DNA of 64,000 nt, taken from Candidatus Uhrbacteria bacterium (GTDB lineage Bacteria > Patescibacteriota > Patescibacteriia > UBA9934 > GWF2-40-263). Every line of letters starts with the position of its first letter. Within the stretch, counting starts at the first letter, position 1. Below, in pieces: positions 1-64,000 of the stretch. The translations under genes and the position numbers were made by a program. Location: assembly GCA_037131775.1 (NCBI GenBank), contig JBAXQK010000003.1:76439-140438 (forward strand). The letters are read 5' to 3'. The notes under the pieces are model-generated. The model was not told the origin of the DNA and ran no database searches. It was given only the letters and a program-made list of their open reading frames with translations.

Positions 1-323
1 GGGTCGAGCGCGTCCTTCAGGTCGCGGTCGCCGCCCTGCGCGAAAATGTCCGGACGGATCTCGCGGAGCTCGCGGCACACGCTGCGGTCCTCGAAGCCCG
101 GCTCGTGCGACGTGAATACCACGCGCGTCACTCCCCGAATCGCCTCGATGATCTCGCGGCGCTGGTCCTGTGGCATGAACACGAACCCCTTCTTTTTCAT
201 CAGCCAGTTGTCGTTGTTGATGATCACCACAAGCTCGTCGCCGAGCGCGGCGGCTTCCAGGATCATGCGGACGTGGCCGACGTGGATCGGGTCGAACCCT
301 CCGGAGACGCAGACGGTTTTCAT
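1..323 (-). CDS. cytidylyltransferase-like nucleotidyltransferase (HxGH type); C-terminus runs off the window start
   Basis: Minus-strand translation MKTVCVSGGFDPIHVGHVRMILEAAALGDELVVIINNDNWL... with the GGFDPIHVGH HIGH-type motif of TagD / RfaE-domain-II / NMNAT-like enzymes. ATG at 321-323 overlaps the stop of the next gene (ATGA). Not in the ORF track because the 3' end leaves the window. Confidence 0.6.
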   Translation of the reverse strand, partial: MKTVCVSGGFDPIHVGHVRMILEAAALGDELVVIINNDNWLMKKKGFVFMPQDQRREIIEAIRGVTRVVFTSHEPGFEDRSVCRELREIRPDIFAQGGDRDLKDALD

Positions 324-871
324 AGGACGTAAAACTTGGAAAGAATCAGGATCGGGAGAATGAACGCGGCCCCGCCGACGAACCAGCCGATGAGCGCGCC
401 CGCGACGATGTCGGAGACGAAGTGGACGCCGACGGCGACGCGGGAGAGGACGACAAGCAGGCTGAGGGCGAGAAAGACGGGGAGCATCTCCGGGCGGATC
501 ATCGCGATGATCGCGCACATCGAGAAGGTCAGCGTCGCGTGGCCCGACGGGAACGAAGGGGTCACGATCGCCATGTCGATGAGCGCCTTTCGCCCCTCCC
601 GCTGGAACGGACGCAGGCGACTAAACAGGTACTCGATGAGCATCGTCAGTCCCCACGGGACCAGGATTCCTCCCGACAGCACGAAGGCCGCGGGAGTCCA
701 CGCGCGGAACCACTCCGGGCTTCCCGTATTCACCATCGCCACCACGAGCAGCATCCCTCCCATCAGCCAAATGATCTCGACCGCCCCGAGGACGGCAAGC
801 TTCGATAGGAACTTCGACCGCTTGGTGAAGTCCGCGATGGCATGGGAAATCTTATGATCGATGTTTTCCAT
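320..871 (-). CDS. PAP2-family membrane phosphatase (phosphatidic acid / undecaprenyl-PP phosphatase-like)
   Basis: ORF 320..883. PAP2 motifs PSGH and SRVAVGVHFVSDIVAG, multiple TM segments. The first ATG is at 869-871 (track start 883 is TTG). Confidence 0.7.
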   Translation of the reverse strand: MENIDHKISHAIADFTKRSKFLSKLAVLGAVEIIWLMGGMLLVVAMVNTGSPEWFRAWTPAAFVLSGGILVPWGLTMLIEYLFSRLRPFQREGRKALIDMAIVTPSFPSGHATLTFSMCAIIAMIRPEMLPVFLALSLLVVLSRVAVGVHFVSDIVAGALIGWFVGGAAFILPILILSKFYVL

Positions 872-1601
872 AGGCGACGGCAAGGCGTTGTTTTTCTAAA
901 TCGTGTTCTCGTCTCGCAATGTCCGCGACGATCGCGTCCGCGTCCTTCGGCGCAACGAGGTTCTTTTTTTTGAACGCGCAGTCCTTTTGAACCGGACACA
1001 TCCAGCAGCGAGGCTTTCCCGGAATGCAGACGTACCGGCCGATCTTGACAAACACCTGGTTTACGAGGCGCATGACCTTTGTCGGCACGATCCTCAGCAA
1101 AGCCACCTCGGTCTTCTGCGGCGTCTTTGTCTTCACCCATCCTAGCCGATTCGTCACCCGGTGAACATGGGTGTCGACGGCAATGGACGGCGTGCCGAAG
1201 CAGCTCGCGACGACGACGCTCGCGGTCTTGCGGCCGACGCCGGGAAGATCGACGAGCTCGTCCATCGTGGACGGGACGAGACCGCCGTGGACTTCGACGC
1301 AGCGCTTCGCCAAGCCCGACAGGTTCTTTGCCTTCTGGCGATACATCCCGATCGTATTGATCTTCGCGGCAATCTCCGCGACCGCCGCCTTCGACAATGC
1401 CCCCATCGTCGGGAACGCTTCGAACAATCCAGGAAGCAGCTTCAGTACCTGCTCGTCGCGCGTCCGCGCCGAAAGAACGACGCCGACGACCGTCCGGTAC
1501 GGGTCGCCAAGCTCCATCGCGCCCGGATTCGGGAAGCGTCGCTTGAGCGTTCTTAGGATGCGTTCGATATCAGTCACACTCTTCTCGTTTCCCCTCCTCA
1601 T
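852..1601 (-). CDS. nth: endonuclease III (HhH-GPD glycosylase, 4Fe-4S)
   Basis: 249 aa. HhH-GPD region LPGVGRKTASVV; Cys cluster CIPGKPRCWMCPVQKDC. The start ATG at 1599-1601 lies in the loop of repeat-element copy 1. Confidence 0.85.
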   Translation of the reverse strand: MRRGNEKSVTDIERILRTLKRRFPNPGAMELGDPYRTVVGVVLSARTRDEQVLKLLPGLFEAFPTMGALSKAAVAEIAAKINTIGMYRQKAKNLSGLAKRCVEVHGGLVPSTMDELVDLPGVGRKTASVVVASCFGTPSIAVDTHVHRVTNRLGWVKTKTPQKTEVALLRIVPTKVMRLVNQVFVKIGRYVCIPGKPRCWMCPVQKDCAFKKKNLVAPKDADAIVADIARREHDLEKQRLAVAYGKHRS

Positions 1602-1632
1602 AGGGAGGAGGGGTCAGGGGTGGTTGTCGCGC
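1589..1632 (-). repeat. palindromic repeat element P, copy 1
   Basis: ttCCCCTCCTCatagGAGGAGGGGtcaggggtggtTgtcgcgc. 9-bp stem 1591-1599 / 1605-1613. Lies between the gpmI stop and the nth start. Confidence 0.85.
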
Positions 1633-1645
1633 TGATGGAAGGATG

Positions 1646-3232
1646 TCAAACCAACGGCGCCCCCGTCATCTCCTCCGGCTGCGGGATTCCCAGTACCGCG
1701 AGGATCGTCGGGGCAACGTCCGCGAGCATTCCCACCGGGGACATCAGCGACAAATCGCCGTCCGGAACCTCGCCGGCGAGCGACGGAATTCCCTCGAACT
1801 GCTTGCCGACGATCACGAACGGAACCGGGTTCGTGGCATGCTCCTTGTCGATGTCGCCGGTGCGGAGGTTCTTGAGCTCCTCGGAGTTGCCATGGTCCGC
1901 GGTTATGAACACCGCCCCGCCCTTCCCAAGCGTCGCGTCCACGACCTTCCCAACGGCGGCGTCGAGCGCCTCGTGCGCCTTCACCGTCGCGTCGAAGCTT
2001 CCCGTGTGCGCGACCATGTCCGCGTTCGCGAAGTTCATGATGACCAGGTCGTATTTGTCCGACTGGATCTCCTTCACGACGCGGTCGGAAAGCTCCACGG
2101 CGCTCATCGCCGGGGCAAGGTCGTAGGAGGCGACGTGCGGCGACGGGATCAGGACGCGGTCCTCGCCCGGGAACGGCTTCTCGTACGTTCCGTTCATGAA
2201 GAAGGTGACGTGCGCGTACTTCTCGGTCTCGGCAATGTGCAGCTGCCTCAGCCCGGCGTCGGAAACCACCTGTGCGAGCGTCTTCTGGATCTTGACCGGA
2301 GGATACGCGACCTCGGCCGGAATTCCCTCCTCGTACTCGACCATCGTCACGAACAGCAGGTTCTTGACGGGCTGTCGCGGAAACCGAACGAAGTCTGGCA
2401 ACACGAACGCCTTGGTAAGCTCGCGGGCGCGGTCGGGACGGAAGTTGAAGAAGATCGCGGCATCGTTGTCCTGGATCGTCGCGACCGGCGCGCCCGATGC
2501 GTCGACGATCACCGTCGGCACGAACTGCTCGTCGTATACCTCCTTCGCATAGCTTGCCTTGATCGCCTCGATCGGGTCCGTCGCCTTCTCGCCCGTCCCC
2601 TTCACCATCGCGTTATATGCCATCTCCTCGCGGTCCCACCGGTTGTCGCGGTCCATCGCGTAGAACCGCCCGCTCATGGACGCGATCTTCCCGACGCCCG
2701 TCTCCTTCATTTTCGCGAGCAGCGTCGTCACGAAGTCGATCCCCGCGTTGTAGATCGTGTCGCGCCCGTCGAGGATCGCGTGCACGGCGACGTTCGCGAT
2801 TCCCTCGCGTTTGGCAAACTCCAAAAGCGCGTGACAGTGCTCGTCCATCGCATGCACCCTTCCGCCACTCACGAGGCCGATCAGGTGGAGCGTCGACCCG
2901 TTCTTCTTTACGTGCTCGGCCGCCTTCAGGAACGCCGCGTTCTTGAAAAAGTCGCCGGCGACGATGTCGCGGTTGATGCGCGGGAACGTCTGGTAATACA
3001 CCCGTCCGGCCCCGATCGCGAGGTGCCCGACCTCCGAGTTCCCCATCTCGCCCCAGCTCAACCCCACCTCCTCGCCCGAGGCGCGGATGGTCATGGTCGG
3101 ATACGTCCGAATCAGCTGCTTCCACCGCGGCATGTTCGCGCGGGTGATGGCGTTGCCGTCGGAATCGGGCGCGACGCCGAAACCGTCGAGAATCATGAGA
3201 ACGGCGGGCCTTGGGCGGTTGGGGATATCCAT
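1646..3232 (-). CDS. gpmI: 2,3-bisphosphoglycerate-independent phosphoglycerate mutase
   Basis: ORF 1646..3394; conserved N-terminus starts at MDIPNRPRPAVLMILDGFGVAPDSDGNAI (ATG 3230-3232). C-terminus ...EEMTGAPLV then TGA stop. Confidence 0.9.
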   Translation of the reverse strand: MDIPNRPRPAVLMILDGFGVAPDSDGNAITRANMPRWKQLIRTYPTMTIRASGEEVGLSWGEMGNSEVGHLAIGAGRVYYQTFPRINRDIVAGDFFKNAAFLKAAEHVKKNGSTLHLIGLVSGGRVHAMDEHCHALLEFAKREGIANVAVHAILDGRDTIYNAGIDFVTTLLAKMKETGVGKIASMSGRFYAMDRDNRWDREEMAYNAMVKGTGEKATDPIEAIKASYAKEVYDEQFVPTVIVDASGAPVATIQDNDAAIFFNFRPDRARELTKAFVLPDFVRFPRQPVKNLLFVTMVEYEEGIPAEVAYPPVKIQKTLAQVVSDAGLRQLHIAETEKYAHVTFFMNGTYEKPFPGEDRVLIPSPHVASYDLAPAMSAVELSDRVVKEIQSDKYDLVIMNFANADMVAHTGSFDATVKAHEALDAAVGKVVDATLGKGGAVFITADHGNSEELKNLRTGDIDKEHATNPVPFVIVGKQFEGIPSLAGEVPDGDLSLMSPVGMLADVAPTILAVLGIPQPEEMTGAPLV

Positions 3233-3287
3233 AGCGTGGCCATTGTATGCGATCCGGGCAAAAGAAAAAAGGCGGGAGTGACCGCCT

Positions 3288-3698
3288 TCAGGGAGGGAGT
3301 TCGGCGAGTGCCCTGAGCGCGCGCTCGTCGTGGGGGCTCTTGGAAAGAACCTGTTTGAACGAGGAACGCGCCCCGTCCGCGTTTCCGAGCGCAAGCTGGC
3401 ACAGACCGACGTTGTACAGGGCCGGCAAGCTCTCGTCCCACTCGAACATCCGCTGGAACACCGCGATCGCCCCGTCGTAATCTCCGCGGAACTGACGCAC
3501 CTTGCCGAGACACATCTGCGCGTCCGCGTTGTGGCGGAGTGTCATGTCCTTCTCATTCAGACACTCGACGACGGAGGAAACCAGGTTGGAATCCACCTTC
3601 AGGAGCGGCTTTGCCCGGCGCCAGCGAGGCTCCGCGACCAGCTGCTCCCAGCAAAGAAACTCCGTCTTGTACCGTTCGGGATGCAAGCGCTTCTCCAT
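3288..3698 (-). CDS. TPR-repeat protein (short)
   Basis: The C-terminal part of ORF 3288..4115 is TPR-like (LGKVRQFRGDYDGAIAVFQRMFEWDESLPALYNVGLCQLALGNADGARSSFKQVL). Plausible start MEKRLHPERY at ATG 3696-3698; the upstream extension is Arg-rich junk. Confidence 0.5.
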   Translation of the reverse strand: MEKRLHPERYKTEFLCWEQLVAEPRWRRAKPLLKVDSNLVSSVVECLNEKDMTLRHNADAQMCLGKVRQFRGDYDGAIAVFQRMFEWDESLPALYNVGLCQLALGNADGARSSFKQVLSKSPHDERALRALAELPP

Positions 3699-3770
3699 CA
3701 GGTATCCAACGACGCCGGGAAGGTCCGGGCGAACCGCATCAGAAGTTTTCAACGCGCGTCTCCTTCTGCC

Positions 3771-3808
3771 AATGGAAAAACAAAAGCGGCAGGGCGCAAT
3801 CCTACCGC
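3771..3808 (-). terminator. rho-independent terminator after P-loop ATPase gene
   Basis: Minus RNA GCGGUAGG auugcgc CCUGCCGC (8 bp, one G.U), then UUUUGUUUUUCC. Confidence 0.7.
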
Positions 3809-3822
3809 GTTTTATTTTGATG

Positions 3823-4824
3823 TCAAGAGTTTTTAACGCGAGTTCGCACGAAGCGTTCGAACAGTTCCCCGTTCGCGCGATACGACCCGTCGCCGTCGCG
3901 CCGAAGATACCCGATGTCGAGCAGCGGCTGGACGCGAACCGGGTCCGCGTCGCCCGCCGCGACCCCGCCGTTTTCCGCGATCGAGCGGAACAGCGCGCGG
4001 TCTTCGTCGTCGAACGCGAAGTCATAGACCTTGCGGTAATGAGACAGCCCCTCGTCGGCCAGTTGCCGCATGGCGGTCTCGTTCCCGGAAAGCCGGTCGA
4101 CGTCGGCCGCGTCAAACGTCGCGTCGTCGCGCCAGAACGGCTTGGACGGGTCGAGAAGCGCCGAGCAAAGGAGCTGGACCTCGAGCGGGCGGCCTCCGGA
4201 AAGGCTGGCGAGGCGGTCGATGGCGGCGTCCGTGAACGCGACCGGGGTGCCGGCGAACGGGCGAAGGGCGACGAGACGAACCTCGTCCTTGGTGAGCCCG
4301 CGAACGAAGTGAGAGTCGTACCCGTCGAACGCGCGTCGCATCGTCTGGTCCGTGTCGCGCGTCCAGTGCGCGACCACCGCGAGGCGGACGCCGGGAACGC
4401 GAAGGCCGTCGATTACGACGAGGAGGTCGGGACGATCCGCCAGGGCGATCGCCTCGTCGATGACGATCGTGCGCTCGTTGCCGGACTGCCCATCGACGGT
4501 TTCCGCAAGCGATGTCCGAAAACTCTCCGCGGACAGTTCCGTCCCGTACGGGCCGACGTCCTCGTGGACGAACGGGCCCGGAAAATTTCGCCTCAACGCG
4601 TGCCCGAGGCTCGTCTTGCCCGCGCGCCAGACGCCTCGGATCACCACCGGCCGCCCCGCGCGCAGCGAGTCTGCAACCGCGCGCTCCTGGTCGAGCCGCA
4701 CGACGCTTTCGCGGACGAGCAGTCCGCGCTCATACCGACCCACGCGCTCCGAAAAAAACGACCGGCGTTCCTCAATGGAACGTCCGATCGCTTCCCGGGA
4801 TCCCTCGGCGAGCCCTTCGCGCAT
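3823..4824 (-). CDS. P-loop NTPase (AAA/ORC-like ATPase), function unknown
   Basis: Walker A GVWRAGKTSLGHAL; Walker B TIVIDEAIAL; 333-341 aa. Start MREGLAE (4824) or track start 4848, which overlaps the eno stop. Confidence 0.65.
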   Translation of the reverse strand: MREGLAEGSREAIGRSIEERRSFFSERVGRYERGLLVRESVVRLDQERAVADSLRAGRPVVIRGVWRAGKTSLGHALRRNFPGPFVHEDVGPYGTELSAESFRTSLAETVDGQSGNERTIVIDEAIALADRPDLLVVIDGLRVPGVRLAVVAHWTRDTDQTMRRAFDGYDSHFVRGLTKDEVRLVALRPFAGTPVAFTDAAIDRLASLSGGRPLEVQLLCSALLDPSKPFWRDDATFDAADVDRLSGNETAMRQLADEGLSHYRKVYDFAFDDEDRALFRSIAENGGVAAGDADPVRVQPLLDIGYLRRDGDGSYRANGELFERFVRTRVKNS

Positions 4825-4828
4825 ACCG

Positions 4829-6082
4829 TTACGAGACTTCCTCCTCAATCTCCATCAGCCGGTTGTACTTTGCCAGGCGCTCCGATCGCGACAGCGATCC
4901 CGCCTTGATGTACTCGGCGTTCACGGCGACGGCGAGGTCGGCGATGGTGGTGTCGGTCGTTTCTCCCGAGCGATGGGATACGGACACGGCGTATCCGCTC
5001 TGCTGGGCGAGCAGGATCGCGTCCATCGTCTCCGAGAGCGAGCCGATCTGGTTCACCTTGATGAGGATTGCGTTCGCGCACCCTTCCTCGATTCCCTGCC
5101 GCAGGCGCTCGGCGTTCGTCACGAAGAAGTCGTCGCCGACGAGCGCCATCTTGTCTCCGAGACGGTCGGTGAGCTTCTTCCATCCCTCCCAGTCGTCCTC
5201 GGCAAGGCCGTCCTCGAGCGAGACGATCGGATACTTCTTGGAAAGCCTGTCCCACATCGCGATCATCTGGTCGGACGTGAACGACGTGCCGTCGACCTTC
5301 AGGACGTAGCGCTTCGTCTTGGCGTCATAAAACTCGGACGTCGCCGGGTCCATCGCCAGCGTCACGTCCTTGCCCGGCACGTATCCCGCGTCCTTGATCG
5401 CCTGGACGATCGTTTTGAGCGCCTCCTCGTTCTTGGCCAGCTTGACCGCGAATCCGCCCTCGTCGCCGACGAGCGTCGAGAATCCCCTCTTCTTCAGGAG
5501 ACGGCCGAGCGCGTGGAACACCTCGGAGCCACAGCGGACGCGCTCTCGGAATTTCTTCTGCTGCGGAACGATCATGAACTCCTGGAAATCGAGAATCCAG
5601 CCCGCGTGCGCGCCGCCGTTCAGGATGTTCATCGTCGGGATCGGGAGACGGTAGGTCTTGTACTTCAGGTCGAATGCGCGGCGAAGGTACGCATACAGCG
5701 GCAGGCCGCTGGCATTGGCCGCGGCTCGGGCGCAGGCGAGCGAGACGCCGAGGATGGCGTTCGCGCCGAGTTTCGACTTGTTCGCCGTGCCGTCGAGAAA
5801 GATCATCCGCGAATCGAGCTCGCGCTGGGCAGACACGTCCATGCCGATGAGGACGGGCGCGATCTTCGCGTGCACGTTCTTCGCGGCCTTGAGCACGCCC
5901 TTCCCGCCGTATCGCTTCGCGTCGCCGTCGCGCAGCTCGAGTGCCTCGTGCGACCCCGTCGACGCGCCGCTCGGAACGGACGCGGATCCGGAAACGCCGT
6001 TGTCGAGAAGAACGGTCACCTCGAGCGTCGGGTTGCCGCGGGAATCAAGAATCTCGTGCGCGTGGATGGATTCGATTTTCAT
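4829..6082 (-). CDS. eno: enolase
   Basis: [54 protein letters not shown]... The long upstream extension in track ORF 4829..6505 is Arg/Ser-rich and rejected. ATG at 6080-6082. Confidence 0.93.
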
Positions 6083-6092
6083 AGTCGTGAGT

Positions 6093-7274
6093 TTACGATT
6101 CGAGCGCTTCGACTCCCGGCATCTTCTCCCCGGCGAGAAACTCCAGCATCGCTCCCCCGCCGGTCGAAAGGAGCGTGAACTGGTCCGCGACTCCGGCGGC
6201 TTCGACGGCGGGAATCGTGTCGCCTCCGCCGACGATCGTGACCGCCTTCTTGTTCGCGGCGATGGCGCGGGCGACGGCGGTCGTCCCCTTCGAAAACGCG
6301 TCCACCTCGCAGTAGCCGAGCGGGCCGTTCCACACGACCATCTTGGTTCCCTTGATTTCCTCGCAAAATCGTCGAATCGTGTCGGGCCCAAGGTCGACGA
6401 TCCGGTCGGTCTTGCGAACCGCGCCAATCGCGACCGTCCGGCAGGTCGCGTCCTTGCGAAGGCTCTGCGCGACCAGCATATCCGTCGGCAACCAGATCTT
6501 CTCACGGAATTTCTTCATCAGCTGCTCCGCGTCCTTCATGCCGTCCTTGTCCACCGCGGACTTGCCGATCTCGATCCCGTCCGCCACGAAGAACGCGTGG
6601 GCAAGCGCCCCGCCGACGAGCACACGGTCGGCCTCGGGGAGCAGGCGGCGCATCACCGGAATCTTGTCCGCCATCTTCAGCCCGCCCATGACCACCACGA
6701 ACGGGTGCCTCGGATGTGCCAAAACCTTCGCGAGCACCTCCACCTCGGACACAAGCTGCGGCCCCGCGTAGCCTGGAAGCTCGGAAGTGATGGCATCGAC
6801 GGAGGCGTGCGCGCGATGCGACACCGCGAACGCGTCGTTCATGTACAGGTCGCCGAGCTGGGCAAGCGCATGCGCGAGCGTCGTGGAGTTGCGCTCCTCG
6901 CCCGCGTCGAAGCGCACGTTCTCGAGCAGGACGACGTCTCCGTCCCTCATCGAGCGCACGAGCTTCTGCGCGAACGGACCGGCGATGTCGCGCGCGACCG
7001 GGACGTTGATCGACAGAAGCTCGGACAACCGTCGCGCGACCGGACGAACCGTATACGCGCTGATCTTCCGCCCGTTCGGCCGGCCAAGGTGCGTCATGAC
7101 CACGACCTTCGCCCCGCGCTGCCGCAGCCACTCGATATCCACAGCCGCCCTGGCAACCTTCCCATGCGGCCCGTCGACGACTTTCCCCTTTGCGACCGGC
7201 ACGTTGGCGTCAATTCTAAGCAACACCCGCTTCCCGGATAGATCCACACCACTGCGCAAAGTCCTCAAACGCAT
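6093..7274 (-). CDS. pgk: phosphoglycerate kinase
   Basis: 393 aa; [27 protein letters not shown]... Leaderless-type promoter immediately upstream. Confidence 0.93.
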
Positions 7275-7283
7275 ATCGGGGGG

Positions 7284-7292
7284 ATTGTATCA
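7284..7292 (-). promoter_or_regulatory. extended -10 (TGaTACAAT) leaderless-type promoter of pgk
   Basis: Minus strand TGATACAAT, then 9 nt (CCCCCCGAT) to the ATG. Confidence 0.5.
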
Positions 7293-7293
7293 C

Positions 7294-7325
7294 AAAAAAA
7301 AGACGCGAACCACGGTGGGTTCGCG
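7294..7325 (-). terminator. rho-independent terminator after the 289-aa hypothetical gene, upstream of pgk
   Basis: Minus RNA CGCGAACC caccgu GGUUCGCG, then UCUUUUUUUUG. Confidence 0.8.
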
Positions 7326-7337
7326 AGGGGCTAGCGG

Positions 7338-8207
7338 TTAGAATACTGGACGGCGTGGCCGGAAGACCGTCCCGTAGCATTCGATGACCGATGCGTTGGG
7401 GTGGTGTTCGACGTCCGTCTCGACGCACCGCGCCCAGAGCCTCCAGCCGGCGGAGGTCGCTGGAGTCGCCCAATGGACGGTGCGGCCATCGTAACGCCGG
7501 ATGGTGCCGGCTTCGTGTGCGATCTCGGGGACTCCCGAGGCGCGAACGGCGGCGTCGAACGCCCGGAAGTTCGGAATCAGTTCCGGCATCCGCAGCCGAA
7601 GCGGCCCGTCCAGGAACCCCGTCGCGCAGTGGCCTGACGACTGGTACGCCTGGAGAATCGGCGAGTACCGCTGCCGCTCTTGCCGGGCACGTATGTCGTG
7701 CAGAACCTTCACGCCGAAGGGCAGCACCCGGGTATCTCTCACGGCGATGCTTTCATCGACGTGCCGAAGGCAGCTGTCGACAGGCAGGTCACCGGGCAGG
7801 AAGTACTGGATCTTCGAGTCGAAGTAGGCGTAGCGCCTCGTGCCGGTAAGGCCGTTGCGCATGCCCATGAGCACGCTGAGCGTCAGCGGCCCGGCGAGCT
7901 CAATGGCTTCCTCGAATGGACACCAGCAGAACGTCACGCCGTCGTCACGAACCTGTTCCTGCGAAGGAGCGGGGAGCCGTTCCACAAGCTCGAGACGGTT
8001 CGGGAAGTTGGCTTCGAACGACTCGATCTCCGTGACGCCGCGCGCCAGGTATCGTTCGAGCGTCGTGGCCCGCTTCTCCTCTGCGACGTCCGTCTCCGGC
8101 GGGCCCGGAGGCTTCTGCTCGGTAGAGCCATGGTAGGCCCCTTCGTTGGTGAAGGGTTCCACCGATTGGGTTTCGGCGTTACGAACCTTGCTAAGCGAGG
8201 TGCTCAC
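7338..8207 (-). CDS. hypothetical protein (289 aa)
   Basis: GC3-rich ORF with no recognisable motif. 4-nt overlap with the upstream gene 8204..9313. Strong terminator downstream. Confidence 0.55.
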   Translation of the reverse strand: MSTSLSKVRNAETQSVEPFTNEGAYHGSTEQKPPGPPETDVAEEKRATTLERYLARGVTEIESFEANFPNRLELVERLPAPSQEQVRDDGVTFCWCPFEEAIELAGPLTLSVLMGMRNGLTGTRRYAYFDSKIQYFLPGDLPVDSCLRHVDESIAVRDTRVLPFGVKVLHDIRARQERQRYSPILQAYQSSGHCATGFLDGPLRLRMPELIPNFRAFDAAVRASGVPEIAHEAGTIRRYDGRTVHWATPATSAGWRLWARCVETDVEHHPNASVIECYGTVFRPRRPVF

Positions 8208-9313
8208 GACCGTTCTCCTCCCACGTTCGGCACGAAGTCGAACATGGCTTGGTAGTACTGCAGTTTTGCCCTTGGATCTTGCGCGAGTCGCACGACCTCG
8301 GGGACACGTTCGTACAGGTGCTCGTCGGAGGGGTAACGGTGACGCTCCTGATCGGCGCCGTAGCAGTCGGGCATTCCGTACAGGCGATTGTACGTCAGGT
8401 TGTCGATGACCTGCCCTCCCATGACCGTGGGCGGGAGCGGAGCCCAGTCATGCTCGATGAAGAAGCTTTCCGCGCCCCAGCGGCGGTAGAAGCCGAGCTT
8501 CGCCATACGCGCCATCCAGGGAGGATCGCCGATCTGCCAGAACCCAACGCCGCACAGCAGGTGCTGCGAGTGGATGATCGGAAGTCGGCTACCGTCCAGG
8601 ACGTCGCGGCTGTAATGGCGGGCGATGTTTTCAAGGAACGCCCGCGCGATGTGCGCGCCACGATGGTCCGGGCCCACGACGAAGTTTGCGATTTGGTGGT
8701 ACCGGTTCGGCTTGAAGCTCTGGGGCGGCGGAAACGCGAAGCGGTCAAACCACTTGTGCGCGGGATCATCCTGATCCGGCCGGTCCCAGTCCACGTCTTC
8801 GACGATCGTCGACCAACGCAGGTTGTTGTACAGCCCGGTGAAGAAGAAGATCGTGTCCTTGCTTCTTCCCACGAGGATGGTCGCGATGATTTCGTGCGTG
8901 CGCTCATCGTGCCGGCGAGACAGGACGAAGCGGTGTCCGGCGACGCCCCAAAGCGTCGACACTCCCTCGGGGGAGATGATGTCCCGCTGCACGCGACGAA
9001 CCACGACGGTGGGCAGATGCCCACCGAGCTCACAGCGCGCCTGTTCGAGCGATCGCGTCAGCAGCGACGAGATCGCGCGCGCGATCATGGGATTCTCAGT
9101 CGACACGATGCCGAGCTCCATGCCGTCCGGAAGTGTCACGAAGTTCTGCGCGCCGGGGCTTCGGGTCTCCTCGTAGGTCAGGTACGCCGCATGCAGGCAA
9201 ACCGTTTCCACGAACCGATGAATCGGATCGAATACGTCTTCCGAGTGTGACATCTGACGGTCTCCCTTGGTTTCCCATTCCCCCCGAAACAAAATCGGGG
9301 AGGCCGTGAACAT
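8204..9313 (-). CDS. hypothetical protein, possible GNAT-like acyltransferase fold
   Basis: 369 aa, GC3-rich. The segment NFVVGPDHRGAHIARAFLENIARHY resembles GNAT motif A (R-G-x-G/A-I-A). Weak. Confidence 0.5.
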   Translation of the reverse strand: MFTASPILFRGEWETKGDRQMSHSEDVFDPIHRFVETVCLHAAYLTYEETRSPGAQNFVTLPDGMELGIVSTENPMIARAISSLLTRSLEQARCELGGHLPTVVVRRVQRDIISPEGVSTLWGVAGHRFVLSRRHDERTHEIIATILVGRSKDTIFFFTGLYNNLRWSTIVEDVDWDRPDQDDPAHKWFDRFAFPPPQSFKPNRYHQIANFVVGPDHRGAHIARAFLENIARHYSRDVLDGSRLPIIHSQHLLCGVGFWQIGDPPWMARMAKLGFYRRWGAESFFIEHDWAPLPPTVMGGQVIDNLTYNRLYGMPDCYGADQERHRYPSDEHLYERVPEVVRLAQDPRAKLQYYQAMFDFVPNVGGERS

Positions 9314-9368
9314 AGCACGGACTCCTCGAATCGTCCAGATCGCGACGGGACTAAAGTCCCTGGGAAAT

Positions 9369-10643
9369 CTAATCGTTCCTCCGGTACACCTTCGCCCCAG
9401 ACGACCACAGCTTCCACGCCTCGCCGACGGGAAGGATCGAGACGAAGTACTGCAGGTCCGCGGCCTTGCGGATGAGATAGCCGAGGAGGCCCGTCAGATG
9501 GAACCAGCCGAAGTCGGCGATGGCGTACGTTCCCCCCATGGGGACGACGGTGACCCAGCGGTCGGGCGGGGTCCAGGACATCGGGAGCTTTCGCTCGAGG
9601 GTGCGCGCGATGTTTTCCGCGACGATGGCGGCCTCCTTCACCGCGGCCTGCGCGAGCGCCGGGACGCGCTTCTTCGTCTTCGGATGCGTGAAGGCGGCGC
9701 AGTCGCCGAGGGCATAAACGTTCTTCGTTCCCTCGACGAGGAAGTTCGGCGTCACCTTGACGTATCCGCGATCGTCCACCGGAAGGCCCCACGTCTTCAC
9801 GACGTCGAGCGACTTTACTCCCGCGGTCCACACGATCACGTCGGCCTCATGCCGGACCGTCGTCCCGTCCGCCCGTTCGAGCGTAACCGCGTTCGCCTCC
9901 AAGGACTTGAGCTTCGTGGCGGCAAGGACGCTGATGCCGAGCGCGTGGAGGCGTTCCTTGGCGCAGCGACGAACGGGCGCCGGGAACATCGAGAGGATGT
10001 CCGGGCCGGCCTCGACGAGCGAGATGTCGTAGTCCCGGCGCAGCAGCGTCTCCTCATCGATCATCCGGTGAAAGAAGTTCGCTGTCTCCGAGGCGAACTC
10101 GGTTCCCGACGCGCCGCCGCCCACGACCAGAATCGAAAGACGCTTTTCCTTCCCGTCCTTGTAAGATCGAATGAACTCGAACATTCGCTCGCGGATGGCG
10201 AACGCGTCCTTGAGCGTCTTCATGGGCAACGCGAACTTGTCCGCGCCGGCGATTCCGTACGTGGCGCTCTCGACTCCGACCGCGACCACGAGGTCGTCGT
10301 ACGGGATCGTTTCCCCGCTCGATAGCGCGACGTTCTGCTCGGCAGCGTCGACGGTCGCGACGGTCCCCTGGACGAACCGGATATTCTTTTTCTTGATGAT
10401 GTTCCGAACCGCGTCAATCTGGACGCACGCCCCGCTCTGCAGTTCGCCGACGCACGCGTCCGACGACAATTCCAGATCCCCGCTCGACACCTCGTAGAGC
10501 AGCGGCGTGTACAGGTGCTCGGGACGCGGGTCGACGAGCGTGATCTCGAACGCCTTAAGCCGCACCTTGCGCTTGGCAAGCTCGAGCGCCGTGCGCAGGC
10601 CGCCGAATCCGGCGCCGATTATTACGATTTTGTGAGAATCCAT
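9369..10643 (-). CDS. ndh: type II NADH dehydrogenase (NDH-2) / FAD-dependent pyridine nucleotide-disulfide oxidoreductase
   Basis: Two dinucleotide-binding motifs IVIIGAGFGG and ILVVGGGASGTEF. ATG at 10641-10643 (track start 10658 is TTG). Confidence 0.8.
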   Translation of the reverse strand: MDSHKIVIIGAGFGGLRTALELAKRKVRLKAFEITLVDPRPEHLYTPLLYEVSSGDLELSSDACVGELQSGACVQIDAVRNIIKKKNIRFVQGTVATVDAAEQNVALSSGETIPYDDLVVAVGVESATYGIAGADKFALPMKTLKDAFAIRERMFEFIRSYKDGKEKRLSILVVGGGASGTEFASETANFFHRMIDEETLLRRDYDISLVEAGPDILSMFPAPVRRCAKERLHALGISVLAATKLKSLEANAVTLERADGTTVRHEADVIVWTAGVKSLDVVKTWGLPVDDRGYVKVTPNFLVEGTKNVYALGDCAAFTHPKTKKRVPALAQAAVKEAAIVAENIARTLERKLPMSWTPPDRWVTVVPMGGTYAIADFGWFHLTGLLGYLIRKAADLQYFVSILPVGEAWKLWSSGAKVYRRND

Positions 10644-10773
10644 AGGGGAAAGAAACAAAATTCAAGAAGGGCAAGATGCAAAGAAGATTCAACGGCCAAG
10701 GGACAAAATTGAAATTTTACGTTTCAACTTTGATTCTTCCTTGTCTCTTGCCCTTCTTGCATTTGCCTCTTTC

Positions 10774-11781
10774 TCACAGTCCTCCGACGTGCTCCGCCAT
10801 CTCAACCAGCCGCACGGAGTACCCCCACTCGTTGTCGTACCACGCAAGGACCTTCACGAGGTCGCCGTCCACGACGCGCGTCATCTCGAGGTCGACGACC
10901 GACGAGAAGGTCGATCCGATGAAGTCGGACGAGACGAGCGGGACGTCGGACACGCCGAGGATTCCCTTGTAGCGCGGCGAGGCGGCAGCCTTCTTGAAGG
11001 CGTCGTTGATCTCCTCGACGGTCACCTTGCGCTTGAGCACGAAGGTAAAGTCGGACAGCGAGACGTCGAGCGTCGGAACGCGGATGGCGAGCCCGTCGAA
11101 CTTGCCCTTGAGCTCGGGGACGACCTCGGTCACGGCCTTCGCGGCCCCGGTCGACGTCGGCACGATGTTCACGAGCGCGGCGCGGGCGCGGCGCATGTCG
11201 GGGTGCATCTTCGGCGGCAGGCCGTCAACGATGTTCTGCTCGGCGGTCACGGAATGCACGGTCGTCATCATCGCCTTCTTCACGCCGAACAGCTCGTGCA
11301 TGATCTGCGCGACCGGAGCGATCGAGTTCGTGGTGCACGACGCGTTGTTCACGATCGCGTCCGAGCCCTTCGCGCTCTTGTGGTTCACGCCCATAAGAAA
11401 CGTCGGCACGTCCTTCGCCGGCGCCGAGATCACAACCTTCTTCGCGCCCGCGACAAGATGCGCGGACGCCTTCTCCTTGTCTGCGAACCGACCGGTCGAC
11501 TCGATGACGACGTCGACTTTGAATTGCTTCCACGGCAGCTTCGTCGGCTCCGTCTCCGCCACGATGGGGATGATCTGCCCGTCGACGATGAGGTTGTGCT
11601 CGTCAAACGAAACCTCGTGCGGCCAGGTGCGCATCACGGAATCATATTTCAAAAGGTGCGCGAGGATCTTCGGCTCGGTCAAGTCGTTGATCGCGACGAA
11701 CTTCGTCCCCTTCCGTCCGAATCCGATTTTGAACGCGTTGCGGCCGATTCGGCCAAAGCCGTTGATTGCGATGCGAAGCAT
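10774..11781 (-). CDS. gap: glyceraldehyde-3-phosphate dehydrogenase
   Basis: MLRIAINGFGRIGRNAFK...; SCTTNS active-site region; 335 aa. Confidence 0.93.
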   Translation of the reverse strand: MLRIAINGFGRIGRNAFKIGFGRKGTKFVAINDLTEPKILAHLLKYDSVMRTWPHEVSFDEHNLIVDGQIIPIVAETEPTKLPWKQFKVDVVIESTGRFADKEKASAHLVAGAKKVVISAPAKDVPTFLMGVNHKSAKGSDAIVNNASCTTNSIAPVAQIMHELFGVKKAMMTTVHSVTAEQNIVDGLPPKMHPDMRRARAALVNIVPTSTGAAKAVTEVVPELKGKFDGLAIRVPTLDVSLSDFTFVLKRKVTVEEINDAFKKAAASPRYKGILGVSDVPLVSSDFIGSTFSSVVDLEMTRVVDGDLVKVLAWYDNEWGYSVRLVEMAEHVGGL

Positions 11782-11787
11782 AGGAAT

Positions 11788-11821
11788 AGTCGTTGAGTCT
11801 TTGAGTCGTTAAGTCGCTGAG
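11788..11821. repeat. tandem 8-nt direct repeats (GAGTCGTT-like x4) in the gap 5' leader
   Basis: AGTCGTTG AGTCTTTG AGTCGTTA AGTCGCTG. No inverted partner seen. Confidence 0.7.
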
Positions 11822-11909
11822 ACGAGGATAATATACCATAATCCAACAAAAAGAACCGCCCACAGGGTGAGCGGCCCGAGCCGGGAGCGACGAGCGCTCG
11901 ACCGGCAGG

Positions 11910-12170
11910 CTACTTGGCGCAGTGTTCCTTGATGGTCACCGTACCGTTGAGGACGCCGTACGAACTCTCCTCCTTGAAGGAGTACGTCTCGGCAACGTCC
12001 CCCTCGTGGAACGGCCGGGTGAGGTACCAAAGGTTCGCGTCCTTCCAGGTGACGTTGACCACCTTCTGGCAGTCGGGGATTTCCATGGTCGTGGACCCAC
12101 CCCAGCTTTTGGCTGCGATGTTGTCCGTGCAGCCGGACCCGAAAAGACAGAGAAGCAGAACGAAACGCAT
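11910..12170 (-). CDS. small secreted/lipoprotein (about 86 aa)
   Basis: MRFVLLLCLFGSGCTDNIAAKS... signal peptide with lipobox-like LFGSGC. Own promoter TTGACA(12233-12238)-16-TAGATT(12211-12216) on the minus strand. Confidence 0.55.
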   Translation of the reverse strand: MRFVLLLCLFGSGCTDNIAAKSWGGSTTMEIPDCQKVVNVTWKDANLWYLTRPFHEGDVAETYSFKEESSYGVLNGTVTIKEHCAK

Positions 12171-12245
12171 CGAATTCTCCAGACCACCAGCGGGATGCCA
12201 GCGGACGAACAATCTACCACAGCAATGAAGTCTGTCAACGCATGA

Positions 12246-12277
12246 ATGCAAAAACAGGGCTCGATTGAGCCCTGTTT
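12246..12277 (-). terminator. rho-independent terminator after tsf
   Basis: AAACAGGGCUC gauu GAGCCCUGUUU, then UUUUGCAUU. Perfect 11-bp stem. Confidence 0.8.
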
Positions 12278-12286
12278 AATCTCTTC

Positions 12287-12874
12287 CTAGGAAATCATGA
12301 ACCGTGCGAACCGGGCCACCTGGATGTTTTCCCCAATCGTGGAGATCTTTCCCTTGATGTACTCGCTGACCGTCAGGTCCTCGTCCTTGATGAAGGTCTG
12401 CTCCATCAGGCAGATTTCGCCGAACCACTTGTTCAGCTTGCCCTCGACGATCTTCTCGACGATTTCGGCCGGCTTGGCCTGCTCGGCCACCTCGGCGCGG
12501 AACAGTTCCTTCTGCTTCTCGACCAGGTCCTGCGGGACGTCCTCGCGGCGGACGTAGAGCGGGTCGGCGGCTCCCACGTGCATGGCGACGTCGTGGCAGA
12601 GCGCCCCGAACGCCTCGTTGCGGGCCACGAAGTCGGTCTCGCAGAGGATCTCGACCATCGCGCCAAGCTTGCCGTTGCCGTGCAGGTACGCGTGAACCTT
12701 CCCTTCCTTGGTCTCGCGCTCGGCCTTCTTGTCGGCCTTGGCAAGCCCCTTCTCCTGGAGCTTCTCCGCGGCAACCGTCAGGTCGCCGTTGGCTTCCTCA
12801 AGGGCCTTCTTCGCGTCCATCATTCCGGCACCGGTCATTTCGCGCAGCTGCGCGACGAGCTTTGCATCGATCAT
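12287..12874 (-). CDS. tsf: elongation factor Ts (short form)
   Basis: 195 aa; MIDAKLVAQLREMTGAGMMDAKKALEE... Downstream of rpsB. Confidence 0.9.
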   Translation of the reverse strand: MIDAKLVAQLREMTGAGMMDAKKALEEANGDLTVAAEKLQEKGLAKADKKAERETKEGKVHAYLHGNGKLGAMVEILCETDFVARNEAFGALCHDVAMHVGAADPLYVRREDVPQDLVEKQKELFRAEVAEQAKPAEIVEKIVEGKLNKWFGEICLMEQTFIKDEDLTVSEYIKGKISTIGENIQVARFARFMIS

Positions 12875-12904
12875 AATGAAAGATCTAAATGGTTGGTTTG
12901 AGAA

Positions 12905-13654
12905 CTACGCCGCCTTCGCCGGGGTCGCGGCCACCTTCGCGGCCTCCACGGCCTTCAGGTTGCGCATCGCCTCCGCCTTTCCTTCCGTAACGGCCTCGGC
13001 CACGAGGCGGGTGATCATCTCAATCGCCTTCACCGCGTCGTCGTTGGTCGGGATGACCATGTGTACGCCGCTCGGGTTCACGTTGGTGTCGCACATGGCG
13101 ACGACCTTCGTACCGGTGGTGTTGGCCTCCATGACCGCGGTCTTCTCGGTGCGGATGTCCACCACGAAGATCGCCTCCGGCGGCTTCTCAAGCATCTGGA
13201 TTCCACCAACCTTGTGCTCCATCTCCTCGATCTCGCGGCCGAGGACGATCTGCTCCTTCTTCGTGTACTTCTTCAGCTCGCCCTTCTCGCGCTGGTCCTT
13301 CAGCGAGCGGAGGCGCTTCAGCGTGACCTTGATCTGCGGGAAGTTGGTCAGCGTTCCGCCAAGCCAGCGCTCGGTCACGAACGGCATACCGCACTGTTCC
13401 GCGTACTTGCGCACGATCGGCTGCGCCTGGCGCTTGGTTCCGACGAACAGCACGTTGCCGCCGCGGGCCACCACGGAGCGAACGTACTCCAGGGCCTCCG
13501 GAAGCATCTTCTGCGTCTTCTCAAGGTCGACAATGTGAATGGATCCGCGCGATCCGAAAATATACGGCTTCATCTTCGGGTGCCAGCGCGACGTCTGGTG
13601 ACCAAAGTGAACGCCGGCCTGGAGCATCTCCACGAGCGAAGGCAATTTGCCCAT
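12905..13654 (-). CDS. rpsB: 30S ribosomal protein S2
   Basis: MGKLPSLVEMLQAGVHFGHQTSRWHPKMKPYIF... RBS AAGGAAAA 9 nt upstream. Confidence 0.93.
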   Translation of the reverse strand: MGKLPSLVEMLQAGVHFGHQTSRWHPKMKPYIFGSRGSIHIVDLEKTQKMLPEALEYVRSVVARGGNVLFVGTKRQAQPIVRKYAEQCGMPFVTERWLGGTLTNFPQIKVTLKRLRSLKDQREKGELKKYTKKEQIVLGREIEEMEHKVGGIQMLEKPPEAIFVVDIRTEKTAVMEANTTGTKVVAMCDTNVNPSGVHMVIPTNDDAVKAIEMITRLVAEAVTEGKAEAMRNLKAVEAAKVAATPAKAA

Positions 13655-13822
13655 AGTGTTATTTTCCTTTTATTGACCGTCGAAATGACAGGTCCACCGA
13701 AGGCACACGATCGAGCCCCGAGAAACGGGGAGGAAATCGACCGGAGTTTGTCCCTCTGTTTGATTAAACAGCCCTAAGGCTGACGACCGGGAGTGTACTA
13801 GAAGTACGGGAAATGGTCAATC
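13655..13822 (-). promoter_or_regulatory. structured about 168-nt 5' leader of rpsB-tsf (candidate S2 autoregulatory leader)
   Basis: Several hairpins: GUACU-ucu-AGUAC, CUGUUU-aauc-AAACAG, CCCCG-uuucu-CGGGG. The RBS is at the 3' end. Confidence 0.4.
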
Positions 13823-14944
13823 TTAGCGAATAAACATCGCGTCCCCGAACGAGAAGAACCGGTATCCGAGACGGACGGCTTCCTCGTAGGCCGCGACGAC
13901 GTTCTCCCTCCCCGCGAACGCGGAGACGAGGACGAGGAGGGTGGACTTTGGAAGGTGGAAGTTGGTGATGAGGGCGTCGATGACCTTGAACTCGAAGCCG
14001 GGGGTGATGAACAGGTTCACGTCGGCGGAGAAACCGTCGGCTGGCAAAACGTCCCTGTCATTGCGAGGTCCGCAGACCGAAGCAATCTCATCGAGGGATT
14101 GCTTCGTCGTTGAGACTCCTCGCAATGACGACGCGACGCCCTCGAGGACGCGGACGGTCGTCGTTCCAACCGCGACGATGCGACGACCTTCCCGCTTCGC
14201 CGCGTTGATGCGACCAGCCGTCTCCGCGTCGATCGACACGAACTCGGCGTGCATCACGTGTTCCTCGAGCGTCTCGGTCTTTACCGGGCGGAACGTGCCG
14301 ATCCCCACATGGAGCGTGACGAACTCGAACTGGACGCCCTTCGCCTTGAGCGTCGCGATCAGCGCGTCGGTGAAGTGGAACCCCGCGGTGGGCGCCGCGA
14401 CCGAGCCGACGGTCTTCGCGTACACGGTCTGATACTCGTCGAGCTTCGCTGGCGCCTTGTCCACGTACGGCGGAACCGGGATCTCGCCGTGCGCGTCCGC
14501 GAACGCGATGACCTCGTCGACCGTCGCGTTCATCTCGAGCGTCACGACCCCATCGTCCCTCTTCTCGACGACGACCGCGACCATCCCACGCAGATCGATC
14601 CAGTCCCCAAGGGCGACCTTCTTCCCAGGCCGCACCATCGCCGACCACCGCGTCCCTTCCCCGCGCAGCAGGAATACTTCGAGGCCGATCTTCTTTCCAG
14701 GGACGCTGACCGTCCCGCTCAATCGTGCCTTGAAAACTTTTGTGTTGTTCATCACCAGCACATCGCCCGCGACCAACTCGTCGACGATCTCCCAGAACAC
14801 CTTGTGCATACGCTCCCCCGACGCACGATCCAGCACCAACATTCGCGACGAATCGCGCGGGGAAACCGAAAACTGGGCGATTTGCTCGGGCGGGAGGTGG
14901 TAGTCGAACAGGGAGATGGGTGTGGGCACAAGGCGTAACGACAA
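13823..14944 (-). CDS. queA: S-adenosylmethionine:tRNA ribosyltransferase-isomerase
   Basis: Aligns with QueA from ...PISLFDYHLPPEQIAQ to ...RFFSFGDAMFIR. Track ORF 13823..15412 has a spurious N-terminal extension overlapping the divergent gene. Start uncertain: TTG 14944, GTG 14929 or ATG 14989. Confidence 0.8.
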   Translation of the reverse strand: MSLRLVPTPISLFDYHLPPEQIAQFSVSPRDSSRMLVLDRASGERMHKVFWEIVDELVAGDVLVMNNTKVFKARLSGTVSVPGKKIGLEVFLLRGEGTRWSAMVRPGKKVALGDWIDLRGMVAVVVEKRDDGVVTLEMNATVDEVIAFADAHGEIPVPPYVDKAPAKLDEYQTVYAKTVGSVAAPTAGFHFTDALIATLKAKGVQFEFVTLHVGIGTFRPVKTETLEEHVMHAEFVSIDAETAGRINAAKREGRRIVAVGTTTVRVLEGVASSLRGVSTTKQSLDEIASVCGPRNDRDVLPADGFSADVNLFITPGFEFKVIDALITNFHLPKSTLLVLVSAFAGRENVVAAYEEAVRLGYRFFSFGDAMFIR

Positions 14945-14990
14945 ATGAGTGAGTCCGTTGTAGACTGCGATTAATCTAACAGCCAATCGT

Positions 14991-15755
14991 ATGAACATCA
15001 AGCAATCCGCCTCGACCCTCGTCATCCTGGCCGCCGTCGCGCTCGTGGGCGCCGGGTGCCTTTCCTCGTCGAAGCCGGGAGAGACGAGGCCGATCGTCTC
15101 GGCGAAACCGACGCTCAACGTTCCTCCCGAGGTTCTCGGACAGGACACGCCGAGCGTCGCGCGACAGGAAACCACGACCACCTTCGCCACTGGACCGGAC
15201 GGATCGATGGTGACCACCGTCTCCGAAGATACGACGACGGTTCGCGACGCCACGTCGGGACTGACGTTCTCCGTTCCGACGTCGCTTGGGGAGATAAGAA
15301 CGCAGGATGAGAACGGATTCGGGACGGAGGGGACGAAGAGCGGGGATGGCAGTTCCGCGGACTGTCTCGTCCAGCGGTCGTTCCTGGCCGGCGACGTCAT
15401 CTTCCTCACCAACTACGACACCTTCCAGTGCGACCAGCCGGGACGCGGAGGATACTGGGGCGACCAGGCGCAAGCGTTCAAAACCGAAGCGGACATTGAG
15501 AAGTGGTGCAAAGCAAAGGACGCGTGCGACACGTTCGCGAACAAGAGCGGGATCACGATCTATCACGCCTTCACGAGGTCCGTGGAAGAGTATGGGACAA
15601 CCTATGCCGAAATCGACGAATACGGGGCCTGGAACGCAGAACGGTCCGTCCACGGCGTGCTCTTCTCGAACGAGGGCTTCGTCCAGGCGGGCGCCGGCAG
15701 ACAGCTGGAGACGCTGAAATCGATCGTCGATTCCCTGTCGTTCTACGTGGAATAA
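14991..15755 (+). CDS. secreted lipoprotein, unknown function
   Basis: MNIKQSASTLVILAAVALVGAGCLSS... signal peptide + Cys; GC3-rich; Cys pairs WCKAKDACD. Preferred over the antisense ORF 14976..15785. Confidence 0.6.
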   Translation: MNIKQSASTLVILAAVALVGAGCLSSSKPGETRPIVSAKPTLNVPPEVLGQDTPSVARQETTTTFATGPDGSMVTTVSEDTTTVRDATSGLTFSVPTSLGEIRTQDENGFGTEGTKSGDGSSADCLVQRSFLAGDVIFLTNYDTFQCDQPGRGGYWGDQAQAFKTEADIEKWCKAKDACDTFANKSGITIYHAFTRSVEEYGTTYAEIDEYGAWNAERSVHGVLFSNEGFVQAGAGRQLETLKSIVDSLSFYVE

Positions 15756-15765
15756 TGTCATTCGA

Positions 15766-15794
15766 TTGACATATTCCCGCGTCATTGCTACACT
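15766..15794 (+). promoter_or_regulatory. sigma70-type promoter of rpmE-prfA (TTGACA-17-TACACT), with overlapping palindrome ATGTCA-N6-TGACAT (15755-15772)
   Basis: TTGACA 15766-15771, 17-nt spacer, TACACT 15789-15794. Confidence 0.6.
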
Positions 15795-15819
15795 TCCGCT
15801 CGTTATTCCCCCACCTCAT

Positions 15820-16104
15820 ATGAAGAAAACAATTCACCCACAATACTTCCCGAAAGCGAAGATTTCCTGCGCCTGCGGGGCCAAGTACGAGATCGGCTCG
15901 ACGGTTCCGGAAATCGCGGTGGAATTGTGCGCCGCCTGCCACCCGTTCTACACGGGCAAGCAGAAGATCATCGACACGGCACGCCGCGTCGAGAAGTTCG
16001 GCGATAAGCTGACCAAGGTCGTTGCCGGGGCAAAGGTTGCCAAGAAGGCCAAGACCGAGGCGCGCACCGCCAAAAAGAAGGAAAAGGCCGTCAAAGCATC
16101 CTAG
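15820..16104 (+). CDS. rpmE: 50S ribosomal protein L31 (Zn-ribbon form) with Lys/Ala-rich C-terminal tail
   Basis: [11 protein letters not shown]...CACGAKYE...[10 protein letters not shown]. Consensus promoter upstream. Confidence 0.88.
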
Positions 16105-16108
16105 GAAC

Positions 16109-17191
16109 ATGAACCTCATCGACGAGCTCACAAAGGTGAAGTCGCGTCAGAAAGAGCTCGAGACACTATTGAGTGACTCGAGCGTTCTTTCTAATACGGC
16201 GAGATTGCGCGAGGTAAACACGGAGTTCGGCGACGTGTGCGAGACTGTCGCGATTGGCGACCAATACGCCAGGGCCGTCTCGGACCTGAAGAGCGCGGAA
16301 TCGGCGCTTGCGAACGAGGCCGACCCGGACATGCGACAGATGGCGCTCGACGAGATCGCGCTCGTGAAGGGCCGCCTCCCCAAGCTGGAGGAGGACTTCA
16401 CGCTGGCACTCGTTCCGCCCGACCCGCTCGACAAGAAGAACACCATCGTGGAAATTCGCGCGGGCGCCGGCGGGGACGAGTCCGCGCACTTCGCGGGCGA
16501 GCTGTTCCGGATGTACACGCGGTATTCCGACGCGCAGGGATGGAAGATCCATCTTATCTCTTCGAGCCGCAACGACCTGGGCGGATTCAAGGAAGTTATC
16601 TTCTCGATGGAGGGAAAGAACGTGTACAGCCGCATGAAGTACGAGAGCGGCGTGCACCGCGTCCAGCGCGTCCCGGAAACCGAGAAGGCCGGGCGCGTGC
16701 ACACGTCGACGGTCACGGTCGCGATCATGCCGGAGGCCGAGGACGTGGACGTGAAGATCGACATGAAGGATTTGCGCATCGACACGATGACGTCGAGCGG
16801 CGCGGGCGGGCAGAGCGTGAACACCACGTACTCCGCCATCCGCATCATCCACATTCCCACGGGAATCATGGTGCAGTGCCAGGACGAGCGCAGCCAGACG
16901 CAGAACAAGGAGCGCGCCATGACGGTTTTGCGCGCCCGCCTGTTCGCGTTCGAGCAGGAGCGCGTGCGCAAGGAGCGCGAGGACAAGGTGCGCGGCCAGA
17001 TCGGGCATGGAAACCGGTCCGAGAAGATTCGCACGTACAACTTCCCGCAGGACCGCCTCACCGACCACCGCATCGGCCAGAACTTCCACAACCTGCCAAA
17101 AATCATGGAAGGCGACATCGACGAGATCGTGAATGCGCTCAAGACCGCCGAGCTGAATAATGCGTTCTTGGAAAACGACACGGACGACTGA
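16109..17191 (+). CDS. prfA: peptide chain release factor 1
   Basis: [18 protein letters not shown]...; GGQ motif [12 protein letters not shown]; RF1-type [17 protein letters not shown] 16109 is 4 nt after the rpmE stop. Confidence 0.92.
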
Positions 17192-17192
17192 T

Positions 17193-17867
17193 ATGCAGGC
17201 GGTCATCCTCGCGGCTGGAAAAGGGTTGCGCCTGCGTCCCATCACGGAATCGGTTCCCAAGGCGCTGGTGGACGTGTGCGGCACGCCGCTTCTTTTTCAC
17301 ATTCTGAATTCCCTGCCGTCGACGGTGACCGAGATCTTCGTCGTCGTTGGCTATCTCAGCGAGCAGATCCGCGCGGCGATCGGGGACGCGTTCGATGGGA
17401 AGACGGTCCGCTACGTCACGCAGGAACCGCTCGACGGGACCGGGAGCGCGCTGCGACTTTTGAAGGATGAGCTGCGTGAGAAATTTCTCGTCGTGAACGG
17501 AGATGACATGTACGGAAAAGACGATCTCGAACGTCTCGCACGACACGACCTCGCGGTCCTCGTCGCGCCGACGGAAGACGAGACGGGATCGACTGCGATG
17601 ATCGACGCGGCCGGACGGTTCGTCGGAATCCGAAACGACGCGATCGCGACCGCGCGCTCCCGCGTCTGCGGCGCATACGTCCTCGACAAAACGTTCTTCG
17701 ACGAGCCGCTCGCGACCGTGAACGTTCACGACAAAGTCGAGTACAGCCTCCCGCACACGATCGTCGCCATGGCGCGCGCCCATGCGATCGCGACGGAAGT
17801 TGCGACGCACTGGCAGCCGGTCGGCACGCACGAGGAACTGGCGAGAGTCCGAGCGACCTGTGCATAA
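17193..17867 (+). CDS. sugar-phosphate nucleotidyltransferase (NTP-transferase fold, 224 aa)
   Basis: MQAVILAAGKGLRLRPITESVPKALV... G-x-G-x-R-L motif. Starts 1 nt after the prfA stop. Confidence 0.75.
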   Translation: MQAVILAAGKGLRLRPITESVPKALVDVCGTPLLFHILNSLPSTVTEIFVVVGYLSEQIRAAIGDAFDGKTVRYVTQEPLDGTGSALRLLKDELREKFLVVNGDDMYGKDDLERLARHDLAVLVAPTEDETGSTAMIDAAGRFVGIRNDAIATARSRVCGAYVLDKTFFDEPLATVNVHDKVEYSLPHTIVAMARAHAIATEVATHWQPVGTHEELARVRATCA

Positions 17868-17875
17868 CTTCTTTG

Positions 17876-17899
17876 AAAAGTCCTTGACCGGACTTTTTT
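17876..17899 (+). terminator. terminator after NTP-transferase gene; loop doubles as a -35 box
   Basis: AAAAGUCC uugacc GGACUUUU + UU. Confidence 0.55.
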
Positions 17900-17912
17900 A
17901 AGTCGCTATATT
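17884..17912 (+). promoter_or_regulatory. near-consensus promoter TTGACC-17-TATATT driving the ORF-free region
   Basis: -35 at 17884-17889 is the terminator loop; -10 at 17907-17912. Confidence 0.55.
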
Positions 17913-17918
17913 GAATGA

Positions 17919-18450
17919 ACCGCTAGGCACGAGCGTAAGTTGAGATGGACGCAAGTCCGACCCAGCCCCAGCGACGCCATGCGATAGACGGAGAAGCAGG
18001 CCACGGTGCAAACCGTCGTGCGACTCCCTCGGGCCGTTCATCCCATTTGCATCGTACGCATTCCTGGCATAGCCACGCATCCAATCGACGCAAGTCGAGA
18101 CGGAACGCGGTTGTCCCCTCGGAACTTTGAGACGCTTGCGCCTCGAATACGGTCGGTGAGGATCATCGGTAACCAGTCCTCCAGCAGGAATCAACGAGAA
18201 GAACTGTCGCGCCTCCGGAGCAATCTGGAACAAGCCGTCCCAATGGACAAAGCCGAAAGCACGCTGTCGACCTCACCGTCGAGAGAAGCCTGAAAAATTC
18301 GCCGCCGGCGAATGCCACGTCTAAAAGACAAGCAGCTTGCAGCCGCAGCACTCACTCGTCGAAGACCAACGCGCCCACAGCGCCGCGATCACCATCTGGA
18401 CGGACTCCCCCTTCCCCCTACGTTGTGAGCTTGCTCCAACGTCTTTTTTT
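17919..18450 (+). ncRNA. candidate non-coding RNA locus (identity unknown)
   Basis: About 530 nt with no protein-like ORF on either strand. Preceded by TTGACC-17-TATATT and a terminator, and followed by a hairpin plus T7. Internal palindromes, e.g. attcgccgccggcgaat. Confidence 0.4.
18421..18450 (+). terminator. terminator closing the ORF-free region just upstream of prmC
   Basis: cgttgtgagcttgctccaacg (stems cgttg/caacg and gagc/gctc), then tcttttttt. Confidence 0.6.
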
Positions 18451-18468
18451 GTGTAAGAATGCATCCGT

Positions 18469-19383
18469 ATGATGGTGATGGAAGCATTGAAGTGGGCGAA
18501 CGAGACCCTGAAGCGGGGCGTGGACGGATCTGGGCTGGATTCGCCGATGCTGGACGCGGAGGTTCTTTTGGCCGCGTCGCTCGACGTGAACAAGGCGTGG
18601 CTGTTCACGCACCTCGACCGCGAGCTCAAGTCGCACGAGAACGACAAGTTCCGCGCGTTCGTAAAGCGACGGTCCACGGGCGAGCCGGTCGCGTACGTCA
18701 TCGGATACCGCGAGTTCTACAAGCGCCGCTTCGCCGTCAACCGCCACGTCCTCATCCCGCGTCCCGCGACCGAGATTCTCGTCGAGGCCGCCCTCCGTGT
18801 TGCCACCCAGCTCCCAAATACAAACGACCAAGAACAAACTACCTTGTTCTCCGATATTGGTACTGGCTCCGGCGCAATCGCGGTTACCCTCGCCGCGGAG
18901 TCCAGGGCACACGTCCTCGCGACCGACATGAGCAAAGAGGCGCTCGCCGTTGCCAAGTCGAACGCGGTCGCGCACAAGGTCGACGAGCTCGTCGATTTCC
19001 GCCATGGCAACCTCGTCGAGCCGGTCGTGAAGATCTTCGCCTCGCTCGGCAAGCAGTCGCCGTACCATCACCTGATCGTCTGCGCCAATCTCCCGTACCT
19101 CACCCAGCACCAGGTAGATGCCGCCCAGCGCGAGGTCCGCGACTTCGAGCCGCACGAGGCGCTCATCGCTGGCCAGGACGGGCTCGACGACTACTGGAAC
19201 CTCATCCGACTTCTGAAAAAGAACCGCTCCGTCCTCCCCGAGCGCGTCACGATCCTTCTCGAGATCGACCCGTCGCAGAACGCGCGGATCGTCGAGCTGA
19301 TCCGGCACGACTTCCCGCACGCGGAGCCGGCGATTACGAAGGATTTGGAAGGGTTTGATAGGGTCGTGACGGCGGAGATCTAA
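18469..19383 (+). CDS. prmC: release factor glutamine N5-methyltransferase
   Basis: 304 aa; SAM motif DIGTGSGAI; NPPY-variant CANLPYL. Confidence 0.85.
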   Translation: MMVMEALKWANETLKRGVDGSGLDSPMLDAEVLLAASLDVNKAWLFTHLDRELKSHENDKFRAFVKRRSTGEPVAYVIGYREFYKRRFAVNRHVLIPRPATEILVEAALRVATQLPNTNDQEQTTLFSDIGTGSGAIAVTLAAESRAHVLATDMSKEALAVAKSNAVAHKVDELVDFRHGNLVEPVVKIFASLGKQSPYHHLIVCANLPYLTQHQVDAAQREVRDFEPHEALIAGQDGLDDYWNLIRLLKKNRSVLPERVTILLEIDPSQNARIVELIRHDFPHAEPAITKDLEGFDRVVTAEI

Positions 19384-19425
19384 CGGAGAATAACCCGTTA
19401 CTTTGCCAGTCTCAGCAAAGATTTT

Positions 19426-19477
19426 AAAAAACCGCTCAACATACCTCGCAGCTGCGAGGTATGTTGAGCGGTTTTTT
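19426..19477. terminator. bidirectional terminator, perfect 20-bp palindrome flanked by A6/T6
   Basis: aaaaaa CCGCTCAACATACCTCGCAG|CTGCGAGGTATGTTGAGCGG tttttt. Confidence 0.85.
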
Positions 19478-19484
19478 ATTTCCA

Positions 19485-19513
19485 TTGACGATATCGGCCG
19501 TCATGAGTACTCT
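19485..19513 (+). promoter_or_regulatory. promoter TTGACG-17-TACTCT for the small charged-protein gene
   Basis: Spacing and hexamers as stated. The SD follows. Confidence 0.45.
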
Positions 19514-19537
19514 GTCGCGACACCCCAAGGAGTGCTC

Positions 19538-19816
19538 ATGGGAAAGTCCAAGCGTCGCGACGACGATGACGTCGAAGCGAGATCCGAGCGCCAACCTCTT
19601 CCGCCGCTTGATCCGAAAAAGTCAGAAGCGCGGGAACAGCGCTGGAGAGACGAAATCGCCCGCGTCGGCCGCGGAGACCGTCACGGAGGCGTCTACTACG
19701 TCGGCAACTACGACCATGACGGCAACGAACTCTTTGGAGACGAGCTCGCCGCCCGCGACGCACGCCATACGCGCGACGATGACGACAACCTTCTCTTTCG
19801 CGACACAAACGACTGA
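19538..19816 (+). CDS. small highly charged protein (93 aa), unknown function
   Basis: MGKSKRRDDDDVEARSERQ... Perfect SD AAGGAG 6 nt upstream. Own promoter and terminator. Confidence 0.6.
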   Translation: MGKSKRRDDDDVEARSERQPLPPLDPKKSEAREQRWRDEIARVGRGDRHGGVYYVGNYDHDGNELFGDELAARDARHTRDDDDNLLFRDTND

Positions 19817-19821
19817 CATCT

Positions 19822-19849
19822 CCGCCAGAACTTGGCGGTTTTTTATTTT
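19822..19849 (+). terminator. terminator after the small charged-protein gene (cassette copy A)
   Basis: CCGCCA gaact TGGCGG + TTTTTTATTTTCCA. Confidence 0.8.
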
Positions 19850-19850
19850 C

Positions 19851-19881
19851 CAACGAAAAAGCCGGACGAACTTCGCCCGGC
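19851..19881 (-). terminator. terminator for the DUF3048-like gene
   Basis: Minus RNA GCCGGGCGAAGUUCGUCCGGC, then UUUUUCGUUGG. Confidence 0.6.
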
Positions 19882-19884
19882 CTC

Positions 19885-19932
19885 GTCGCGACGACCACCC
19901 CTGTCCCCTCCTGCCTATCAGGAGGGGGAACG
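19885..19932 (+). repeat. palindromic repeat element P, copy 3 (inverse orientation, compensatory C/G swap)
   Basis: gtcgcgacgaccacccctgtCCCCTCCTGcctatCAGGAGGGGgaacg. This is the reverse complement of copy 1 except for a compensated stem position. Confidence 0.85.
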
Positions 19933-19934
19933 TT

Positions 19935-21050
19935 TTAGGGGGAGGACTCGGCCACCGTTACGTCGCTCTCGTCCGCCGCGACCTCGATCCAGGAGTTTCC
20001 CGCGTTCATCGCGATCTCCCTCCCGTCCTTGTCGTAGAACGCAAGTCGCTCGCTCGCGGACTGTTTCTTCCAGGTCGCGTCGATCGTCGCGCCGTCCTGG
20101 AGAACCCACGCCTTCCCTTCTCCCGTCGTGCGGATCTTGCGCCGTCCGACCGCGTCGAGGACCGACACGTCAGTGACGATCACCGCGACGTTATTCGCCG
20201 AGACGCGCGTGCCGTCCTGCGTGACAGTCTTGCGGCCGCCTTGGGCGCGGAGATAGGTATTCGTCGCGGTATCGTATGTCCACATTGCGACGTAGAGGTC
20301 GGAATTGAATCGGACGGAGATCGAGTTCTGCCAGACGGCGTCGGGCGCGGCGTCGGTCGACCCCGGCGTGACGAACGTCTTGGCGCCGTCCTTGAACTTC
20401 CACACCCCGTACAGCACGTCCGACGCCGTTCCCTTCTCCTCGGCCTTCGCAACCGCGGCCGCGAGCAGGTCCGTCGACGTGTAGGCATTGTGCGGCGCCG
20501 ATCTGTCGGCGGACCTCCAGAAGCTGTTGCCGTGGGAGAATTCGTTCAGGTCAAACGTTCCCGTCGAGCCGATGAGCGCGAGGGCGTCGTTGGAACCGCC
20601 GACGTGGGCGTAGAGCGCGTCGAACTCGCTGGCCCAGTCGACGAAGTACGGCCGGGCCGATCGGACGGGACCGATCTTGTCGACCTTGGCGTCGGCCGAG
20701 AAGAACGCCTCGAACCTCGGGATCGCGGCCTCGACCGGCGCCTCGATGACGAGGAAGGCTTTGTCGATGCCGCTCTGGGGCCAGGCATCGACGGAATTAT
20801 CGATCATGACGGCGTAAACGCGAGGGAGAATGTCGACGGGCTCGACGATCGGGAGACCGGTGAGGACGTCCCGGAATGTCGGTTCGGACGGGGCGATGAC
20901 CTCACCCTGTCCCTCTCCTTTTGAAGGAGAGGGGAGCTCGGCGAGCGGGGTGACGTGCCAACGCCATGCGATGAAAACAAACGCAAGCGCCAGAATGATG
21001 GCGCCTGCGATTGCGTGCTTGCGGGTGAATTTACTTTTTGGCCGGGGCAT
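19935..21050 (-). CDS. secreted/membrane-anchored protein, DUF3048(YerB)-like
   Basis: N-terminal signal anchor KHAIAGAIILALAFVFIAWRW. The track start 21131 overlaps rplY; a later Met (about 21050) is more likely. Confidence 0.55.
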   Translation of the reverse strand: MPRPKSKFTRKHAIAGAIILALAFVFIAWRWHVTPLAELPSPSKGEGQGEVIAPSEPTFRDVLTGLPIVEPVDILPRVYAVMIDNSVDAWPQSGIDKAFLVIEAPVEAAIPRFEAFFSADAKVDKIGPVRSARPYFVDWASEFDALYAHVGGSNDALALIGSTGTFDLNEFSHGNSFWRSADRSAPHNAYTSTDLLAAAVAKAEEKGTASDVLYGVWKFKDGAKTFVTPGSTDAAPDAVWQNSISVRFNSDLYVAMWTYDTATNTYLRAQGGRKTVTQDGTRVSANNVAVIVTDVSVLDAVGRRKIRTTGEGKAWVLQDGATIDATWKKQSASERLAFYDKDGREIAMNAGNSWIEVAADESDVTVAESSP

Positions 21051-21723
21051 CTTTCTTGGCATCCTTTCCTTCCGCGTCATCGCCGGCCTTCTTGGCCTTC
21101 TCAACCTTCTCGATGGCCGTGACGTCGACAACGACCTTCTTCGTCAGCTCGTCCATCTCGGCGTCGGAACGCGGGGCGGCCACGAGGGCGACCACGGCGT
21201 TCTCGTCCTCGAGAACCTCGACGGCCTTGGAGATGTTCAGGTCCTTCACCTTGATGACGTCGTCGAACGTGGCGAGCGCGGAGATGTCCACCTCGATGAA
21301 CGAGAGGAGATCGCCCGGGAGCGCCTTGATGCGCACCTCGTCCATCGGCTTCACGAGCGTACCGCCCAGGCCCTTGACGGCCGGCGACTCGCCCAGGAAG
21401 TGAAGCTTTACCTCGGCCTCGATCTTCTTCGTCATGTCGACGGCGCGGAAGTCCACGTGCGTGAACTCGTCGCGGAGCGGATCGGTCTGCGTGGCCTGGA
21501 TCAGCACGTGCAGGTCCTTGGCGCCATCGACGGAAAGCTCGACGATCGTCGATTCTCCGGCGCTCTTGAGCACCTTGGCGAACTCATTGTGCACCACCTG
21601 GATGTTGAGCGGCTCCATGCCGGCGCCGTAAACGACGGCCGGAATGACGCCCTCGTTGCGGATGTGGTAGTTCTTGCGACCCATGTGGACGCGCTTCTGT
21701 GCCGAAAGGATTGTTTTATCCAT
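21031..21723 (-). CDS. rplY: 50S ribosomal protein L25 / general stress protein Ctc, with K-rich tail
   Basis: MDKTILSAQKRVHMGRKNYHIRNEGVIPAVVYGAGMEPLNIQV... matches the Ctc/TL5 family. ATG 21721-21723. Confidence 0.85.
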   Translation of the reverse strand: MDKTILSAQKRVHMGRKNYHIRNEGVIPAVVYGAGMEPLNIQVVHNEFAKVLKSAGESTIVELSVDGAKDLHVLIQATQTDPLRDEFTHVDFRAVDMTKKIEAEVKLHFLGESPAVKGLGGTLVKPMDEVRIKALPGDLLSFIEVDISALATFDDVIKVKDLNISKAVEVLEDENAVVALVAAPRSDAEMDELTKKVVVDVTAIEKVEKAKKAGDDAEGKDAKKDAPAKK

Positions 21724-21774
21724 ACAAAATACAGGCGAATAACGCCCGTATTGTGCTTGAAAGGCCAATTATTG

Positions 21775-22164
21775 TCAAGGACGAACGGATCGGCGGGCTT
21801 TGACGGAGACCTTTGCGTGCGTTCGGCGCTTCCGAAGAGGGACCGAGAAAAGGTCTGTCAGGGCCGTTCCGAGCGCTTTGTGGACGTCGATCACGTCGTC
21901 GGTACTCACGCGACGGCTCCGGTGCAGCCGCATCACGTCATCGTGCGTGAGATCCGTCACCATCCCCACGGAACTGGCTCCTGAAGGATTCTCCAAAATC
22001 AACGAGAGCGTGGCTCCGCCGCACTTCTTGCAGGTGACGTGAATGAGCCGGGTCTCCCCTTCCTCGGCCAGCAGCCGCGCGTTGCCGTTGGCATACCGGG
22101 TCTCGCACAGCGGGCAGTAGGACACGAGGCGGAGGGAATCATGGTTGAGAGGCGAGGGTTTCAT
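21775..22164 (-). CDS. small zinc-ribbon protein (CPLC...CKKC), unknown function
   Basis: MKPSPLNHDSLRLVSYCPLCETRYANG...HVTCKKCGG. ATG 22162-22164. Confidence 0.55.
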   Translation of the reverse strand: MKPSPLNHDSLRLVSYCPLCETRYANGNARLLAEEGETRLIHVTCKKCGGATLSLILENPSGASSVGMVTDLTHDDVMRLHRSRRVSTDDVIDVHKALGTALTDLFSVPLRKRRTHAKVSVKARRSVRP

Positions 22165-22213
22165 ATGGGTAACATTAGCACGAGATGAGGCAAAAGGTAA
22201 AATAACCATTTGC

Positions 22214-23320
22214 CTATCCATTCCCACGCTCCCGCATCGCCACGCTTTCGACGATTCCGAGCATGAGAAGCGTGAAGACGAGCGACGATCCGCCATAGCT
22301 GACAAGCGGCAGGGCCACGCCCGTAACCGGCAGAACCCCCAGGTTCATGCCCGCGTTGATAAAGAACTGCACGAACAGGACGGCGCCGATGCCAATGAGG
22401 AGAAATCCGGTGAAATCATCGTTCGTCTTCTTCGCGATGCGCCAGACGCGGAAGAATAGGACGAGGAACGCCCCAAGAAGAAGCGCGACGCCAAAAAAGC
22501 CGAGCTCCTCCGCGATCACGGAGAAGATGAAGTCCGTCTGGCTTTCTGGGAGGAACTTCAGCTGGCTCTGCGATCCGAACCCGAGTCCGCTTCCGAACCA
22601 ACCCCCGGCTCCGACCGCGATCATGGCCTGGGCCACGTTGTACCCCTGTCCGAGCGGATCGGCAGTCGGGTCGGCGAACGTAAGAATGCGGTCCTTCTGA
22701 TATGGCGCAAGCAGGAACTGCCAGGCGACCGCGCCGACGATCGCCGCGACGACCGCGAGCGCGACGAGCTGACGTCTCTTGATTCCCGCGAACAGAACGA
22801 GGATTCCCCACATGCCCATGAGCAGCACTGCCGAGCCAAGGTCCGGCTGAAGGAGGACGAGGCCTACAGGAACCGCGGTAAGCGCTCCGCTCTCGATGAG
22901 TTCCCGCCATCCGAACTCGAGGCGCGCGCGGCGGCTGAAGTACGCCGCCAGCGCGACGGCGAGGGCTAGCTTCATGAACTCGACCGGCTGGAAGCTGAAA
23001 CCCGCGACCGCGTACCAGCCCTTGGTTCCGTTGACGGTCGCGCCGAAAACGAGCACGCCGCCGAGCAGGGACAGGCCCGCGGCGTACAGCACGGTCGCGT
23101 AGTTACGCAGGAGATGATAGTTGGAACAGGCGATCAGCAAAAAGAGCGTCGCGCCGATAACGGCCGATGCTCCCTGCTTCTGGATGTTCAGGAAGTCCGT
23201 CGTCCCGTGCGAAAGCTCCACCGAATAGATGGCGGCCAGCCCGAACGAGACGAGCGTAAACGCCGCGAGGATGAGAATCCAGTCGGCGGAACGAAGTTGT
23301 CGAAAAAAATCGAGGCGCAT
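22214..23320 (-). CDS. ftsW: SEDS-family peptidoglycan glycosyltransferase (FtsW/RodA)
   Basis: 368 aa, about 10 TM; ...PLVSYGGSSL... family signature. Confidence 0.85.
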   Translation of the reverse strand: MRLDFFRQLRSADWILILAAFTLVSFGLAAIYSVELSHGTTDFLNIQKQGASAVIGATLFLLIACSNYHLLRNYATVLYAAGLSLLGGVLVFGATVNGTKGWYAVAGFSFQPVEFMKLALAVALAAYFSRRARLEFGWRELIESGALTAVPVGLVLLQPDLGSAVLLMGMWGILVLFAGIKRRQLVALAVVAAIVGAVAWQFLLAPYQKDRILTFADPTADPLGQGYNVAQAMIAVGAGGWFGSGLGFGSQSQLKFLPESQTDFIFSVIAEELGFFGVALLLGAFLVLFFRVWRIAKKTNDDFTGFLLIGIGAVLFVQFFINAGMNLGVLPVTGVALPLVSYGGSSLVFTLLMLGIVESVAMRERGNG

Positions 23321-23328
23321 GTGGAGGA

Positions 23329-23402
23329 TTGTAGGATAGTAGGAATGTAGCGCAGTAGGGGAAAAAACGCTACTTACCTACCGCCCTACCATCCTACCTC
23401 CT
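23329..23402. repeat. inverted array of tandem 8-nt repeats (GTAGGnnn x4 / nnnCCTAC x4)
   Basis: GTAGGATA GTAGGAAT GTAGCGCA GTAGGGGA aaaaacgctactta CCTACCGC CCTACCAT CCTACCTC. Lies between the stop of 23394..24317 and the ftsW start. Confidence 0.8.
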
Positions 23403-24317
23403 CAGCTGAACCCGCGTTCGCGTGTCCTCGGTCGTTTCCCCGGCCAGCGCCTTGTACGACGCCATGTCAAACGGATTGACCTCCGTGATCACCTGCACCT
23501 TGTTCGCACTCGGGATCGGCCCGAACCAGTTGACGGTCACGTCCTGCGACTCCCCGGCGTCGATCGAGGAGAGCGTCGTCCCGGTCACCCCGACGATGGT
23601 CGGCCCGCGCATGAGCAGGATGGTGAGCGTCGGGTCGTAGTAACCGTAGGCAGTCGCGTTCCGAACCGTAAACGAGATCCGACCCACCGGCTTCTTGTCG
23701 ATCTCAATCGACGCGAACGCGGCGTTCGTTACCTCGAACCCCACGCGGTTCGCGATCCAGTCCGAAGGCTCGCCGGTCTCATGATGGTCGATGTGATGCC
23801 ACGCGACGTTTGAGAGCGCCAACGACAAGCTGCGCGGCGGCGTCGCGGACGCAACCGCGTACGCGGCCAGCGACTTGTCCGAGTTCGGCAGTACGTACCC
23901 CTTCGCCTCCGCGGTCGCCCCGGCGGTCGACTCAAAGACATACGTGTACTCCGCCCACCAGTCCCGGTTCGGATTCGTAATCGTCGCATACAGATCGTAC
24001 TTCCCTTCCGAGGAGATCGTCGCGATCGGCGTGACGGCCTTCAGATTCTTCGCCGCCCGTGCCGTCGCGTACCCATGCAGGTCGCTCTGGCCGTAAGAAG
24101 CCATCTCAAGCACGGATCGCGTCTCGTCTGCGTATCGCACAAGGTACGCGTCTACGAACGCCCATCCCGCAAACGCAACGAACAGCGCGTCCACCAAGAC
24201 GAACGCGACAATCCCCGCCCGCCGCAACCCGTCGCGGTGCTCGATCCACCATTTCGACTTCTTATACTGCTTCTGATAATCCTTCTCCGCCTCCAGAAGA
24301 ACGTTCTCTGTCTCCAT
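23394..24317 (-). CDS. membrane-anchored hypothetical protein
   Basis: METENVLLEAEKDYQKQYKKSKWWIEHRDGLRRAGIVAFVLVDALFVAFAGWAF... ATG 24315-24317. Confidence 0.55.
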   Translation of the reverse strand: METENVLLEAEKDYQKQYKKSKWWIEHRDGLRRAGIVAFVLVDALFVAFAGWAFVDAYLVRYADETRSVLEMASYGQSDLHGYATARAAKNLKAVTPIATISSEGKYDLYATITNPNRDWWAEYTYVFESTAGATAEAKGYVLPNSDKSLAAYAVASATPPRSLSLALSNVAWHHIDHHETGEPSDWIANRVGFEVTNAAFASIEIDKKPVGRISFTVRNATAYGYYDPTLTILLMRGPTIVGVTGTTLSSIDAGESQDVTVNWFGPIPSANKVQVITEVNPFDMASYKALAGETTEDTRTRVQLRR

Positions 24318-24460
24318 ACGAGGGACAGTATACCAGATCCCATTGACGAACGCCCGATTTTCTGCTTGAATGCCAGCTCCGAGCCATCCCGGCACGGAGA
24401 TCAGGCAACTGCCGCCAGCGGGGTAGAACCCAAGGCGGCTCCCGTAGAACGGAGTACGAG

Positions 24461-25423
24461 ATGGAAAGACGGCTCTTCGACAAGCCCATGAGCGAGCTAC
24501 GCGAGGCATTCGTCCGCGCGCGGTTCGCGGAACCCAAGATGTTCGGCAGCCCTGACGTCGAGTCGACGTCTATCTGGGTCAACGCCCCGGCCTTCCACGC
24601 ATGGCTCAAGGCGAACTGGAACGGCAACGATGTTGTTGATGGATACGCGGCGGTTCTCGAACGCGTGGCGACGCGTGCATCCCGAGACGAAGTTCTCCGC
24701 TCGCTTCCAGATATGAAGTGCCTCGAAACGGCTCGCACCCTTCTCGGCAGCCTGGACGCCGACACGTCGCTCTATCACAGTCCTTTCTCGAAAACGGTCG
24801 TTCTCGTTCGCGACCATACCGTCCTCACGCTGTCACCAAATACACCGGAAGAGATCGACATCAGCGTCCGTCCTGCCAGCGTCTTCGACGTTTGTTGGGT
24901 CGTATCCACTGAGAGGTTACACGGCAGACCGAAAGCTGAAGCCGCGCTCGCCTGGCTCAGGCAGCAGTATGCTGCCGCGATCCTGTCCGTCCGCGAGTCC
25001 GCCGAGCGCGACTTCGACGAGGCGGTCGCGGTCAGCGCCTACGGGACGAAGATCGTGAAGGCGAAGTGGGTGATCGCCGTACACGTCGAGCGCAACGGCG
25101 TGGCGTGGCTCTTCCCCGCTTCCGCGTTCCGCGAGAACAAGGTTCGGCTCCGCCAAGACGTCGAATTCGATCGACAGAACGTTCGGCAGCTCAACCACTT
25201 CGACCCCAAGCAGTTCCAGGCGTACATGACGAAAGACCCAACCAAGTCGTTCCTCGAGGACGCTCGACACACGCTCCTTCGCGCCATGTTCGAAAGGAAA
25301 TCGTACGCGCAGCGCCTGATCACGATCGATGACCGCGTCATCAAGGACTTTGGAAGCGTCCTCGTCGCGAACGTCACTGACTGCCCCTCCCCGCTCCCCT
25401 CCGGCAGCCGTATTCCCAGCTGA
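24461..25423 (+). CDS. hypothetical protein (320 aa)
   Basis: GC3-rich. Followed by a clean terminator. Confidence 0.55.
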   Translation: MERRLFDKPMSELREAFVRARFAEPKMFGSPDVESTSIWVNAPAFHAWLKANWNGNDVVDGYAAVLERVATRASRDEVLRSLPDMKCLETARTLLGSLDADTSLYHSPFSKTVVLVRDHTVLTLSPNTPEEIDISVRPASVFDVCWVVSTERLHGRPKAEAALAWLRQQYAAAILSVRESAERDFDEAVAVSAYGTKIVKAKWVIAVHVERNGVAWLFPASAFRENKVRLRQDVEFDRQNVRQLNHFDPKQFQAYMTKDPTKSFLEDARHTLLRAMFERKSYAQRLITIDDRVIKDFGSVLVANVTDCPSPLPSGSRIPS

Positions 25424-25433
25424 CCGTAGACAA

Positions 25434-25462
25434 CCGCCACCCTGGCGGTTTTTTCATTTTCC
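25434..25462 (+). terminator. terminator after 24461..25423 (cassette copy B)
   Basis: CCGCCA ccc TGGCGG + TTTTTTCATTTTCCA. Same stem and tail as 19822-19849. Confidence 0.8.
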
Positions 25463-25538
25463 ATCCCTTCCCTTGACCCGATTCCGTTGAACGGGAACGC
25501 CAACCATGATACTATTTCTTCGAAATTTCCTCCCCATT

Positions 25539-27590
25539 ATGGCTGACAAAAAACCGCAGAAGACCGGAGAATACTCCGCGAATCAGATCCAGGTCCTCGA
25601 AGGACTCGATCCTGTCCGCAAGCGCCCTGGCATGTACATCGGCTCGACTGGTCCCGCCGGTCTTCACCACCTCGTGTGGGAAGTCGTCGACAACTCGGTC
25701 GACGAGGCGATGGCCGGGCATGGGAACGAGATCGTCACGACGTTGAACGACGACGGGACCGTCTCGGTCACGGACTTTGGGCGTGGCATTCCGGTGGACA
25801 TGCATCCGCAGTTCAAAGTGTCCGCGCTCGAGCTCGTGCTCACGAAGCTGCATGCCGGCGGAAAGTTCGGCGGCGGCGGATACAAGGTCTCCGGAGGTCT
25901 GCACGGCGTCGGCGTCTCGGTCGTGAACGCGCTTTCGAGCTACGTCCGCGCCGAGGTGAAGCGCGACGGAAAGCTGTGGATGCAGGAGTACGCGTTTGGA
26001 AAGCCGCAGGCGAAGGTGAAGGAAATCGGCAATGCGCGCGGAACCGGGACGACGATCACGTTCAAGCCGGACCCGACCATCTTCGAGACGGTCGAGTTCG
26101 ACCTCCAGACGATCCTCGACCACCTGCGCCAGCACGCGTACCTCACGAAGGGCGTGAAGTTCGTGATCATCGACAACCGCGTGAAGTCCGCCACGTCGGG
26201 ATACGGCTTCTACTTCGAGGGCGGCGTCGCCTCGTTCGTGCGCCACATCAACCACGGCAAGTCCGTGAAGAACACCAACGTCTTCTACGTCTCGAAGCAC
26301 GACGACGCGGCCGACATGGACGTCGAGGTCGCGCTCCAGTACACCGACGAGTACCACGAGTCCGTGTTCTGCTTCGCCAACAACATCACCAACCCGGAGG
26401 GAGGCTCCCACCTGGTGGGCTTCCGCGCCGCGCTCACCCGCGAGCTGAACAACTACGCCCGCGCCAAGGGTTTCCTACGCGAGAAGGACGCGAACCTCAC
26501 GGGCGAGGACGTGCGCGAGGGATGCACCACGGTCATCAGCGTGAAGATCAAGGATCCGCAGTTCGAGGGACAGACCAAGGCCAAGCTCGGCAACCCCGAG
26601 GCGCGCACGGCCGTCGAGGCGATCTTCGGCGAGGCGTTCAAGGTGTTCCTCGAGGAGCACCCGCGCGACGGCGAGGCGATCATCGGCAAGTGCGTCCTCG
26701 CCTCGCAGGCCCGCGCCGCGGCACGCGCGGCACGCGACACCGTGTTGCGAAAGGGCGCGTTCGAGGGGCTGACGCTCCCGGGCAAGCTCAGCGACTGCTC
26801 AAGCAAGGATCCGTCCATCTCGGAGCTGTACCTCGTGGAGGGAGACTCCGCAGGAGGCAGCGCCAAGCAGGGACGCAACCGCGAGAACCAGGCGATCCTT
26901 CCGCTGCGCGGAAAGATCCTCAACGTGGAGCGCGCGCGGCTCGACAAGATGCTCGCGAACAACGAGATCAAGTCGCTCGTGATCGCGCTCGGCACCAACA
27001 TCGGCGAGATGTTCAACATCGCCGACCTGCGCTACGACCGCGTCATCATCATGACCGACGCCGACGTCGATGGCGCCCACATCCGCACGCTGCTGTTGAC
27101 GCTCTTCTACCGCTACTTCCCCGAGCTCATCAAGCAGAACCACATCTACATCGCCCAGCCGCCGCTGTTCCGCATCGCGGTTGGAAAGGAATTCAAGTAC
27201 GTCTTTACCGAGGAAGAAAAGCAGGCGGCGATCGACGAGCTGACGAAGGGACGAGGGATGGCGGGAGCCGTCGAGTCCAAGTCCTCCGCGAAGGCAGCCA
27301 AGGTGGAACCGACGCCGGAGGAGGCCGAGGAAAGCCCAGACGGCGCGCAGGCGCTCATCGTGGGTGGCATGAAGGTGAATGTCCAGCGCTATAAGGGTCT
27401 CGGTGAGATGAACCCGGAACAGCTCTGGGAGACGACGATGGACCCGGTCACCCGCGTCATGAAGCTCGTCACCATCGAGGACGCCGAAAAGGCCGACAAC
27501 GTCTTCGACGTATTGATGGGCGAGGACGTGGCCGCGAGAAAGCACTTCATCCAGACGCACGCGAAGAGCGTGCAGAACCTCGATATCTAG
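25539..27590 (+). CDS. gyrB: DNA gyrase subunit B
   Basis: MADKKPQKTGEYSANQIQVLEGLDPVRKRPGMYIGST...; 683 aa. Confidence 0.95.
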   Translation: MADKKPQKTGEYSANQIQVLEGLDPVRKRPGMYIGSTGPAGLHHLVWEVVDNSVDEAMAGHGNEIVTTLNDDGTVSVTDFGRGIPVDMHPQFKVSALELVLTKLHAGGKFGGGGYKVSGGLHGVGVSVVNALSSYVRAEVKRDGKLWMQEYAFGKPQAKVKEIGNARGTGTTITFKPDPTIFETVEFDLQTILDHLRQHAYLTKGVKFVIIDNRVKSATSGYGFYFEGGVASFVRHINHGKSVKNTNVFYVSKHDDAADMDVEVALQYTDEYHESVFCFANNITNPEGGSHLVGFRAALTRELNNYARAKGFLREKDANLTGEDVREGCTTVISVKIKDPQFEGQTKAKLGNPEARTAVEAIFGEAFKVFLEEHPRDGEAIIGKCVLASQARAAARAARDTVLRKGAFEGLTLPGKLSDCSSKDPSISELYLVEGDSAGGSAKQGRNRENQAILPLRGKILNVERARLDKMLANNEIKSLVIALGTNIGEMFNIADLRYDRVIIMTDADVDGAHIRTLLLTLFYRYFPELIKQNHIYIAQPPLFRIAVGKEFKYVFTEEEKQAAIDELTKGRGMAGAVESKSSAKAAKVEPTPEEAEESPDGAQALIVGGMKVNVQRYKGLGEMNPEQLWETTMDPVTRVMKLVTIEDAEKADNVFDVLMGEDVAARKHFIQTHAKSVQNLDI

Positions 27591-27602
27591 AGAAAAATGT
27601 GA

Positions 27603-27630
27603 GACGAGCCTTGACGAAGGCTCGTTTTTC
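27603..27630 (+). terminator. terminator after gyrB; loop doubles as a -35 box
   Basis: ACGAGCCUU gacg AAGGCUCGU + UUUUUC. Confidence 0.8.
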
Positions 27631-27639
27631 ATGTAGAAA
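27611..27639 (+). promoter_or_regulatory. promoter TTGACG-17-TAGAAA for 27660..28253
   Basis: -35 lies in the loop of the gyrB terminator. SD AGGAGAG and ATG follow. Confidence 0.4.
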
Positions 27640-27659
27640 CGTTCGCAGGAGAGTATCAC

Positions 27660-28253
27660 ATGGATGAAACGTCGAAATCACCAGTGGACACCCGCATCAA
27701 GCGAAAGCGGAATGCGAGCGAACGCAGGGCGTTCGTCGCCGGCGTCGGACGCAAGTTGCGATTCGTCGTCCTCGTGCACCTGCCACTGGACATGGACGAG
27801 GACCATGCGAGCAGGATGACCGGCGACGTCATCGAAAAGGAGAACGTTCGGGCCGGCAACTGCAAGAAGCAACCGTTGTCCGGAACGTTCATCGTAGGCC
27901 CACGGAGCGAGGTGACCTTCGACGGCCCCACGAGGGACTCGTCGCGGGACCTGGTCGTGGAGTTCACCGGCGACGTCCTCGTCAGGAAGACGGACCGCCA
28001 TATCCGCAACCCCCTCGAGGTAGAGCTCGACCGAGACGTGTTCGTTCAGCTGCGGGACCTGTTGATGCTGCTTACCCGTAAGTTTGGCATCGTGAACGGC
28101 GGCGGAGAAATTTCGCTCGGCGACTTCAAGACGAACATCACGCTGACGAACGGCAGGCTGACGAGCGAGAACGACCCGATCGTCGAGGTCAACCCGAAGG
28201 ACGTCGTCACCGTCGCCGTCACGGGCGATCCACCGTTCAGGGAGTTCAACTAG
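27660..28253 (+). CDS. hypothetical protein (197 aa)
   Basis: GC3-rich. SD AGGAGAG upstream. Strong terminator downstream. Confidence 0.55.
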   Translation: MDETSKSPVDTRIKRKRNASERRAFVAGVGRKLRFVVLVHLPLDMDEDHASRMTGDVIEKENVRAGNCKKQPLSGTFIVGPRSEVTFDGPTRDSSRDLVVEFTGDVLVRKTDRHIRNPLEVELDRDVFVQLRDLLMLLTRKFGIVNGGGEISLGDFKTNITLTNGRLTSENDPIVEVNPKDVVTVAVTGDPPFREFN

Positions 28254-28278
28254 GCCGCGCTCCGGCCTCTTTTTTTAT
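28253..28278 (+). terminator. terminator after 27660..28253
   Basis: GGCCG cgctc CGGCC + TCTTTTTTTTAT. Confidence 0.85.
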
Positions 28279-28304
28279 CCCATTTTCCCCCGTCCCCACT
28301 GCCT

Positions 28305-28333
28305 TTGACACGAATCCCCTCTTCCTGTATAGT
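28305..28333 (+). promoter_or_regulatory. consensus promoter TTGACA-17-TATAGT for secE-nusG
   Basis: TTGACA 28305-28310, TATAGT 28328-28333. A small GNRA hairpin (28343-28358) lies in the leader. Confidence 0.7.
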
Positions 28334-28376
28334 ATCCTCGAAAGGCCCGCAAGGGCTTCTTAAAATAGCGCACCGT

Positions 28377-28583
28377 ATGACGAAGCCCCTCAAACTTGCC
28401 GTGCAGTACATTCGCGAATCCAAGGAAGAGCTGGAGAAGGTCACCTGGCCGACGCGCCAGCAGACGCTTCGCTATTCCATCCTGGTGGTCGTGGTCGCCG
28501 TCGGCATGGGTCTCTTCTTCGCCGGACTCGACGCCGCTCTCAACCTGGGCCTCGAGAAACTGATCGGACTTACGACCAAGTAA
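28377..28583 (+). CDS. secE: preprotein translocase subunit SecE
   Basis: MTKPLKLAVQYIRESKEELEKVTWPTRQQTLRYSILVVVVAVGMGLFF...; upstream of nusG. Confidence 0.85.
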   Translation: MTKPLKLAVQYIRESKEELEKVTWPTRQQTLRYSILVVVVAVGMGLFFAGLDAALNLGLEKLIGLTTK

Positions 28584-28596
28584 CGTTCTTTCCACT

Positions 28597-29142
28597 ATGC
28601 CAAAGCAAACAGCCAACTACGGCCGCCGCTGGTACGCGATCCACACGTACTCCGGATACGAGGACAACGTCTCCGAGGCGCTTCACCAGCGCATCGAGAC
28701 GATGGACATGCACGAGAAGATCTTCGACGTGCTCGTGCCGAAGGAGAAGAAGATCAAGATCAAGAACGGCAAGCGCAAGACCACGGAGGAAAAGATCTTC
28801 CCGGGCTACGTGCTGGTGGAGATGATCGTGACGGACGACTCGTGGTACGTGGTGCGCAACACGCCGAACGTCACCGGGTTCATCGGAACGGGAACGGTCC
28901 CGACGCCGATCGCGCCCGAGGAGATCGAGGCGCTTCTGAAGCGGACCCGCGTCGGCGAGCCGGAAACCACGCTCGACGTGGAGAAGGGATCGATCGTGAA
29001 GATCAACGACGGCCCGTTCAAGAACTTCGAGGGAAAGGTGTCGGCCATCGACGAGCAGCGCGGCAAGATCAAGGTTCTCGTGAACATGTTCGGCCGCGAG
29101 ACTCCTGTCGAGCTGGACTTCTTGCAGGTGCAGAAGGTGTAG
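28597..29142 (+). CDS. nusG: transcription termination/antitermination factor NusG
   Basis: ...RWYAIHTYSGYEDNV...; KOW motif region. Confidence 0.92.
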   Translation: MPKQTANYGRRWYAIHTYSGYEDNVSEALHQRIETMDMHEKIFDVLVPKEKKIKIKNGKRKTTEEKIFPGYVLVEMIVTDDSWYVVRNTPNVTGFIGTGTVPTPIAPEEIEALLKRTRVGEPETTLDVEKGSIVKINDGPFKNFEGKVSAIDEQRGKIKVLVNMFGRETPVELDFLQVQKV

Positions 29143-29145
29143 GCC

Positions 29146-29234
29146 GTCACAGATTACGGATTATACGGATGTACGGATTAGATACTTGGCCGAGTGTCTG
29201 ATCCGTACATCCTTACCCATCCGTAATCCGTGAC
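29146..29234. repeat. long imperfect hairpin from tandem heptads (TACGGAT x3 / ATCCGTA x3)
   Basis: gtcacagatTACGGATtaTACGGATgTACGGATtagatacttggccgagtgtctgATCCGTAcATCCtTAcccATCCGTAATCCGTgac. Immediately after the nusG stop. Confidence 0.8.
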
Positions 29235-29310
29235 ACAATTTCACTAACTAACATAGCAATGGTAGCCACCGGGCCACAAACCCCTTGGAATCCATTCAAA
29301 CAAAACTGCT

Positions 29311-29733
29311 ATGGCAAAGAAACTCATTACGCAGGTTAAGCTTCAGATCCCGGGTGCGGCTGCGACCCCGGCCCCGCCGGTCGGTCCGGCGCTCGGTCAG
29401 CACGGGCTGAACATCGCCAGCTTCGTGAAGCAGTTCAACGACGCGACGCAGAACCGCCGCGGAGAGACGGTTCCGGTCATCATCAACGTGTACGAGGACC
29501 GCAGCTTCGACTTCATCATGAAGGTGGCCCCGGCCTCCGGACTCATCGCGAAGGCCGCCGGCATCGCGAAGGGATCGGGCAAGCCGCTCACCGAGAAGGT
29601 CGGCAAGATCACGCAGGCCCAGCTCCGCGAAATCGCCGAGAAGAAGCTCCCGGACCTCAACACCTCGGACATCGACGCCGCCATGAAGATTATCGCCGGA
29701 ACGGCGCGCCAGATGGGAGTGGACATTGTCTAA
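29311..29733 (+). CDS. rplK: 50S ribosomal protein L11
   Basis: [35 protein letters not shown]... Confidence 0.95.
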
Positions 29734-29750
29734 ATTTAGGCAGAAGGCTG

Positions 29751-29819
29751 AAAGGCATTAGGCTTAAGGGTTTACAGCCCGGCGGACTTACGCCTTAAGC
29801 CTTAAGCCTTAAGCCTGAA
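29751..29819. repeat. hairpin from tandem heptads (GCCTTAA x3.5 with inverse AGGCTTAAGG arm)
   Basis: aAGGCTgaaAGGCattAGGCTTAAGGgtttacagcccggcggacttacGCCTTAAGCCTTAAGCCTTAAGCCTgaa. Between the rplK stop and the small membrane ORF. Confidence 0.8.
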
Positions 29820-29822
29820 CAT

Positions 29823-30188
29823 ATGACCAAAGGAGGATCGATCATTCTCAGAATCTACTTCTCGCTCGTGGCGTTCGTGACCCTGATGATTCTTATCTTC
29901 TCGGTTTCGGACCTCATCAACATCGTGCTGAAGACCTACGTGTTCACCGCCGCGGACCGCCCGGCGTACACGAGCTACTGCGACCTCACCACGCAGACCC
30001 AGGCGCAGTGCGACACGCAGAAGAAGAATGACGAGGAATCGTCCATGGCCGTCAAGCAGCAGGACGCCGTCCGCGACATCGCTCTCCTCCTCGTCGCTTC
30101 CCCGCTGTTCTGGCTCCACTTCCGTGTCGTGTACCGAGATCTGATGGGAGACAAGGAAGAGGAGAAGAACGACAAGAAAAAAGCTTAA
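29823..30188 (+). CDS. small membrane protein (121 aa, 2 TM), unknown; inserted between rplK and rplA
   Basis: MTKGGSIILRIYFSLVAFVTLMILIF...VRDIALLLVASPLFWLHF... plus a K/E-rich tail. Confidence 0.5.
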   Translation: MTKGGSIILRIYFSLVAFVTLMILIFSVSDLINIVLKTYVFTAADRPAYTSYCDLTTQTQAQCDTQKKNDEESSMAVKQQDAVRDIALLLVASPLFWLHFRVVYRDLMGDKEEEKNDKKKA

Positions 30189-30236
30189 TACTAACCTGAT
30201 CGTGGAAGGCGAGAGCCGTTACACCACGCAAATCAT

Positions 30237-30920
30237 ATGGCAGGAAAGCGCTTTACGGAGGCCAAGAAGCTCGTCACGGACAAGAAGGTTTACTCGATCG
30301 TCGATGGAATCGCGCTCCTCAAGAGCTTCCCGAAGGCCGGCTTCGACGAGGGCGTCGAGCTGCACGTGAACCTCGGCATCGACCCGAGCAAGGGCGACCA
30401 GCAGGTGCGCGGAACGATCGCGTTCCCGCACGGAGTCGGAAAGTCCAAGCGCGTCGCCGTGTTCGTGGAGGCCGCCAAGGAAGCCGAGGCCAAGGCCGCG
30501 GGCGCCGACATCGTCGGAGGAGAGGACCTCATCACCGAGATCGCGGCCAAGGGCATCATCAACTTCGACGTGGCCATCGCCACGCCGGCCATGATGCCGA
30601 AGATCGCCAAGCTCGCGAAGCTCCTCGGACCGAAGGGCCTCATGCCAAACCCGAAGAACGACACCGTCGGCCCGAACGTCACCAAGATGATCGCCGAGCA
30701 GAAGGCCGGAAAGCAGAGCTTCAAGAACGACAACACCGCCAACGTCCACCAGATCGTCGGCCGCGTGTCCATGACGGACGCCCAGCTCAAGGAGAACCTC
30801 GCCCCGTTCGTCGACCAGCTCCGCAAGATGAAGCCGGCGTCCTCCAAGGGCATCTACTTCAAGAGCGCGACGCTGACGACCACGATGGGCCCGGGGATCA
30901 AGGTTGACCTCAACTCGTAG
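30237..30920 (+). CDS. rplA: 50S ribosomal protein L1
   Basis: MAGKRFTEAKKLVTDKKVYSIVDGIALLK... Confidence 0.95.
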   Translation: MAGKRFTEAKKLVTDKKVYSIVDGIALLKSFPKAGFDEGVELHVNLGIDPSKGDQQVRGTIAFPHGVGKSKRVAVFVEAAKEAEAKAAGADIVGGEDLITEIAAKGIINFDVAIATPAMMPKIAKLAKLLGPKGLMPNPKNDTVGPNVTKMIAEQKAGKQSFKNDNTANVHQIVGRVSMTDAQLKENLAPFVDQLRKMKPASSKGIYFKSATLTTTMGPGIKVDLNS

Positions 30921-30929
30921 TAGACAGAA

Positions 30930-30958
30930 ACACCCGCCGGCGATAAGCTGGCGGGTGT
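30930..30958 (+). terminator. hairpin after rplA (weak U-tract)
   Basis: ACACCCGCCGGC gauaa GCUGGCGGGUGU, then UAUGAUAUUG. Overlaps the dcd start region. Confidence 0.45.
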
Positions 30959-30959
30959 T

Positions 30960-31610
30960 ATGATATTGTCACGCCAAGACATCCTCGCGCAGATCGCCTC
31001 GGGCGGAATCCGGTTCACGCCGGAGATCGACCAGTTTCAGCTGCAGCCGCACGCGATCGACTTGCGACTGGGATACAAGTTTTTGATCCCGCGCAACTGG
31101 ACGTTCGACGAGAAGGGCCGCCGCGCGATCAAGGTCTCGATCGACGACGCCGATGCCCATCCCGAGCAGTTCGACGAGGTCATCCTCAAGCCCGGTCAGT
31201 TCTTCGACCTTCTCCCGAACGAGTTCGTCATCGGCACCAGCCTCGAGCGCATCGAGCTCAACGCGCCGAACCTGATGGCGATCCTCTTTCCCAGGACGTC
31301 GACGAATCGCCGCGGCATCGACCTGTCGCTCTCGGGAATCATCGACGTGGGCTACAAGGGCAACCTCATCTTCCCCATGAAGAACGAGGCGGGCAACCAG
31401 GTCATCCGCGTGTATCCGGGCGAACGAGTGTGCCAGGTGGTATTCGAGGAACTCAAGACCCCGTTAACGTCCGAGGAGGCGAATCTCCACGGGATGTCGG
31501 CGGCGAAGTACTCGGAAAGCGACGGCGCGTACCGGCTCGACAAGGATGACGAGCGGACGCTGCTGGTGGAAGGGAAATTGGACGAAATGAAAAAGCGGTT
31601 CGGGGTCTAG
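30960..31610 (+). CDS. dcd: dCTP deaminase
   Basis: ...IQPHAIDLRLG...; dUTPase-fold Dcd family. Confidence 0.8.
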   Translation: MILSRQDILAQIASGGIRFTPEIDQFQLQPHAIDLRLGYKFLIPRNWTFDEKGRRAIKVSIDDADAHPEQFDEVILKPGQFFDLLPNEFVIGTSLERIELNAPNLMAILFPRTSTNRRGIDLSLSGIIDVGYKGNLIFPMKNEAGNQVIRVYPGERVCQVVFEELKTPLTSEEANLHGMSAAKYSESDGAYRLDKDDERTLLVEGKLDEMKKRFGV

Positions 31611-31628
31611 CCCGAACCGCTTTTTTTG
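31594..31628. terminator. bidirectional terminator between dcd and subtilase
   Basis: aaaa AGCGGTTCGGG gtctag CCCGAACCGCT ttttttt. The dcd stop is in the loop. Confidence 0.85.
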
Positions 31629-31632
31629 ATGG

Positions 31633-34600
31633 CTACTGTGCGATCGACGCGATCTGCGTGCGCGTCTTGACCGCGGACAGGTCTACCGACTCCGGGACCG
31701 TCACGTCCTCGCCGCGCTCGTAGTGGGCGAAGAGGGTGGGCTCGAGGTCGATGACGTCGTCGGCCCAGGATGCGCCGAACATTTCCGTCGCGACGGATTC
31801 CGAGACGATGTGGCGGAGGAGGAAGGTTCCGTTCGCGTCCGCGTCCACGAGATAGACGTTCGGGTCGCTGACGATCTTGACGAGCACGACGCCTGGCTTC
31901 GGGAGCATCGGGGAGCCCAGCGCGAGGGTCGGCATGGTGGCGTCGGTGACCCAGACCACGTTGGACCACGAGTCCGTCCAGGTAAAGAAGGTCTGCGCGT
32001 TCCAGAAGACATGGCGTTTCCCGTCCGCGCCGACGTAGTACACGCTGCCGCTGCCGGACGATCGGATCAGCCAGCCGGGCTCCACCGCCGAGACGGACTG
32101 GGACGCCTGGCTGAACGGAGAGACACCCGTGTCCGACGTCACGGGGGCGACATGGCGGCCTTCCGCGTCAACTGCAATGCCGTTCTCGCGGATGGTCTCG
32201 GGGGAAAGCGACACGACGGACGGGACGGTCCCCATGCCCGACGAGGAAATTCCCGTTGCTGACGCAGCCGACGGCGTCGCGGCCGGAGCGCCGCCTCCCC
32301 CGCCCCCGCCCCCGCTGCTGCGGCGCGCGGCAACCGTGACGGTCACGACGTAATCGACCGTCGACTCGTCCTCCGCGAACACCGTGTACGTCACGGGGTC
32401 TGTAAAGTCCTGGGCGTCGCCCGTCGACGGAACGGTGAACCATCCCGTCGTCACGATGGTCGGAACGAGATCCGTCACGTCCGTGCCGAACGGGACGCGG
32501 AGCGAGATCGTCTTGGAGCCCTCGTGCACGCTGCCCGTGACGTCGAGGTCGCCGAAGTCGAAGGACTCGATCGCCTTGTCCGAGGTCGGAATCGTCGTCA
32601 CCGTGTAATTTACCAGCGTTTCGCCGTCCTCCGCGAAGACAGCCAGCCAGTCTCCGGTCACGACGGGGTCGGAGAGGAAATCCTCGAGCCAGTTCTGATG
32701 AGGCTCGTCCTTCGTCAGCGCGGCAAGGAAGTCGGCCTTCGACGTTCCGGGCGGAACGTCCGTAATCGTCTCGCCGTCCGTCCCTCCCGCGCTGACCGTG
32801 TACGTCTCCGACGAGATCGTCGCGACGGTGCTGGCCGGGAGCGCGAGGACGGCGAGGACGAAGTCCTTCGTGTCGGACGCGAGGCCGTTCGTGATCGTCG
32901 CGGTCATCGTGACCGTCGCGTCGCCATCCGCAAACGCCGGGCGGACGACCGTCTGCCCGTTGTCGGAAACGATGTCCGCGTCGCTCGAGGACCAGGTGAT
33001 CGTCGACGCGTTCACGGAACCGACCGATGGGAGCGGGTTCTCAAGCGCAACCGTCACGTCCGCCAGGTCGGCATTCTCCCCGAGGATCGCCTCGTCCGTC
33101 AGCCCGTCCTTGTCCGCCGCGACGAGAACCGTGTCCCCGACGGACAGGAGCGCGTTGTTCGCGTTGATCCTCTTTCCCGTCGTCGTCACCCCGTCGAGCG
33201 ACGCGATCGGATCGCCGGACGTCAGAATGATGTTCTTGACCTGCGCCGCCGTCAGGCTCGGATCATACCCTTCGATGAGCGCCGCGAGGCCGACCACGTG
33301 CGGGGTGGCCATCGACGTCCCGTTGAACCAATCGTACAGCGCGGCGGTGCCGTCCTGGTCCGGATAGGTGAGGAGCGTCACGTCATCGACCGCGCAGCCG
33401 TTCCCGCCGCCGACGTCCGCGTTCCCATTCGCGACCCAGCGGAATCGAAATTTGAAATTGTCCGTGAGATACTCCGCGGGAACATCGACGCTGGCGTATC
33501 CGATCGCCGATCCGGTCGGATCGCCCTCGAAGTCGTCCAGAACCACCTCGTCCCAGCGCGTGTATTCCTCATACGTGTCTCCCCCGTCGGCGCTAAACTC
33601 CAAGGCCATGTAGTCGGCCCAGTCGGTCAGGTCATACTCCGTATCGCACGCGGTCCAGAATTCCATCGTGGTCGCGCCGCCGCTCAGGTCGTACTCCGGC
33701 GACTCGACGGTCGTGTCCGCCGTCTGCGCGTACGGGGACGCAACGTCGCCCTTCAGGACGTTTCCCCAGCCGTCGCCAAGCCATTCCGTCGCCTCGGACA
33801 CGCCCCAGGCGTTGCCATCGCCCGCCGCCGCCCAGTCGCCCGGAATCGCGGCGGTGTCCACGCCCTCGAACGACTGCGAAAGCAGGCTCGTCCCGCTGTC
33901 ATCGACGACCGTACTGTAGATATCCGTGCCCGGCGCGCCGACGTCGACGTACCCGGAACCGTAGTCAGAGAAATACGCCAGTCCGTCCGACGAGTCGGTC
34001 GCCGCGACGGAAATGACGTTCGCGAGGCCGTCCCAGCAGTCCGTCGCGTGGCCGTAGTCGGAGGGAAGGTCGACGTACGAGGAGCCGTCATGCTCGCTCG
34101 CGTCGTTCCCGGCGGCCGCGACGAACAACCCCGGAAACCCGTCGATCGCCGCGTACAGCGCCTCGTCATACGCGCCGTCGCACGACCCGGCGGCCCCGCC
34201 CCAGCTCGCGTTGATCACCGTCGCGCCGTTATACGCCGCGAAGCTGATCGCGCGGACGATCTCGGCCGTGGTGAGCGATGACTTCAATGCCATGATCTTC
34301 GCGCGCGGCGCCACGCCGGCGATTCCCGTCGCGTTTCCTTTCACGGCCGCGATCGTCCCGGCGACGTGCGTCCCGTGCGTGCTCGTCGTCGGCAGAGGCG
34401 TCTTGTCGAGGTCCTCGAAGTCATAGCCATGGTCGCATCAGCCGAGCGCCGCGTTCGCGTCGTCCACGCAGCCCGTCCCGTCCCACATGTTCGCGGCAAG
34501 GTCCGGATGGTCGTACGCCACGCCGGTGTCGATGATCGCGACGATCACGTCCCCGTTCGTCCCCTCGTCGACCGCCCACGCCTCGGGCGCGTCGATGTCC

Positions 34601-35160
34601 GCACCCGTCGTCCCGGTGGTCCCGTTCACCGTCTGCCCGGTGTTGTCCAATCCCCAAAGCTCACCGCGAGACGGATCGTTCGACGAGATTTCCTGCGTCT
34701 CGTATTGAAAGTTCGGCTGGACGTACTCGACGCTCGGGTCGACGCTCAGTCGGGCAACTGCGCTTTCGACAGACTCGCTCCGACCCTTCGCGTCCTTTCT
34801 CGTCGAAAACACGGAGATGTTCCCCTTGGCGATGTCCTCTTTCTTTTCCAATCTCTTCGATTCCGCAAACTGGCGCGACTTGAGAGCGCCCGTCCTCGTT
34901 CTCAGGTTAACGGATCGATCTTTGAACTTCACGACGACCTCGCCCTCGACATAGTTCTTCTGCGCTTCCGGCCGTACTTTTTCCGTCGACTCCCCACGGT
35001 TCCCCTCCTCATAGGGAGGAGGGGTCAGGGGTGGTCGTCGCGCGTCATCGACGGAAGCGAGAACAAGCGTCGATGACGAGCCAACGACGAACGAGACGAT
35101 TCCCAGGACCAGCAATCCCCGGCACAGCGCTTTCACGGACGTTGTCATATGGATTCTCAC
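31633..35160 (-). pseudogene. S8 subtilisin-like serine peptidase, interrupted by one in-frame TGA at 34438-34440
   Basis: N-terminal ORF 34441..35160: signal peptide, I9-like propeptide, Asp motif VAIIDTGVAYDHPDL, ending ...NAALG then TGA. The same frame continues CDHGYDFEDLDKTPLPTTSTHGTHVAGTIAAV... into ORF 31633..34344, with the His motif HGTHVAG and the Ser motif GTSMATPHVVG. About 1175 aa if read through. Also carries repeat-element copy 2 in frame near the N-terminus. Confidence 0.8.
34999..35044 (-). repeat. palindromic repeat element P, copy 2 (inside subtilase coding region, in frame)
   Basis: ttCCCCTCCTCatagGAGGAGGGGtcaggggtggtCgtcgcgcg. Encodes ...RRPPLTPPPYEEGN... on the minus strand. 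Confidence 0.85.
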
Positions 35161-35166
35161 CAGGAA

Positions 35167-35499
35167 TTAGTAAACGGTCTTCTTATCGACGGAGCAGTTC
35201 GCTCCGACCCACGCCATGTCCATCTGCGACAACTCCATGCGTTTCCCGTCGATGACCACGTACTCGCTTGGCATGGTCGGTCTTCCGTCGTCTGCGACCG
35301 TCGGCATCCTGTTTGTGTACCACGCGTCCGGACACCGCTGGATCAGCGTCGTCGACGGCTCGGCGGACGGCGGTTCGTCCGTCTTCGGCATTCCGTTCGT
35401 CCGGACGAAGATCGCGAACAAGCCACCCGCTAACAAAAGAATCGCAAACCCAATTGCGATTCCCTTCGTCGAACGAATGCGATCAACAAAACGGCTCAT
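35167..35499 (-). CDS. small membrane-anchored hypothetical protein
   Basis: 110 aa, N-terminal TM IAIGFAILLLAGGLFAIFV. Confidence 0.5.
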   Translation of the reverse strand: MSRFVDRIRSTKGIAIGFAILLLAGGLFAIFVRTNGMPKTDEPPSAEPSTTLIQRCPDAWYTNRMPTVADDGRPTMPSEYVVIDGKRMELSQMDMAWVGANCSVDKKTVY

Positions 35500-36212
35500 A
35501 GCTGTCTCAGCACGTTCTTAAACTGACGACACACCAGATCATGCTCCTCACAGTCGATATGGTACACCGGATCCTCGTGGGTCGGAAGGTGGATCGTGAC
35601 GCGGCTCCCCGAGCATACGGCGCGGACGTGCGCGGCGGCATTTTCGGTCACCTCGCAGCCAAGGTCCTCGATCACCTTCTGCAGCCCGTCGGCGAGGTGC
35701 TCGTCGGCACCCTCGATCTTCACGGTCGAGACGGACGGCTTCAGCGTCTCGGCGTACACCTTGTCGCGGCTGAACCGGTCGTGCGCGTCCGCCGTGACGT
35801 ACACGTCGTTGATTCCCGCGGCAATGAGCGCGTTCCAGCACGGCTCGCAGGCCCACCAGTGGCCGTACATGTACACGTCCGCCCCGACGATGTCGATTCC
35901 CTTCTCCGCCGCCACCTTCACCGCCATCGCCTCCGCGTGGCCCGGCGAGTCGTGCAGCGCGCACAGGTCATACCCCGTCCCGGTCGGGCACTCGAGGACG
36001 ATGCGCGGACAGACGTGGACCTGCTTGCCGAGGTTGTACCCATTCCCGACGGTCAGCAACACCTCGCCGTCGCGAACCACCGCCACGCCGACCGGATACG
36101 TCGGATCCCCGGACCGCTCGCCGCGCGCCTCGGCCGCCGCGAGCATGAACGGATCATCGTGCGGCGCGTACTTCAGGTGCCGGTCGGGTGGCATGTAGGG
36201 GTAGTCGGGCAT
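35496..36212 (-). CDS. CMP/dCMP-deaminase family zinc enzyme (dCMP deaminase-like) with Cys/His-rich C-terminal extension
   Basis: HAEAMAV and CEPCWNAL zinc-binding motifs. ATG 36210-36212 (MPDYPYMPP). Confidence 0.7.
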   Translation of the reverse strand: MPDYPYMPPDRHLKYAPHDDPFMLAAAEARGERSGDPTYPVGVAVVRDGEVLLTVGNGYNLGKQVHVCPRIVLECPTGTGYDLCALHDSPGHAEAMAVKVAAEKGIDIVGADVYMYGHWWACEPCWNALIAAGINDVYVTADAHDRFSRDKVYAETLKPSVSTVKIEGADEHLADGLQKVIEDLGCEVTENAAAHVRAVCSGSRVTIHLPTHEDPVYHIDCEEHDLVCRQFKNVLRQL

Positions 36213-36222
36213 AGGGGGGTGA

Positions 36223-36687
36223 TTATTTTTCTGTGATTTCCGCCTCATGCTCGGCGTTCCATTGGTCGATGGACCGCTGAAGCACGTCGACGGCATGGGT
36301 ATCGAGAACGTCGTCCGCATGGGAGCCTGGCAGGGTGGCGGCCCGCCGCGAACCCGGATACACCTCGGTAATGCGGAAGAAGCCGTCTTCCCGCTGGATA
36401 TCCATTGCCACGCGGAAGATGATCGGCGCCTCGAGTCCCTTCTTCGCGGGAGGAAGCATGTTGCCGAATCCGACGATCTTTCCAGAAAGGCGATTCACCA
36501 TCGCGTTCGCCCCGGCCGCCGGATATCTCTTCCCGTCGACGACGACCGATCCCGCGTTCCCGCCGATCGATTCCCCGTTCAACAGCTCCACCATTGCCGT
36601 GTCCATCAGCCGTACGTTGTCGCGGATTACCTCGCCCTTCAGTGCCTCCGCCTCCCTGCCGGACATCGCGTCGAATGATTCGGACAT
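36223..36687 (-). CDS. hypothetical protein (about 154 aa)
   Basis: GC3-rich. Sits between the deaminase and the DHFR-like gene. Confidence 0.5.
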   Translation of the reverse strand: MSESFDAMSGREAEALKGEVIRDNVRLMDTAMVELLNGESIGGNAGSVVVDGKRYPAAGANAMVNRLSGKIVGFGNMLPPAKKGLEAPIIFRVAMDIQREDGFFRITEVYPGSRRAATLPGSHADDVLDTHAVDVLQRSIDQWNAEHEAEITEK

Positions 36688-36691
36688 ATCC

Positions 36692-37203
36692 TTACGCCTT
36701 AAAGCGCAGCAAAATCCCGCCGCCAAGAGGCTTCGCCTCGACGAGCGTCAGGTTCATCCTCCCGAACCCGGACGCGAGCGGAACGCCGTCGCCGAACAGG
36801 ACCGGCTCGACGGTAAGAAACAGCTCGTCGACGAGGCCGGCCGCGAGGAATTGCGAGTAGATCATCGATCCGCCGCAGACCGCGAGGCCCGTGAGCCCCT
36901 TCTTCGAGAGACGCGCGACCAGCTCGGCCGGCGTCTCCCGCGTCCACTCGACCCCGTCGCGCCCATCGAATTTCTCCGTATCCGATCCTCCCGTCGACGA
37001 CATCACGATTGTCCGGCGATCCTTGAGCGGTCTGCCAATGGTCTCGAACGTCTTGCGCCCCATCACGACGGCGCCGATGTCCTTCGTCTTGTCGGCAAAG
37101 AACCGCGTGTCTTCCTTCGACGTCCAGTCAAGCGACGACTGCTTCGCGTTCTGCGCGATCTTTCCGTCCGCGGAGATGGCGGCGATGATGGTTATTTTCA
37201 TAC
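36692..37203 (-). CDS. dihydrofolate reductase family protein (FolA / RibD-C-terminal-domain like)
   Basis: MKITIIAAISADGKIAQN...VVMGRKTFETIGRPLKDRRTIVMSS... ATG 37201-37203. 6-nt overlap with thyA. Confidence 0.75.
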
Positions 37204-38031
37204 GGCGATTTGCACTTTCATCATCGGCGCTCCCGGCTGGTACTGCGACGAGAACATTTCGACGAGCTCGCCGACAAGCGACGCGTCGGCCCCGAGGGCG
37301 CGGCGGAACGAGTTTTCCGGAAGTCGGCAGACGATCTCTGGGTGCGCGACGACTTCCCTTCCGAGAATGTCCTTGACCGCGTCGAACTGGTTCTCGTAGA
37401 TGTGGGCGTGCGAGATCGAGATCGTCAGCTTGCCGACCGCCACGTTCAGCTCCTGGGCGAGCATGGCCTGGAGGAGCGCGAAGTCGGCGGTGTCGTTCGG
37501 GTTGCCGAGGACCATGTCGTTCGAGCGCATGATCATGTGAAGGTTGAGCTTTCCGCCGATGATGTTCACCGTCCAGGTGAACGGGCACGGGACATTCTTT
37601 TTCTTGGGCGCGCGCAGGCCGTCGCTTGCCGGGTCCCACATCATGACCACTCCCTGCCGGCTCGAAGGCTCCTCGCGGAGGTGCTCGACCAGGTCGAGGA
37701 GCTGGTCGCGGCCGAAGTGGTGGCGCCAGCGGTAGCCGTAGGCGGTCTCGACCGTGCCGTCGTCCTCGAGGAAACTGTCCCAGCCCTTGGTGAACTGCTG
37801 GAGGAATCCGGCGTGCTTGTGGCCGGCAATGAACCAGACCGTCTCCGCACAGAAGAACTTTGGGAACATCTTGCGGACCGTCAGGAGCGGGAACCCCTTC
37901 GACGGTTCCAGCTCATAGGTGATCCCCGGGATCGCCCGCGTCGATATCCCCGTGCGCTCGCTTTGGACGGTTTCCCCCTCGCGGTAAATTCGGCCGACGG
38001 TATCGAGATAGAGGCGGTCGAAGGTGGTCAT
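37198..38031 (-). CDS. thyA: thymidylate synthase (ThyA family; active-site PCP instead of PCH)
   Basis: Aligns with ThyA along its length: RTGISTRAIPG, GFPLLTVRK, VPCPFTW (catalytic Cys), MRSND, NPND (Asn at the dUMP-specificity position). Confidence 0.8.
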   Translation of the reverse strand: MTTFDRLYLDTVGRIYREGETVQSERTGISTRAIPGITYELEPSKGFPLLTVRKMFPKFFCAETVWFIAGHKHAGFLQQFTKGWDSFLEDDGTVETAYGYRWRHHFGRDQLLDLVEHLREEPSSRQGVVMMWDPASDGLRAPKKKNVPCPFTWTVNIIGGKLNLHMIMRSNDMVLGNPNDTADFALLQAMLAQELNVAVGKLTISISHAHIYENQFDAVKDILGREVVAHPEIVCRLPENSFRRALGADASLVGELVEMFSSQYQPGAPMMKVQIAV

Positions 38032-38100
38032 ATCGCCCCCATCCTACCAGACAAACCCCCTGTTTCCAACCGGGCCGATCTGGGCTAAGATATCCCCGTT

Positions 38101-38532
38101 ATGGACATCTCTGTGGATATCAAAAGACTGGGCCCGGACGTGCCGGTTCCCGAGTACAAGACGACCGGCGCGATTGCGTTCGATATCGCCGTTTCCGAGC
38201 AAAAGACGATCCAGCCGGGCGAAACGGCATTTATTTCCACAGGGTTGGTCGTCTGCACCCCGCCCGGATACGGACTGATCCTTGCCGGCCGTTCTTCGAA
38301 CGCGAAAAAGCAGATCACGCTCGCGAACGGAATCGCGATTATCGACCAGGACTATTGCGGTCCGAGCGACCAGCTCCTCCTGTCCATTCGCAACGAGGGG
38401 CCAATCGCCTATACCGTCGAACGGGGCGAACGAATCGCGCAAGGGCTGTTCGTTCCCATCGTCCGCGCGATATTTCGCGACGTCGAGACACTGTCCGCCC
38501 CGGACCGCGGGGGGTACGGGACTACCGGATAG
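38101..38532 (+). CDS. dut: dUTP diphosphatase
   Basis: 143 aa; dUTPase motifs ...AGRSS... and ...RGERIAQ... Confidence 0.8.
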   Translation: MDISVDIKRLGPDVPVPEYKTTGAIAFDIAVSEQKTIQPGETAFISTGLVVCTPPGYGLILAGRSSNAKKQITLANGIAIIDQDYCGPSDQLLLSIRNEGPIAYTVERGERIAQGLFVPIVRAIFRDVETLSAPDRGGYGTTG

Positions 38533-38559
38533 GTCCTATTGGACCCATCGGACCTATGC

Positions 38560-38565
38560 TATAAT
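38560..38565 (+). promoter_or_regulatory. TATAAT -10 box 6 nt upstream of the tmk-like ATG (leaderless), within tandem GGACCYAT repeats (38531-38571)
   Basis: aGGTCCTATtGGACCCATcGGACCTATgcTATAATcGACCTATG. Confidence 0.5.
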
Positions 38566-38571
38566 CGACCT

Positions 38572-39291
38572 ATGCCAACAGGCCGGTTCATCATGATCGA
38601 CGGCATCGCGGGGAGCGGGAAATCGACCCTGCTTCGGGCCGCCGAGATCTGGGCGAAGGAATGCGGCCACAAGGTGTTCGACATGCGGGAGTGGACAAAG
38701 ACCCACGCGGATCCGCCCACGTTCGACCAGGCGAAGGACTACGACGTGTTCTTCACTTACGAGCCGACGCGGCAGTGGGTGGGCGCGGCCATCCGGTTCG
38801 AGCTTTCGCGGACCGACCTTCCCTACAACGGCGAGTCGCTTGCACACGCGTTCGCCCTCGACAGGGAGATCATGTACAAGCGCCTGATCATCCCGGCGCT
38901 CGGGGCCGGCAAGACGGTATTCCAGGACCGCGGCGTGTGCACGTCGATCGTCTACCAGCCCATCATGCCCGGAGGGATCTCGTTGCGACGGTTACTGAAG
39001 CTCCCGGGAAACGCCCTCGCGCTGAAGCACCCGCCCACCGCGCTCATCGTGACCGACCTCGACCCGGCCGTCGCGGTCGAGCGCCTGAAGAAGCGCGACG
39101 AGGAATCCCGGGGAGTGTTCGCGGACGTCGCCTTTCTCCGTCGCGTCACCAAGCGCTTCCGATCCCATTGGTTCTCGTATCTCTTCCACCGCCTCGGAAC
39201 CTCGGTCCATGCCTTCGATACCGACGTCCCCATGGACGCGATGGTCGCGCGGGCCAGACAGCTCATCGAATCCATCCTAAAAACCTGCTAG
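38572..39291 (+). CDS. thymidylate kinase-like dNMP kinase
   Basis: P-loop FIMIDGIAGSGKSTL and LDR-like ALDREI. Leaderless-type promoter TATAAT 38560-38565. Confidence 0.7.
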   Translation: MPTGRFIMIDGIAGSGKSTLLRAAEIWAKECGHKVFDMREWTKTHADPPTFDQAKDYDVFFTYEPTRQWVGAAIRFELSRTDLPYNGESLAHAFALDREIMYKRLIIPALGAGKTVFQDRGVCTSIVYQPIMPGGISLRRLLKLPGNALALKHPPTALIVTDLDPAVAVERLKKRDEESRGVFADVAFLRRVTKRFRSHWFSYLFHRLGTSVHAFDTDVPMDAMVARARQLIESILKTC

Positions 39292-39308
39292 ACCTTTTAC
39301 TTCATTCT

Positions 39309-40178
39309 ATGGCCCTTATCACCATCGGAGAGCTCATCGACCGCTCCTGGGAGCACTATCACAAGGAATTCTCCAGCCTCATGAGCGTTTCCGGATGGAT
39401 CCTGCTCGTGGCAATCTTCAACGTGGCGACGCTAGCGCTCTACCCGTCCGCGTCCCGGCTGCTCACCGTCGACACGACGCTTACGAAACCGGAGGCGGTC
39501 GGCGTGGCCATGTACGCCTTTTCCAACTGGGTTCTCGGGCCGCTGCTCGGTCTCTGGATCTTCATCACGCTCATCCGTCTCATCCGCTCGCAGCTGTCCG
39601 GAAAGCGCGCGGGGATCCGGGAGGCGCTCGCCGACGGAAAGAAGTACTTCCTTCCCACGCTGGCCGTCACCGCCATGATCTTCCTGATCCTCGTGGCCGT
39701 CGTCCTGATCGGGTTCGGACCGTCGCTCATCCTGTCCCTTTTGGCGACCGTCACGAAGCTCGGCTTCCTCACCGTTCTCGCGACGATTTCCCTGGTCGTC
39801 GGCGTGATGGCTTCCCTCGTCCTTGGAATCCGCTGGTCCGTCCACTACTACTTCGCGCCGTTTACCCTTCTCGTGGACGACGTGCGCGGCAAGGCCGCGC
39901 TGACCGCGGCGCGCAAGCTGGTCGACGGACGGTTCTGGCAGGTCCTCATCCGCCTCGCCCTCCCGAAGATCTTGTTCATCCTCGTTGGCGTTCTCCTCAT
40001 GGCGCTGGTCCAGTTCGTCTTCTCCGTCGTGAGCAGCGCGTTCGTCGGACTCAGCGTCGACGTCCAGCTCCGCATCTCCACGATCGTCCTGTCCGTACTC
40101 TCCACGCTCGTCGCCGCCCTTATCAACCCGCTCATCGTCGCCTCCGACCTGATGCTTTATCAATCTTTGAAAAGGTAG
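39309..40178 (+). CDS. polytopic membrane protein, unknown (paralogue 1)
   Basis: MALITIGELIDRSWEHYHKEF... about 6 TM. Paralogous to the next gene. Confidence 0.6.
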   Translation: MALITIGELIDRSWEHYHKEFSSLMSVSGWILLVAIFNVATLALYPSASRLLTVDTTLTKPEAVGVAMYAFSNWVLGPLLGLWIFITLIRLIRSQLSGKRAGIREALADGKKYFLPTLAVTAMIFLILVAVVLIGFGPSLILSLLATVTKLGFLTVLATISLVVGVMASLVLGIRWSVHYYFAPFTLLVDDVRGKAALTAARKLVDGRFWQVLIRLALPKILFILVGVLLMALVQFVFSVVSSAFVGLSVDVQLRISTIVLSVLSTLVAALINPLIVASDLMLYQSLKR

Positions 40179-40242
40179 GTAGTTTGTGGTGAGTCGTGAG
40201 TAGTTTGAATACCACTCACTACAAACCACTCACTACAAACTA
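40179..40242. repeat. inverted array of tandem 7-nt repeats (CCACTCA/CTACAAA x2 vs complement)
   Basis: GTAGTTTGTGGTGAGTCGTGAGTAGTTTG aata CCACTCACTACAAACCACTCACTACAAACTA. Between the two paralogous membrane-protein genes. Confidence 0.75.
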
Positions 40243-40249
40243 ACTCGAT

Positions 40250-40987
40250 ATGACCTCCGTCCCAAACCTTCTGCGCGCGTCCTTTCAGCTGTACCGAACC
40301 CACGCGAAGCTCTTTGTCGGATACGTCTCCTGGCTCCTGCTCTCGTACGCCGCGATCGTGCTTGTGACGCTCATTCCAAACGAGGGGGTCCGCATGGGCC
40401 TCGGCCTTGCCGTCGAGCTCGCCGACGGGATGCTCTGGCTCTTCATCGGGGTGATCATGATCGTCCTGACACACCAGCTCGGGAATGGCAAGGAAATCGA
40501 CACGAACGTCGTTCCCCTGTATGCCCTTTCCGCCCTCGGGTCCTTCGCCTGGGTCGGACTCCTTCAGGCGCTCACGGTGGCAGGCGGTTTTCTCCTGCTT
40601 GTCATCCCGGGGTTGATTTTCCTCGTCTGGTTCGGCTTTGCCCAACAGGCGCTGCTCCTGGACGGAAAGAGGGGCCTCGACGCGCTGTCGGCCAGCCGCG
40701 ACCTCGCGAAAGGGCGTTTCTTCGTGGCCGCGCTCTACCAGCTCGGCGGCCCGGTTCTCGTCGGGATCGCCTACCTCGTCGTCCTCTCCCTCGCCTATGT
40801 CGCCCTGTCCGCCCTCACGCACACGCCGATCGAGGACATCTTCGGCGACACTCCCCCGCTCTGGGCCGACATGCTCGGCACGATCGGAAACATCTTCCTC
40901 CTTCCGATGTTGTCGATCTATGGGGTGATGGCATACAAGGAGATGAAGACGAGCGTCCCCGCAAAAACAGAACCGGCAAATTCGTAA
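40250..40987 (+). CDS. polytopic membrane protein, unknown (paralogue 2)
   Basis: MTSVPNLLRASFQLYRTHAKLF... Same architecture as 39309..40178. Confidence 0.6.
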   Translation: MTSVPNLLRASFQLYRTHAKLFVGYVSWLLLSYAAIVLVTLIPNEGVRMGLGLAVELADGMLWLFIGVIMIVLTHQLGNGKEIDTNVVPLYALSALGSFAWVGLLQALTVAGGFLLLVIPGLIFLVWFGFAQQALLLDGKRGLDALSASRDLAKGRFFVAALYQLGGPVLVGIAYLVVLSLAYVALSALTHTPIEDIFGDTPPLWADMLGTIGNIFLLPMLSIYGVMAYKEMKTSVPAKTEPANS

Positions 40988-41056
40988 CGTTCGTTGCAAT
41001 TCGTGTCATACGCAATTTAGTAACCGTATTCGTTATTCGCAACCCCGCTTTTTCCT

Positions 41057-42529
41057 ATGCTCGTCCCCGTCATCGGCCTTGAGATCCACCTCCAGCTGAA
41101 AACCAAGACCAAGATGTTCTGCGCCTGCTCGGCCCACGAGGCGGCGGCGCCGAATGCGAACGTTTGCGCCATCTGCACCGGCCAGCCCGGCACCCTGCCC
41201 GTCCCGAACGAGCAGGCGGTTCGCTTTGGCATCCGCATGGGTCTCGCGCTCAACTGCGCCATCGCGCCGCACTCCAAGTTCGACCGCAAGCACTACTTCT
41301 ATCCCGACCTTCCGAAGGCCTACCAGATCTCGCAGTACGACCTGCCGATCGCCGAGAAGGGGTTCGTCATGGTCGGATCGCACCGCGTCGGGATCACGCG
41401 CGCGCACCTCGAGGAGGACGCGGCGAAGAACCTGCATGGCGCGGACGGAAAGACGTACGTCGACTTCAACCGCGCGGGAACGCCGCTCATCGAGATGGTC
41501 ACCGATCCGGATTTCGCGTCGCCGGAGGAGGCGAAGGCATTTTTACAGGACCTGCGGCTGATGGCGCGCTACCTTGGCGTCTCCGACGCGGACATGGAGA
41601 AGGGGCAGATGCGCTGCGACGCGAACGTGTCGCTTCGCGAGGTCGACGACGCCGGAAATATCGTCGGGCCGAAGTTTCACCCGAAGACCGAGATCAAGAA
41701 CATCAACTCGTTCCGCAACGTCGAGCGCGCGCTCCAGTTCGAGCTCAAGCGCCAGGCCGACCTCTGGGCCGCCGGCTCTCCCCCGTCCGTCACCACGACG
41801 CGCGGATGGGACGACGCGACGCAGGGGACGAAGGAGCAGCGCGTGAAGGAGGCCGAGGGCGACTATCGGTATTTCCCGGAACCGGATATCCCGGTGCTCG
41901 AGCTGTCGAAGATCGCCGACGAGGAGCGCGCCCGGATGCCGGAGTTACCGGCGGCTCGACGAGCGCGGTTCGTCGACGAGTACGGCTTGAAGGCCGACGA
42001 CGCGAAGCAGATCTGCGAAGACCCGGCGCTGTCGGAATTTACCGAGCACGTCTTCTCGGAGCTTGGCGAGTGGACGAAGGCGAATGGCGGCGCGACGGAA
42101 AAACAAAAGACGGCGAACCTGGTCGCCGGATGGCTGCTGTCCAAGCTTGGCGGACTTCTGCTCGAACGAAACGTCGACGTCGGCTCCATGAAGATCGACG
42201 CGGAAAACTTCGCGGAGTTCATTTCCCTGCTGGCCTCGAATAAGCTCTCCTCATCCGCGGGCATGACGGTGCTGACCGAGATGCTCGAGTCCGGCGCGGA
42301 CCCGTCCGGCGTGATGGAGGCAAAGCGGTTGGGGAACATCGAGGACGCGTCCGTGATCGCCGAGATCGTCGACCGCGTGCTCGGCAACAATCCGGAGATC
42401 GTCGAACGTTACAAGGCCGGAAAGAAGGAGCTTATCCAGGTGCTCGTCGGCCAGGTCATGAAGGAAACGGAGGGCGCGGTGGACGCGAAGATCGCGAGAA
42501 ACATGCTGCTCGTGAAGCTTGAATCGTAA
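41057..42529 (+). CDS. gatB: Asp/Glu-tRNA amidotransferase subunit B
   Basis: MLVPVIGLEIHLQLKTKTKMFCACS...; 490 aa. Confidence 0.93.
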   Translation: MLVPVIGLEIHLQLKTKTKMFCACSAHEAAAPNANVCAICTGQPGTLPVPNEQAVRFGIRMGLALNCAIAPHSKFDRKHYFYPDLPKAYQISQYDLPIAEKGFVMVGSHRVGITRAHLEEDAAKNLHGADGKTYVDFNRAGTPLIEMVTDPDFASPEEAKAFLQDLRLMARYLGVSDADMEKGQMRCDANVSLREVDDAGNIVGPKFHPKTEIKNINSFRNVERALQFELKRQADLWAAGSPPSVTTTRGWDDATQGTKEQRVKEAEGDYRYFPEPDIPVLELSKIADEERARMPELPAARRARFVDEYGLKADDAKQICEDPALSEFTEHVFSELGEWTKANGGATEKQKTANLVAGWLLSKLGGLLLERNVDVGSMKIDAENFAEFISLLASNKLSSSAGMTVLTEMLESGADPSGVMEAKRLGNIEDASVIAEIVDRVLGNNPEIVERYKAGKKELIQVLVGQVMKETEGAVDAKIARNMLLVKLES

Positions 42530-42539
42530 CGCAAACGCT

Positions 42540-42893
42540 ATGGAACGTCTTTTTCGAAACCCAGCGGAAGGCGAGCCGATCCTGGACCCGGTCCTCGTCG
42601 AGACGCTGAACGCGATCGAGGGCGCGAAGCTGGTCCTGAACGACCGTGCGGAGACCCTCGCGAATCGACACGAACGCCTCGAGGCAAACCTGGACGCGCT
42701 CCGCTCCATGCTCGAGGCCGCGTCAAGGAGCCGCGACACCGAACGGTTCACGACCCTGGAAACGGCAGCGGTCGCCATCCTCACGCGCATGGGATCCCTG
42801 CGCGGTTCGATGCAGGCCGTCTCCGACGAGATCGACGCGATCGACGCGCATCTTGCGATGCTCGTCGAGCTCCCCGTCCCGATCAATGAGTAA
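42540..42893 (+). CDS. hypothetical coiled-coil protein (117 aa)
   Basis: Strongly GC3-biased. Converges with miaA, overlapping by about 10 nt. Confidence 0.45.
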   Translation: MERLFRNPAEGEPILDPVLVETLNAIEGAKLVLNDRAETLANRHERLEANLDALRSMLEAASRSRDTERFTTLETAAVAILTRMGSLRGSMQAVSDEIDAIDAHLAMLVELPVPINE

Positions 42894-43836
42894 CCCACTC
42901 TGCGACGATCTCAAGCGCGTCGACGGGATTCTCTATCCACCGCACGCGATCGTCGCGCCGAAACCAGGTCATCTGCCGCTTCGCATAGGCACGGGTGACC
43001 TTTTTGGTTTCCTCGACGGCGTCGGCAAGTGGACGCGAACCGTCGAGAAACGCGCAGATCTGACGATACCCGATCCCCGTCATCGCCTCGTTGTCGCATC
43101 CAAATTTGTCGCGCAGCCGGCGCACCTCGTTGACGAGCCCCGTCGCGACCATGGCTTCGACGCGGTCGTTGATCCTTGCGTTCAGGACGTCGCGGTCGAC
43201 CAGGATTCCGATCTCAAGAAGGTCGTACTTCGACGTCCCGCGCTTCAGCTGCGCGGAGAACGGCTTCCCCGTCGCGATCGTCACCTCGAGCGCGCGAACC
43301 ACGCGGCGCTTGTTCTGGCGGTCAATGAGTTCCGCGCCGTCCGGGTCCAGACGCTTGTACTCTGCGAACAGGTCGTCGAGGTGCCGCGCCTCGAGCGTGT
43401 CGCGCAATTCGTCGTTCCGAGCCGTCTCGGTCAGGTTCAAATCGTCCACCACCGCGCGGACCCACAGCCCGGTTCCCCCGACGAGGATCGGGAGCTTCCC
43501 GCGCTTCGAGATCTCGACGATCTTCTCCTCCGCATATTTCTTAAAGTCCGCCACGGAATACTCCGCGTCCGGATCGACCAGGTCGATTCCCCAGTGCGGA
43601 ATCCCCTCGACGACAAGATGGTGCTCGCTCGCGAACAGCGTGCCGATCCCCTCCTTCGACCCGCCGATCCTCAGTGCCTTCTCTCCCTCGACCTTCCCCG
43701 TCCCCACGTCCATTCCCCGATACACCTGCCTCGAGTCAACAGAAATGACCTCGCCGTCAAACCGTTTGGCAAGGTCGATCCCGAGCTGGGTTTTTCCGGA
43801 CGCGGTCGGTCCGACGATGACGAGAAGCTTGCGCAT
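42883..43836 (-). CDS. miaA: tRNA dimethylallyltransferase
   Basis: MRKLLVIVGPTASGKTQLGIDLAK... Confidence 0.92.
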   Translation of the reverse strand: MRKLLVIVGPTASGKTQLGIDLAKRFDGEVISVDSRQVYRGMDVGTGKVEGEKALRIGGSKEGIGTLFASEHHLVVEGIPHWGIDLVDPDAEYSVADFKKYAEEKIVEISKRGKLPILVGGTGLWVRAVVDDLNLTETARNDELRDTLEARHLDDLFAEYKRLDPDGAELIDRQNKRRVVRALEVTIATGKPFSAQLKRGTSKYDLLEIGILVDRDVLNARINDRVEAMVATGLVNEVRRLRDKFGCDNEAMTGIGYRQICAFLDGSRPLADAVEETKKVTRAYAKRQMTWFRRDDRVRWIENPVDALEIVAEWVTH

Positions 43837-43854
43837 ATGATCGTTGGCGAAACA

Positions 43855-45243
43855 TTAGACAATCTCCCCGTCGAGAATCCACTTCTCCGCCTTCGCGACC
43901 CTCACGTTCACGATCTGCCCCAGCAGCTCCTTCCCTCCCGGGAACCGCACCAGCTTCATCTCGCGCGAGTTTCCGAGACACGTTCCCGGCATCTTCGCCA
44001 AACGGTCGAGGATATTCCCGGGCAGTTCGAGCATCTCGTCGGTGGCGACCGGAACCTCGTGGCGCTCGACGAGGACGGAGACGACCTTGCCGACGTACGC
44101 CTGGTTTTTCTCGAAGACGATCCGTTCCTGAATGTCCTGGAGGTGCTTCCAGCGCCATTTCTTCTCGTCGCCGTCCACATCGTCCTTGAACGCACGCCAC
44201 GCGGCGGTTCCGGAACGCGTCGAATAGCGGGCCGTGTACGAGATGTCGAAGCGGACCTGCTCGTACAGCTCGGCCGTCTTCAGATACTGCTCGCGCGATT
44301 CGCCGCAGAATCCGACGATAATGTCGGTTCCGATCGCAAGGCCCGGGATTTTCTCACGGAGACGGCGGACCACGTCAAGGAACTGCGCCGAGGTGTAGCG
44401 CCGGTTCATGCGCTTGAGCACCGCGTCGTCGCCGGCCTGTACCGGGAGATGGATGTAATTGAGATGCGCGGGGAGCGTCATCGCGTCGATGGCCTCGTCG
44501 CTCATGTGCAGCGGGTGCGGCGCGGTGTAGTGGAGGCGCGAGATTCCCGCAACCTGGTTCACCTCCCACAGCAGCGCCGCGAAATGGTCCTTGTACGGGT
44601 TCGCCGTCGAGAACGACTCGGGGTCCGGCGCGCGGAACGAGTTGACGGTCTGCCCGAGCAGCGTGATCTCGACGCAGCCGTGGTCGGCCAGGTCGCGGAC
44701 TTCCGTCAGGATGTCGACGACCGTGCGATTCTTCTCGAGTCCGCGGGCGAACGGCACGACGCAGTACGTGCAGAACTTGTTGCAGCCGGTCTGGATCGTG
44801 ACGAACCCCTGGCGGAACGTGCGGCGCTCGGGAATCACCTTCAGGTAGTCCTCGCCGATGTCCGCCCCGTTCACGAGCTCCGGACGCAGTTCAGAAATCC
44901 AGCGCGGGAGCTGAACGACGTCAGTGATGGGAAAATAAAGGTCGGCAGTGGGCATCTTCTTGCGGATCGCGCCGTCGCGGTCGCGTCCCGGAAGGCAGCC
45001 GGTGATTCCGACGATGAGGTTCGGACGCGCCAGCTTCAGCTTGTCGAACTCGCGCAAAAATCCGAACACGCGATCCTCGGCGCTCTGCCGGACCGAGCAG
45101 GTGTTCACGAGGATCAGGTCGGCCTCCTCCTTGCGTTCGGTTGAAACAAAACCGACTCCGGAGAGGATGGCATCCATCCGCTCGGAGTCGTTCTTATTCA
45201 TCTGGCAGCCGAGAGTAATGAGATGGTATTTTGGTGCGTCCAT
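43855..45243 (-). CDS. miaB: tRNA-i6A37 methylthiotransferase (radical SAM)
   Basis: CNKFCTYC radical-SAM motif; N-terminal MTTase domain with LGCQMN; TRAM C-terminus. Confidence 0.9.
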   Translation of the reverse strand: MDAPKYHLITLGCQMNKNDSERMDAILSGVGFVSTERKEEADLILVNTCSVRQSAEDRVFGFLREFDKLKLARPNLIVGITGCLPGRDRDGAIRKKMPTADLYFPITDVVQLPRWISELRPELVNGADIGEDYLKVIPERRTFRQGFVTIQTGCNKFCTYCVVPFARGLEKNRTVVDILTEVRDLADHGCVEITLLGQTVNSFRAPDPESFSTANPYKDHFAALLWEVNQVAGISRLHYTAPHPLHMSDEAIDAMTLPAHLNYIHLPVQAGDDAVLKRMNRRYTSAQFLDVVRRLREKIPGLAIGTDIIVGFCGESREQYLKTAELYEQVRFDISYTARYSTRSGTAAWRAFKDDVDGDEKKWRWKHLQDIQERIVFEKNQAYVGKVVSVLVERHEVPVATDEMLELPGNILDRLAKMPGTCLGNSREMKLVRFPGGKELLGQIVNVRVAKAEKWILDGEIV

Positions 45244-45277
45244 GTACGCGAAAAACTAACAGTTCGGCGCCCAAAAG

Positions 45278-46189
45278 TCAACGAGTGGCGTCTGGCTTTC
45301 GATTCGCCTTGCGAATCAGGAACGCCTCCCTCAGACGCATGGACGAAAGTTCCTTGTCTATGTCGGCCTTCGCGAAGATGTTCCAGATGTTGAGCTTCGC
45401 GCGCTCCGCCTGTTTGCGTTTCATTTTTGTCTGAAGCTCGGCCAGCTCGACGCGATCGGGATTCGTGTCAATATCCTTGTCGCCCAGCGTTTCCAGGACC
45501 GAACCCTTTGCGGCGATCCTCTCCGCCTGCTCCCGTGCCCCTTCCGTGCGCAATCGGCTCCACTCGTTTCCAGGCATCGCCGATATCTTCCGGACGATTT
45601 GGATCTGATCCTTGATAACACGCGCCTCGTCGATCGCCGTTCGGGTTGCCGCTTCGTTCCCTCCCGAAAACGCGGCCGCGCGCTCGGCTTGCTCAAGCCG
45701 GCGTTCCAGGATGTGGACGTACATGTTCGGATCCGTGAACCGAAGCGATTTCGCGTCCGTCCTCACGCGCGCATCGGCCAGCCTTGGAATCAACGCGTTC
45801 ATTTCCCCGCGAATATTCTTGATGACCGCGCGGTCCGTCGGCGTCTCGACGCCAAGTTCGTCAAATTCGCGCGCCTGGGCGGTGCGCTCGTCGAATGCCT
45901 GGGACAGATTCGCCCAGTAGTCCTCGACCTTGCCGTCCTTCGCGATCTTTTCCGCCACGATCGCCGCGTACCGGCTTCTGGCCAGATCCGCCGCAAAGTC
46001 GACGGCCGGCGGACGTCCGGCCTCCGGACGCGAAGCGGGCACCGGCGGCATTTCGATCCGCGGCATCGGCTGGAAAAGAAATGGCGGGCCGACGATATCC
46101 GTCTCGTCGTCGGCCACGGGAAGATTGACCGGCTTCCAGTCCCGCATCCGTGTCTTCAGTTGTTCGCCGATCGGTGATTGTCCCTCCAT
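45278..46189 (-). CDS. hypothetical protein (303 aa), helical
   Basis: GC3-rich. Leaderless-type promoter TGGTATAAT 9 nt upstream. Confidence 0.5.
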   Translation of the reverse strand: MEGQSPIGEQLKTRMRDWKPVNLPVADDETDIVGPPFLFQPMPRIEMPPVPASRPEAGRPPAVDFAADLARSRYAAIVAEKIAKDGKVEDYWANLSQAFDERTAQAREFDELGVETPTDRAVIKNIRGEMNALIPRLADARVRTDAKSLRFTDPNMYVHILERRLEQAERAAAFSGGNEAATRTAIDEARVIKDQIQIVRKISAMPGNEWSRLRTEGAREQAERIAAKGSVLETLGDKDIDTNPDRVELAELQTKMKRKQAERAKLNIWNIFAKADIDKELSSMRLREAFLIRKANRKPDATR

Positions 46190-46198
46190 AATAAAAAG

Positions 46199-46207
46199 AT
46201 TATACCA
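46199..46207 (-). promoter_or_regulatory. extended -10 TGGTATAAT 9 nt upstream of the ATG of 45278..46189 (leaderless-type)
   Basis: Minus strand TGGTATAAT cttttatt ATG. Confidence 0.5.
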
Positions 46208-46220
46208 CAGGGTTGAGAAG

Positions 46221-46263
46221 GATAAAAAAAACGACAGCCCCTATCCAATCGGACCGGGCTGTC
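46221..46263 (-). terminator. terminator overlapping the stop of 46241..46768
   Basis: Minus RNA CGACAGCCC (15-nt loop) GGGCUGUCG, then UUUUUUUU. Confidence 0.65.
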
Positions 46264-46768
46264 GAGAAGATCGTGTCTGGCTGAGCACGCCGTGGACCGG
46301 GCCGACGTTCGCGTGCATGACGCACGAGACGTACAGGGATCGGAGAAACGCGCGGTGCGTGGAGGAAAGCGTGTTCCCGAGGCGGAGATAGAGGGCTTCC
46401 ATGTCGGCGGTGAAACGCTCGAGGCGGTCTGCGATCCACAGGCCGCGGACGCGCGTTCCGACGAGGCCGTTTCCGCCGACGCGAGCGATCTGGTCCGCGA
46501 CGAACCTCTCGTTGAACGCCGGGTGCACCACCCAGCGCGACGCCACTTCCAGCCCAATTCTCCGGCAGTCGCTCTCGTCCCAACGGCCGAGATTTCCGAG
46601 ATGGTCGAGGAGCAGCGGGATGTCCTGTCGGTAGAGCGACGAGCCAAGTCCGTCCCGGAGCATGCGCTCGACGGGATGTGGCTCGTGGCGTCGACGGGAA
46701 GAAAAACGGCCGGGGGCGGACGCGACCTGTTCGCGCTCGTCCTCGACCAGTGTCAGTGCGGGGATCAC
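46241..46768 (-). CDS. hypothetical protein (175 aa)
   Basis: GC3-rich. Terminator hairpin overlaps its stop. Confidence 0.45.
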   Translation of the reverse strand: MIPALTLVEDEREQVASAPGRFSSRRRHEPHPVERMLRDGLGSSLYRQDIPLLLDHLGNLGRWDESDCRRIGLEVASRWVVHPAFNERFVADQIARVGGNGLVGTRVRGLWIADRLERFTADMEALYLRLGNTLSSTHRAFLRSLYVSCVMHANVGPVHGVLSQTRSSRQPGPIG

Positions 46769-47265
46769 GAGGCGTTCCTACGCCAGGCGGCAGGAAGCGA
46801 CTCGGGGTTCGGTGGAGTCCGTACGGACGAGCAACCCGCAAGGTCGTAGAGCAGCAGCACCGCGGACTGGAGCACGATAACGCGTGACGTATCCGGCATC
46901 GCGTCACTCATCCTCCGAAACCAGGACGGCAACGCATTCGCGAACGCCTCCACGTGCTCGCGCACGCGCTCGGCGAATGGCGTTGACAGGCGCTCGTCGA
47001 CGAACGCACGCGCCGCCTCGGGATCGGCTGCGCATTCCTCGATCTCCGAACGGACCGCTGCCAGTGCGTCGGCGTTCCATACTTGCCTCGGCGGAAGCCA
47101 GGCAAACACGATCGCCGTCTCGTTCTGCGTGAACGGCGCGCCGGGAGCGCCGTTCCCGTCCAGGATTTTCCGAAGGTCCCGGAGCGGCCCGGGAACGTTC
47201 ACGTCGTGCGCGAAGTCGTCTGATGATGGCGCGCGAGTCTTTCGTCGGCTGGTCTGTTGAGACAT
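46765..47265 (-). CDS. hypothetical protein (166 aa)
   Basis: 4-nt overlap with the previous gene. SD GGAGAGGAG upstream. Confidence 0.45.
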   Translation of the reverse strand: MSQQTSRRKTRAPSSDDFAHDVNVPGPLRDLRKILDGNGAPGAPFTQNETAIVFAWLPPRQVWNADALAAVRSEIEECAADPEAARAFVDERLSTPFAERVREHVEAFANALPSWFRRMSDAMPDTSRVIVLQSAVLLLYDLAGCSSVRTPPNPESLPAAWRRNAS

Positions 47266-47330
47266 GATTGCTCCTCTCCCCCGTCAATAGTACACGAAGG
47301 GAGAAACCATCCTATGCGATCCGTCTGAAA

Positions 47331-47368
47331 TTGTCAACCCCCGACCAAAGTGTTATACTCTGTATAAT
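47331..47368 (+). promoter_or_regulatory. promoter TTGTCA-17-TATACT (+ second TATAAT) for the 631-aa gene
   Basis: TTGTCA 47331-47336, TATACT 47354-47359, TATAAT 47363-47368. Confidence 0.6.
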
Positions 47369-47404
47369 TATCGCGCGACTGCGCAAAGCTAACGAAAAAA
47401 ATCT

Positions 47405-49300
47405 ATGATCGGAGAATCAAGAGGCAGCGCACGCAACGCGGAATGGAAGCCAAGGCCAACGCGCGCAAAGGTAACGAAATCACCGGACCGTGATTTTACC
47501 AAGGGACGCGAGGCGGGCGCCTTAAAGACGCGCATTGGTGACTCGAAGCTACAGCCGGAACAGGCGGGGATCGCCCGCAAGTATCTCGCTCTGATGGATA
47601 GCCTCGATGCCGCGCAAAAGACCGCCAACAACTTCAAGAAACCGAAGGATGAGCGCGACGCCGCGACGGCGGAGATCAAGCGAATTGCCGCGCTTGCCAT
47701 TAACCCCCGCCAGGATTTGATTGACGGAGGAATTGACGTAGTCGGCCTCAACCTCCAGAACAAACACAACCGAAAGGTCTTTGAAAAAAAACACGAGGGA
47801 ATTCTCAAGGCCGAGGAACCGAAGCTCGTTTCGAAGGCATCTGAGATCAAGCGGAGAGATCTCGTCCCCGGTTCCGCGGAGCAACGCGGCAACGCGGCAA
47901 TCATCGCGGAGTACAAGAAGCAAAGACTGGACGAACAAAAGCGGACCGAACAGCAGGCGACCGAGACCAAGAACTATCTTGCCGCGGTCGAGCGAACGAA
48001 CGATCTCCACGCCGGACTTTTGAAGATCCGACGCGAGCTTGCGCAAGCGAAGAATTCCGGATCGGAAGACGTCGTCGAGAAACTGACGCGCGATGAAGCC
48101 GACACGACGAAAGCATACGCGGCAGGACGCGAAAAGATTAAAATTGCCGAGCGGTCGCTCAAGGATGCCGGCATCGAGCCGAGCGACAAGCGGTTCGCGA
48201 CGCAGACGGCACGCGATCGTTTATACGCGGAAAAGCCAACGCTGAAGCCCACGATGGAAAGCCGACGTGAAGATCGCGCCAATGGGGCCGAAGCGCTCGA
48301 GATGGGCGAGGATCCAAGCGACGCGGCCGAGGACGTGATCGGCTTTCTCCCGGGACCCGATGACGCAAAGGACGGATCCGTAAGGCCTCTTATGCGCGTA
48401 AACCGAGGAGCGGACGGCCGAGTGATTCGCGGAGGAACTCCCGAGATGGGAAATAAGGATGCCCGACCGTTCGACGCATCCGAGGAAGCTCCGGACATGA
48501 TCGACCTGAACAGCCCGAAGCGAGCGGAGGAACAGAGGATGCGCGAGATTTCCGCGGAAACGAAAAAGGCGGCCGCGGAACAGGCGCGAGTGGAGGCGCT
48601 GAGCGAGGCGCAACGACTCGAGGAATCCATGCTTGGCAAGGACTTCGCGATGGCAAAAGCCGCTCCGGCGCAAAAGCCAGCCGAGAAGACCGGGTTCTTT
48701 TCCCGCATCGCCGGCTTCGACGTCGGAAGTGCCGCAAGAAGGCTTCTCCTGGGCCTTGGAATCGGTCTCGCGGCAGGAAAGGGCGTGGATACGGTCCGCA
48801 ACCACGATCAGTCCCCCGAAAGCGCCCCGACCCACCAGGCATACGACGCGGGAACGCGGGCTGACTACTCGATCCGCGCGGAAACGCCGGCAGCACCTCC
48901 CGCGGCTCAGGCCGTCGAGTCTGGTTCGGCGGACACCGCGCCCGCCGCAAACGTGGAAATCAGCCAGCCGTCGATCGAGGTTCCATCCATGGAAACGAAT
49001 AAGGCCGTCCGTGAATTCAGAAAGAGCGGAGACCCGCGAAATCTCGAGGACGCGTTAAAAAGACTTGAGATCTTCGAAGGAAGGGACGAATACTTGCGAG
49101 GACGGGCCGCGGAACAAAAGGCCGAGCTTCAGGCCCGCCTGGCCGATCTCGCAGCCATTCGTTCCGTCATGAGCTCCAAGAGTCCCGCCGTTGAGGCGTC
49201 AAAACGAATCGACATGGAAAAAAGGATTGCCAAGGCAAAGGCACGCAGCGAAGACATGATATCTTACCTGGAACTCATGCGAACCATTCGCAGCCAGTAA
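47405..49300 (+). CDS. large coiled-coil / low-complexity protein with one central TM segment (631 aa)
   Basis: K/E/A-rich. TM FFSRIAGFDVGSAARRLLLGLGIGLAAG. Lower GC than neighbours. Consensus promoter upstream. Confidence 0.55.
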   Translation: MIGESRGSARNAEWKPRPTRAKVTKSPDRDFTKGREAGALKTRIGDSKLQPEQAGIARKYLALMDSLDAAQKTANNFKKPKDERDAATAEIKRIAALAINPRQDLIDGGIDVVGLNLQNKHNRKVFEKKHEGILKAEEPKLVSKASEIKRRDLVPGSAEQRGNAAIIAEYKKQRLDEQKRTEQQATETKNYLAAVERTNDLHAGLLKIRRELAQAKNSGSEDVVEKLTRDEADTTKAYAAGREKIKIAERSLKDAGIEPSDKRFATQTARDRLYAEKPTLKPTMESRREDRANGAEALEMGEDPSDAAEDVIGFLPGPDDAKDGSVRPLMRVNRGADGRVIRGGTPEMGNKDARPFDASEEAPDMIDLNSPKRAEEQRMREISAETKKAAAEQARVEALSEAQRLEESMLGKDFAMAKAAPAQKPAEKTGFFSRIAGFDVGSAARRLLLGLGIGLAAGKGVDTVRNHDQSPESAPTHQAYDAGTRADYSIRAETPAAPPAAQAVESGSADTAPAANVEISQPSIEVPSMETNKAVREFRKSGDPRNLEDALKRLEIFEGRDEYLRGRAAEQKAELQARLADLAAIRSVMSSKSPAVEASKRIDMEKRIAKAKARSEDMISYLELMRTIRSQ

Positions 49301-49306
49301 GCCACC

Positions 49307-49337
49307 GAAAACGCCTCGCACTAGCGAGGCGTTTTTG
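49307..49337. terminator. bidirectional terminator between the 631-aa gene and thrS
   Basis: gaaaACGCCTCGC acta GCGAGGCGTtttt. Perfect palindrome; the thrS stop is inside. Confidence 0.85.
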
Positions 49338-51063
49338 CTGCGTTCAATGCCGTGGCAACGAGGTCGGCCTGCGGGACCATCAGGTCTTCCGTCGCTCCGA
49401 ACACGTTGATCTTGAAATCCCCTCCCTCGGCTTCCTTGGCACCGAAGACGATCGTCCACGGAACCTTCATCATGGCCGACGCGCGGATTTTCTTTCCGAC
49501 CTTCTCGTCGGACGCGTCGAGCTCCACGCGGAGTCCGGCGGCGGATAGCTTCTCCTTGAGCTCGGTCGCGGCCGGGACGAAGGCGTCCGAAACAGTCGCG
49601 ATGCGAATCTGGTACGGGGCGAGCCACATCGGGAACGCGCCGCCGAGGTGCTCGATGAGGACGGCCATGAAGCGCTCGATGGATCCCATGATCGCGCAGT
49701 GGACCATGACGATCTGTTCCTTCTCGCCCTGCTCGTTAACGCAGGTGAGACCGAAGTTGCGCGGCTGGTTGAAATCGAGCTGGATCGTGGCGACCTGGTG
49801 CGTTCGGCCGATGGAGTCCTTTGCCATGAAGTCGATCTTCGGGCCGTAGAACGCGGCCTCGCCCGGACCGTCGGCGTAGGCGCTTCCGACGTGCGACTCG
49901 ATGATGTCCCGAAGCTCGGCCTCCGATCGGTCCCAGTCTGCCGAATCTCCAAGGTACTTCTCCGGCATGGCGGGATCACGGCGCGACAGGCGAAGCGACA
50001 GCTCGTAGCCGAACGCGCCGTAGAACGTCGTGATGATGCCCCAGATCTTCTCCGCCTCCTCGCGGACCTGCGACAGACGGCAGAACACATGCGCGTCGTC
50101 CTGGGTAATCGAGAGCACGCGGGTGAGCCCTCCGAGCTCGCCCGACTGCTCGTCGCGGTACACCATAGTCGTCTCGGCGTAGCGGACGGGAAGGTCGCGG
50201 TACGAGCGCATCTCCGAGGCGTAGATCTGCGCGTGGTGCGGGCAGTTCATCGGCTTCATGGCGTAGGTGTGCTTCTCGCGCGTGACGATCTTGAATAGGT
50301 CGTCGGCATACTTGGCCCAGTGGCCGGACGTCTCATACAGGTCCTTCTTGGTGATGTGCGGGATGGTCACGCGCTCGTAGCCGTGCGCGCGACGAAGCGA
50401 CCAGACGAACCCGTCGAGCAGCATGCGGACGGTCGTGCCGCGCGGAGTCCAGAGCGGGAGTCCGGGACCGACCAGGTCGGAGAAGGTGAACAGCTTGAGC
50501 TCGGCGCCAAGCTTCCGGTGGTCGCGCTTCTTGGCCTCCTCGAGCATTGCGGAATGGGCGGCGAGCTCCGCGGCCGTGGCGAACGCAAGCCCGTAGATGC
50601 GCGTGAGCTGGTCCTTTTCCGAATCGCCGCGCCAGTACGCGCCCGCGATCTTTGACAGCTTAAACGACTCGGGGTCGACATTCGCGAGCGACTCCGCATG
50701 GCCGCCGCGGCACAGGTCGACGTACGATCCCGACCGGTACAGCGTCAGCGTCTGCCCTTCCGTCGAGAACTCGTTAATGAGCTCCGTCTTGTACTTGTTG
50801 TCCGCGAACGCCGCGCGTGCCTCGTCGGCCGAGACTTCCGAGCGGTCGAACGACGTGAAGGTCGGCAGCAGCTCGCGCATCTTTGCCTCGATCTTCGGCA
50901 GGTCCTCTTCCGAGACGGGCGTCGAGAACTTGAAATCGTAATAGAACCCGTCGTCGACGGCCGGGCCGATGGTGCGCTTGGAGTCCGGGTACAGCTCGAG
51001 GACTGCCGCGGCGAGCAGGTGGGCAAGCGAATGGCGGAGGTGGGAGAGCTCTTCGGAAGACAT
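49321..51063 (-). CDS. thrS: threonyl-tRNA synthetase (short form)
   Basis: HxxxH SAD motif HLRHSLAHLL; class II core; 580 aa from ATG 51061-51063. Confidence 0.9.
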   Translation of the reverse strand: MSSEELSHLRHSLAHLLAAAVLELYPDSKRTIGPAVDDGFYYDFKFSTPVSEEDLPKIEAKMRELLPTFTSFDRSEVSADEARAAFADNKYKTELINEFSTEGQTLTLYRSGSYVDLCRGGHAESLANVDPESFKLSKIAGAYWRGDSEKDQLTRIYGLAFATAAELAAHSAMLEEAKKRDHRKLGAELKLFTFSDLVGPGLPLWTPRGTTVRMLLDGFVWSLRRAHGYERVTIPHITKKDLYETSGHWAKYADDLFKIVTREKHTYAMKPMNCPHHAQIYASEMRSYRDLPVRYAETTMVYRDEQSGELGGLTRVLSITQDDAHVFCRLSQVREEAEKIWGIITTFYGAFGYELSLRLSRRDPAMPEKYLGDSADWDRSEAELRDIIESHVGSAYADGPGEAAFYGPKIDFMAKDSIGRTHQVATIQLDFNQPRNFGLTCVNEQGEKEQIVMVHCAIMGSIERFMAVLIEHLGGAFPMWLAPYQIRIATVSDAFVPAATELKEKLSAAGLRVELDASDEKVGKKIRASAMMKVPWTIVFGAKEAEGGDFKINVFGATEDLMVPQADLVATALNAAKTPR

Positions 51064-51102
51064 AGGGTTTGAGGACAAGGGTGACCGATAACCCTCGAAC
51101 TG

Positions 51103-51138
51103 TAACACAAATGAAAGAACGGCCACAAGCGGCCGTTC
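51103..51138 (-). terminator. terminator after 51139..52308, upstream of thrS
   Basis: Minus RNA GAACGGCC gcuugu GGCCGUUC, then UUUCAUUUGUGU. Confidence 0.7.
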
Positions 51139-52308
51139 CTACTGCGCAATCTCCACGTAAATGTGGTCTTTCAGCCTCGGAACACGCTTCATCCAGAACG
51201 GGGTAAACTCGACCGTCACGTCGGACGCGATCGTTTCCTTTACGAGCAAATCCTTGATTTCCTCCTGGCTCATTCCCGCGAACCGTCCCGGCTCAAGCGA
51301 CCGGCTGGTGGCCGAAGGGGCGACGATTCCGTCCATGTACACGTGGACGCTCGCGGTTCCGAGCTTCGCGTCCGCGACCTTGTCGACGGATGCCTGGAGC
51401 GCGTTGTCATTCGATCCGACGAAGTCCATTCCCGGAAGCAGCTGCTCGAACAATTTTTTCTTCGCGATGACTGCCAGCGCGGCGCGATCGTAGAACACCC
51501 CGGTTGCCTCTATCGACATCGTGAGGCTGAACCCGGACGCCTCGGCCCCGGCCTGCGTATCGCTCTTCTGTTCCGTGACCTCGAAGGAATAGGCCTCGCC
51601 GGAAAGGCCATCCTCGGCCTTCGCCTTCAGCGCCGCCTTCGCCTGTTCCTCCAGCGTGCCACGCAGCTCGAGCGCCGATCGGTCGATATCCTCCTGGGTC
51701 ACGATGGAAACCGTGCGCGTCCCGCCGACGAATGCGACGGCGTTGTCGGCGTAGATGGACTTTTGAAGCGACTCGGAAAGGCCCGGTATCGAAAACTTCG
51801 TCGGAGCGACGTTCCCCGTCGCGCCCGCGACGTCGGCGTGGATCGCTGCCTCGACCGTCCCGTTCGCCGGAACCGTCACGCCCTTGTCGAGCCGGAAGAG
51901 GATGCCGTCCGCGCTCAGGAACCGGGTCGTGGCAACGAGCGGCTGGGTGTGCGACGACGCGTTGTGGACGATGACCGTCCCGCCGGCCTTCTCGTCGATG
52001 ATCTTTCCCGGGTTGGCCGACGCGAACGGCGCGGTCTTCTGCACGGTCGCGGTCACGATGGATCCGCGCACCTCCGAGTCCTTGGTCGGCGTCTTCACCA
52101 CGTCCGCGATGAACTCGGTCTTCACCGTCGTCTTGATCGGCACCACATGAATCGTCGCCGAGACCGTCGAGACGTAGAGAACGGCTGCCAGCATCATGGC
52201 CACCGCAACGACAAAGCCGACCGCGATACGGCGGTATAGCTTCAGCGAAGGGGCGGCCGGAGCCGGAGCCTTCGCAGTGACCTTCGATTTTTTGACGGCT
52301 GGTGCCAT
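51139..52308 (-). CDS. membrane-anchored hypothetical protein (389 aa)
   Basis: N-terminal TM IAVGFVVAVAMMLAAVLYV, then a long soluble region. Confidence 0.5.
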   Translation of the reverse strand: MAPAVKKSKVTAKAPAPAAPSLKLYRRIAVGFVVAVAMMLAAVLYVSTVSATIHVVPIKTTVKTEFIADVVKTPTKDSEVRGSIVTATVQKTAPFASANPGKIIDEKAGGTVIVHNASSHTQPLVATTRFLSADGILFRLDKGVTVPANGTVEAAIHADVAGATGNVAPTKFSIPGLSESLQKSIYADNAVAFVGGTRTVSIVTQEDIDRSALELRGTLEEQAKAALKAKAEDGLSGEAYSFEVTEQKSDTQAGAEASGFSLTMSIEATGVFYDRAALAVIAKKKLFEQLLPGMDFVGSNDNALQASVDKVADAKLGTASVHVYMDGIVAPSATSRSLEPGRFAGMSQEEIKDLLVKETIASDVTVEFTPFWMKRVPRLKDHIYVEIAQ

Positions 52309-52358
52309 GGGTTCCTCCTACCACGGACGGGACTAGCGCCCCTATGGATATGATTCTA

Positions 52359-52607
52359 TCACGTTTCCTCAATAATGTCTGTAGCGAAGAGATACGGGGT
52401 ACGATAGACGGACGAAAGCACCGCCATGAACGCAAGGCCGTCCGCGACGGTCAACGCGGTTCCGAGGAGCGGATCGACGATCCCCGCGCTGAGATCCGCG
52501 ACCATGTCCGGGTCGCCCGACGGGACCGCGACGCCGTCGACGAGGTCGACGCGGGCGAGGCGGACGGACTGGCCGTTTTCGAGGGCAAATATGTTCACGT
52601 GTGGCAT
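52359..52607 (-). CDS. small hypothetical protein (82 aa)
   Basis: Strong GC3 bias. Confidence 0.4.
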   Translation of the reverse strand: MPHVNIFALENGQSVRLARVDLVDGVAVPSGDPDMVADLSAGIVDPLLGTALTVADGLAFMAVLSSVYRTPYLFATDIIEET

Positions 52608-52616
52608 AGGCTCTGG

Positions 52617-54284
52617 TTATAGCGGCCTTGTCACGTCCGGCCCGCTCGGTCTTGACCTCGGCGTCTGCGCCGACTTTGACGCAAGGTACGCGGCGAATTT
52701 CTCCCCGAAGTCCCTTCGAAATCTGGGCAGGTATTTGGGGTACTTCGCCCCCGGACCGTCCGCGACGAATCTCGCGACCATCGCGTCGATGCGCTTCCCG
52801 TACGCTTCCAGGTACGGACCCATGTTCTCCGGCAACAGGCCGACCATTCGCTCGAACGTCTTTCGCTCCGCCGAATCCCTCCACGCGACAACCCGCTCCT
52901 GCAACGACTCTGGAACCGTATCGCCCGACTCCGACATGAGCAGAAGCGGCACGGAGCTGAAGGGCGATTCGACGTCGGAGGAAAGGTCGGAGCCGTAGTC
53001 GATGGGGACGAGGCCGCGTGACGTCCTCATGATGTTGCGCGGCGCCAGGTCCGAGTTATTCAAGAGAACGCTCGCCACCGCCATCGGACCGATCTCTGGC
53101 CTGAGGCGGCCGCTCGGAAGTTGAAACCATTCGTCAATCCGACTGCAGTCTTTTCCGTCCAGCAGCTCCAACACCGTCACGTCGCCGTACGGCTCCAGCC
53201 GGCGCGACACGACGGCGGGCGCCTCCACGCCGAATCCGACCGCGTGCATGGACGCCGCCACCTCGCGGTACTTCCCGTTTCCCGGCGTGACGCCCTCGCG
53301 CGCAAACCGCTCGCTGAATGAGAACTTCACCACGGCCTGCCGCGTGTCGTCCCCGTCCTGAAACGTCACGATGACCGGCGAGGCGGCATGGTCTTCCGTG
53401 GAAATGACCGGCCTCGGGACCCCGACGATTTTGCCACGTCGAAAAATCTCCTCGGTGCGTCGACGGCGCTCGATGGATTCGCGGCGCTCCGCATGGGACG
53501 CGACGATCGCGTCGTACATGTCGACCTGGCACGCATAAAGCCTCTGGTCGCGCGCGTCGTCCTGCAGCGCTTCCCTCTCAAGCTCGCTTGGCAGGCGAAT
53601 CAGGTGCTCCGGCATCCCGACCCACGCGAGCATTACCGCGCGCCAGGTTTCCTTCGCCTCGCGGAACGAACGGTTCGCAATCTGGTTCACGAGCCGTCGC
53701 GCGTCTCCCCGCGCGCGGGGGGGAACGAGATCGGAGGAAAGGACGCGGGAGGATGTCCGGAGGGATTCGGGAACGTACGCCAGGAACGTCTCGAGGATTG
53801 GCGTCGGTTCCAAGTCCGCCGCGATATCGGCCCTCTGACGCAGCAATGCCTCCGTGACAAACCGCGGGTGACCTGCGCCCGCACGAAGGGTTTCCGCGGC
53901 CTCCTCGGGAGAAAAGTCACGGAGAAAGCTTGAAACGAGCCGCGTTTCGGTCAGCGTCAGATCAAGCTGCACTTCCGCGATGCGGATCGACCGCCACTCC
54001 GGGTTCGACAAATCGTTCGCTTCCAGAAGCTCCCTGGCCCGCGCCAGTCTCTCCTGCGTGTTCCCGCGCCTGCTCTTCGGGATCGAGTCGCTCCATTTCG
54101 CGAACCTCGCCTCAAATGCGTCCGTGAGCTCAAGAAGCGACCGCGGGGTCGTCCGTGCCTCGGCCGCGGCACGGACGTCAACGAGGCCACGCATGACGCG
54201 GTCCGAGAGCGGCAGGATGCGCGGCTGCCCGCGGTCGGTCATCTCGCGCGAAATCTCAGGGCTGATGGGATTTGGCTCTGCCAT
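52617..54284 (-). CDS. hypothetical protein with C-terminal atypical protein-kinase-like domain
   Basis: C-terminal region has AVVKF (beta3 Lys-like), NSDLAPRNIM (D-L-x-P-x-N catalytic loop) and LVPIDYGSD (DFG-like). N-terminal about 350 aa helical. ATG 54282-54284. Confidence 0.55.
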   Translation of the reverse strand: MAEPNPISPEISREMTDRGQPRILPLSDRVMRGLVDVRAAAEARTTPRSLLELTDAFEARFAKWSDSIPKSRRGNTQERLARARELLEANDLSNPEWRSIRIAEVQLDLTLTETRLVSSFLRDFSPEEAAETLRAGAGHPRFVTEALLRQRADIAADLEPTPILETFLAYVPESLRTSSRVLSSDLVPPRARGDARRLVNQIANRSFREAKETWRAVMLAWVGMPEHLIRLPSELEREALQDDARDQRLYACQVDMYDAIVASHAERRESIERRRRTEEIFRRGKIVGVPRPVISTEDHAASPVIVTFQDGDDTRQAVVKFSFSERFAREGVTPGNGKYREVAASMHAVGFGVEAPAVVSRRLEPYGDVTVLELLDGKDCSRIDEWFQLPSGRLRPEIGPMAVASVLLNNSDLAPRNIMRTSRGLVPIDYGSDLSSDVESPFSSVPLLLMSESGDTVPESLQERVVAWRDSAERKTFERMVGLLPENMGPYLEAYGKRIDAMVARFVADGPGAKYPKYLPRFRRDFGEKFAAYLASKSAQTPRSRPSGPDVTRPL

Positions 54285-54346
54285 ATTCCGGTCCAGTATA
54301 CGATGCCCGGGATCGCAGATCAAACAAAAAAGACCCTGAGCGAAGC

Positions 54347-54631
54347 TCAAGGCCGAGTCGAACGTGTCTTCGGAACCGTCGCGCACCAGGCGCCATAGGC
54401 CACCGCCACGGTTGGCTGGTACGTGTCGAGCACGCCGTCCAGGAACGCCGTTCCGTCGTGCTGGCTCAGGCCGCACCGTTCGCAGACGTCGAACCGGATC
54501 GTCTCGATCGCCTCGTCGGACCCCGTGATCAGAACGTTCTCGCCGGCAAGGAACGCCGACGCGACGGTAATCTCCTTTCCATCGTCGTCGACGCAGACGA
54601 CGTTCACGCGTCTCGGATCTCCTTCGCTCAT
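54347..54631 (-). CDS. small Cys-containing hypothetical protein (94 aa)
   Basis: SD AGGAGG 5 nt upstream of ATG 54629-54631. GC3-rich. Confidence 0.5.
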   Translation of the reverse strand: MSEGDPRRVNVVCVDDDGKEITVASAFLAGENVLITGSDEAIETIRFDVCERCGLSQHDGTAFLDGVLDTYQPTVAVAYGAWCATVPKTRSTRP

Positions 54632-54706
54632 GGCACCCTCCTGTTGTGGGTGGAGAACGAGTGTGGCAGAAAAGGAGTCCCGCGTCAAGACGGCCACGGG
54701 CAAATC

Positions 54707-54739
54707 AAACGATGTCAACACTCGGTGTTGACATCGTTT
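54707..54739. promoter_or_regulatory. perfect 15-bp inverted repeat AAACGATGTCAACAC-tcg-GTGTTGACATCGTTT
   Basis: Overlaps the stop of 54738..55412 and lies about 75 nt upstream of the 94-aa gene. Contains TTGACA on both strands. Confidence 0.6.
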
Positions 54740-55412
54740 ATCCCAGCGATACGAAGAATCCATCCCGGGCGCCTAGCGCGGGATAGCGGTCCGTCTCCGG
54801 GTCGGCGCCAATGCGCAGGCGCTCCGGGTTCGCGTTCCAGGCGGCGTAAAGGACGTTTCCTTCCTTGTCGCGGCTGCCGAGCAGCCACGAGGAACCGCCC
54901 GTCGATCGGTCGACGAGGTGCGCGCCGGTCGTCTCAAAATGGACGCGTTCCTCGACGAGAAACTCGGCGATCGTGAGCCCGACGCGGTTGGTCGTCTCGA
55001 ACGTCGCGGCGAGACCGGCGGCGCTCCGGCCGAGCGTGTTCCTTGCCATCGCGCGGTCCGGGTTCGTCAGCAAAAGGTACGACCGCCCGACGCGACGCGG
55101 ATCCGTCGTGACGATCCCGTCCGGCCAGCTTGCCGTGACGCGGGCCGAGCGGTCGACGGGAAACGCAGCGAGAAGCTCGGGGAGATGTCGCTCGATCCCG
55201 GCCGGGATCAGAAGGACGCGCGAATACCCTTCCCTGGCCTTGGCGCGGAGAACGTCCAATTGATCGCGCGACAGGTCGATGGTCGGCGGCAGTGTCGCGG
55301 CAAGGTCGGCGAGGCCGAGGCGATCGTAAAAATCGACGGCATCTCGACGCAGCGCCGAAAGGTCGACGGCGATTTCGACGGGTAGCAGACCTTCGGGATG
55401 GGAGCGCTTCAT
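54738..55412 (-). CDS. hypothetical protein (224 aa)
   Basis: GC3-rich. A 15-bp perfect palindrome lies immediately downstream. Confidence 0.5.
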   Translation of the reverse strand: MKRSHPEGLLPVEIAVDLSALRRDAVDFYDRLGLADLAATLPPTIDLSRDQLDVLRAKAREGYSRVLLIPAGIERHLPELLAAFPVDRSARVTASWPDGIVTTDPRRVGRSYLLLTNPDRAMARNTLGRSAAGLAATFETTNRVGLTIAEFLVEERVHFETTGAHLVDRSTGGSSWLLGSRDKEGNVLYAAWNANPERLRIGADPETDRYPALGARDGFFVSLG

Positions 55413-55422
55413 ACGATGACAA

Positions 55423-58400
55423 TTAGTCCGCGACGACGTTCTGCCTCCCCACGATCCCCGCGATCTCGTCGATCACCTGGCTCGTGGCGAGGATCGAGTA
55501 CTCGGTTTCGATCTTCCTGGTCTGTCCGCCCGACTCCACGAGCAGGCACACGCGGCGCGGGCCGGGGTTGGCACGGAGAATTCCGCGGAGGCGCTCGACC
55601 ATGTCGTGGTCGGGCCGTCCGCGGAGCGCGATGGAGACGGACGGTTGTTCCGCGGCCTTCGCCTTCGGATCCTCGGTCTTCTGAAACTTCGACCGCTGCT
55701 CCTCGTCGATCCACCCGCCCGACTTCAAAAGCTCGCCAAGCCCCGCGGCCTCGCTGTCCGAGACGAGCACGAGGCTGTTCGCGATGAGCGCGACCTCTTC
55801 CCCGCCCGGGCCGTCGACGTCGTCGTCGCGGCTCGACTCGCTCTTGCGCCGCGACACCTTCGCGGACACGACCATGATCGTGTCGGGCAGCAGCGATTCC
55901 TTGAACTGGGCGAACGTACGCGGGAACACCAGCAGTTCCGTCTTCCCCGTGAGGTCCTCGAATCCGACGAACGCCATCGCATCGCCCTTCTTCGTGACGA
56001 TCTCCTTCACCGTCGTGATGATCCCTCCCACGCGCACGAACTCGGCGTCCGGCTTCGTGATCGCGACCGCGACCGACAGGACGGTATCGCCGAGCTGCTT
56101 CGCCACGTCCTCGTACGGGTGCGCCGACACGAATAGGCCGAGCAGCTCCTTCTCCCACTGCAGCACGTCGCGCTTGGCCGCCGGCGGAACGACCCGAAGG
56201 GTAATCCCCGCGGTGGCGACGGACGGTGCCGCGTCGAACAGGCTCCCCTGGTTCGTCGTCAGCTGCCTCTGCGCGTCCTTGTTGAACAGCAAGATCCGGT
56301 CCATGTTCTCGAGCAGCTGGTTGCGGTCGCCGAACCGGTCGAGCGCGCCGGTTTTCACAAGCGCCTCGATGGACTTCTTATTGAACGCGCGATGGTGCAC
56401 GCGCCGCGCGAAGTCGGCGAGGTCGAGGAACGGCCCCTTCGCCTCGCGCTCGGCGATGATCGACTCGATTACCTCTTCCCCGAGGTTCTTGATGGCGATC
56501 AGCCCGAAGCGGATCGTCTTGTCATTGATGTACGTAAACGTCAGCCGCGACTCGTTGATGTCCGGCGACAGCACGTCGATTCCCATGCGCCGGCACTCCG
56601 TGACGGCCTCGGCGACCTTCTCGATGTCCGACGACTCCGCGGTCATGATCGACGTCATGTACTCCGCCGGATAGTTCGCCTTCATGTAGGCGGTGTCGTA
56701 CGCGATCATCCCATAGCTCGCGGCATGCGCCTTGTTGAACCCATAAGCCGCGAACGGCTCGATGAGCTTCCAGATGTCCTGCGCCTTCGTCATGGTCAGC
56801 CCGTGCTCGACGAAGCCGCTCAGGAGCTTTTCCTTCTGCTTCTGCATCTCCTCCGGGATCTTCTTTCCCATCGCCTTGCGCAGCTTGTCCGCGTCGAGCC
56901 AGGAGTAGCCGGCCAGGTGGATGGCGATGAGCATCACGTCGTCCTGGTACACGATGACGCCGTACGACTGGTCGAGGATATCCTTCATCCGTGGGTCCAT
57001 GAACTTCACGAGGCTCGGGTTGTGCTTGCGGCGGATGTACTCCGGGATCGACTCGATCGGGCCCGGGCGGTAGAGCGCGACCATGGCCATGATGTCCTCG
57101 ACGCGCTCGGGGCGCAGGTCCATCAGGTACTTGGTCATCCCGTCGCCGTTCAGCTGGAACGTTCCCATCGTCTTTCCGGCCGCGAGCAGCTCGAAGGTCT
57201 TCTTGTCGTCTACCGGGATCTTCTCGAGGATGATGTCCGCGTTCTTCGTCTGCTTCACGAGCTTGATCGCGTCTCCCAGGATCGACAGGTTGCGGATCCC
57301 GAGGAAATCCATCTTCACGAGACCGGCCGACTCGACGGCGTGCATCTCGTACTGCGTGATGGTCTTTCCCTCCCGGGTATCGATCTGCAGCGGGGTGAAG
57401 TCGGTGAGCGCGGTGGGCGAGATGACCACGCCGGCGGCATGGATCGAAACGTGGCGCGCGCACCCCTCGACCTGGCGGGCGAGGTCGATAAGACGGTGAA
57501 CCTCGGCGTTCACGTCATACAGCTTCTTCAGCTCCGGCGCCTCCTGGAGCGCGATCTCGAGCGTCATCGGGAACCCCTGGCTCCCCATCGGAACCGACTT
57601 CGAGATCTTGTCCACGAACTGGTAGTCGTACCCGAGCACGCGGCCCACGTCGCGCACGGACCCGCGCGCGGCCATCGTCCCGAACGTGCAGATCTGCGCC
57701 ACCTTGTCCGCGCCGTACTTCTCCGTGACGTACGCCATCATCTCGTCGCGGCGGTTGTCCGCGAAGTCGGCGTCCACGTCCGGCGCGCTCGGTCGCTCCG
57801 GGTTGAGAAAGCGCTCGAACGGCAATTTGTAAACGAGCGGGTTCACCGTCGAAATTCCAATCGAAAAACCAACGAGCGACCCTGCGGCCGATCCACGGGT
57901 CGTCGTGACGATTCCATTGCGCCGCGCCCACTCGATATAGTCCGAGACAATCAGAAAGTACGGGCAGAATCCTTTCTGCTCGATAATCGCCAGCTCGTAG
58001 TCGAGGCGCTTCGTCATCACCTCGGTGAGCGTCCCGCCGACCTTCTCGGGAAGCTCGGCGTAGGCGCGGGCCGTGAGCACGTCGAGGAACGTCTTTCCTT
58101 CCGGAATCTTGAAGTCCGGGAAGTTCCACTTGCCCAGCTCGAGCTCGACCGTGCAGCGGTCCGCGATCTTCCGCGTGTTCTCAATCGCCTCGGGAACGTC
58201 CTTGAACCGCTCGATCATGTACTCGCCCGACACGAGCGACGCGTCGAAGTCGTACTGCTGCTGGCGCTCGTACGCCTCGAGCGTGCGCTGGCCCTTGATA
58301 CAGTTGAGGACCTTCCACGCCTCGACGTCGCCCGGCTTGAGATAGAACGCGTTCTTCGTCGCGACGACCGGGACGCCCATCTCCTTCCCGAGCTCGATCA

Positions 58401-58974
58401 GCGTCGCGTTGATCGCCTCCTGCTCGGCGATCTCCGGGCGGTCGACGAGCTCGAGGAAGAAGTTCCCGTCGCCGAAGATCTCGACGTACTCGCGAATCAG
58501 CGTCTTGGCGCGTTCGCGGTCGTGCGAGTTGATCGCGCTCTCTATCTCCCCGGCGTGCCCTCCCGACAGCGCGATGATCCCCTTCCCGAGCGAGCGCAAA
58601 ACCTCCTTGTCGACGCGCGGCTTGTAGTAGAACCCCTCAAGAAACCCGATCGACGCGATCTTTATGAGATTTTGGTACCCCTCCCGCGTCTCCGCGAGCA
58701 GCACGATCCGATAATTCTTCGTGTCGATCTTCGCCCGCTTCTCGTTGCGCCCCTCGATCCCGAGGTACGCGTCCATCCCGAAGATCGGCTTCACCCCGGC
58801 ATCCTTCGCCTTCTGGTAAAACTCAATCATCCCGTACATCGACCCGTTGTCCGTGATCGCCACCGCGTCCATCCCGTGCTTCAGCACGTGCTTCAAAATC
58901 TCCTTGGGCTTTGGCAAAGCCTCAAGAAGCGAATAGTGGCTGTGGACATGCAGGTGGACGAAGGGACTGGGCAT
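55423..58974 (-). CDS. dnaE: DNA polymerase III alpha subunit
   Basis: PHP domain HLHVHSHYSLLEA...; 1183 aa. Confidence 0.95.
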   Translation of the reverse strand: MPSPFVHLHVHSHYSLLEALPKPKEILKHVLKHGMDAVAITDNGSMYGMIEFYQKAKDAGVKPIFGMDAYLGIEGRNEKRAKIDTKNYRIVLLAETREGYQNLIKIASIGFLEGFYYKPRVDKEVLRSLGKGIIALSGGHAGEIESAINSHDRERAKTLIREYVEIFGDGNFFLELVDRPEIAEQEAINATLIELGKEMGVPVVATKNAFYLKPGDVEAWKVLNCIKGQRTLEAYERQQQYDFDASLVSGEYMIERFKDVPEAIENTRKIADRCTVELELGKWNFPDFKIPEGKTFLDVLTARAYAELPEKVGGTLTEVMTKRLDYELAIIEQKGFCPYFLIVSDYIEWARRNGIVTTTRGSAAGSLVGFSIGISTVNPLVYKLPFERFLNPERPSAPDVDADFADNRRDEMMAYVTEKYGADKVAQICTFGTMAARGSVRDVGRVLGYDYQFVDKISKSVPMGSQGFPMTLEIALQEAPELKKLYDVNAEVHRLIDLARQVEGCARHVSIHAAGVVISPTALTDFTPLQIDTREGKTITQYEMHAVESAGLVKMDFLGIRNLSILGDAIKLVKQTKNADIILEKIPVDDKKTFELLAAGKTMGTFQLNGDGMTKYLMDLRPERVEDIMAMVALYRPGPIESIPEYIRRKHNPSLVKFMDPRMKDILDQSYGVIVYQDDVMLIAIHLAGYSWLDADKLRKAMGKKIPEEMQKQKEKLLSGFVEHGLTMTKAQDIWKLIEPFAAYGFNKAHAASYGMIAYDTAYMKANYPAEYMTSIMTAESSDIEKVAEAVTECRRMGIDVLSPDINESRLTFTYINDKTIRFGLIAIKNLGEEVIESIIAEREAKGPFLDLADFARRVHHRAFNKKSIEALVKTGALDRFGDRNQLLENMDRILLFNKDAQRQLTTNQGSLFDAAPSVATAGITLRVVPPAAKRDVLQWEKELLGLFVSAHPYEDVAKQLGDTVLSVAVAITKPDAEFVRVGGIITTVKEIVTKKGDAMAFVGFEDLTGKTELLVFPRTFAQFKESLLPDTIMVVSAKVSRRKSESSRDDDVDGPGGEEVALIANSLVLVSDSEAAGLGELLKSGGWIDEEQRSKFQKTEDPKAKAAEQPSVSIALRGRPDHDMVERLRGILRANPGPRRVCLLVESGGQTRKIETEYSILATSQVIDEIAGIVGRQNVVAD

Positions 58975-58990
58975 ACTTCCGACAACTTAC

Positions 58991-59009
58991 CATAGTACGC
59001 TATACTATG
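58991..59009. promoter_or_regulatory. palindromic divergent -10 region between dnaE and 59015 ORF (CATAGTA-N5-TACTATG)
   Basis: Presents TACTAT on both strands. Only 40 nt separate the divergent ATGs. Confidence 0.45.
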
Positions 59010-59014
59010 CCCAT

Positions 59015-59206
59015 ATGGTCAAAACCCCACAGGAAATTGTCGCGGAAACCGTTGGAATCACGAAGGAATTCGAGCGAAAGCTGGCCGAGCTTGAGGCGCG
59101 GAGGAAGGAAATCGTCGCGTCGGCCATTCGGAGCGCGGAACAAGCGAAGATGTCGGCAGTTCGGCAATTCATTCACAGGCTGTTCGGCAATACAAAAACC
59201 GTATGA
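59015..59206 (+). CDS. small hypothetical protein (63 aa)
   Basis: Leaderless-type: TATACT 59001-59006 then ATG. ATGA overlap with the next ORF. Confidence 0.4.
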   Translation: MVKTPQEIVAETVGITKEFERKLAELEARRKEIVASAIRSAEQAKMSAVRQFIHRLFGNTKTV

Positions 59207-59694
59207 GCGCACAAAGCAACAACATAACGAACGCCCTTGAAAAACCGCCGTCGGAACCGGTGCCGGAAGGCGCGGCTCCGGAGAATCCCAAGGATCTCAA
59301 GGAGGGCGAGTCGGCCGGTAAGGCCGAGCAGGCGACCATTGACGATCCGAAGTCCCCTGACGATCTGGAGACGTACTTCAACCGCGTCGCCACCGAAAAA
59401 GGGGAGGCCGTCGCGGCGCAAAAGGTGCTCGAGCAAGCCATAAAGATGGCCGAGGTGAAGGGCGATCGCGCCATGCATCTTCTCCAAAACTCCGGGGAAA
59501 CGATCAACGGAGCGCTCAGCCGCATCGGATACGAGCTTTCTGCCGGCGCCGATGCCCGAGCATCCTTCAAGCAAATTCAAGAACAGATGGATCTTTTGCG
59601 CGCCGAGGCTCGCGAACGACTTAACGCGCTTGCCGTCGAAGCCGCCAACAATAACGACGCGTTTGCCAAGGAGGACCAGGCCAAAGCCGCATAA
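59203..59694 (+). CDS. hypothetical protein (163 aa)
   Basis: Co-oriented, overlaps the previous ORF by 4 nt. Confidence 0.45.
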   Translation: MSAQSNNITNALEKPPSEPVPEGAAPENPKDLKEGESAGKAEQATIDDPKSPDDLETYFNRVATEKGEAVAAQKVLEQAIKMAEVKGDRAMHLLQNSGETINGALSRIGYELSAGADARASFKQIQEQMDLLRAEARERLNALAVEAANNNDAFAKEDQAKAA

Positions 59695-59705
59695 TTCCCC
59701 TCCTT

Positions 59706-60644
59706 ATGCCCACAGATCCCCGCATCGCAGAACTCCCCGGATTCGTCCTCCTTCGGGACAAGCTTCCCCGCCTCCACGACGAGATCGACCGCCTTGTGGC
59801 GTCGAGCGTGTTCGGCGTGCGCCCAAGCGGCCCGGCGCTCGACCAGATGGCCGGGTTCATCGAGTTGGCCGAGCTTGGCGCGTTCGTCCAGGCGGTCGAC
59901 CTATTCTATGAGAAGCACCCGTGGCCGAGGACGACGGTCATTTCCCTGCTGCAGAATCCCCGGCTGTCGCGCAAGGAGCTGCTTGATGGCGACCGATATT
60001 CGATGGTCTACCGCAACGCCGTGCAGCAGCTCGACGAGATCCTGCAGTACAAGCACCTGTGGGCGGCGCACGGGTCCGCCTCCGACCTGATGGCGACCAT
60101 CGTAAGCCAGCCCGCGTTTTCGCGGCTCGACGGGTCAACCGTCCACGGCCTCGTCTTCGCCCTCAAGAACCAGGCCGACCAGGAGTCGCTCGCCGAGGCC
60201 GAGTTCGCCCTCCTGCTTGCCATCGACTGGACCCGCAACGCCTCCCCGGCCATCACGCTCGCCGACCTGGTCGCCCAACGCATGGTCGAGCCGGCCGTCG
60301 CGGTCGCGCTTCTCCAAAAGATCGTCGAGACGACCCGCTACCCGTTTTTTCAAATAGACCTTCTTGCCCACGTCCTCGAGTCCGTCCCGGAAAACACGTT
60401 CCGCGGCTACCTCCTCGGCCCGAAGACGTCGAACGTCCCGTCGCCGTCGCTCGACAAGCTGCTCCTCCATCTCGCCCAAACCAACCCGCACGCCTTCGCG
60501 AACCTGTTCCTGCGACACCGCTCGACGTTCAAAAAGAAATTCCAGCCGACCGGCATGTTCTCGAGCGAGAAGGAGATCTATCGAATCTGCTGGGGAAAGA
60601 TCGGGCTCTGGGACAAGATCATGGCGACGTTTTTTCCCGGGTAA
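59706..60644 (+). CDS. hypothetical protein (312 aa)
   Basis: GC3-rich. Confidence 0.5.
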   Translation: MPTDPRIAELPGFVLLRDKLPRLHDEIDRLVASSVFGVRPSGPALDQMAGFIELAELGAFVQAVDLFYEKHPWPRTTVISLLQNPRLSRKELLDGDRYSMVYRNAVQQLDEILQYKHLWAAHGSASDLMATIVSQPAFSRLDGSTVHGLVFALKNQADQESLAEAEFALLLAIDWTRNASPAITLADLVAQRMVEPAVAVALLQKIVETTRYPFFQIDLLAHVLESVPENTFRGYLLGPKTSNVPSPSLDKLLLHLAQTNPHAFANLFLRHRSTFKKKFQPTGMFSSEKEIYRICWGKIGLWDKIMATFFPG

Positions 60645-60668
60645 AAAAATACCGCGTGCGTTACGCGG
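60641..60668 (-). terminator. terminator overlapping the stop of the alpha/beta hydrolase gene
   Basis: Minus RNA CCGCGU aacgc ACGCGG, then UAUUUUUUUACCC. Confidence 0.65.
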
Positions 60669-61392
60669 CGAGGAAGCCGGCGATTCGGGAGAGGGTCTCC
60701 TCGAATCGCCTGGGGTCGTGATGGCGGATAAACGCGTGGCCGCCGGTGACGAAGACGAACTTGGGGTGCTCGCCCTTGTACGTGGCGCCGAGGACGATGG
60801 CGTCGCTCGCGGGGACGACGGCCATGAGCGGAATGGTCAGGGCCGGATAAGTCTTGCGGAACACCGGGAGGAACACCTGGGCGATCTTCATCCACATCGG
60901 TTCGATCCGCATGTGAGAAAGCATCGTCTCGGCTTCCCTCTCGGTTTTTTGTTCGCTCGAGAACATCAGCCGGTGGCAGTCGCCGACGGATCGGAGAAAC
61001 ACCTTGCCGGTAAGAAGCGACAGCGCGAACGAGTAGAACGCAATGAGCGCGATGTTCGCGAACGGCTTGAGACCGATGCCGTGGCGCTCGAGGCCGCTTA
61101 CGAAGACGGCCCTCGCGAAACGATCTTTGTCGCGCGCCACGACCGCCCGCAGAACCTGGCTGCCCATGGAGTAGCACAGGGCAAGGCTTCCGGGCGGGAC
61201 GTTGGCGCGCTTGAGCTGGAGACAGGCGTTGCGGGCAATCTCGTCGATCGAGTTCCCTTCGTAGACGAGCGGCACCACGTGGTAGCCAGAGAACAGCGGC
61301 TGGAACTTTTCGAACCACCAGCGGACATCCTCCGCGGAATGGTTGCCCCACGCGCCGGGAAACAGGACGAGAAACTTGATGGCTGGCTTCAT
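60661..61392 (-). CDS. alpha/beta hydrolase fold protein
   Basis: Nucleophile elbow ALCYSMGSQ. ATG 61390-61392 (MKPAIKFLVLFPGAWGN). Confidence 0.6.
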   Translation of the reverse strand: MKPAIKFLVLFPGAWGNHSAEDVRWWFEKFQPLFSGYHVVPLVYEGNSIDEIARNACLQLKRANVPPGSLALCYSMGSQVLRAVVARDKDRFARAVFVSGLERHGIGLKPFANIALIAFYSFALSLLTGKVFLRSVGDCHRLMFSSEQKTEREAETMLSHMRIEPMWMKIAQVFLPVFRKTYPALTIPLMAVVPASDAIVLGATYKGEHPKFVFVTGGHAFIRHHDPRRFEETLSRIAGFLAA

Positions 61393-61479
61393 GAGATCTC
61401 CGTGAGATGATTTGGTTCGCCGAGCAAAAACCGACTCGGTCGAGTCGGCTATGCTGCCATATTTTGGCCCGTCTGTCAA

Positions 61480-61758
61480 TTAGTCCTTCCGGTCGCGACG
61501 CTTGTCCATCGCGTACTCGATCACCTTCTTCGCGCCCTCCATGAGGATGGTCGCCGGGGCGGTCATGGAGTCGAGGCGGTTGCGCATGCCGGTGATGGCG
61601 TGTTCGATCATGCCGATCTTTTCGCGCGCCTCGTCCACGGCCGTGTTCACGTTGCGCAGAATCTGCGCCGCCTGCCAGATGAACCAGAACAGCGCGGCAG
61701 TGAGCCAAAGGACGCAGAACGAGAGAACGAGGGATAGGATTTCGCTTGGTGAGAACAT
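61480..61758 (-). CDS. small membrane protein with coiled-coil (DUF948-like)
   Basis: N-terminal TM ILSLVLSFCVLWLTAALFWFIW. High GC3. Confidence 0.5.
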   Translation of the reverse strand: MFSPSEILSLVLSFCVLWLTAALFWFIWQAAQILRNVNTAVDEAREKIGMIEHAITGMRNRLDSMTAPATILMEGAKKVIEYAMDKRRDRKD

Positions 61759-61771
61759 AGGGGTTGGGTGG

Positions 61772-63187
61772 TTATCGATTCGGGACGGATCCGCCGCCCG
61801 TGGTCGTGGAGGTCGTGCCGCCGCCGGTCGTGACGGATCCGCCGCCCGTGGTCGTCGTGACCGACGATCCGGAGCATGGGTTCGTCAGTATCGTGTCGGC
61901 GGTCGACAAATTATTGTCCTCGTTCGTCTCGACGATCTTGTTCAGCGGGTCGACGGTGGCAACGTCCGTGACGACCTTCGTGGTGTCGCAGACCAGCCCG
62001 GTCGTGCCCGTGGTCAGTTTGACGGTGATGGTCGCCGTCTTCCCCGCGCCGATCATCCCGCCCTTGCAGACGACCGTCTTCGTCGCCGACGCGCAAACGA
62101 ACCCCTTGTCGCCCGTCGCGGAGGCATAGGCGAACGGATCCGTGTAGACGTCGGTCAGTCCGACGCTGGCCGCGTCGACCGTTCCGACGTTGCTCACCAG
62201 GATCGTGTAGGAAGCCAGGTCGCCCTGCTTGACGGAAGAGACGCTGCCGGACTTCGTGACGGTCAGGTCGGTCCCGGCCGTCGTTCCCGCCGCGCCGGAC
62301 GAGGAGAGGGACGTTTCCACGCAGTTGTCCGTCTCATCCGACTCCGTGACCGCCTCAAGCGCGTCCACGCACAGCTTCACGGTCTTCGCGGTCTTCGTGT
62401 CGACCGTCTTGGTCGAGATGGGCGACGTCCCTCCGGCCTTCAGGAAATTCTGGTCCGCGAGGGTCGGGGAGGAGTACGTCATGCTCTTCACGCCGTCGAC
62501 GTAGAGGTAGACGCCCACGGGAACGGTCACGTCCGCGGTTCCCGTATTGTTCAGCGTCGCGGTCACGAGGCCGTTCGAGGAGGCAACGGCGAGATTGGTG
62601 ACCGTCAGGTTCGGAAGCGCGGTGACGACGGGACAAATGCCCGGGACCGCGATCGAAAGCTTCGCGGCATTGTCCGTCTCGTCCTGCTCCGCGATGACGT
62701 TCTTCGGGTCGATCGTCAGCAGGGACATGGCGGATCCGCTCGTTCCGCACGCGTTCGCGTTCTGGAGGAGCTTCATCGTGATCGAGATGGACGCGGTCTC
62801 GCCCGCCTTGAGGGCGCCCCCCGAGCAGGAAATGTCCGACGCGCCCGTCGCGACGGAACAGGAAAAGCCTCCGGGGGTTCCGGTCGTCTTCGCGGACACG
62901 AACGACAGGGTGTCCGCCGCGAAGTGCTGGAGGGCCGTGATCTCGCTCGTCTTCACCGTCCCCGTGTTCGCGATCGTCATGACGTACGTCAGAAAGTCGC
63001 CGTTGGCCTGTATGGACTGCTTGTCCGCCTTGATCGAGGCGCGCAGGTTCGGGGTCCCGACCTGCGCGATGCCCGGAAGCAGACCCGCGGCCATGCCGAG
63101 CAGCCCGAGGCCGGCCGCGGCCACCACGACCGCAACGACGACCGAGGAGGTTGCCACCTTCGTTCCCGTCTGAGATGCCGTATTCAT
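61772..63187 (-). CDS. secreted repeat protein with three CARDB/DUF11-like domains and Gly/Thr-rich C-terminus
   Basis: Signal/TM at the N-terminus. Recurring E-x-DE-TDN motifs (EQDETDN, ESDETDN, ETNEDNN). Tail TTTGGGSVTTGGGTTSTTTGGGS. Confidence 0.6.
   Translation of the reverse strand: MNTASQTGTKVATSSVVVAVVVAAAGLGLLGMAAGLLPGIAQVGTPNLRASIKADKQSIQANGDFLTYVMTIANTGTVKTSEITALQHFAADTLSFVSAKTTGTPGGFSCSVATGASDISCSGGALKAGETASISITMKLLQNANACGTSGSAMSLLTIDPKNVIAEQDETDNAAKLSIAVPGICPVVTALPNLTVTNLAVASSNGLVTATLNNTGTADVTVPVGVYLYVDGVKSMTYSSPTLADQNFLKAGGTSPISTKTVDTKTAKTVKLCVDALEAVTESDETDNCVETSLSSSGAAGTTAGTDLTVTKSGSVSSVKQGDLASYTILVSNVGTVDAASVGLTDVYTDPFAYASATGDKGFVCASATKTVVCKGGMIGAGKTATITVKLTTGTTGLVCDTTKVVTDVATVDPLNKIVETNEDNNLSTADTILTNPCSGSSVTTTTGGGSVTTGGGTTSTTTGGGSVPNR
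61787..61861. repeat. about 52-nt tandem duplication in coding DNA (Gly/Thr-rich tail of CARDB protein)
   Basis: acggatccgccgcccgtggtcgt occurs at about 61787 and about 61839. Confidence 0.6.
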
Positions 63188-63199
63188 AGGATCTTGAAA

Positions 63200-64000
63200 T
63201 TATTCCTCCGTTCCCGCGGGAGCTCCCGCCCGACCCGATTTCCATTCCTCGACGACGGCCGCGATTTCCCGCTCCGTAACCTGCGGCGCGCCGTCCTTCA
63301 TGCTGATTCCGCTTCCCTCCATCAGGTCCTTCACGTGCGACTCAAGCGCCCGCTCGGCCTTCTCGATGCCGATGTCCGAAGGAAATTCCTTCTTCAACGT
63401 CGCCAGGTGGACGAGCTCCTCCTTGAGCGCCACCGCCTCCGTCTCGGATCTCCGCCTCGACGCCTCGTTCAGCACTCCGAGCGCAACCTTGTGCCCGAGC
63501 GCCGCCTCGATGGAGACGGTCGCGGCGGCCTCGTCGATGAGGTCGATCGCCTTGTCGGGAAGGAAGCGACCGACGATGTGCTTGATGGAAAGGTCCACGG
63601 CCGCCGCGAGCGACGCGTCCGTGATCTGCACGTGGTGGTGCTTCTCGTAGACGGGACGCACCGCGCGGAGAATCTCGAGCACCGCCTCGCGCGATGGCTC
63701 CCCCACCACGACCGGCTGGAACCGGCGGTTCAGCGCGTCGTCGGGCTCGATCAGTGATTTGTACTCGCGGAAGGTCGTCGCCCCGATGGCGGCCAGCTCC
63801 CCGCGAGAGAGCGCCGGCTTCAGAATGTCGGAAACGTTCATGGCCCCCTCGGCCCCGCCCGCCTGCTCGAGCATGTGTACCTCGTCGATGAACAGGATCA
63901 CCGTGCGGTTCGCCGCCTGCAGCTCATCGGTGAGGTGCTTCATGCGCTGCTCGAACTCGCCGCGATACTTCGTGCCGGAGATCATGCCCGGAAGGTCGAG
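63200..64000 (-). CDS. Clp/Hsp100-family AAA+ ATPase (D1-type), N-terminus beyond window end
   Basis: ...SGTKYRGEFEQRMKHL...ILFIDEVHML...AIDLIDEAAA...QVTEREIAAVVEEW, then stop. No D2 domain follows. Confidence 0.7.
   Translation of the reverse strand, partial: LDLPGMISGTKYRGEFEQRMKHLTDELQAANRTVILFIDEVHMLEQAGGAEGAMNVSDILKPALSRGELAAIGATTFREYKSLIEPDDALNRRFQPVVVGEPSREAVLEILRAVRPVYEKHHHVQITDASLAAAVDLSIKHIVGRFLPDKAIDLIDEAAATVSIEAALGHKVALGVLNEASRRRSETEAVALKEELVHLATLKKEFPSDIGIEKAERALESHVKDLMEGSGISMKDGAPQVTEREIAAVVEEWKSGRAGAPAGTEE

Follow-up and report, generated by a model that had tools for sequence, protein, structure and literature searches.

A putative three-gene module next to dnaE in Candidatus Uhrbacteria, centered on a divergent PI3K/PI4K-like kinase

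A run of four minus-strand genes adjoining dnaE in a Candidatus Uhrbacteria genome (candidate phyla radiation) raises the question of which of these genes belong together and what their products do. A sequence-only reading of the window, meaning the whole 64,000-nucleotide stretch that was analyzed, had placed co-oriented open reading frames (ORFs) of 224, 94, 555, and 82 codons here in transcription order with short gaps. All four were found where that reading put them (Table 1), separated by 106, 62, and 9 nt, and its statement that none of the proteins fits a family that can be named also held, as none attained any named-family threshold. That the four genes form one unit, as this reading implied, was not borne out. 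Our overall reading, held with moderate confidence, is a Patescibacteria-restricted module of the 94-aa protein (small A), the 555-aa protein (K, a divergent PI3K/PI4K-like kinase), and the 82-aa protein (small B), with a function in lineage-specific regulation. This corrects the unit of study to A-K-B, without the 224-aa gene and its palindrome. To our knowledge, free-standing bacterial PI3K/PI4K-like kinase-domain proteins are uncommon and have been studied mainly as pathogen effectors or HipA-type toxins.

Table 1. Positions of genes, domains, and signals in the window
Feature	Position	Strand	Basis or remark
224-aa ORF	54738-55412	-	ORF/translation check
Small A, 94 aa	54347-54631	-	ATG at 54631, stop ends at 54347
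Kinase K, 555 aa	52617-54284	-	ORF/translation check
K helical N-domain, ~residues 25-283	53436-54212	-	AF2 model
K protein-kinase-like/PI3K-PI4K-like catalytic domain, ~residues 285-540	52665-53432	-	AF2 model, Foldseek
K catalytic codon K320	53325-53327	-	
K catalytic codon D412	53049-53051	-	
K catalytic codon N417	53034-53036	-	
K catalytic codon D429	52998-53000	-	
Small B, 82 aa	52359-52607	-	ORF/translation check
Tiny-gene homologue, 63-aa helical ORF	59015-59206	+	hhalign vs alignment A8: probability 90.6%, E 1.3e-6
Intrinsic-terminator-like hairpin + T-run, predicted end of small-A transcript	54322-54354	-	Scan; T-run overlaps K promoter -35
K promoter-like site TTGATC-17-TATACT	54295-54323	-	Scan; -10 ends 10 nt before K start codon
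Candidate small-A promoter TTGACG-17-CACACT (L010: CACAAT)	54660-54688	-	Read from sequence; weak, conserved between close relatives only
Window-specific indel, ~734 bp vs L010	54707-55440	-	DNA alignment with L010
Perfect 15+15 inverted repeat, 3-nt loop	54707-54739	.	AAACGATGTCAACAC-CGA-GTGTTGACATCGTTT

Comparison with homologous loci separated conserved from incidental neighbors. A small B gene follows K in 11 of 11 independent loci with downstream sequence, including one that encodes a distant K paralogue (L019), and of the independent loci with sequence upstream, only the L002/L011 lineage has no small A before K; in that lineage, K is split by a frameshift, A has been lost, and B is intact. 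The absence of A together with the frameshift in K indicates that the module is dispensable or decaying in that lineage; such decay would also suit a toxin-antitoxin-like element. The K-B pair is kept amid unrelated flanking genes in L006 to L008, and the order dnaE-A-K-B-(tiny)-389aa-thrS is retained across lineages whose DnaE proteins are only 63% identical. The surroundings are housekeeping genes (dnaE, thrS, pheST, miaAB, and gatB), the synteny looks vertically inherited, and there was no association with mobile elements, the "integrase/ParE/RepA" neighbors in L002 lying beyond a scaffold gap. Conservation of the neighborhood extends to A, K, and B and not to the 224-aa gene, and the earlier suggestion that the small neighbors are partners of the kinase finds support for the 94- and 82-aa proteins, not for the 224-aa protein.

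The signals between these genes argue against a single transcript. A conserved terminator and promoter lie between small A and K, so the four genes do not form one operon as their arrangement had implied. The terminator DNA is conserved in L010 and L001, where K is 96% and only 45% identical, respectively, and counterpart hairpins with T-runs occur in L004, L005, L008, and L009. In the window and in L010, L001, L005, L008, L009, and L004, a -10 box (TATACT, TATAAT, TAAAAT, or TACACT) stands 9 to 11 nt ahead of the K start (ATG-GC); because this box in the window ends 10 nt before the start codon, the K-B mRNA would be leaderless or nearly so. Small A has the Shine-Dalgarno sequence described for it (GGAGG, 7 nt upstream of the ATG), and its start is backed by the L010 orthologue. 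The candidate small-A promoter lies within a dnaE terminator remnant, which retains a hairpin at 54677-54691 (scan). The conserved unit is small A, a terminator plus promoter, K, and small B.

Of central importance to function is whether K is a kinase. The sequence-only reading had proposed a helical N-terminal domain and a kinase-like C-terminal region marked by AVVKF, NSDLAPRNIM, and LVPIDYG, which occupy residues 317-321, 410-419, and 425-431 of the translation. An AF2 model based on a 20-sequence alignment (pLDDT 88.1, pTM 0.86), Foldseek searches, and a complete catalytic set all agreed with this proposal: a confidently modeled helical N-domain is followed by a kinase-like C-domain, and K ends after the kinase C-lobe. 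The three motifs are the beta3 Lys, catalytic loop, and DFG-equivalent. The 20 K-family sequences all have K320, N417, and D429, and 90% or more of them share D412, G413, and R416; one member (P0023) has Asn at the D412 position. The Lys, D-x4-N, and DFG Asp stand at canonical PI3K/PI4K spacing, D412 and D429 being 17 residues apart. K320 is the ATP-binding Lys, D412 and N417 are the catalytic-loop Asp and Asn, and D429 is the metal-binding DFG-type Asp.

The kinase domain of K is divergent, and PI3K/PI4K catalytic domains appear to be its nearest relatives in both structure and sequence. The best Foldseek matches of the model in the PDB were Vps34 (E 1.8e-4) and PI3Kgamma (E 1.9e-4), at probabilities of 0.98 to 1.0, followed by Rio2, PRPK, lanthipeptide-synthetase kinase domains, PI4K2B, and CtkA (probability ~1.0). 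When the C-domain profile was compared with the PDB, 12 of 13 matches were PI4KB, PI4KA, or PI3Kalpha, with DGAPRN paired with DRHNGN and IDFG with IDFG. Like the PI3K/PI4K family (PF00454; Vps34, PI3Kgamma, PI4KB, and type II PI4K), K has a bilobal protein-kinase-like fold, a helical domain immediately N-terminal to it, and a D-x4-N catalytic loop with I-D-F/Y-G 17 residues on, in register with DRHNGN...IDFG of PI4KB. The K-family consensus is IDFG, and distant paralogues carry IDNG, the type II PI4K form. However, K has DGA or DLA (DGAPRN) where PI3K/PI4K have DRHxxN, its activation segment is short and acidic, it lacks C2, Ras-binding, or other accessory domains, and it is a bacterial protein of few Patescibacteria with apparently obligate small partners. 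Alignments to Vps34 and p110gamma extended over 519 to 596 columns but at an rmsd of 18 to 20 A, and global TM-scores to PI3Ks were low (0.19 to 0.26), with other kinase families scoring within one order of magnitude in Foldseek. These low TM-scores do not establish that the helical domains of K and PI3K are homologous; sequence profiles of the K helical domain match generic helical proteins only, and this domain has a conserved signature of its own, LRxGxxHPR.

Among viral proteins, Foldseek matched K to uncharacterized phage PI3K/PI4K catalytic-domain proteins (rmsd ~6 A over ~250 columns), which gave the best compact superpositions and represent this fold in the prokaryotic world. Some lie inside large multidomain virion proteins. 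They differ from K in domain context, with Nudix, ADP-ribosyltransferase, and head-morphogenesis fusions, and in lacking A/B partners. Rio2, Bud32/PRPK, and class III lanthipeptide synthetase kinase domains are generic fold matches (Foldseek E ~1e-3). PRPK has a small obligate partner, TPRKB, comparable to the pairing of K with small B, but this group has no sequence similarity to K, the partners are unrelated, and the accessory domains are not the same, K standing in none of the wHTH, Kae1, lyase, or cyclase contexts.

Both small proteins are acidic and look like folded domains. Small B (net charge ~-8) starts 9 nt past the K stop codon, and its homologues lie 0 to 39 nt downstream of K, or overlap it, in L001 to L009, L020, and L019. 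It had no Pfam or PDB match and no likeness to the HipA N-domain, HipS, or any stretch of K; its alignment (A7) is conserved over the full length like a folded domain, without a variable core. Small A is also acidic, contains 4 Cys, and has homologues upstream of K in L001 (a C-terminal fragment), L004 to L010, and probably L020. Neither alignment has an invariant Ser, Thr, or Cys, and neither protein matched a DNA-binding family, HTH or other. The two share the motif (T/S)PxDGxAFL (hhalign E 1.4e-4, probability 53%, over 19 columns), and small A is a probable distant paralogue of small B by this similarity. A third short gene, the tiny gene, follows small B in five other loci; in the window its homologue has moved across dnaE to the opposite strand.

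The module is lineage restricted and rare. K falls below all curated-family thresholds in Pfam, NCBIfam, PADLOC, and PHROGs; with the Pfam PI3_PI4_kinase model (PF00454, gathering threshold 27.1 bits), the window K had no match, its highest-scoring relative, P0008, reached 24.8 bits (E 2.5e-5), and P0020 scored 13.2 bits. The K family comprises 25 clusters among 1.84 billion representative proteins, and every member bearing a name belongs to Uhrbacteria or other Patescibacteria, organisms with reduced genomes, most of them probably symbiotic. K evolves quickly under purifying selection: between the window and L010, its dN/dS was 0.20, compared to 0.06 for dnaE, with elevated values for small A and small B, and between the window and L009, K is 22% identical, compared to 63% for DnaE and 53% for ThrRS. 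Conflict systems, too, typically combine rapid evolution with small acidic proteins encoded next to a basic enzyme.

We propose that K is probably an active phosphotransferase in a putative obligate complex with small B. K is predicted to be an active, ATP-dependent enzyme that would be made with B from one leaderless or near-leaderless transcript by coupled translation. The two may assemble into a stoichiometric complex, in which acidic B could act as a regulatory or inhibitory subunit of Arg-rich K. Small A would come from its own upstream transcript, ending in the terminator that overlaps the K promoter, and may be a second, separately controlled partner of K. The module would be inherited vertically, and evolve fast, in the dnaE...thrS neighborhood, with lineage-specific regulation as its most likely role rather than that of a mobile addiction or defense cassette. 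If K is active, it and its partner represent a new kinase-regulator pair, in organisms whose lineage-specific biology is mostly obscure.

The alternative that survives best, though we consider it unlikely, is a kinase toxin-antitoxin or conflict module like HipBA or HipBST, in which K would arrest growth (for example, by acting on an aminoacyl-tRNA synthetase or other translation factor), B would be a binding antitoxin, and A a second antitoxin or regulator. HipA, HipT, and CtkA share with K an atypical Ser/Thr-kinase fold, and they have small, tightly linked partner genes; tripartite kinase toxin-antitoxin systems are known in HipBST (PMC10627512, PMC6581861). The K loop, (R)xDGAPRN, resembles TDGHAKN of HipA, and hhalign against E. 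coli HipA placed the two in register, but over the catalytic loop only (E 0.063, probability 0.9%). CtkA, which is HipA-like, is a moderate structural match, with the top target-normalized TM-score among compact matches (0.42). The acidity and close linkage of the small partners, the fast evolution of K, the elevated dN/dS of A and B, and the L002/L011 lineage, which looks like a toxin decaying first, also fit a toxin-antitoxin system. However, 0 of 20 K-family members matched the HipA-family Pfam models (HipA_C, HipA_N, or Couple_hipA) at E<=0.1, NCBIfam likewise gave none, and PADLOC-DB gave no match at E<=1 for any of five proteins. The ~260-residue helical domain at the K N terminus does not correspond to the HipA N-subdomains, small B is unlike HipA N-domain or HipS, and the gene order, enzyme and then partner, is the reverse of that in HipBA and HipBST. 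No HipB-type HTH gene or other DNA-binding partner was found, and the regions preceding the module in seven other loci share no operator-like palindrome. The stable position of the module differs from the patchy distribution of mobile toxin-antitoxin modules, and no K relatives were found in viral contigs. The vertical-looking synteny and the lack of a recognizable DNA-binding partner together count against a classical mobile HipA-type toxin-antitoxin module.

An improbable second alternative is that K is a PI3K/PI4K-type lipid kinase acting on phosphatidylinositol-like lipids of the cell or a host, perhaps as a delivered effector, with A and B chaperone-like. Its top fold and sequence matches are phosphoinositide kinases, the helical-then-kinase order is that of the PI3K/PI4K core, and the IDFG consensus and IDNG of the paralogues agree with this. 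Bacterial phosphoinositide-kinase effectors include LepB and MavQ of Legionella and OpiA of Francisella, and Patescibacteria are probably symbiotic for the most part. On the other hand, the K N terminus has no evident signal peptide or secretion motif, the short acidic loop after the DFG replaces the basic activation-loop segment used by PI-kinases, the DRH triad is missing from the catalytic loop, comparison with PI3Ks gives low global TM-scores, and no neighbor has a tie to lipid metabolism or a secretion system. In a stronger form, which seems to us a long shot, the K proteins would be genuine bacterial homologues of the helical and catalytic core of eukaryotic PI3K/PI4K and would serve candidate-phyla-radiation bacteria as phosphoinositide or other lipid kinases, working on lipids that the cell has scavenged or on a host membrane, with A and B as dedicated chaperones or regulators. 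If correct, it would provide a prokaryotic relative of a signaling enzyme commonly held to be eukaryotic, and homology of the helical-plus-kinase architecture would bear on the origin of that enzyme.

Very doubtful is a system for modifying RiPP-like peptides, with K as a lyase-kinase-type enzyme (class III/IV lanthipeptide synthetase) and A and/or B as long-leader precursors. Foldseek did match K to the ThurKC and CurKC kinase domains, in enzymes of this type the kinase is likewise preceded by an all-helical domain, K is flanked by small genes, and A has Cys. However, the ThurKC matches span only ~250 to 280 columns, that is, the kinase domain alone, K lacks a cyclase domain, its neighbors include neither a transporter nor a protease, and small B is conserved throughout, with neither the variable core nor the invariant Ser, Thr, or Cys of a precursor.

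Compared with L010, the 224-aa gene and the palindrome are a strain-specific insertion of ~734 bp at the dnaE 3' end. Besides the 224-aa gene and the palindrome, the inserted segment includes a re-created 3' end of dnaE, and at its bounds the last dnaE codons are imperfectly duplicated. A word-indexed search of 5.8 billion proteins found one homologue of the 224-aa protein, P0029 (41% identical, in an unrelated context); comparisons with family, phage, and plasmid collections gave no match. The 15-bp palindrome is perfect and carries TTGACA on both arms, as had been described; its chance expectation in 64 kb is ~1e-3 or less, and its 11-mer core has no further copy in the window. Neither the 224-aa gene nor the palindrome occurs in L010 or in any other locus (12 of 12 examined lack the palindrome); both therefore lie outside the module, and the palindrome does not serve as an operator for it, contrary to the sequence-only reading. 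The model of one 224-94-555-82 operon under a palindromic operator, attractive for its co-oriented genes, short gaps, and TTGACA-armed repeat between the first and second gene, is contradicted by these comparative data, by a scan in which neither TTGACA had a properly spaced -10 box, and by the terminator and promoter between the 94-aa gene and K, and we give it almost no weight. The simplest reading of the palindrome is as a terminator hairpin for the inserted 224-aa gene, whose TAA stop codon it overlaps; as RNA it would fold at -27.3 kcal/mol (z = -4.3). It begins with AAA and ends with TTT, as do the two other perfect hairpins in the window (19425-19478 and 31590-31625), which resemble bidirectional terminators.

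The 555-aa protein encoded on the minus strand between thrS and dnaE, here called K, has the same sequence as WCO25_02490, a protein from a Candidatus Uhrbacteria metagenome-assembled genome (candidate-phyla-radiation/Patescibacteria). It is preceded by a 94-aa gene, A, and followed by an 82-aa gene, B. The coordinates, lengths, and peptide motifs given for this region in the sequence-only reading were all right against the window sequence. That reading could name no family for these proteins, and neither could we from single-query searches of Pfam, NCBIfam, PADLOC, PHROGs, and PDB (phmmer), which returned no usable match for the window proteins.

Features of the kinase module, its neighbors, and hairpins elsewhere in the window
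Feature	Position	Strand	Remark
Hairpin, 54-nt perfect palindrome	19425-19478		overlapping 32-nt arms; A-run and T-run flanks
Hairpin, perfect 15+15 nt	31590-31625		A-run and T-run flanks
631-aa ORF	47405-49300	plus	directly downstream of thrS
thrS	49321-51126	minus
389-aa ORF	51139-52308	minus	membrane protein; weak Baseplate_J match
82-aa ORF (B)	52359-52607	minus
555-aa ORF (K)	52617-54284	minus
Promoter-like TTGATC-17-TATACT	after A hairpin		-10 ends 10 nt 5' of K start codon
Hairpin and T-run	54332-54354		directly 3' of gene A
94-aa ORF (A)	54347-54631	minus	GGAGG 7 nt 5' of ATG
Palindrome	54707-54739		15-bp arms
224-aa ORF	54738-55412	minus
dnaE	55423-58974	minus
63-aa helical ORF	59015-59206	plus	beyond dnaE; homologue of the tiny gene 3' of B (hhalign probability 90.6%)
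163-aa ORF	59203-59694		acidic
312-aa ORF	59706-60644		helical; weak Vac14/HEAT-like Pfam match (E 0.006)

Across 1.84 billion representative proteins, searched exhaustively with HMMER, the K family comprises just 25 clusters, 21 of them at E<1e-10. Clusters that were looked up hold 1 to 6 sequences each, and their sole names are "hypothetical protein" and "Patescibacteria group bacterium." A second word-indexed search, with a 20-sequence K profile, returned the same three proteins as the first and nothing further, while genome and metagenome scans mostly recovered loci already found, adding L010 (another Uhrbacteria genome, with a K 96% identical to that of the window), L011, and a chimeric scaffold labelled "Deltaproteobacteria." No K relatives were detected in the viral contigs scanned, and literature searches found no description of the family. 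The kinase superfamily is a known one; neither the profile libraries nor the literature searched contains a description of the K family, its N-domain signature, or the two small partners.

The motif-based proposal that K has a kinase fold is now well supported, with an AlphaFold2 model, Foldseek, and profile comparisons in agreement and the catalytic set complete. In the alignment of 20 K sequences, K320 (AVVKF), G331, R340, N417, and D429 are invariant, R410, D412, G413, and R416 are at least 90% conserved, and the consensus reads RxDGAPRN, 11 residues, and IDFGSD. A separate signature, LRxGxxHPR (L133, G136, and P140), marks the N-domain. A three-sequence AlphaFold2 prediction, which gave the catalytic region a pLDDT below 50, was replaced by a run using the 20-sequence alignment (pLDDT 88.1, pTM 0.86). 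In this model residues 25 to 283 are helical, and the N-lobe is beta-rich, with strands at 285 to 292, 304 to 310, and 313 to 321 (K320 at the end of the last), E341 on helix 337 to 351, and strands 358 to 373 finishing the lobe. Within the helical C-lobe, D412 and N417 follow helix 398 to 408 and D429 follows a beta-hairpin.

Foldseek searches of PDB placed Vps34 first (1.8e-4) and PI3Kgamma second (1.9e-4), with lanthipeptide-synthetase kinase domains, PRPK, Rio2, PI4K2B, receptor tyrosine kinases, and CtkA as the next matches. Among viral models, K matched phage "PI3K/PI4K catalytic domain" proteins at an rmsd of ~6 Å across ~250 columns. When a profile of the K C-domain was compared with PDB sequences, 12 of 13 matches were PI4KB, PI4KA, or PI3Kalpha (best E 0.086), aligning DGAPRN opposite DRHNGN and IDFG opposite IDFG, and Pfam PI3_PI4_kinase matched two K relatives narrowly under threshold. 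Three distant K paralogues (P0024, P0025, and P0027) carry DAGAPN...IDNGLS. The closest known relatives of K are PI3K/PI4K-type domains, but K did not score as a member of the Pfam PI3_PI4_kinase family. TM-scores of just 0.19 to 0.26 do not establish that its helical domain is homologous to that of PI3K.

Genomic contexts of K were obtained from 12 independent places. In all 11 independent loci with downstream sequence (L001 to L006, L008, L009, L010, L019, and L020), a B homologue overlaps K or begins 0 to 39 nt 3' of it, showing that the K-B linkage is obligate; at L019, a B-like ORF starts 3 nt after the distant paralogue P0024. Homologues of A lie 5' of K at L001 (a C-terminal fragment), L004 to L010, and probably L020, and are missing at L002 and L011. 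Because flanking genes are quite different at L006 and L007 (trigger factor, with dnaA further downstream) and at L008 (clpB and LigT), A-K-B is conserved as a unit. The four-gene unit of the sequence-only reading was not right: the 94-, 555-, and 82-aa genes belong together, without the 224-aa gene.

The two small proteins are each strongly acidic and have a common motif, (T/S)PxDGxAFL (hhalign E 1.4e-4, probability 53%), and neither had a match in Pfam or PDB. When compared with HipA (N-domain), HipS, and all parts of K, neither protein showed any similarity. In five loci a helical gene of 51 to 63 aa lies 3' of B. Next after its homologue in the window come the 163- and 312-aa ORFs, which were considered as detached pieces of K and rejected, neither being related to it.

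Taken as a whole, the interpretation we lean toward, with moderate confidence, is a lineage-specific regulatory kinase complex. K would be an active phosphotransferase, B would be made by co-translation with K and, on binding K, serve as its regulatory or inhibitory subunit, and A would act as a paralogous partner of the module under separate regulation. A HipA-like toxin-antitoxin module is possible, although we regard it as unlikely. The basic R416 in DxAPRN, at D+4 of the catalytic loop, recalls both HipA (DGHAKN) and tyrosine kinases (HRDLAARN), a likeness that does not settle the specificity of K; HipA-family models did not match the K family, and Escherichia coli HipA aligned with K across the catalytic loop alone, without significance. 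That K is a lipid kinase or effector appears improbable, and a role for K as a peptide-modification enzyme is very doubtful.

A four-gene operon under a palindromic operator, as originally proposed, has become highly improbable. The palindrome itself was described correctly (AAACGATGTCAACAC-CGA-GTGTTGACATCGTTT, with perfect arms), and its RNA folds at -27.3 kcal/mol (z = -4.3). At L010 the order is dnaE-A-K-B-389-aa gene, with dnaE and A adjacent, and DNA alignment with that genome identified ~734 bp at 54707 to 55440 as specific to the window. This segment begins inside the final dnaE codons, and an imperfect duplication of the dnaE 3' end marks its boundaries. Its 224-aa protein had one homologue among 5.8 billion proteins (word-indexed search), 41% identical and in an unrelated context, and matched no family, phage, or plasmid. 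The palindrome overlaps the stop codon of the 224-aa gene, starts with AAA, and finishes with TTT, ends that resemble those of the other two perfect hairpins in the window, both of them apparent bidirectional intrinsic terminators. It is unique within the window, excluding a repeated element, and absent from the other loci, where no conserved palindrome was found 5' of the module. From the stop-codon overlap, the AAA/TTT ends, and this absence, we interpret the palindrome as most likely terminating an inserted accessory gene, not serving the kinase module as an operator.

Between A and K, a terminator-like hairpin is followed by a promoter-like sequence. Across the window, L010, and L001, this 90-nt spacer has 83% mean column identity, although the L001 K is just 45% identical; the segments compared (window 54275 to 54360 and L001 100 to 196) include terminator, -35, -10, and start codon. 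Conservation of the spacer DNA far exceeds that of the flanking proteins, suggesting that an element combining terminator and putative leaderless promoter is strongly constrained. A terminator and then a -10 box 9 to 11 nt before ATG-GC also occur at L004, L005, L008, and L009, and at L005 this layout would place the start of K 84 nt 5' of the called start codon. This arrangement leads us to infer that [A] is one transcription unit and [K-B(-tiny)] another, the latter probably leaderless or nearly so. At L008, TTAGCACTC-N9-GAGTGCTAA (9537 to 9563), which matches the consensus of a perfect CIRCE (HrcA operator) element, lies between a divergent clpB gene and A and would presumably serve clpB as its heat-shock operator.

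Values of dN/dS between the window and L010 were 0.06 for dnaE, 0.10 for the 389-aa gene, 0.20 for K, 0.38 for A, and 0.56 for B, showing that K is under purifying selection. Identities between the window and L009 were 63% for DnaE, 53% for ThrRS, 43% for the 389-aa protein, 35% for B, and 22% for K. The module has therefore held its slot between dnaE and thrS yet evolved much faster than its neighbors. Against L010, dS was 0.10 to 0.13 in A, K, and B but 0.25 to 0.29 in dnaE and the 389-aa gene on either side, the lower values possibly reflecting recent recombination or different codon constraints.

At L002 and L011 (Uhrbacteria RIFOXY lineage), a -1 frameshift divides K into 178 and 409 aa (L002 8870 to 10614; L011 5555 to 7299), with a 22-nt overlap of the ORFs. 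Since the same split occurs in independent assemblies, it reflects either genuine decay or a gene that is truly split. Integrase, ParE, and RepA genes 5' of the module at L002 were rejected as context because an N-run (scaffold gap) separates them from it. The "Deltaproteobacteria" occurrence (RIFOXYA12_FULL_61_11; L012 5626 to 6855, MGSU01000337.1, and L016) was discarded as a chimeric scaffold joining the L002 kinase and B sequence to unrelated DNA; this fusion also created P0005, an artefactual 403-aa protein.

Around the module we found neither integrase nor transposase genes. The window as a whole contained no tRNA, and Rfam gave no match for the region. The 389-aa protein has an N-terminal membrane helix, and its matches to Baseplate_J (E 0.0011) and a PHROG baseplate wedge (E 1.9e-6) are both weak. 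At most loci it keeps a syntenic position next to thrS and the module, with 43 to 64% identity among them, and looks like a conserved cellular gene, not a prophage gene. On the strand opposite thrS, the 631-aa protein has no Pfam match, is highly charged and rich in Ala, Glu, Lys, and Arg, and carries a predicted membrane segment.
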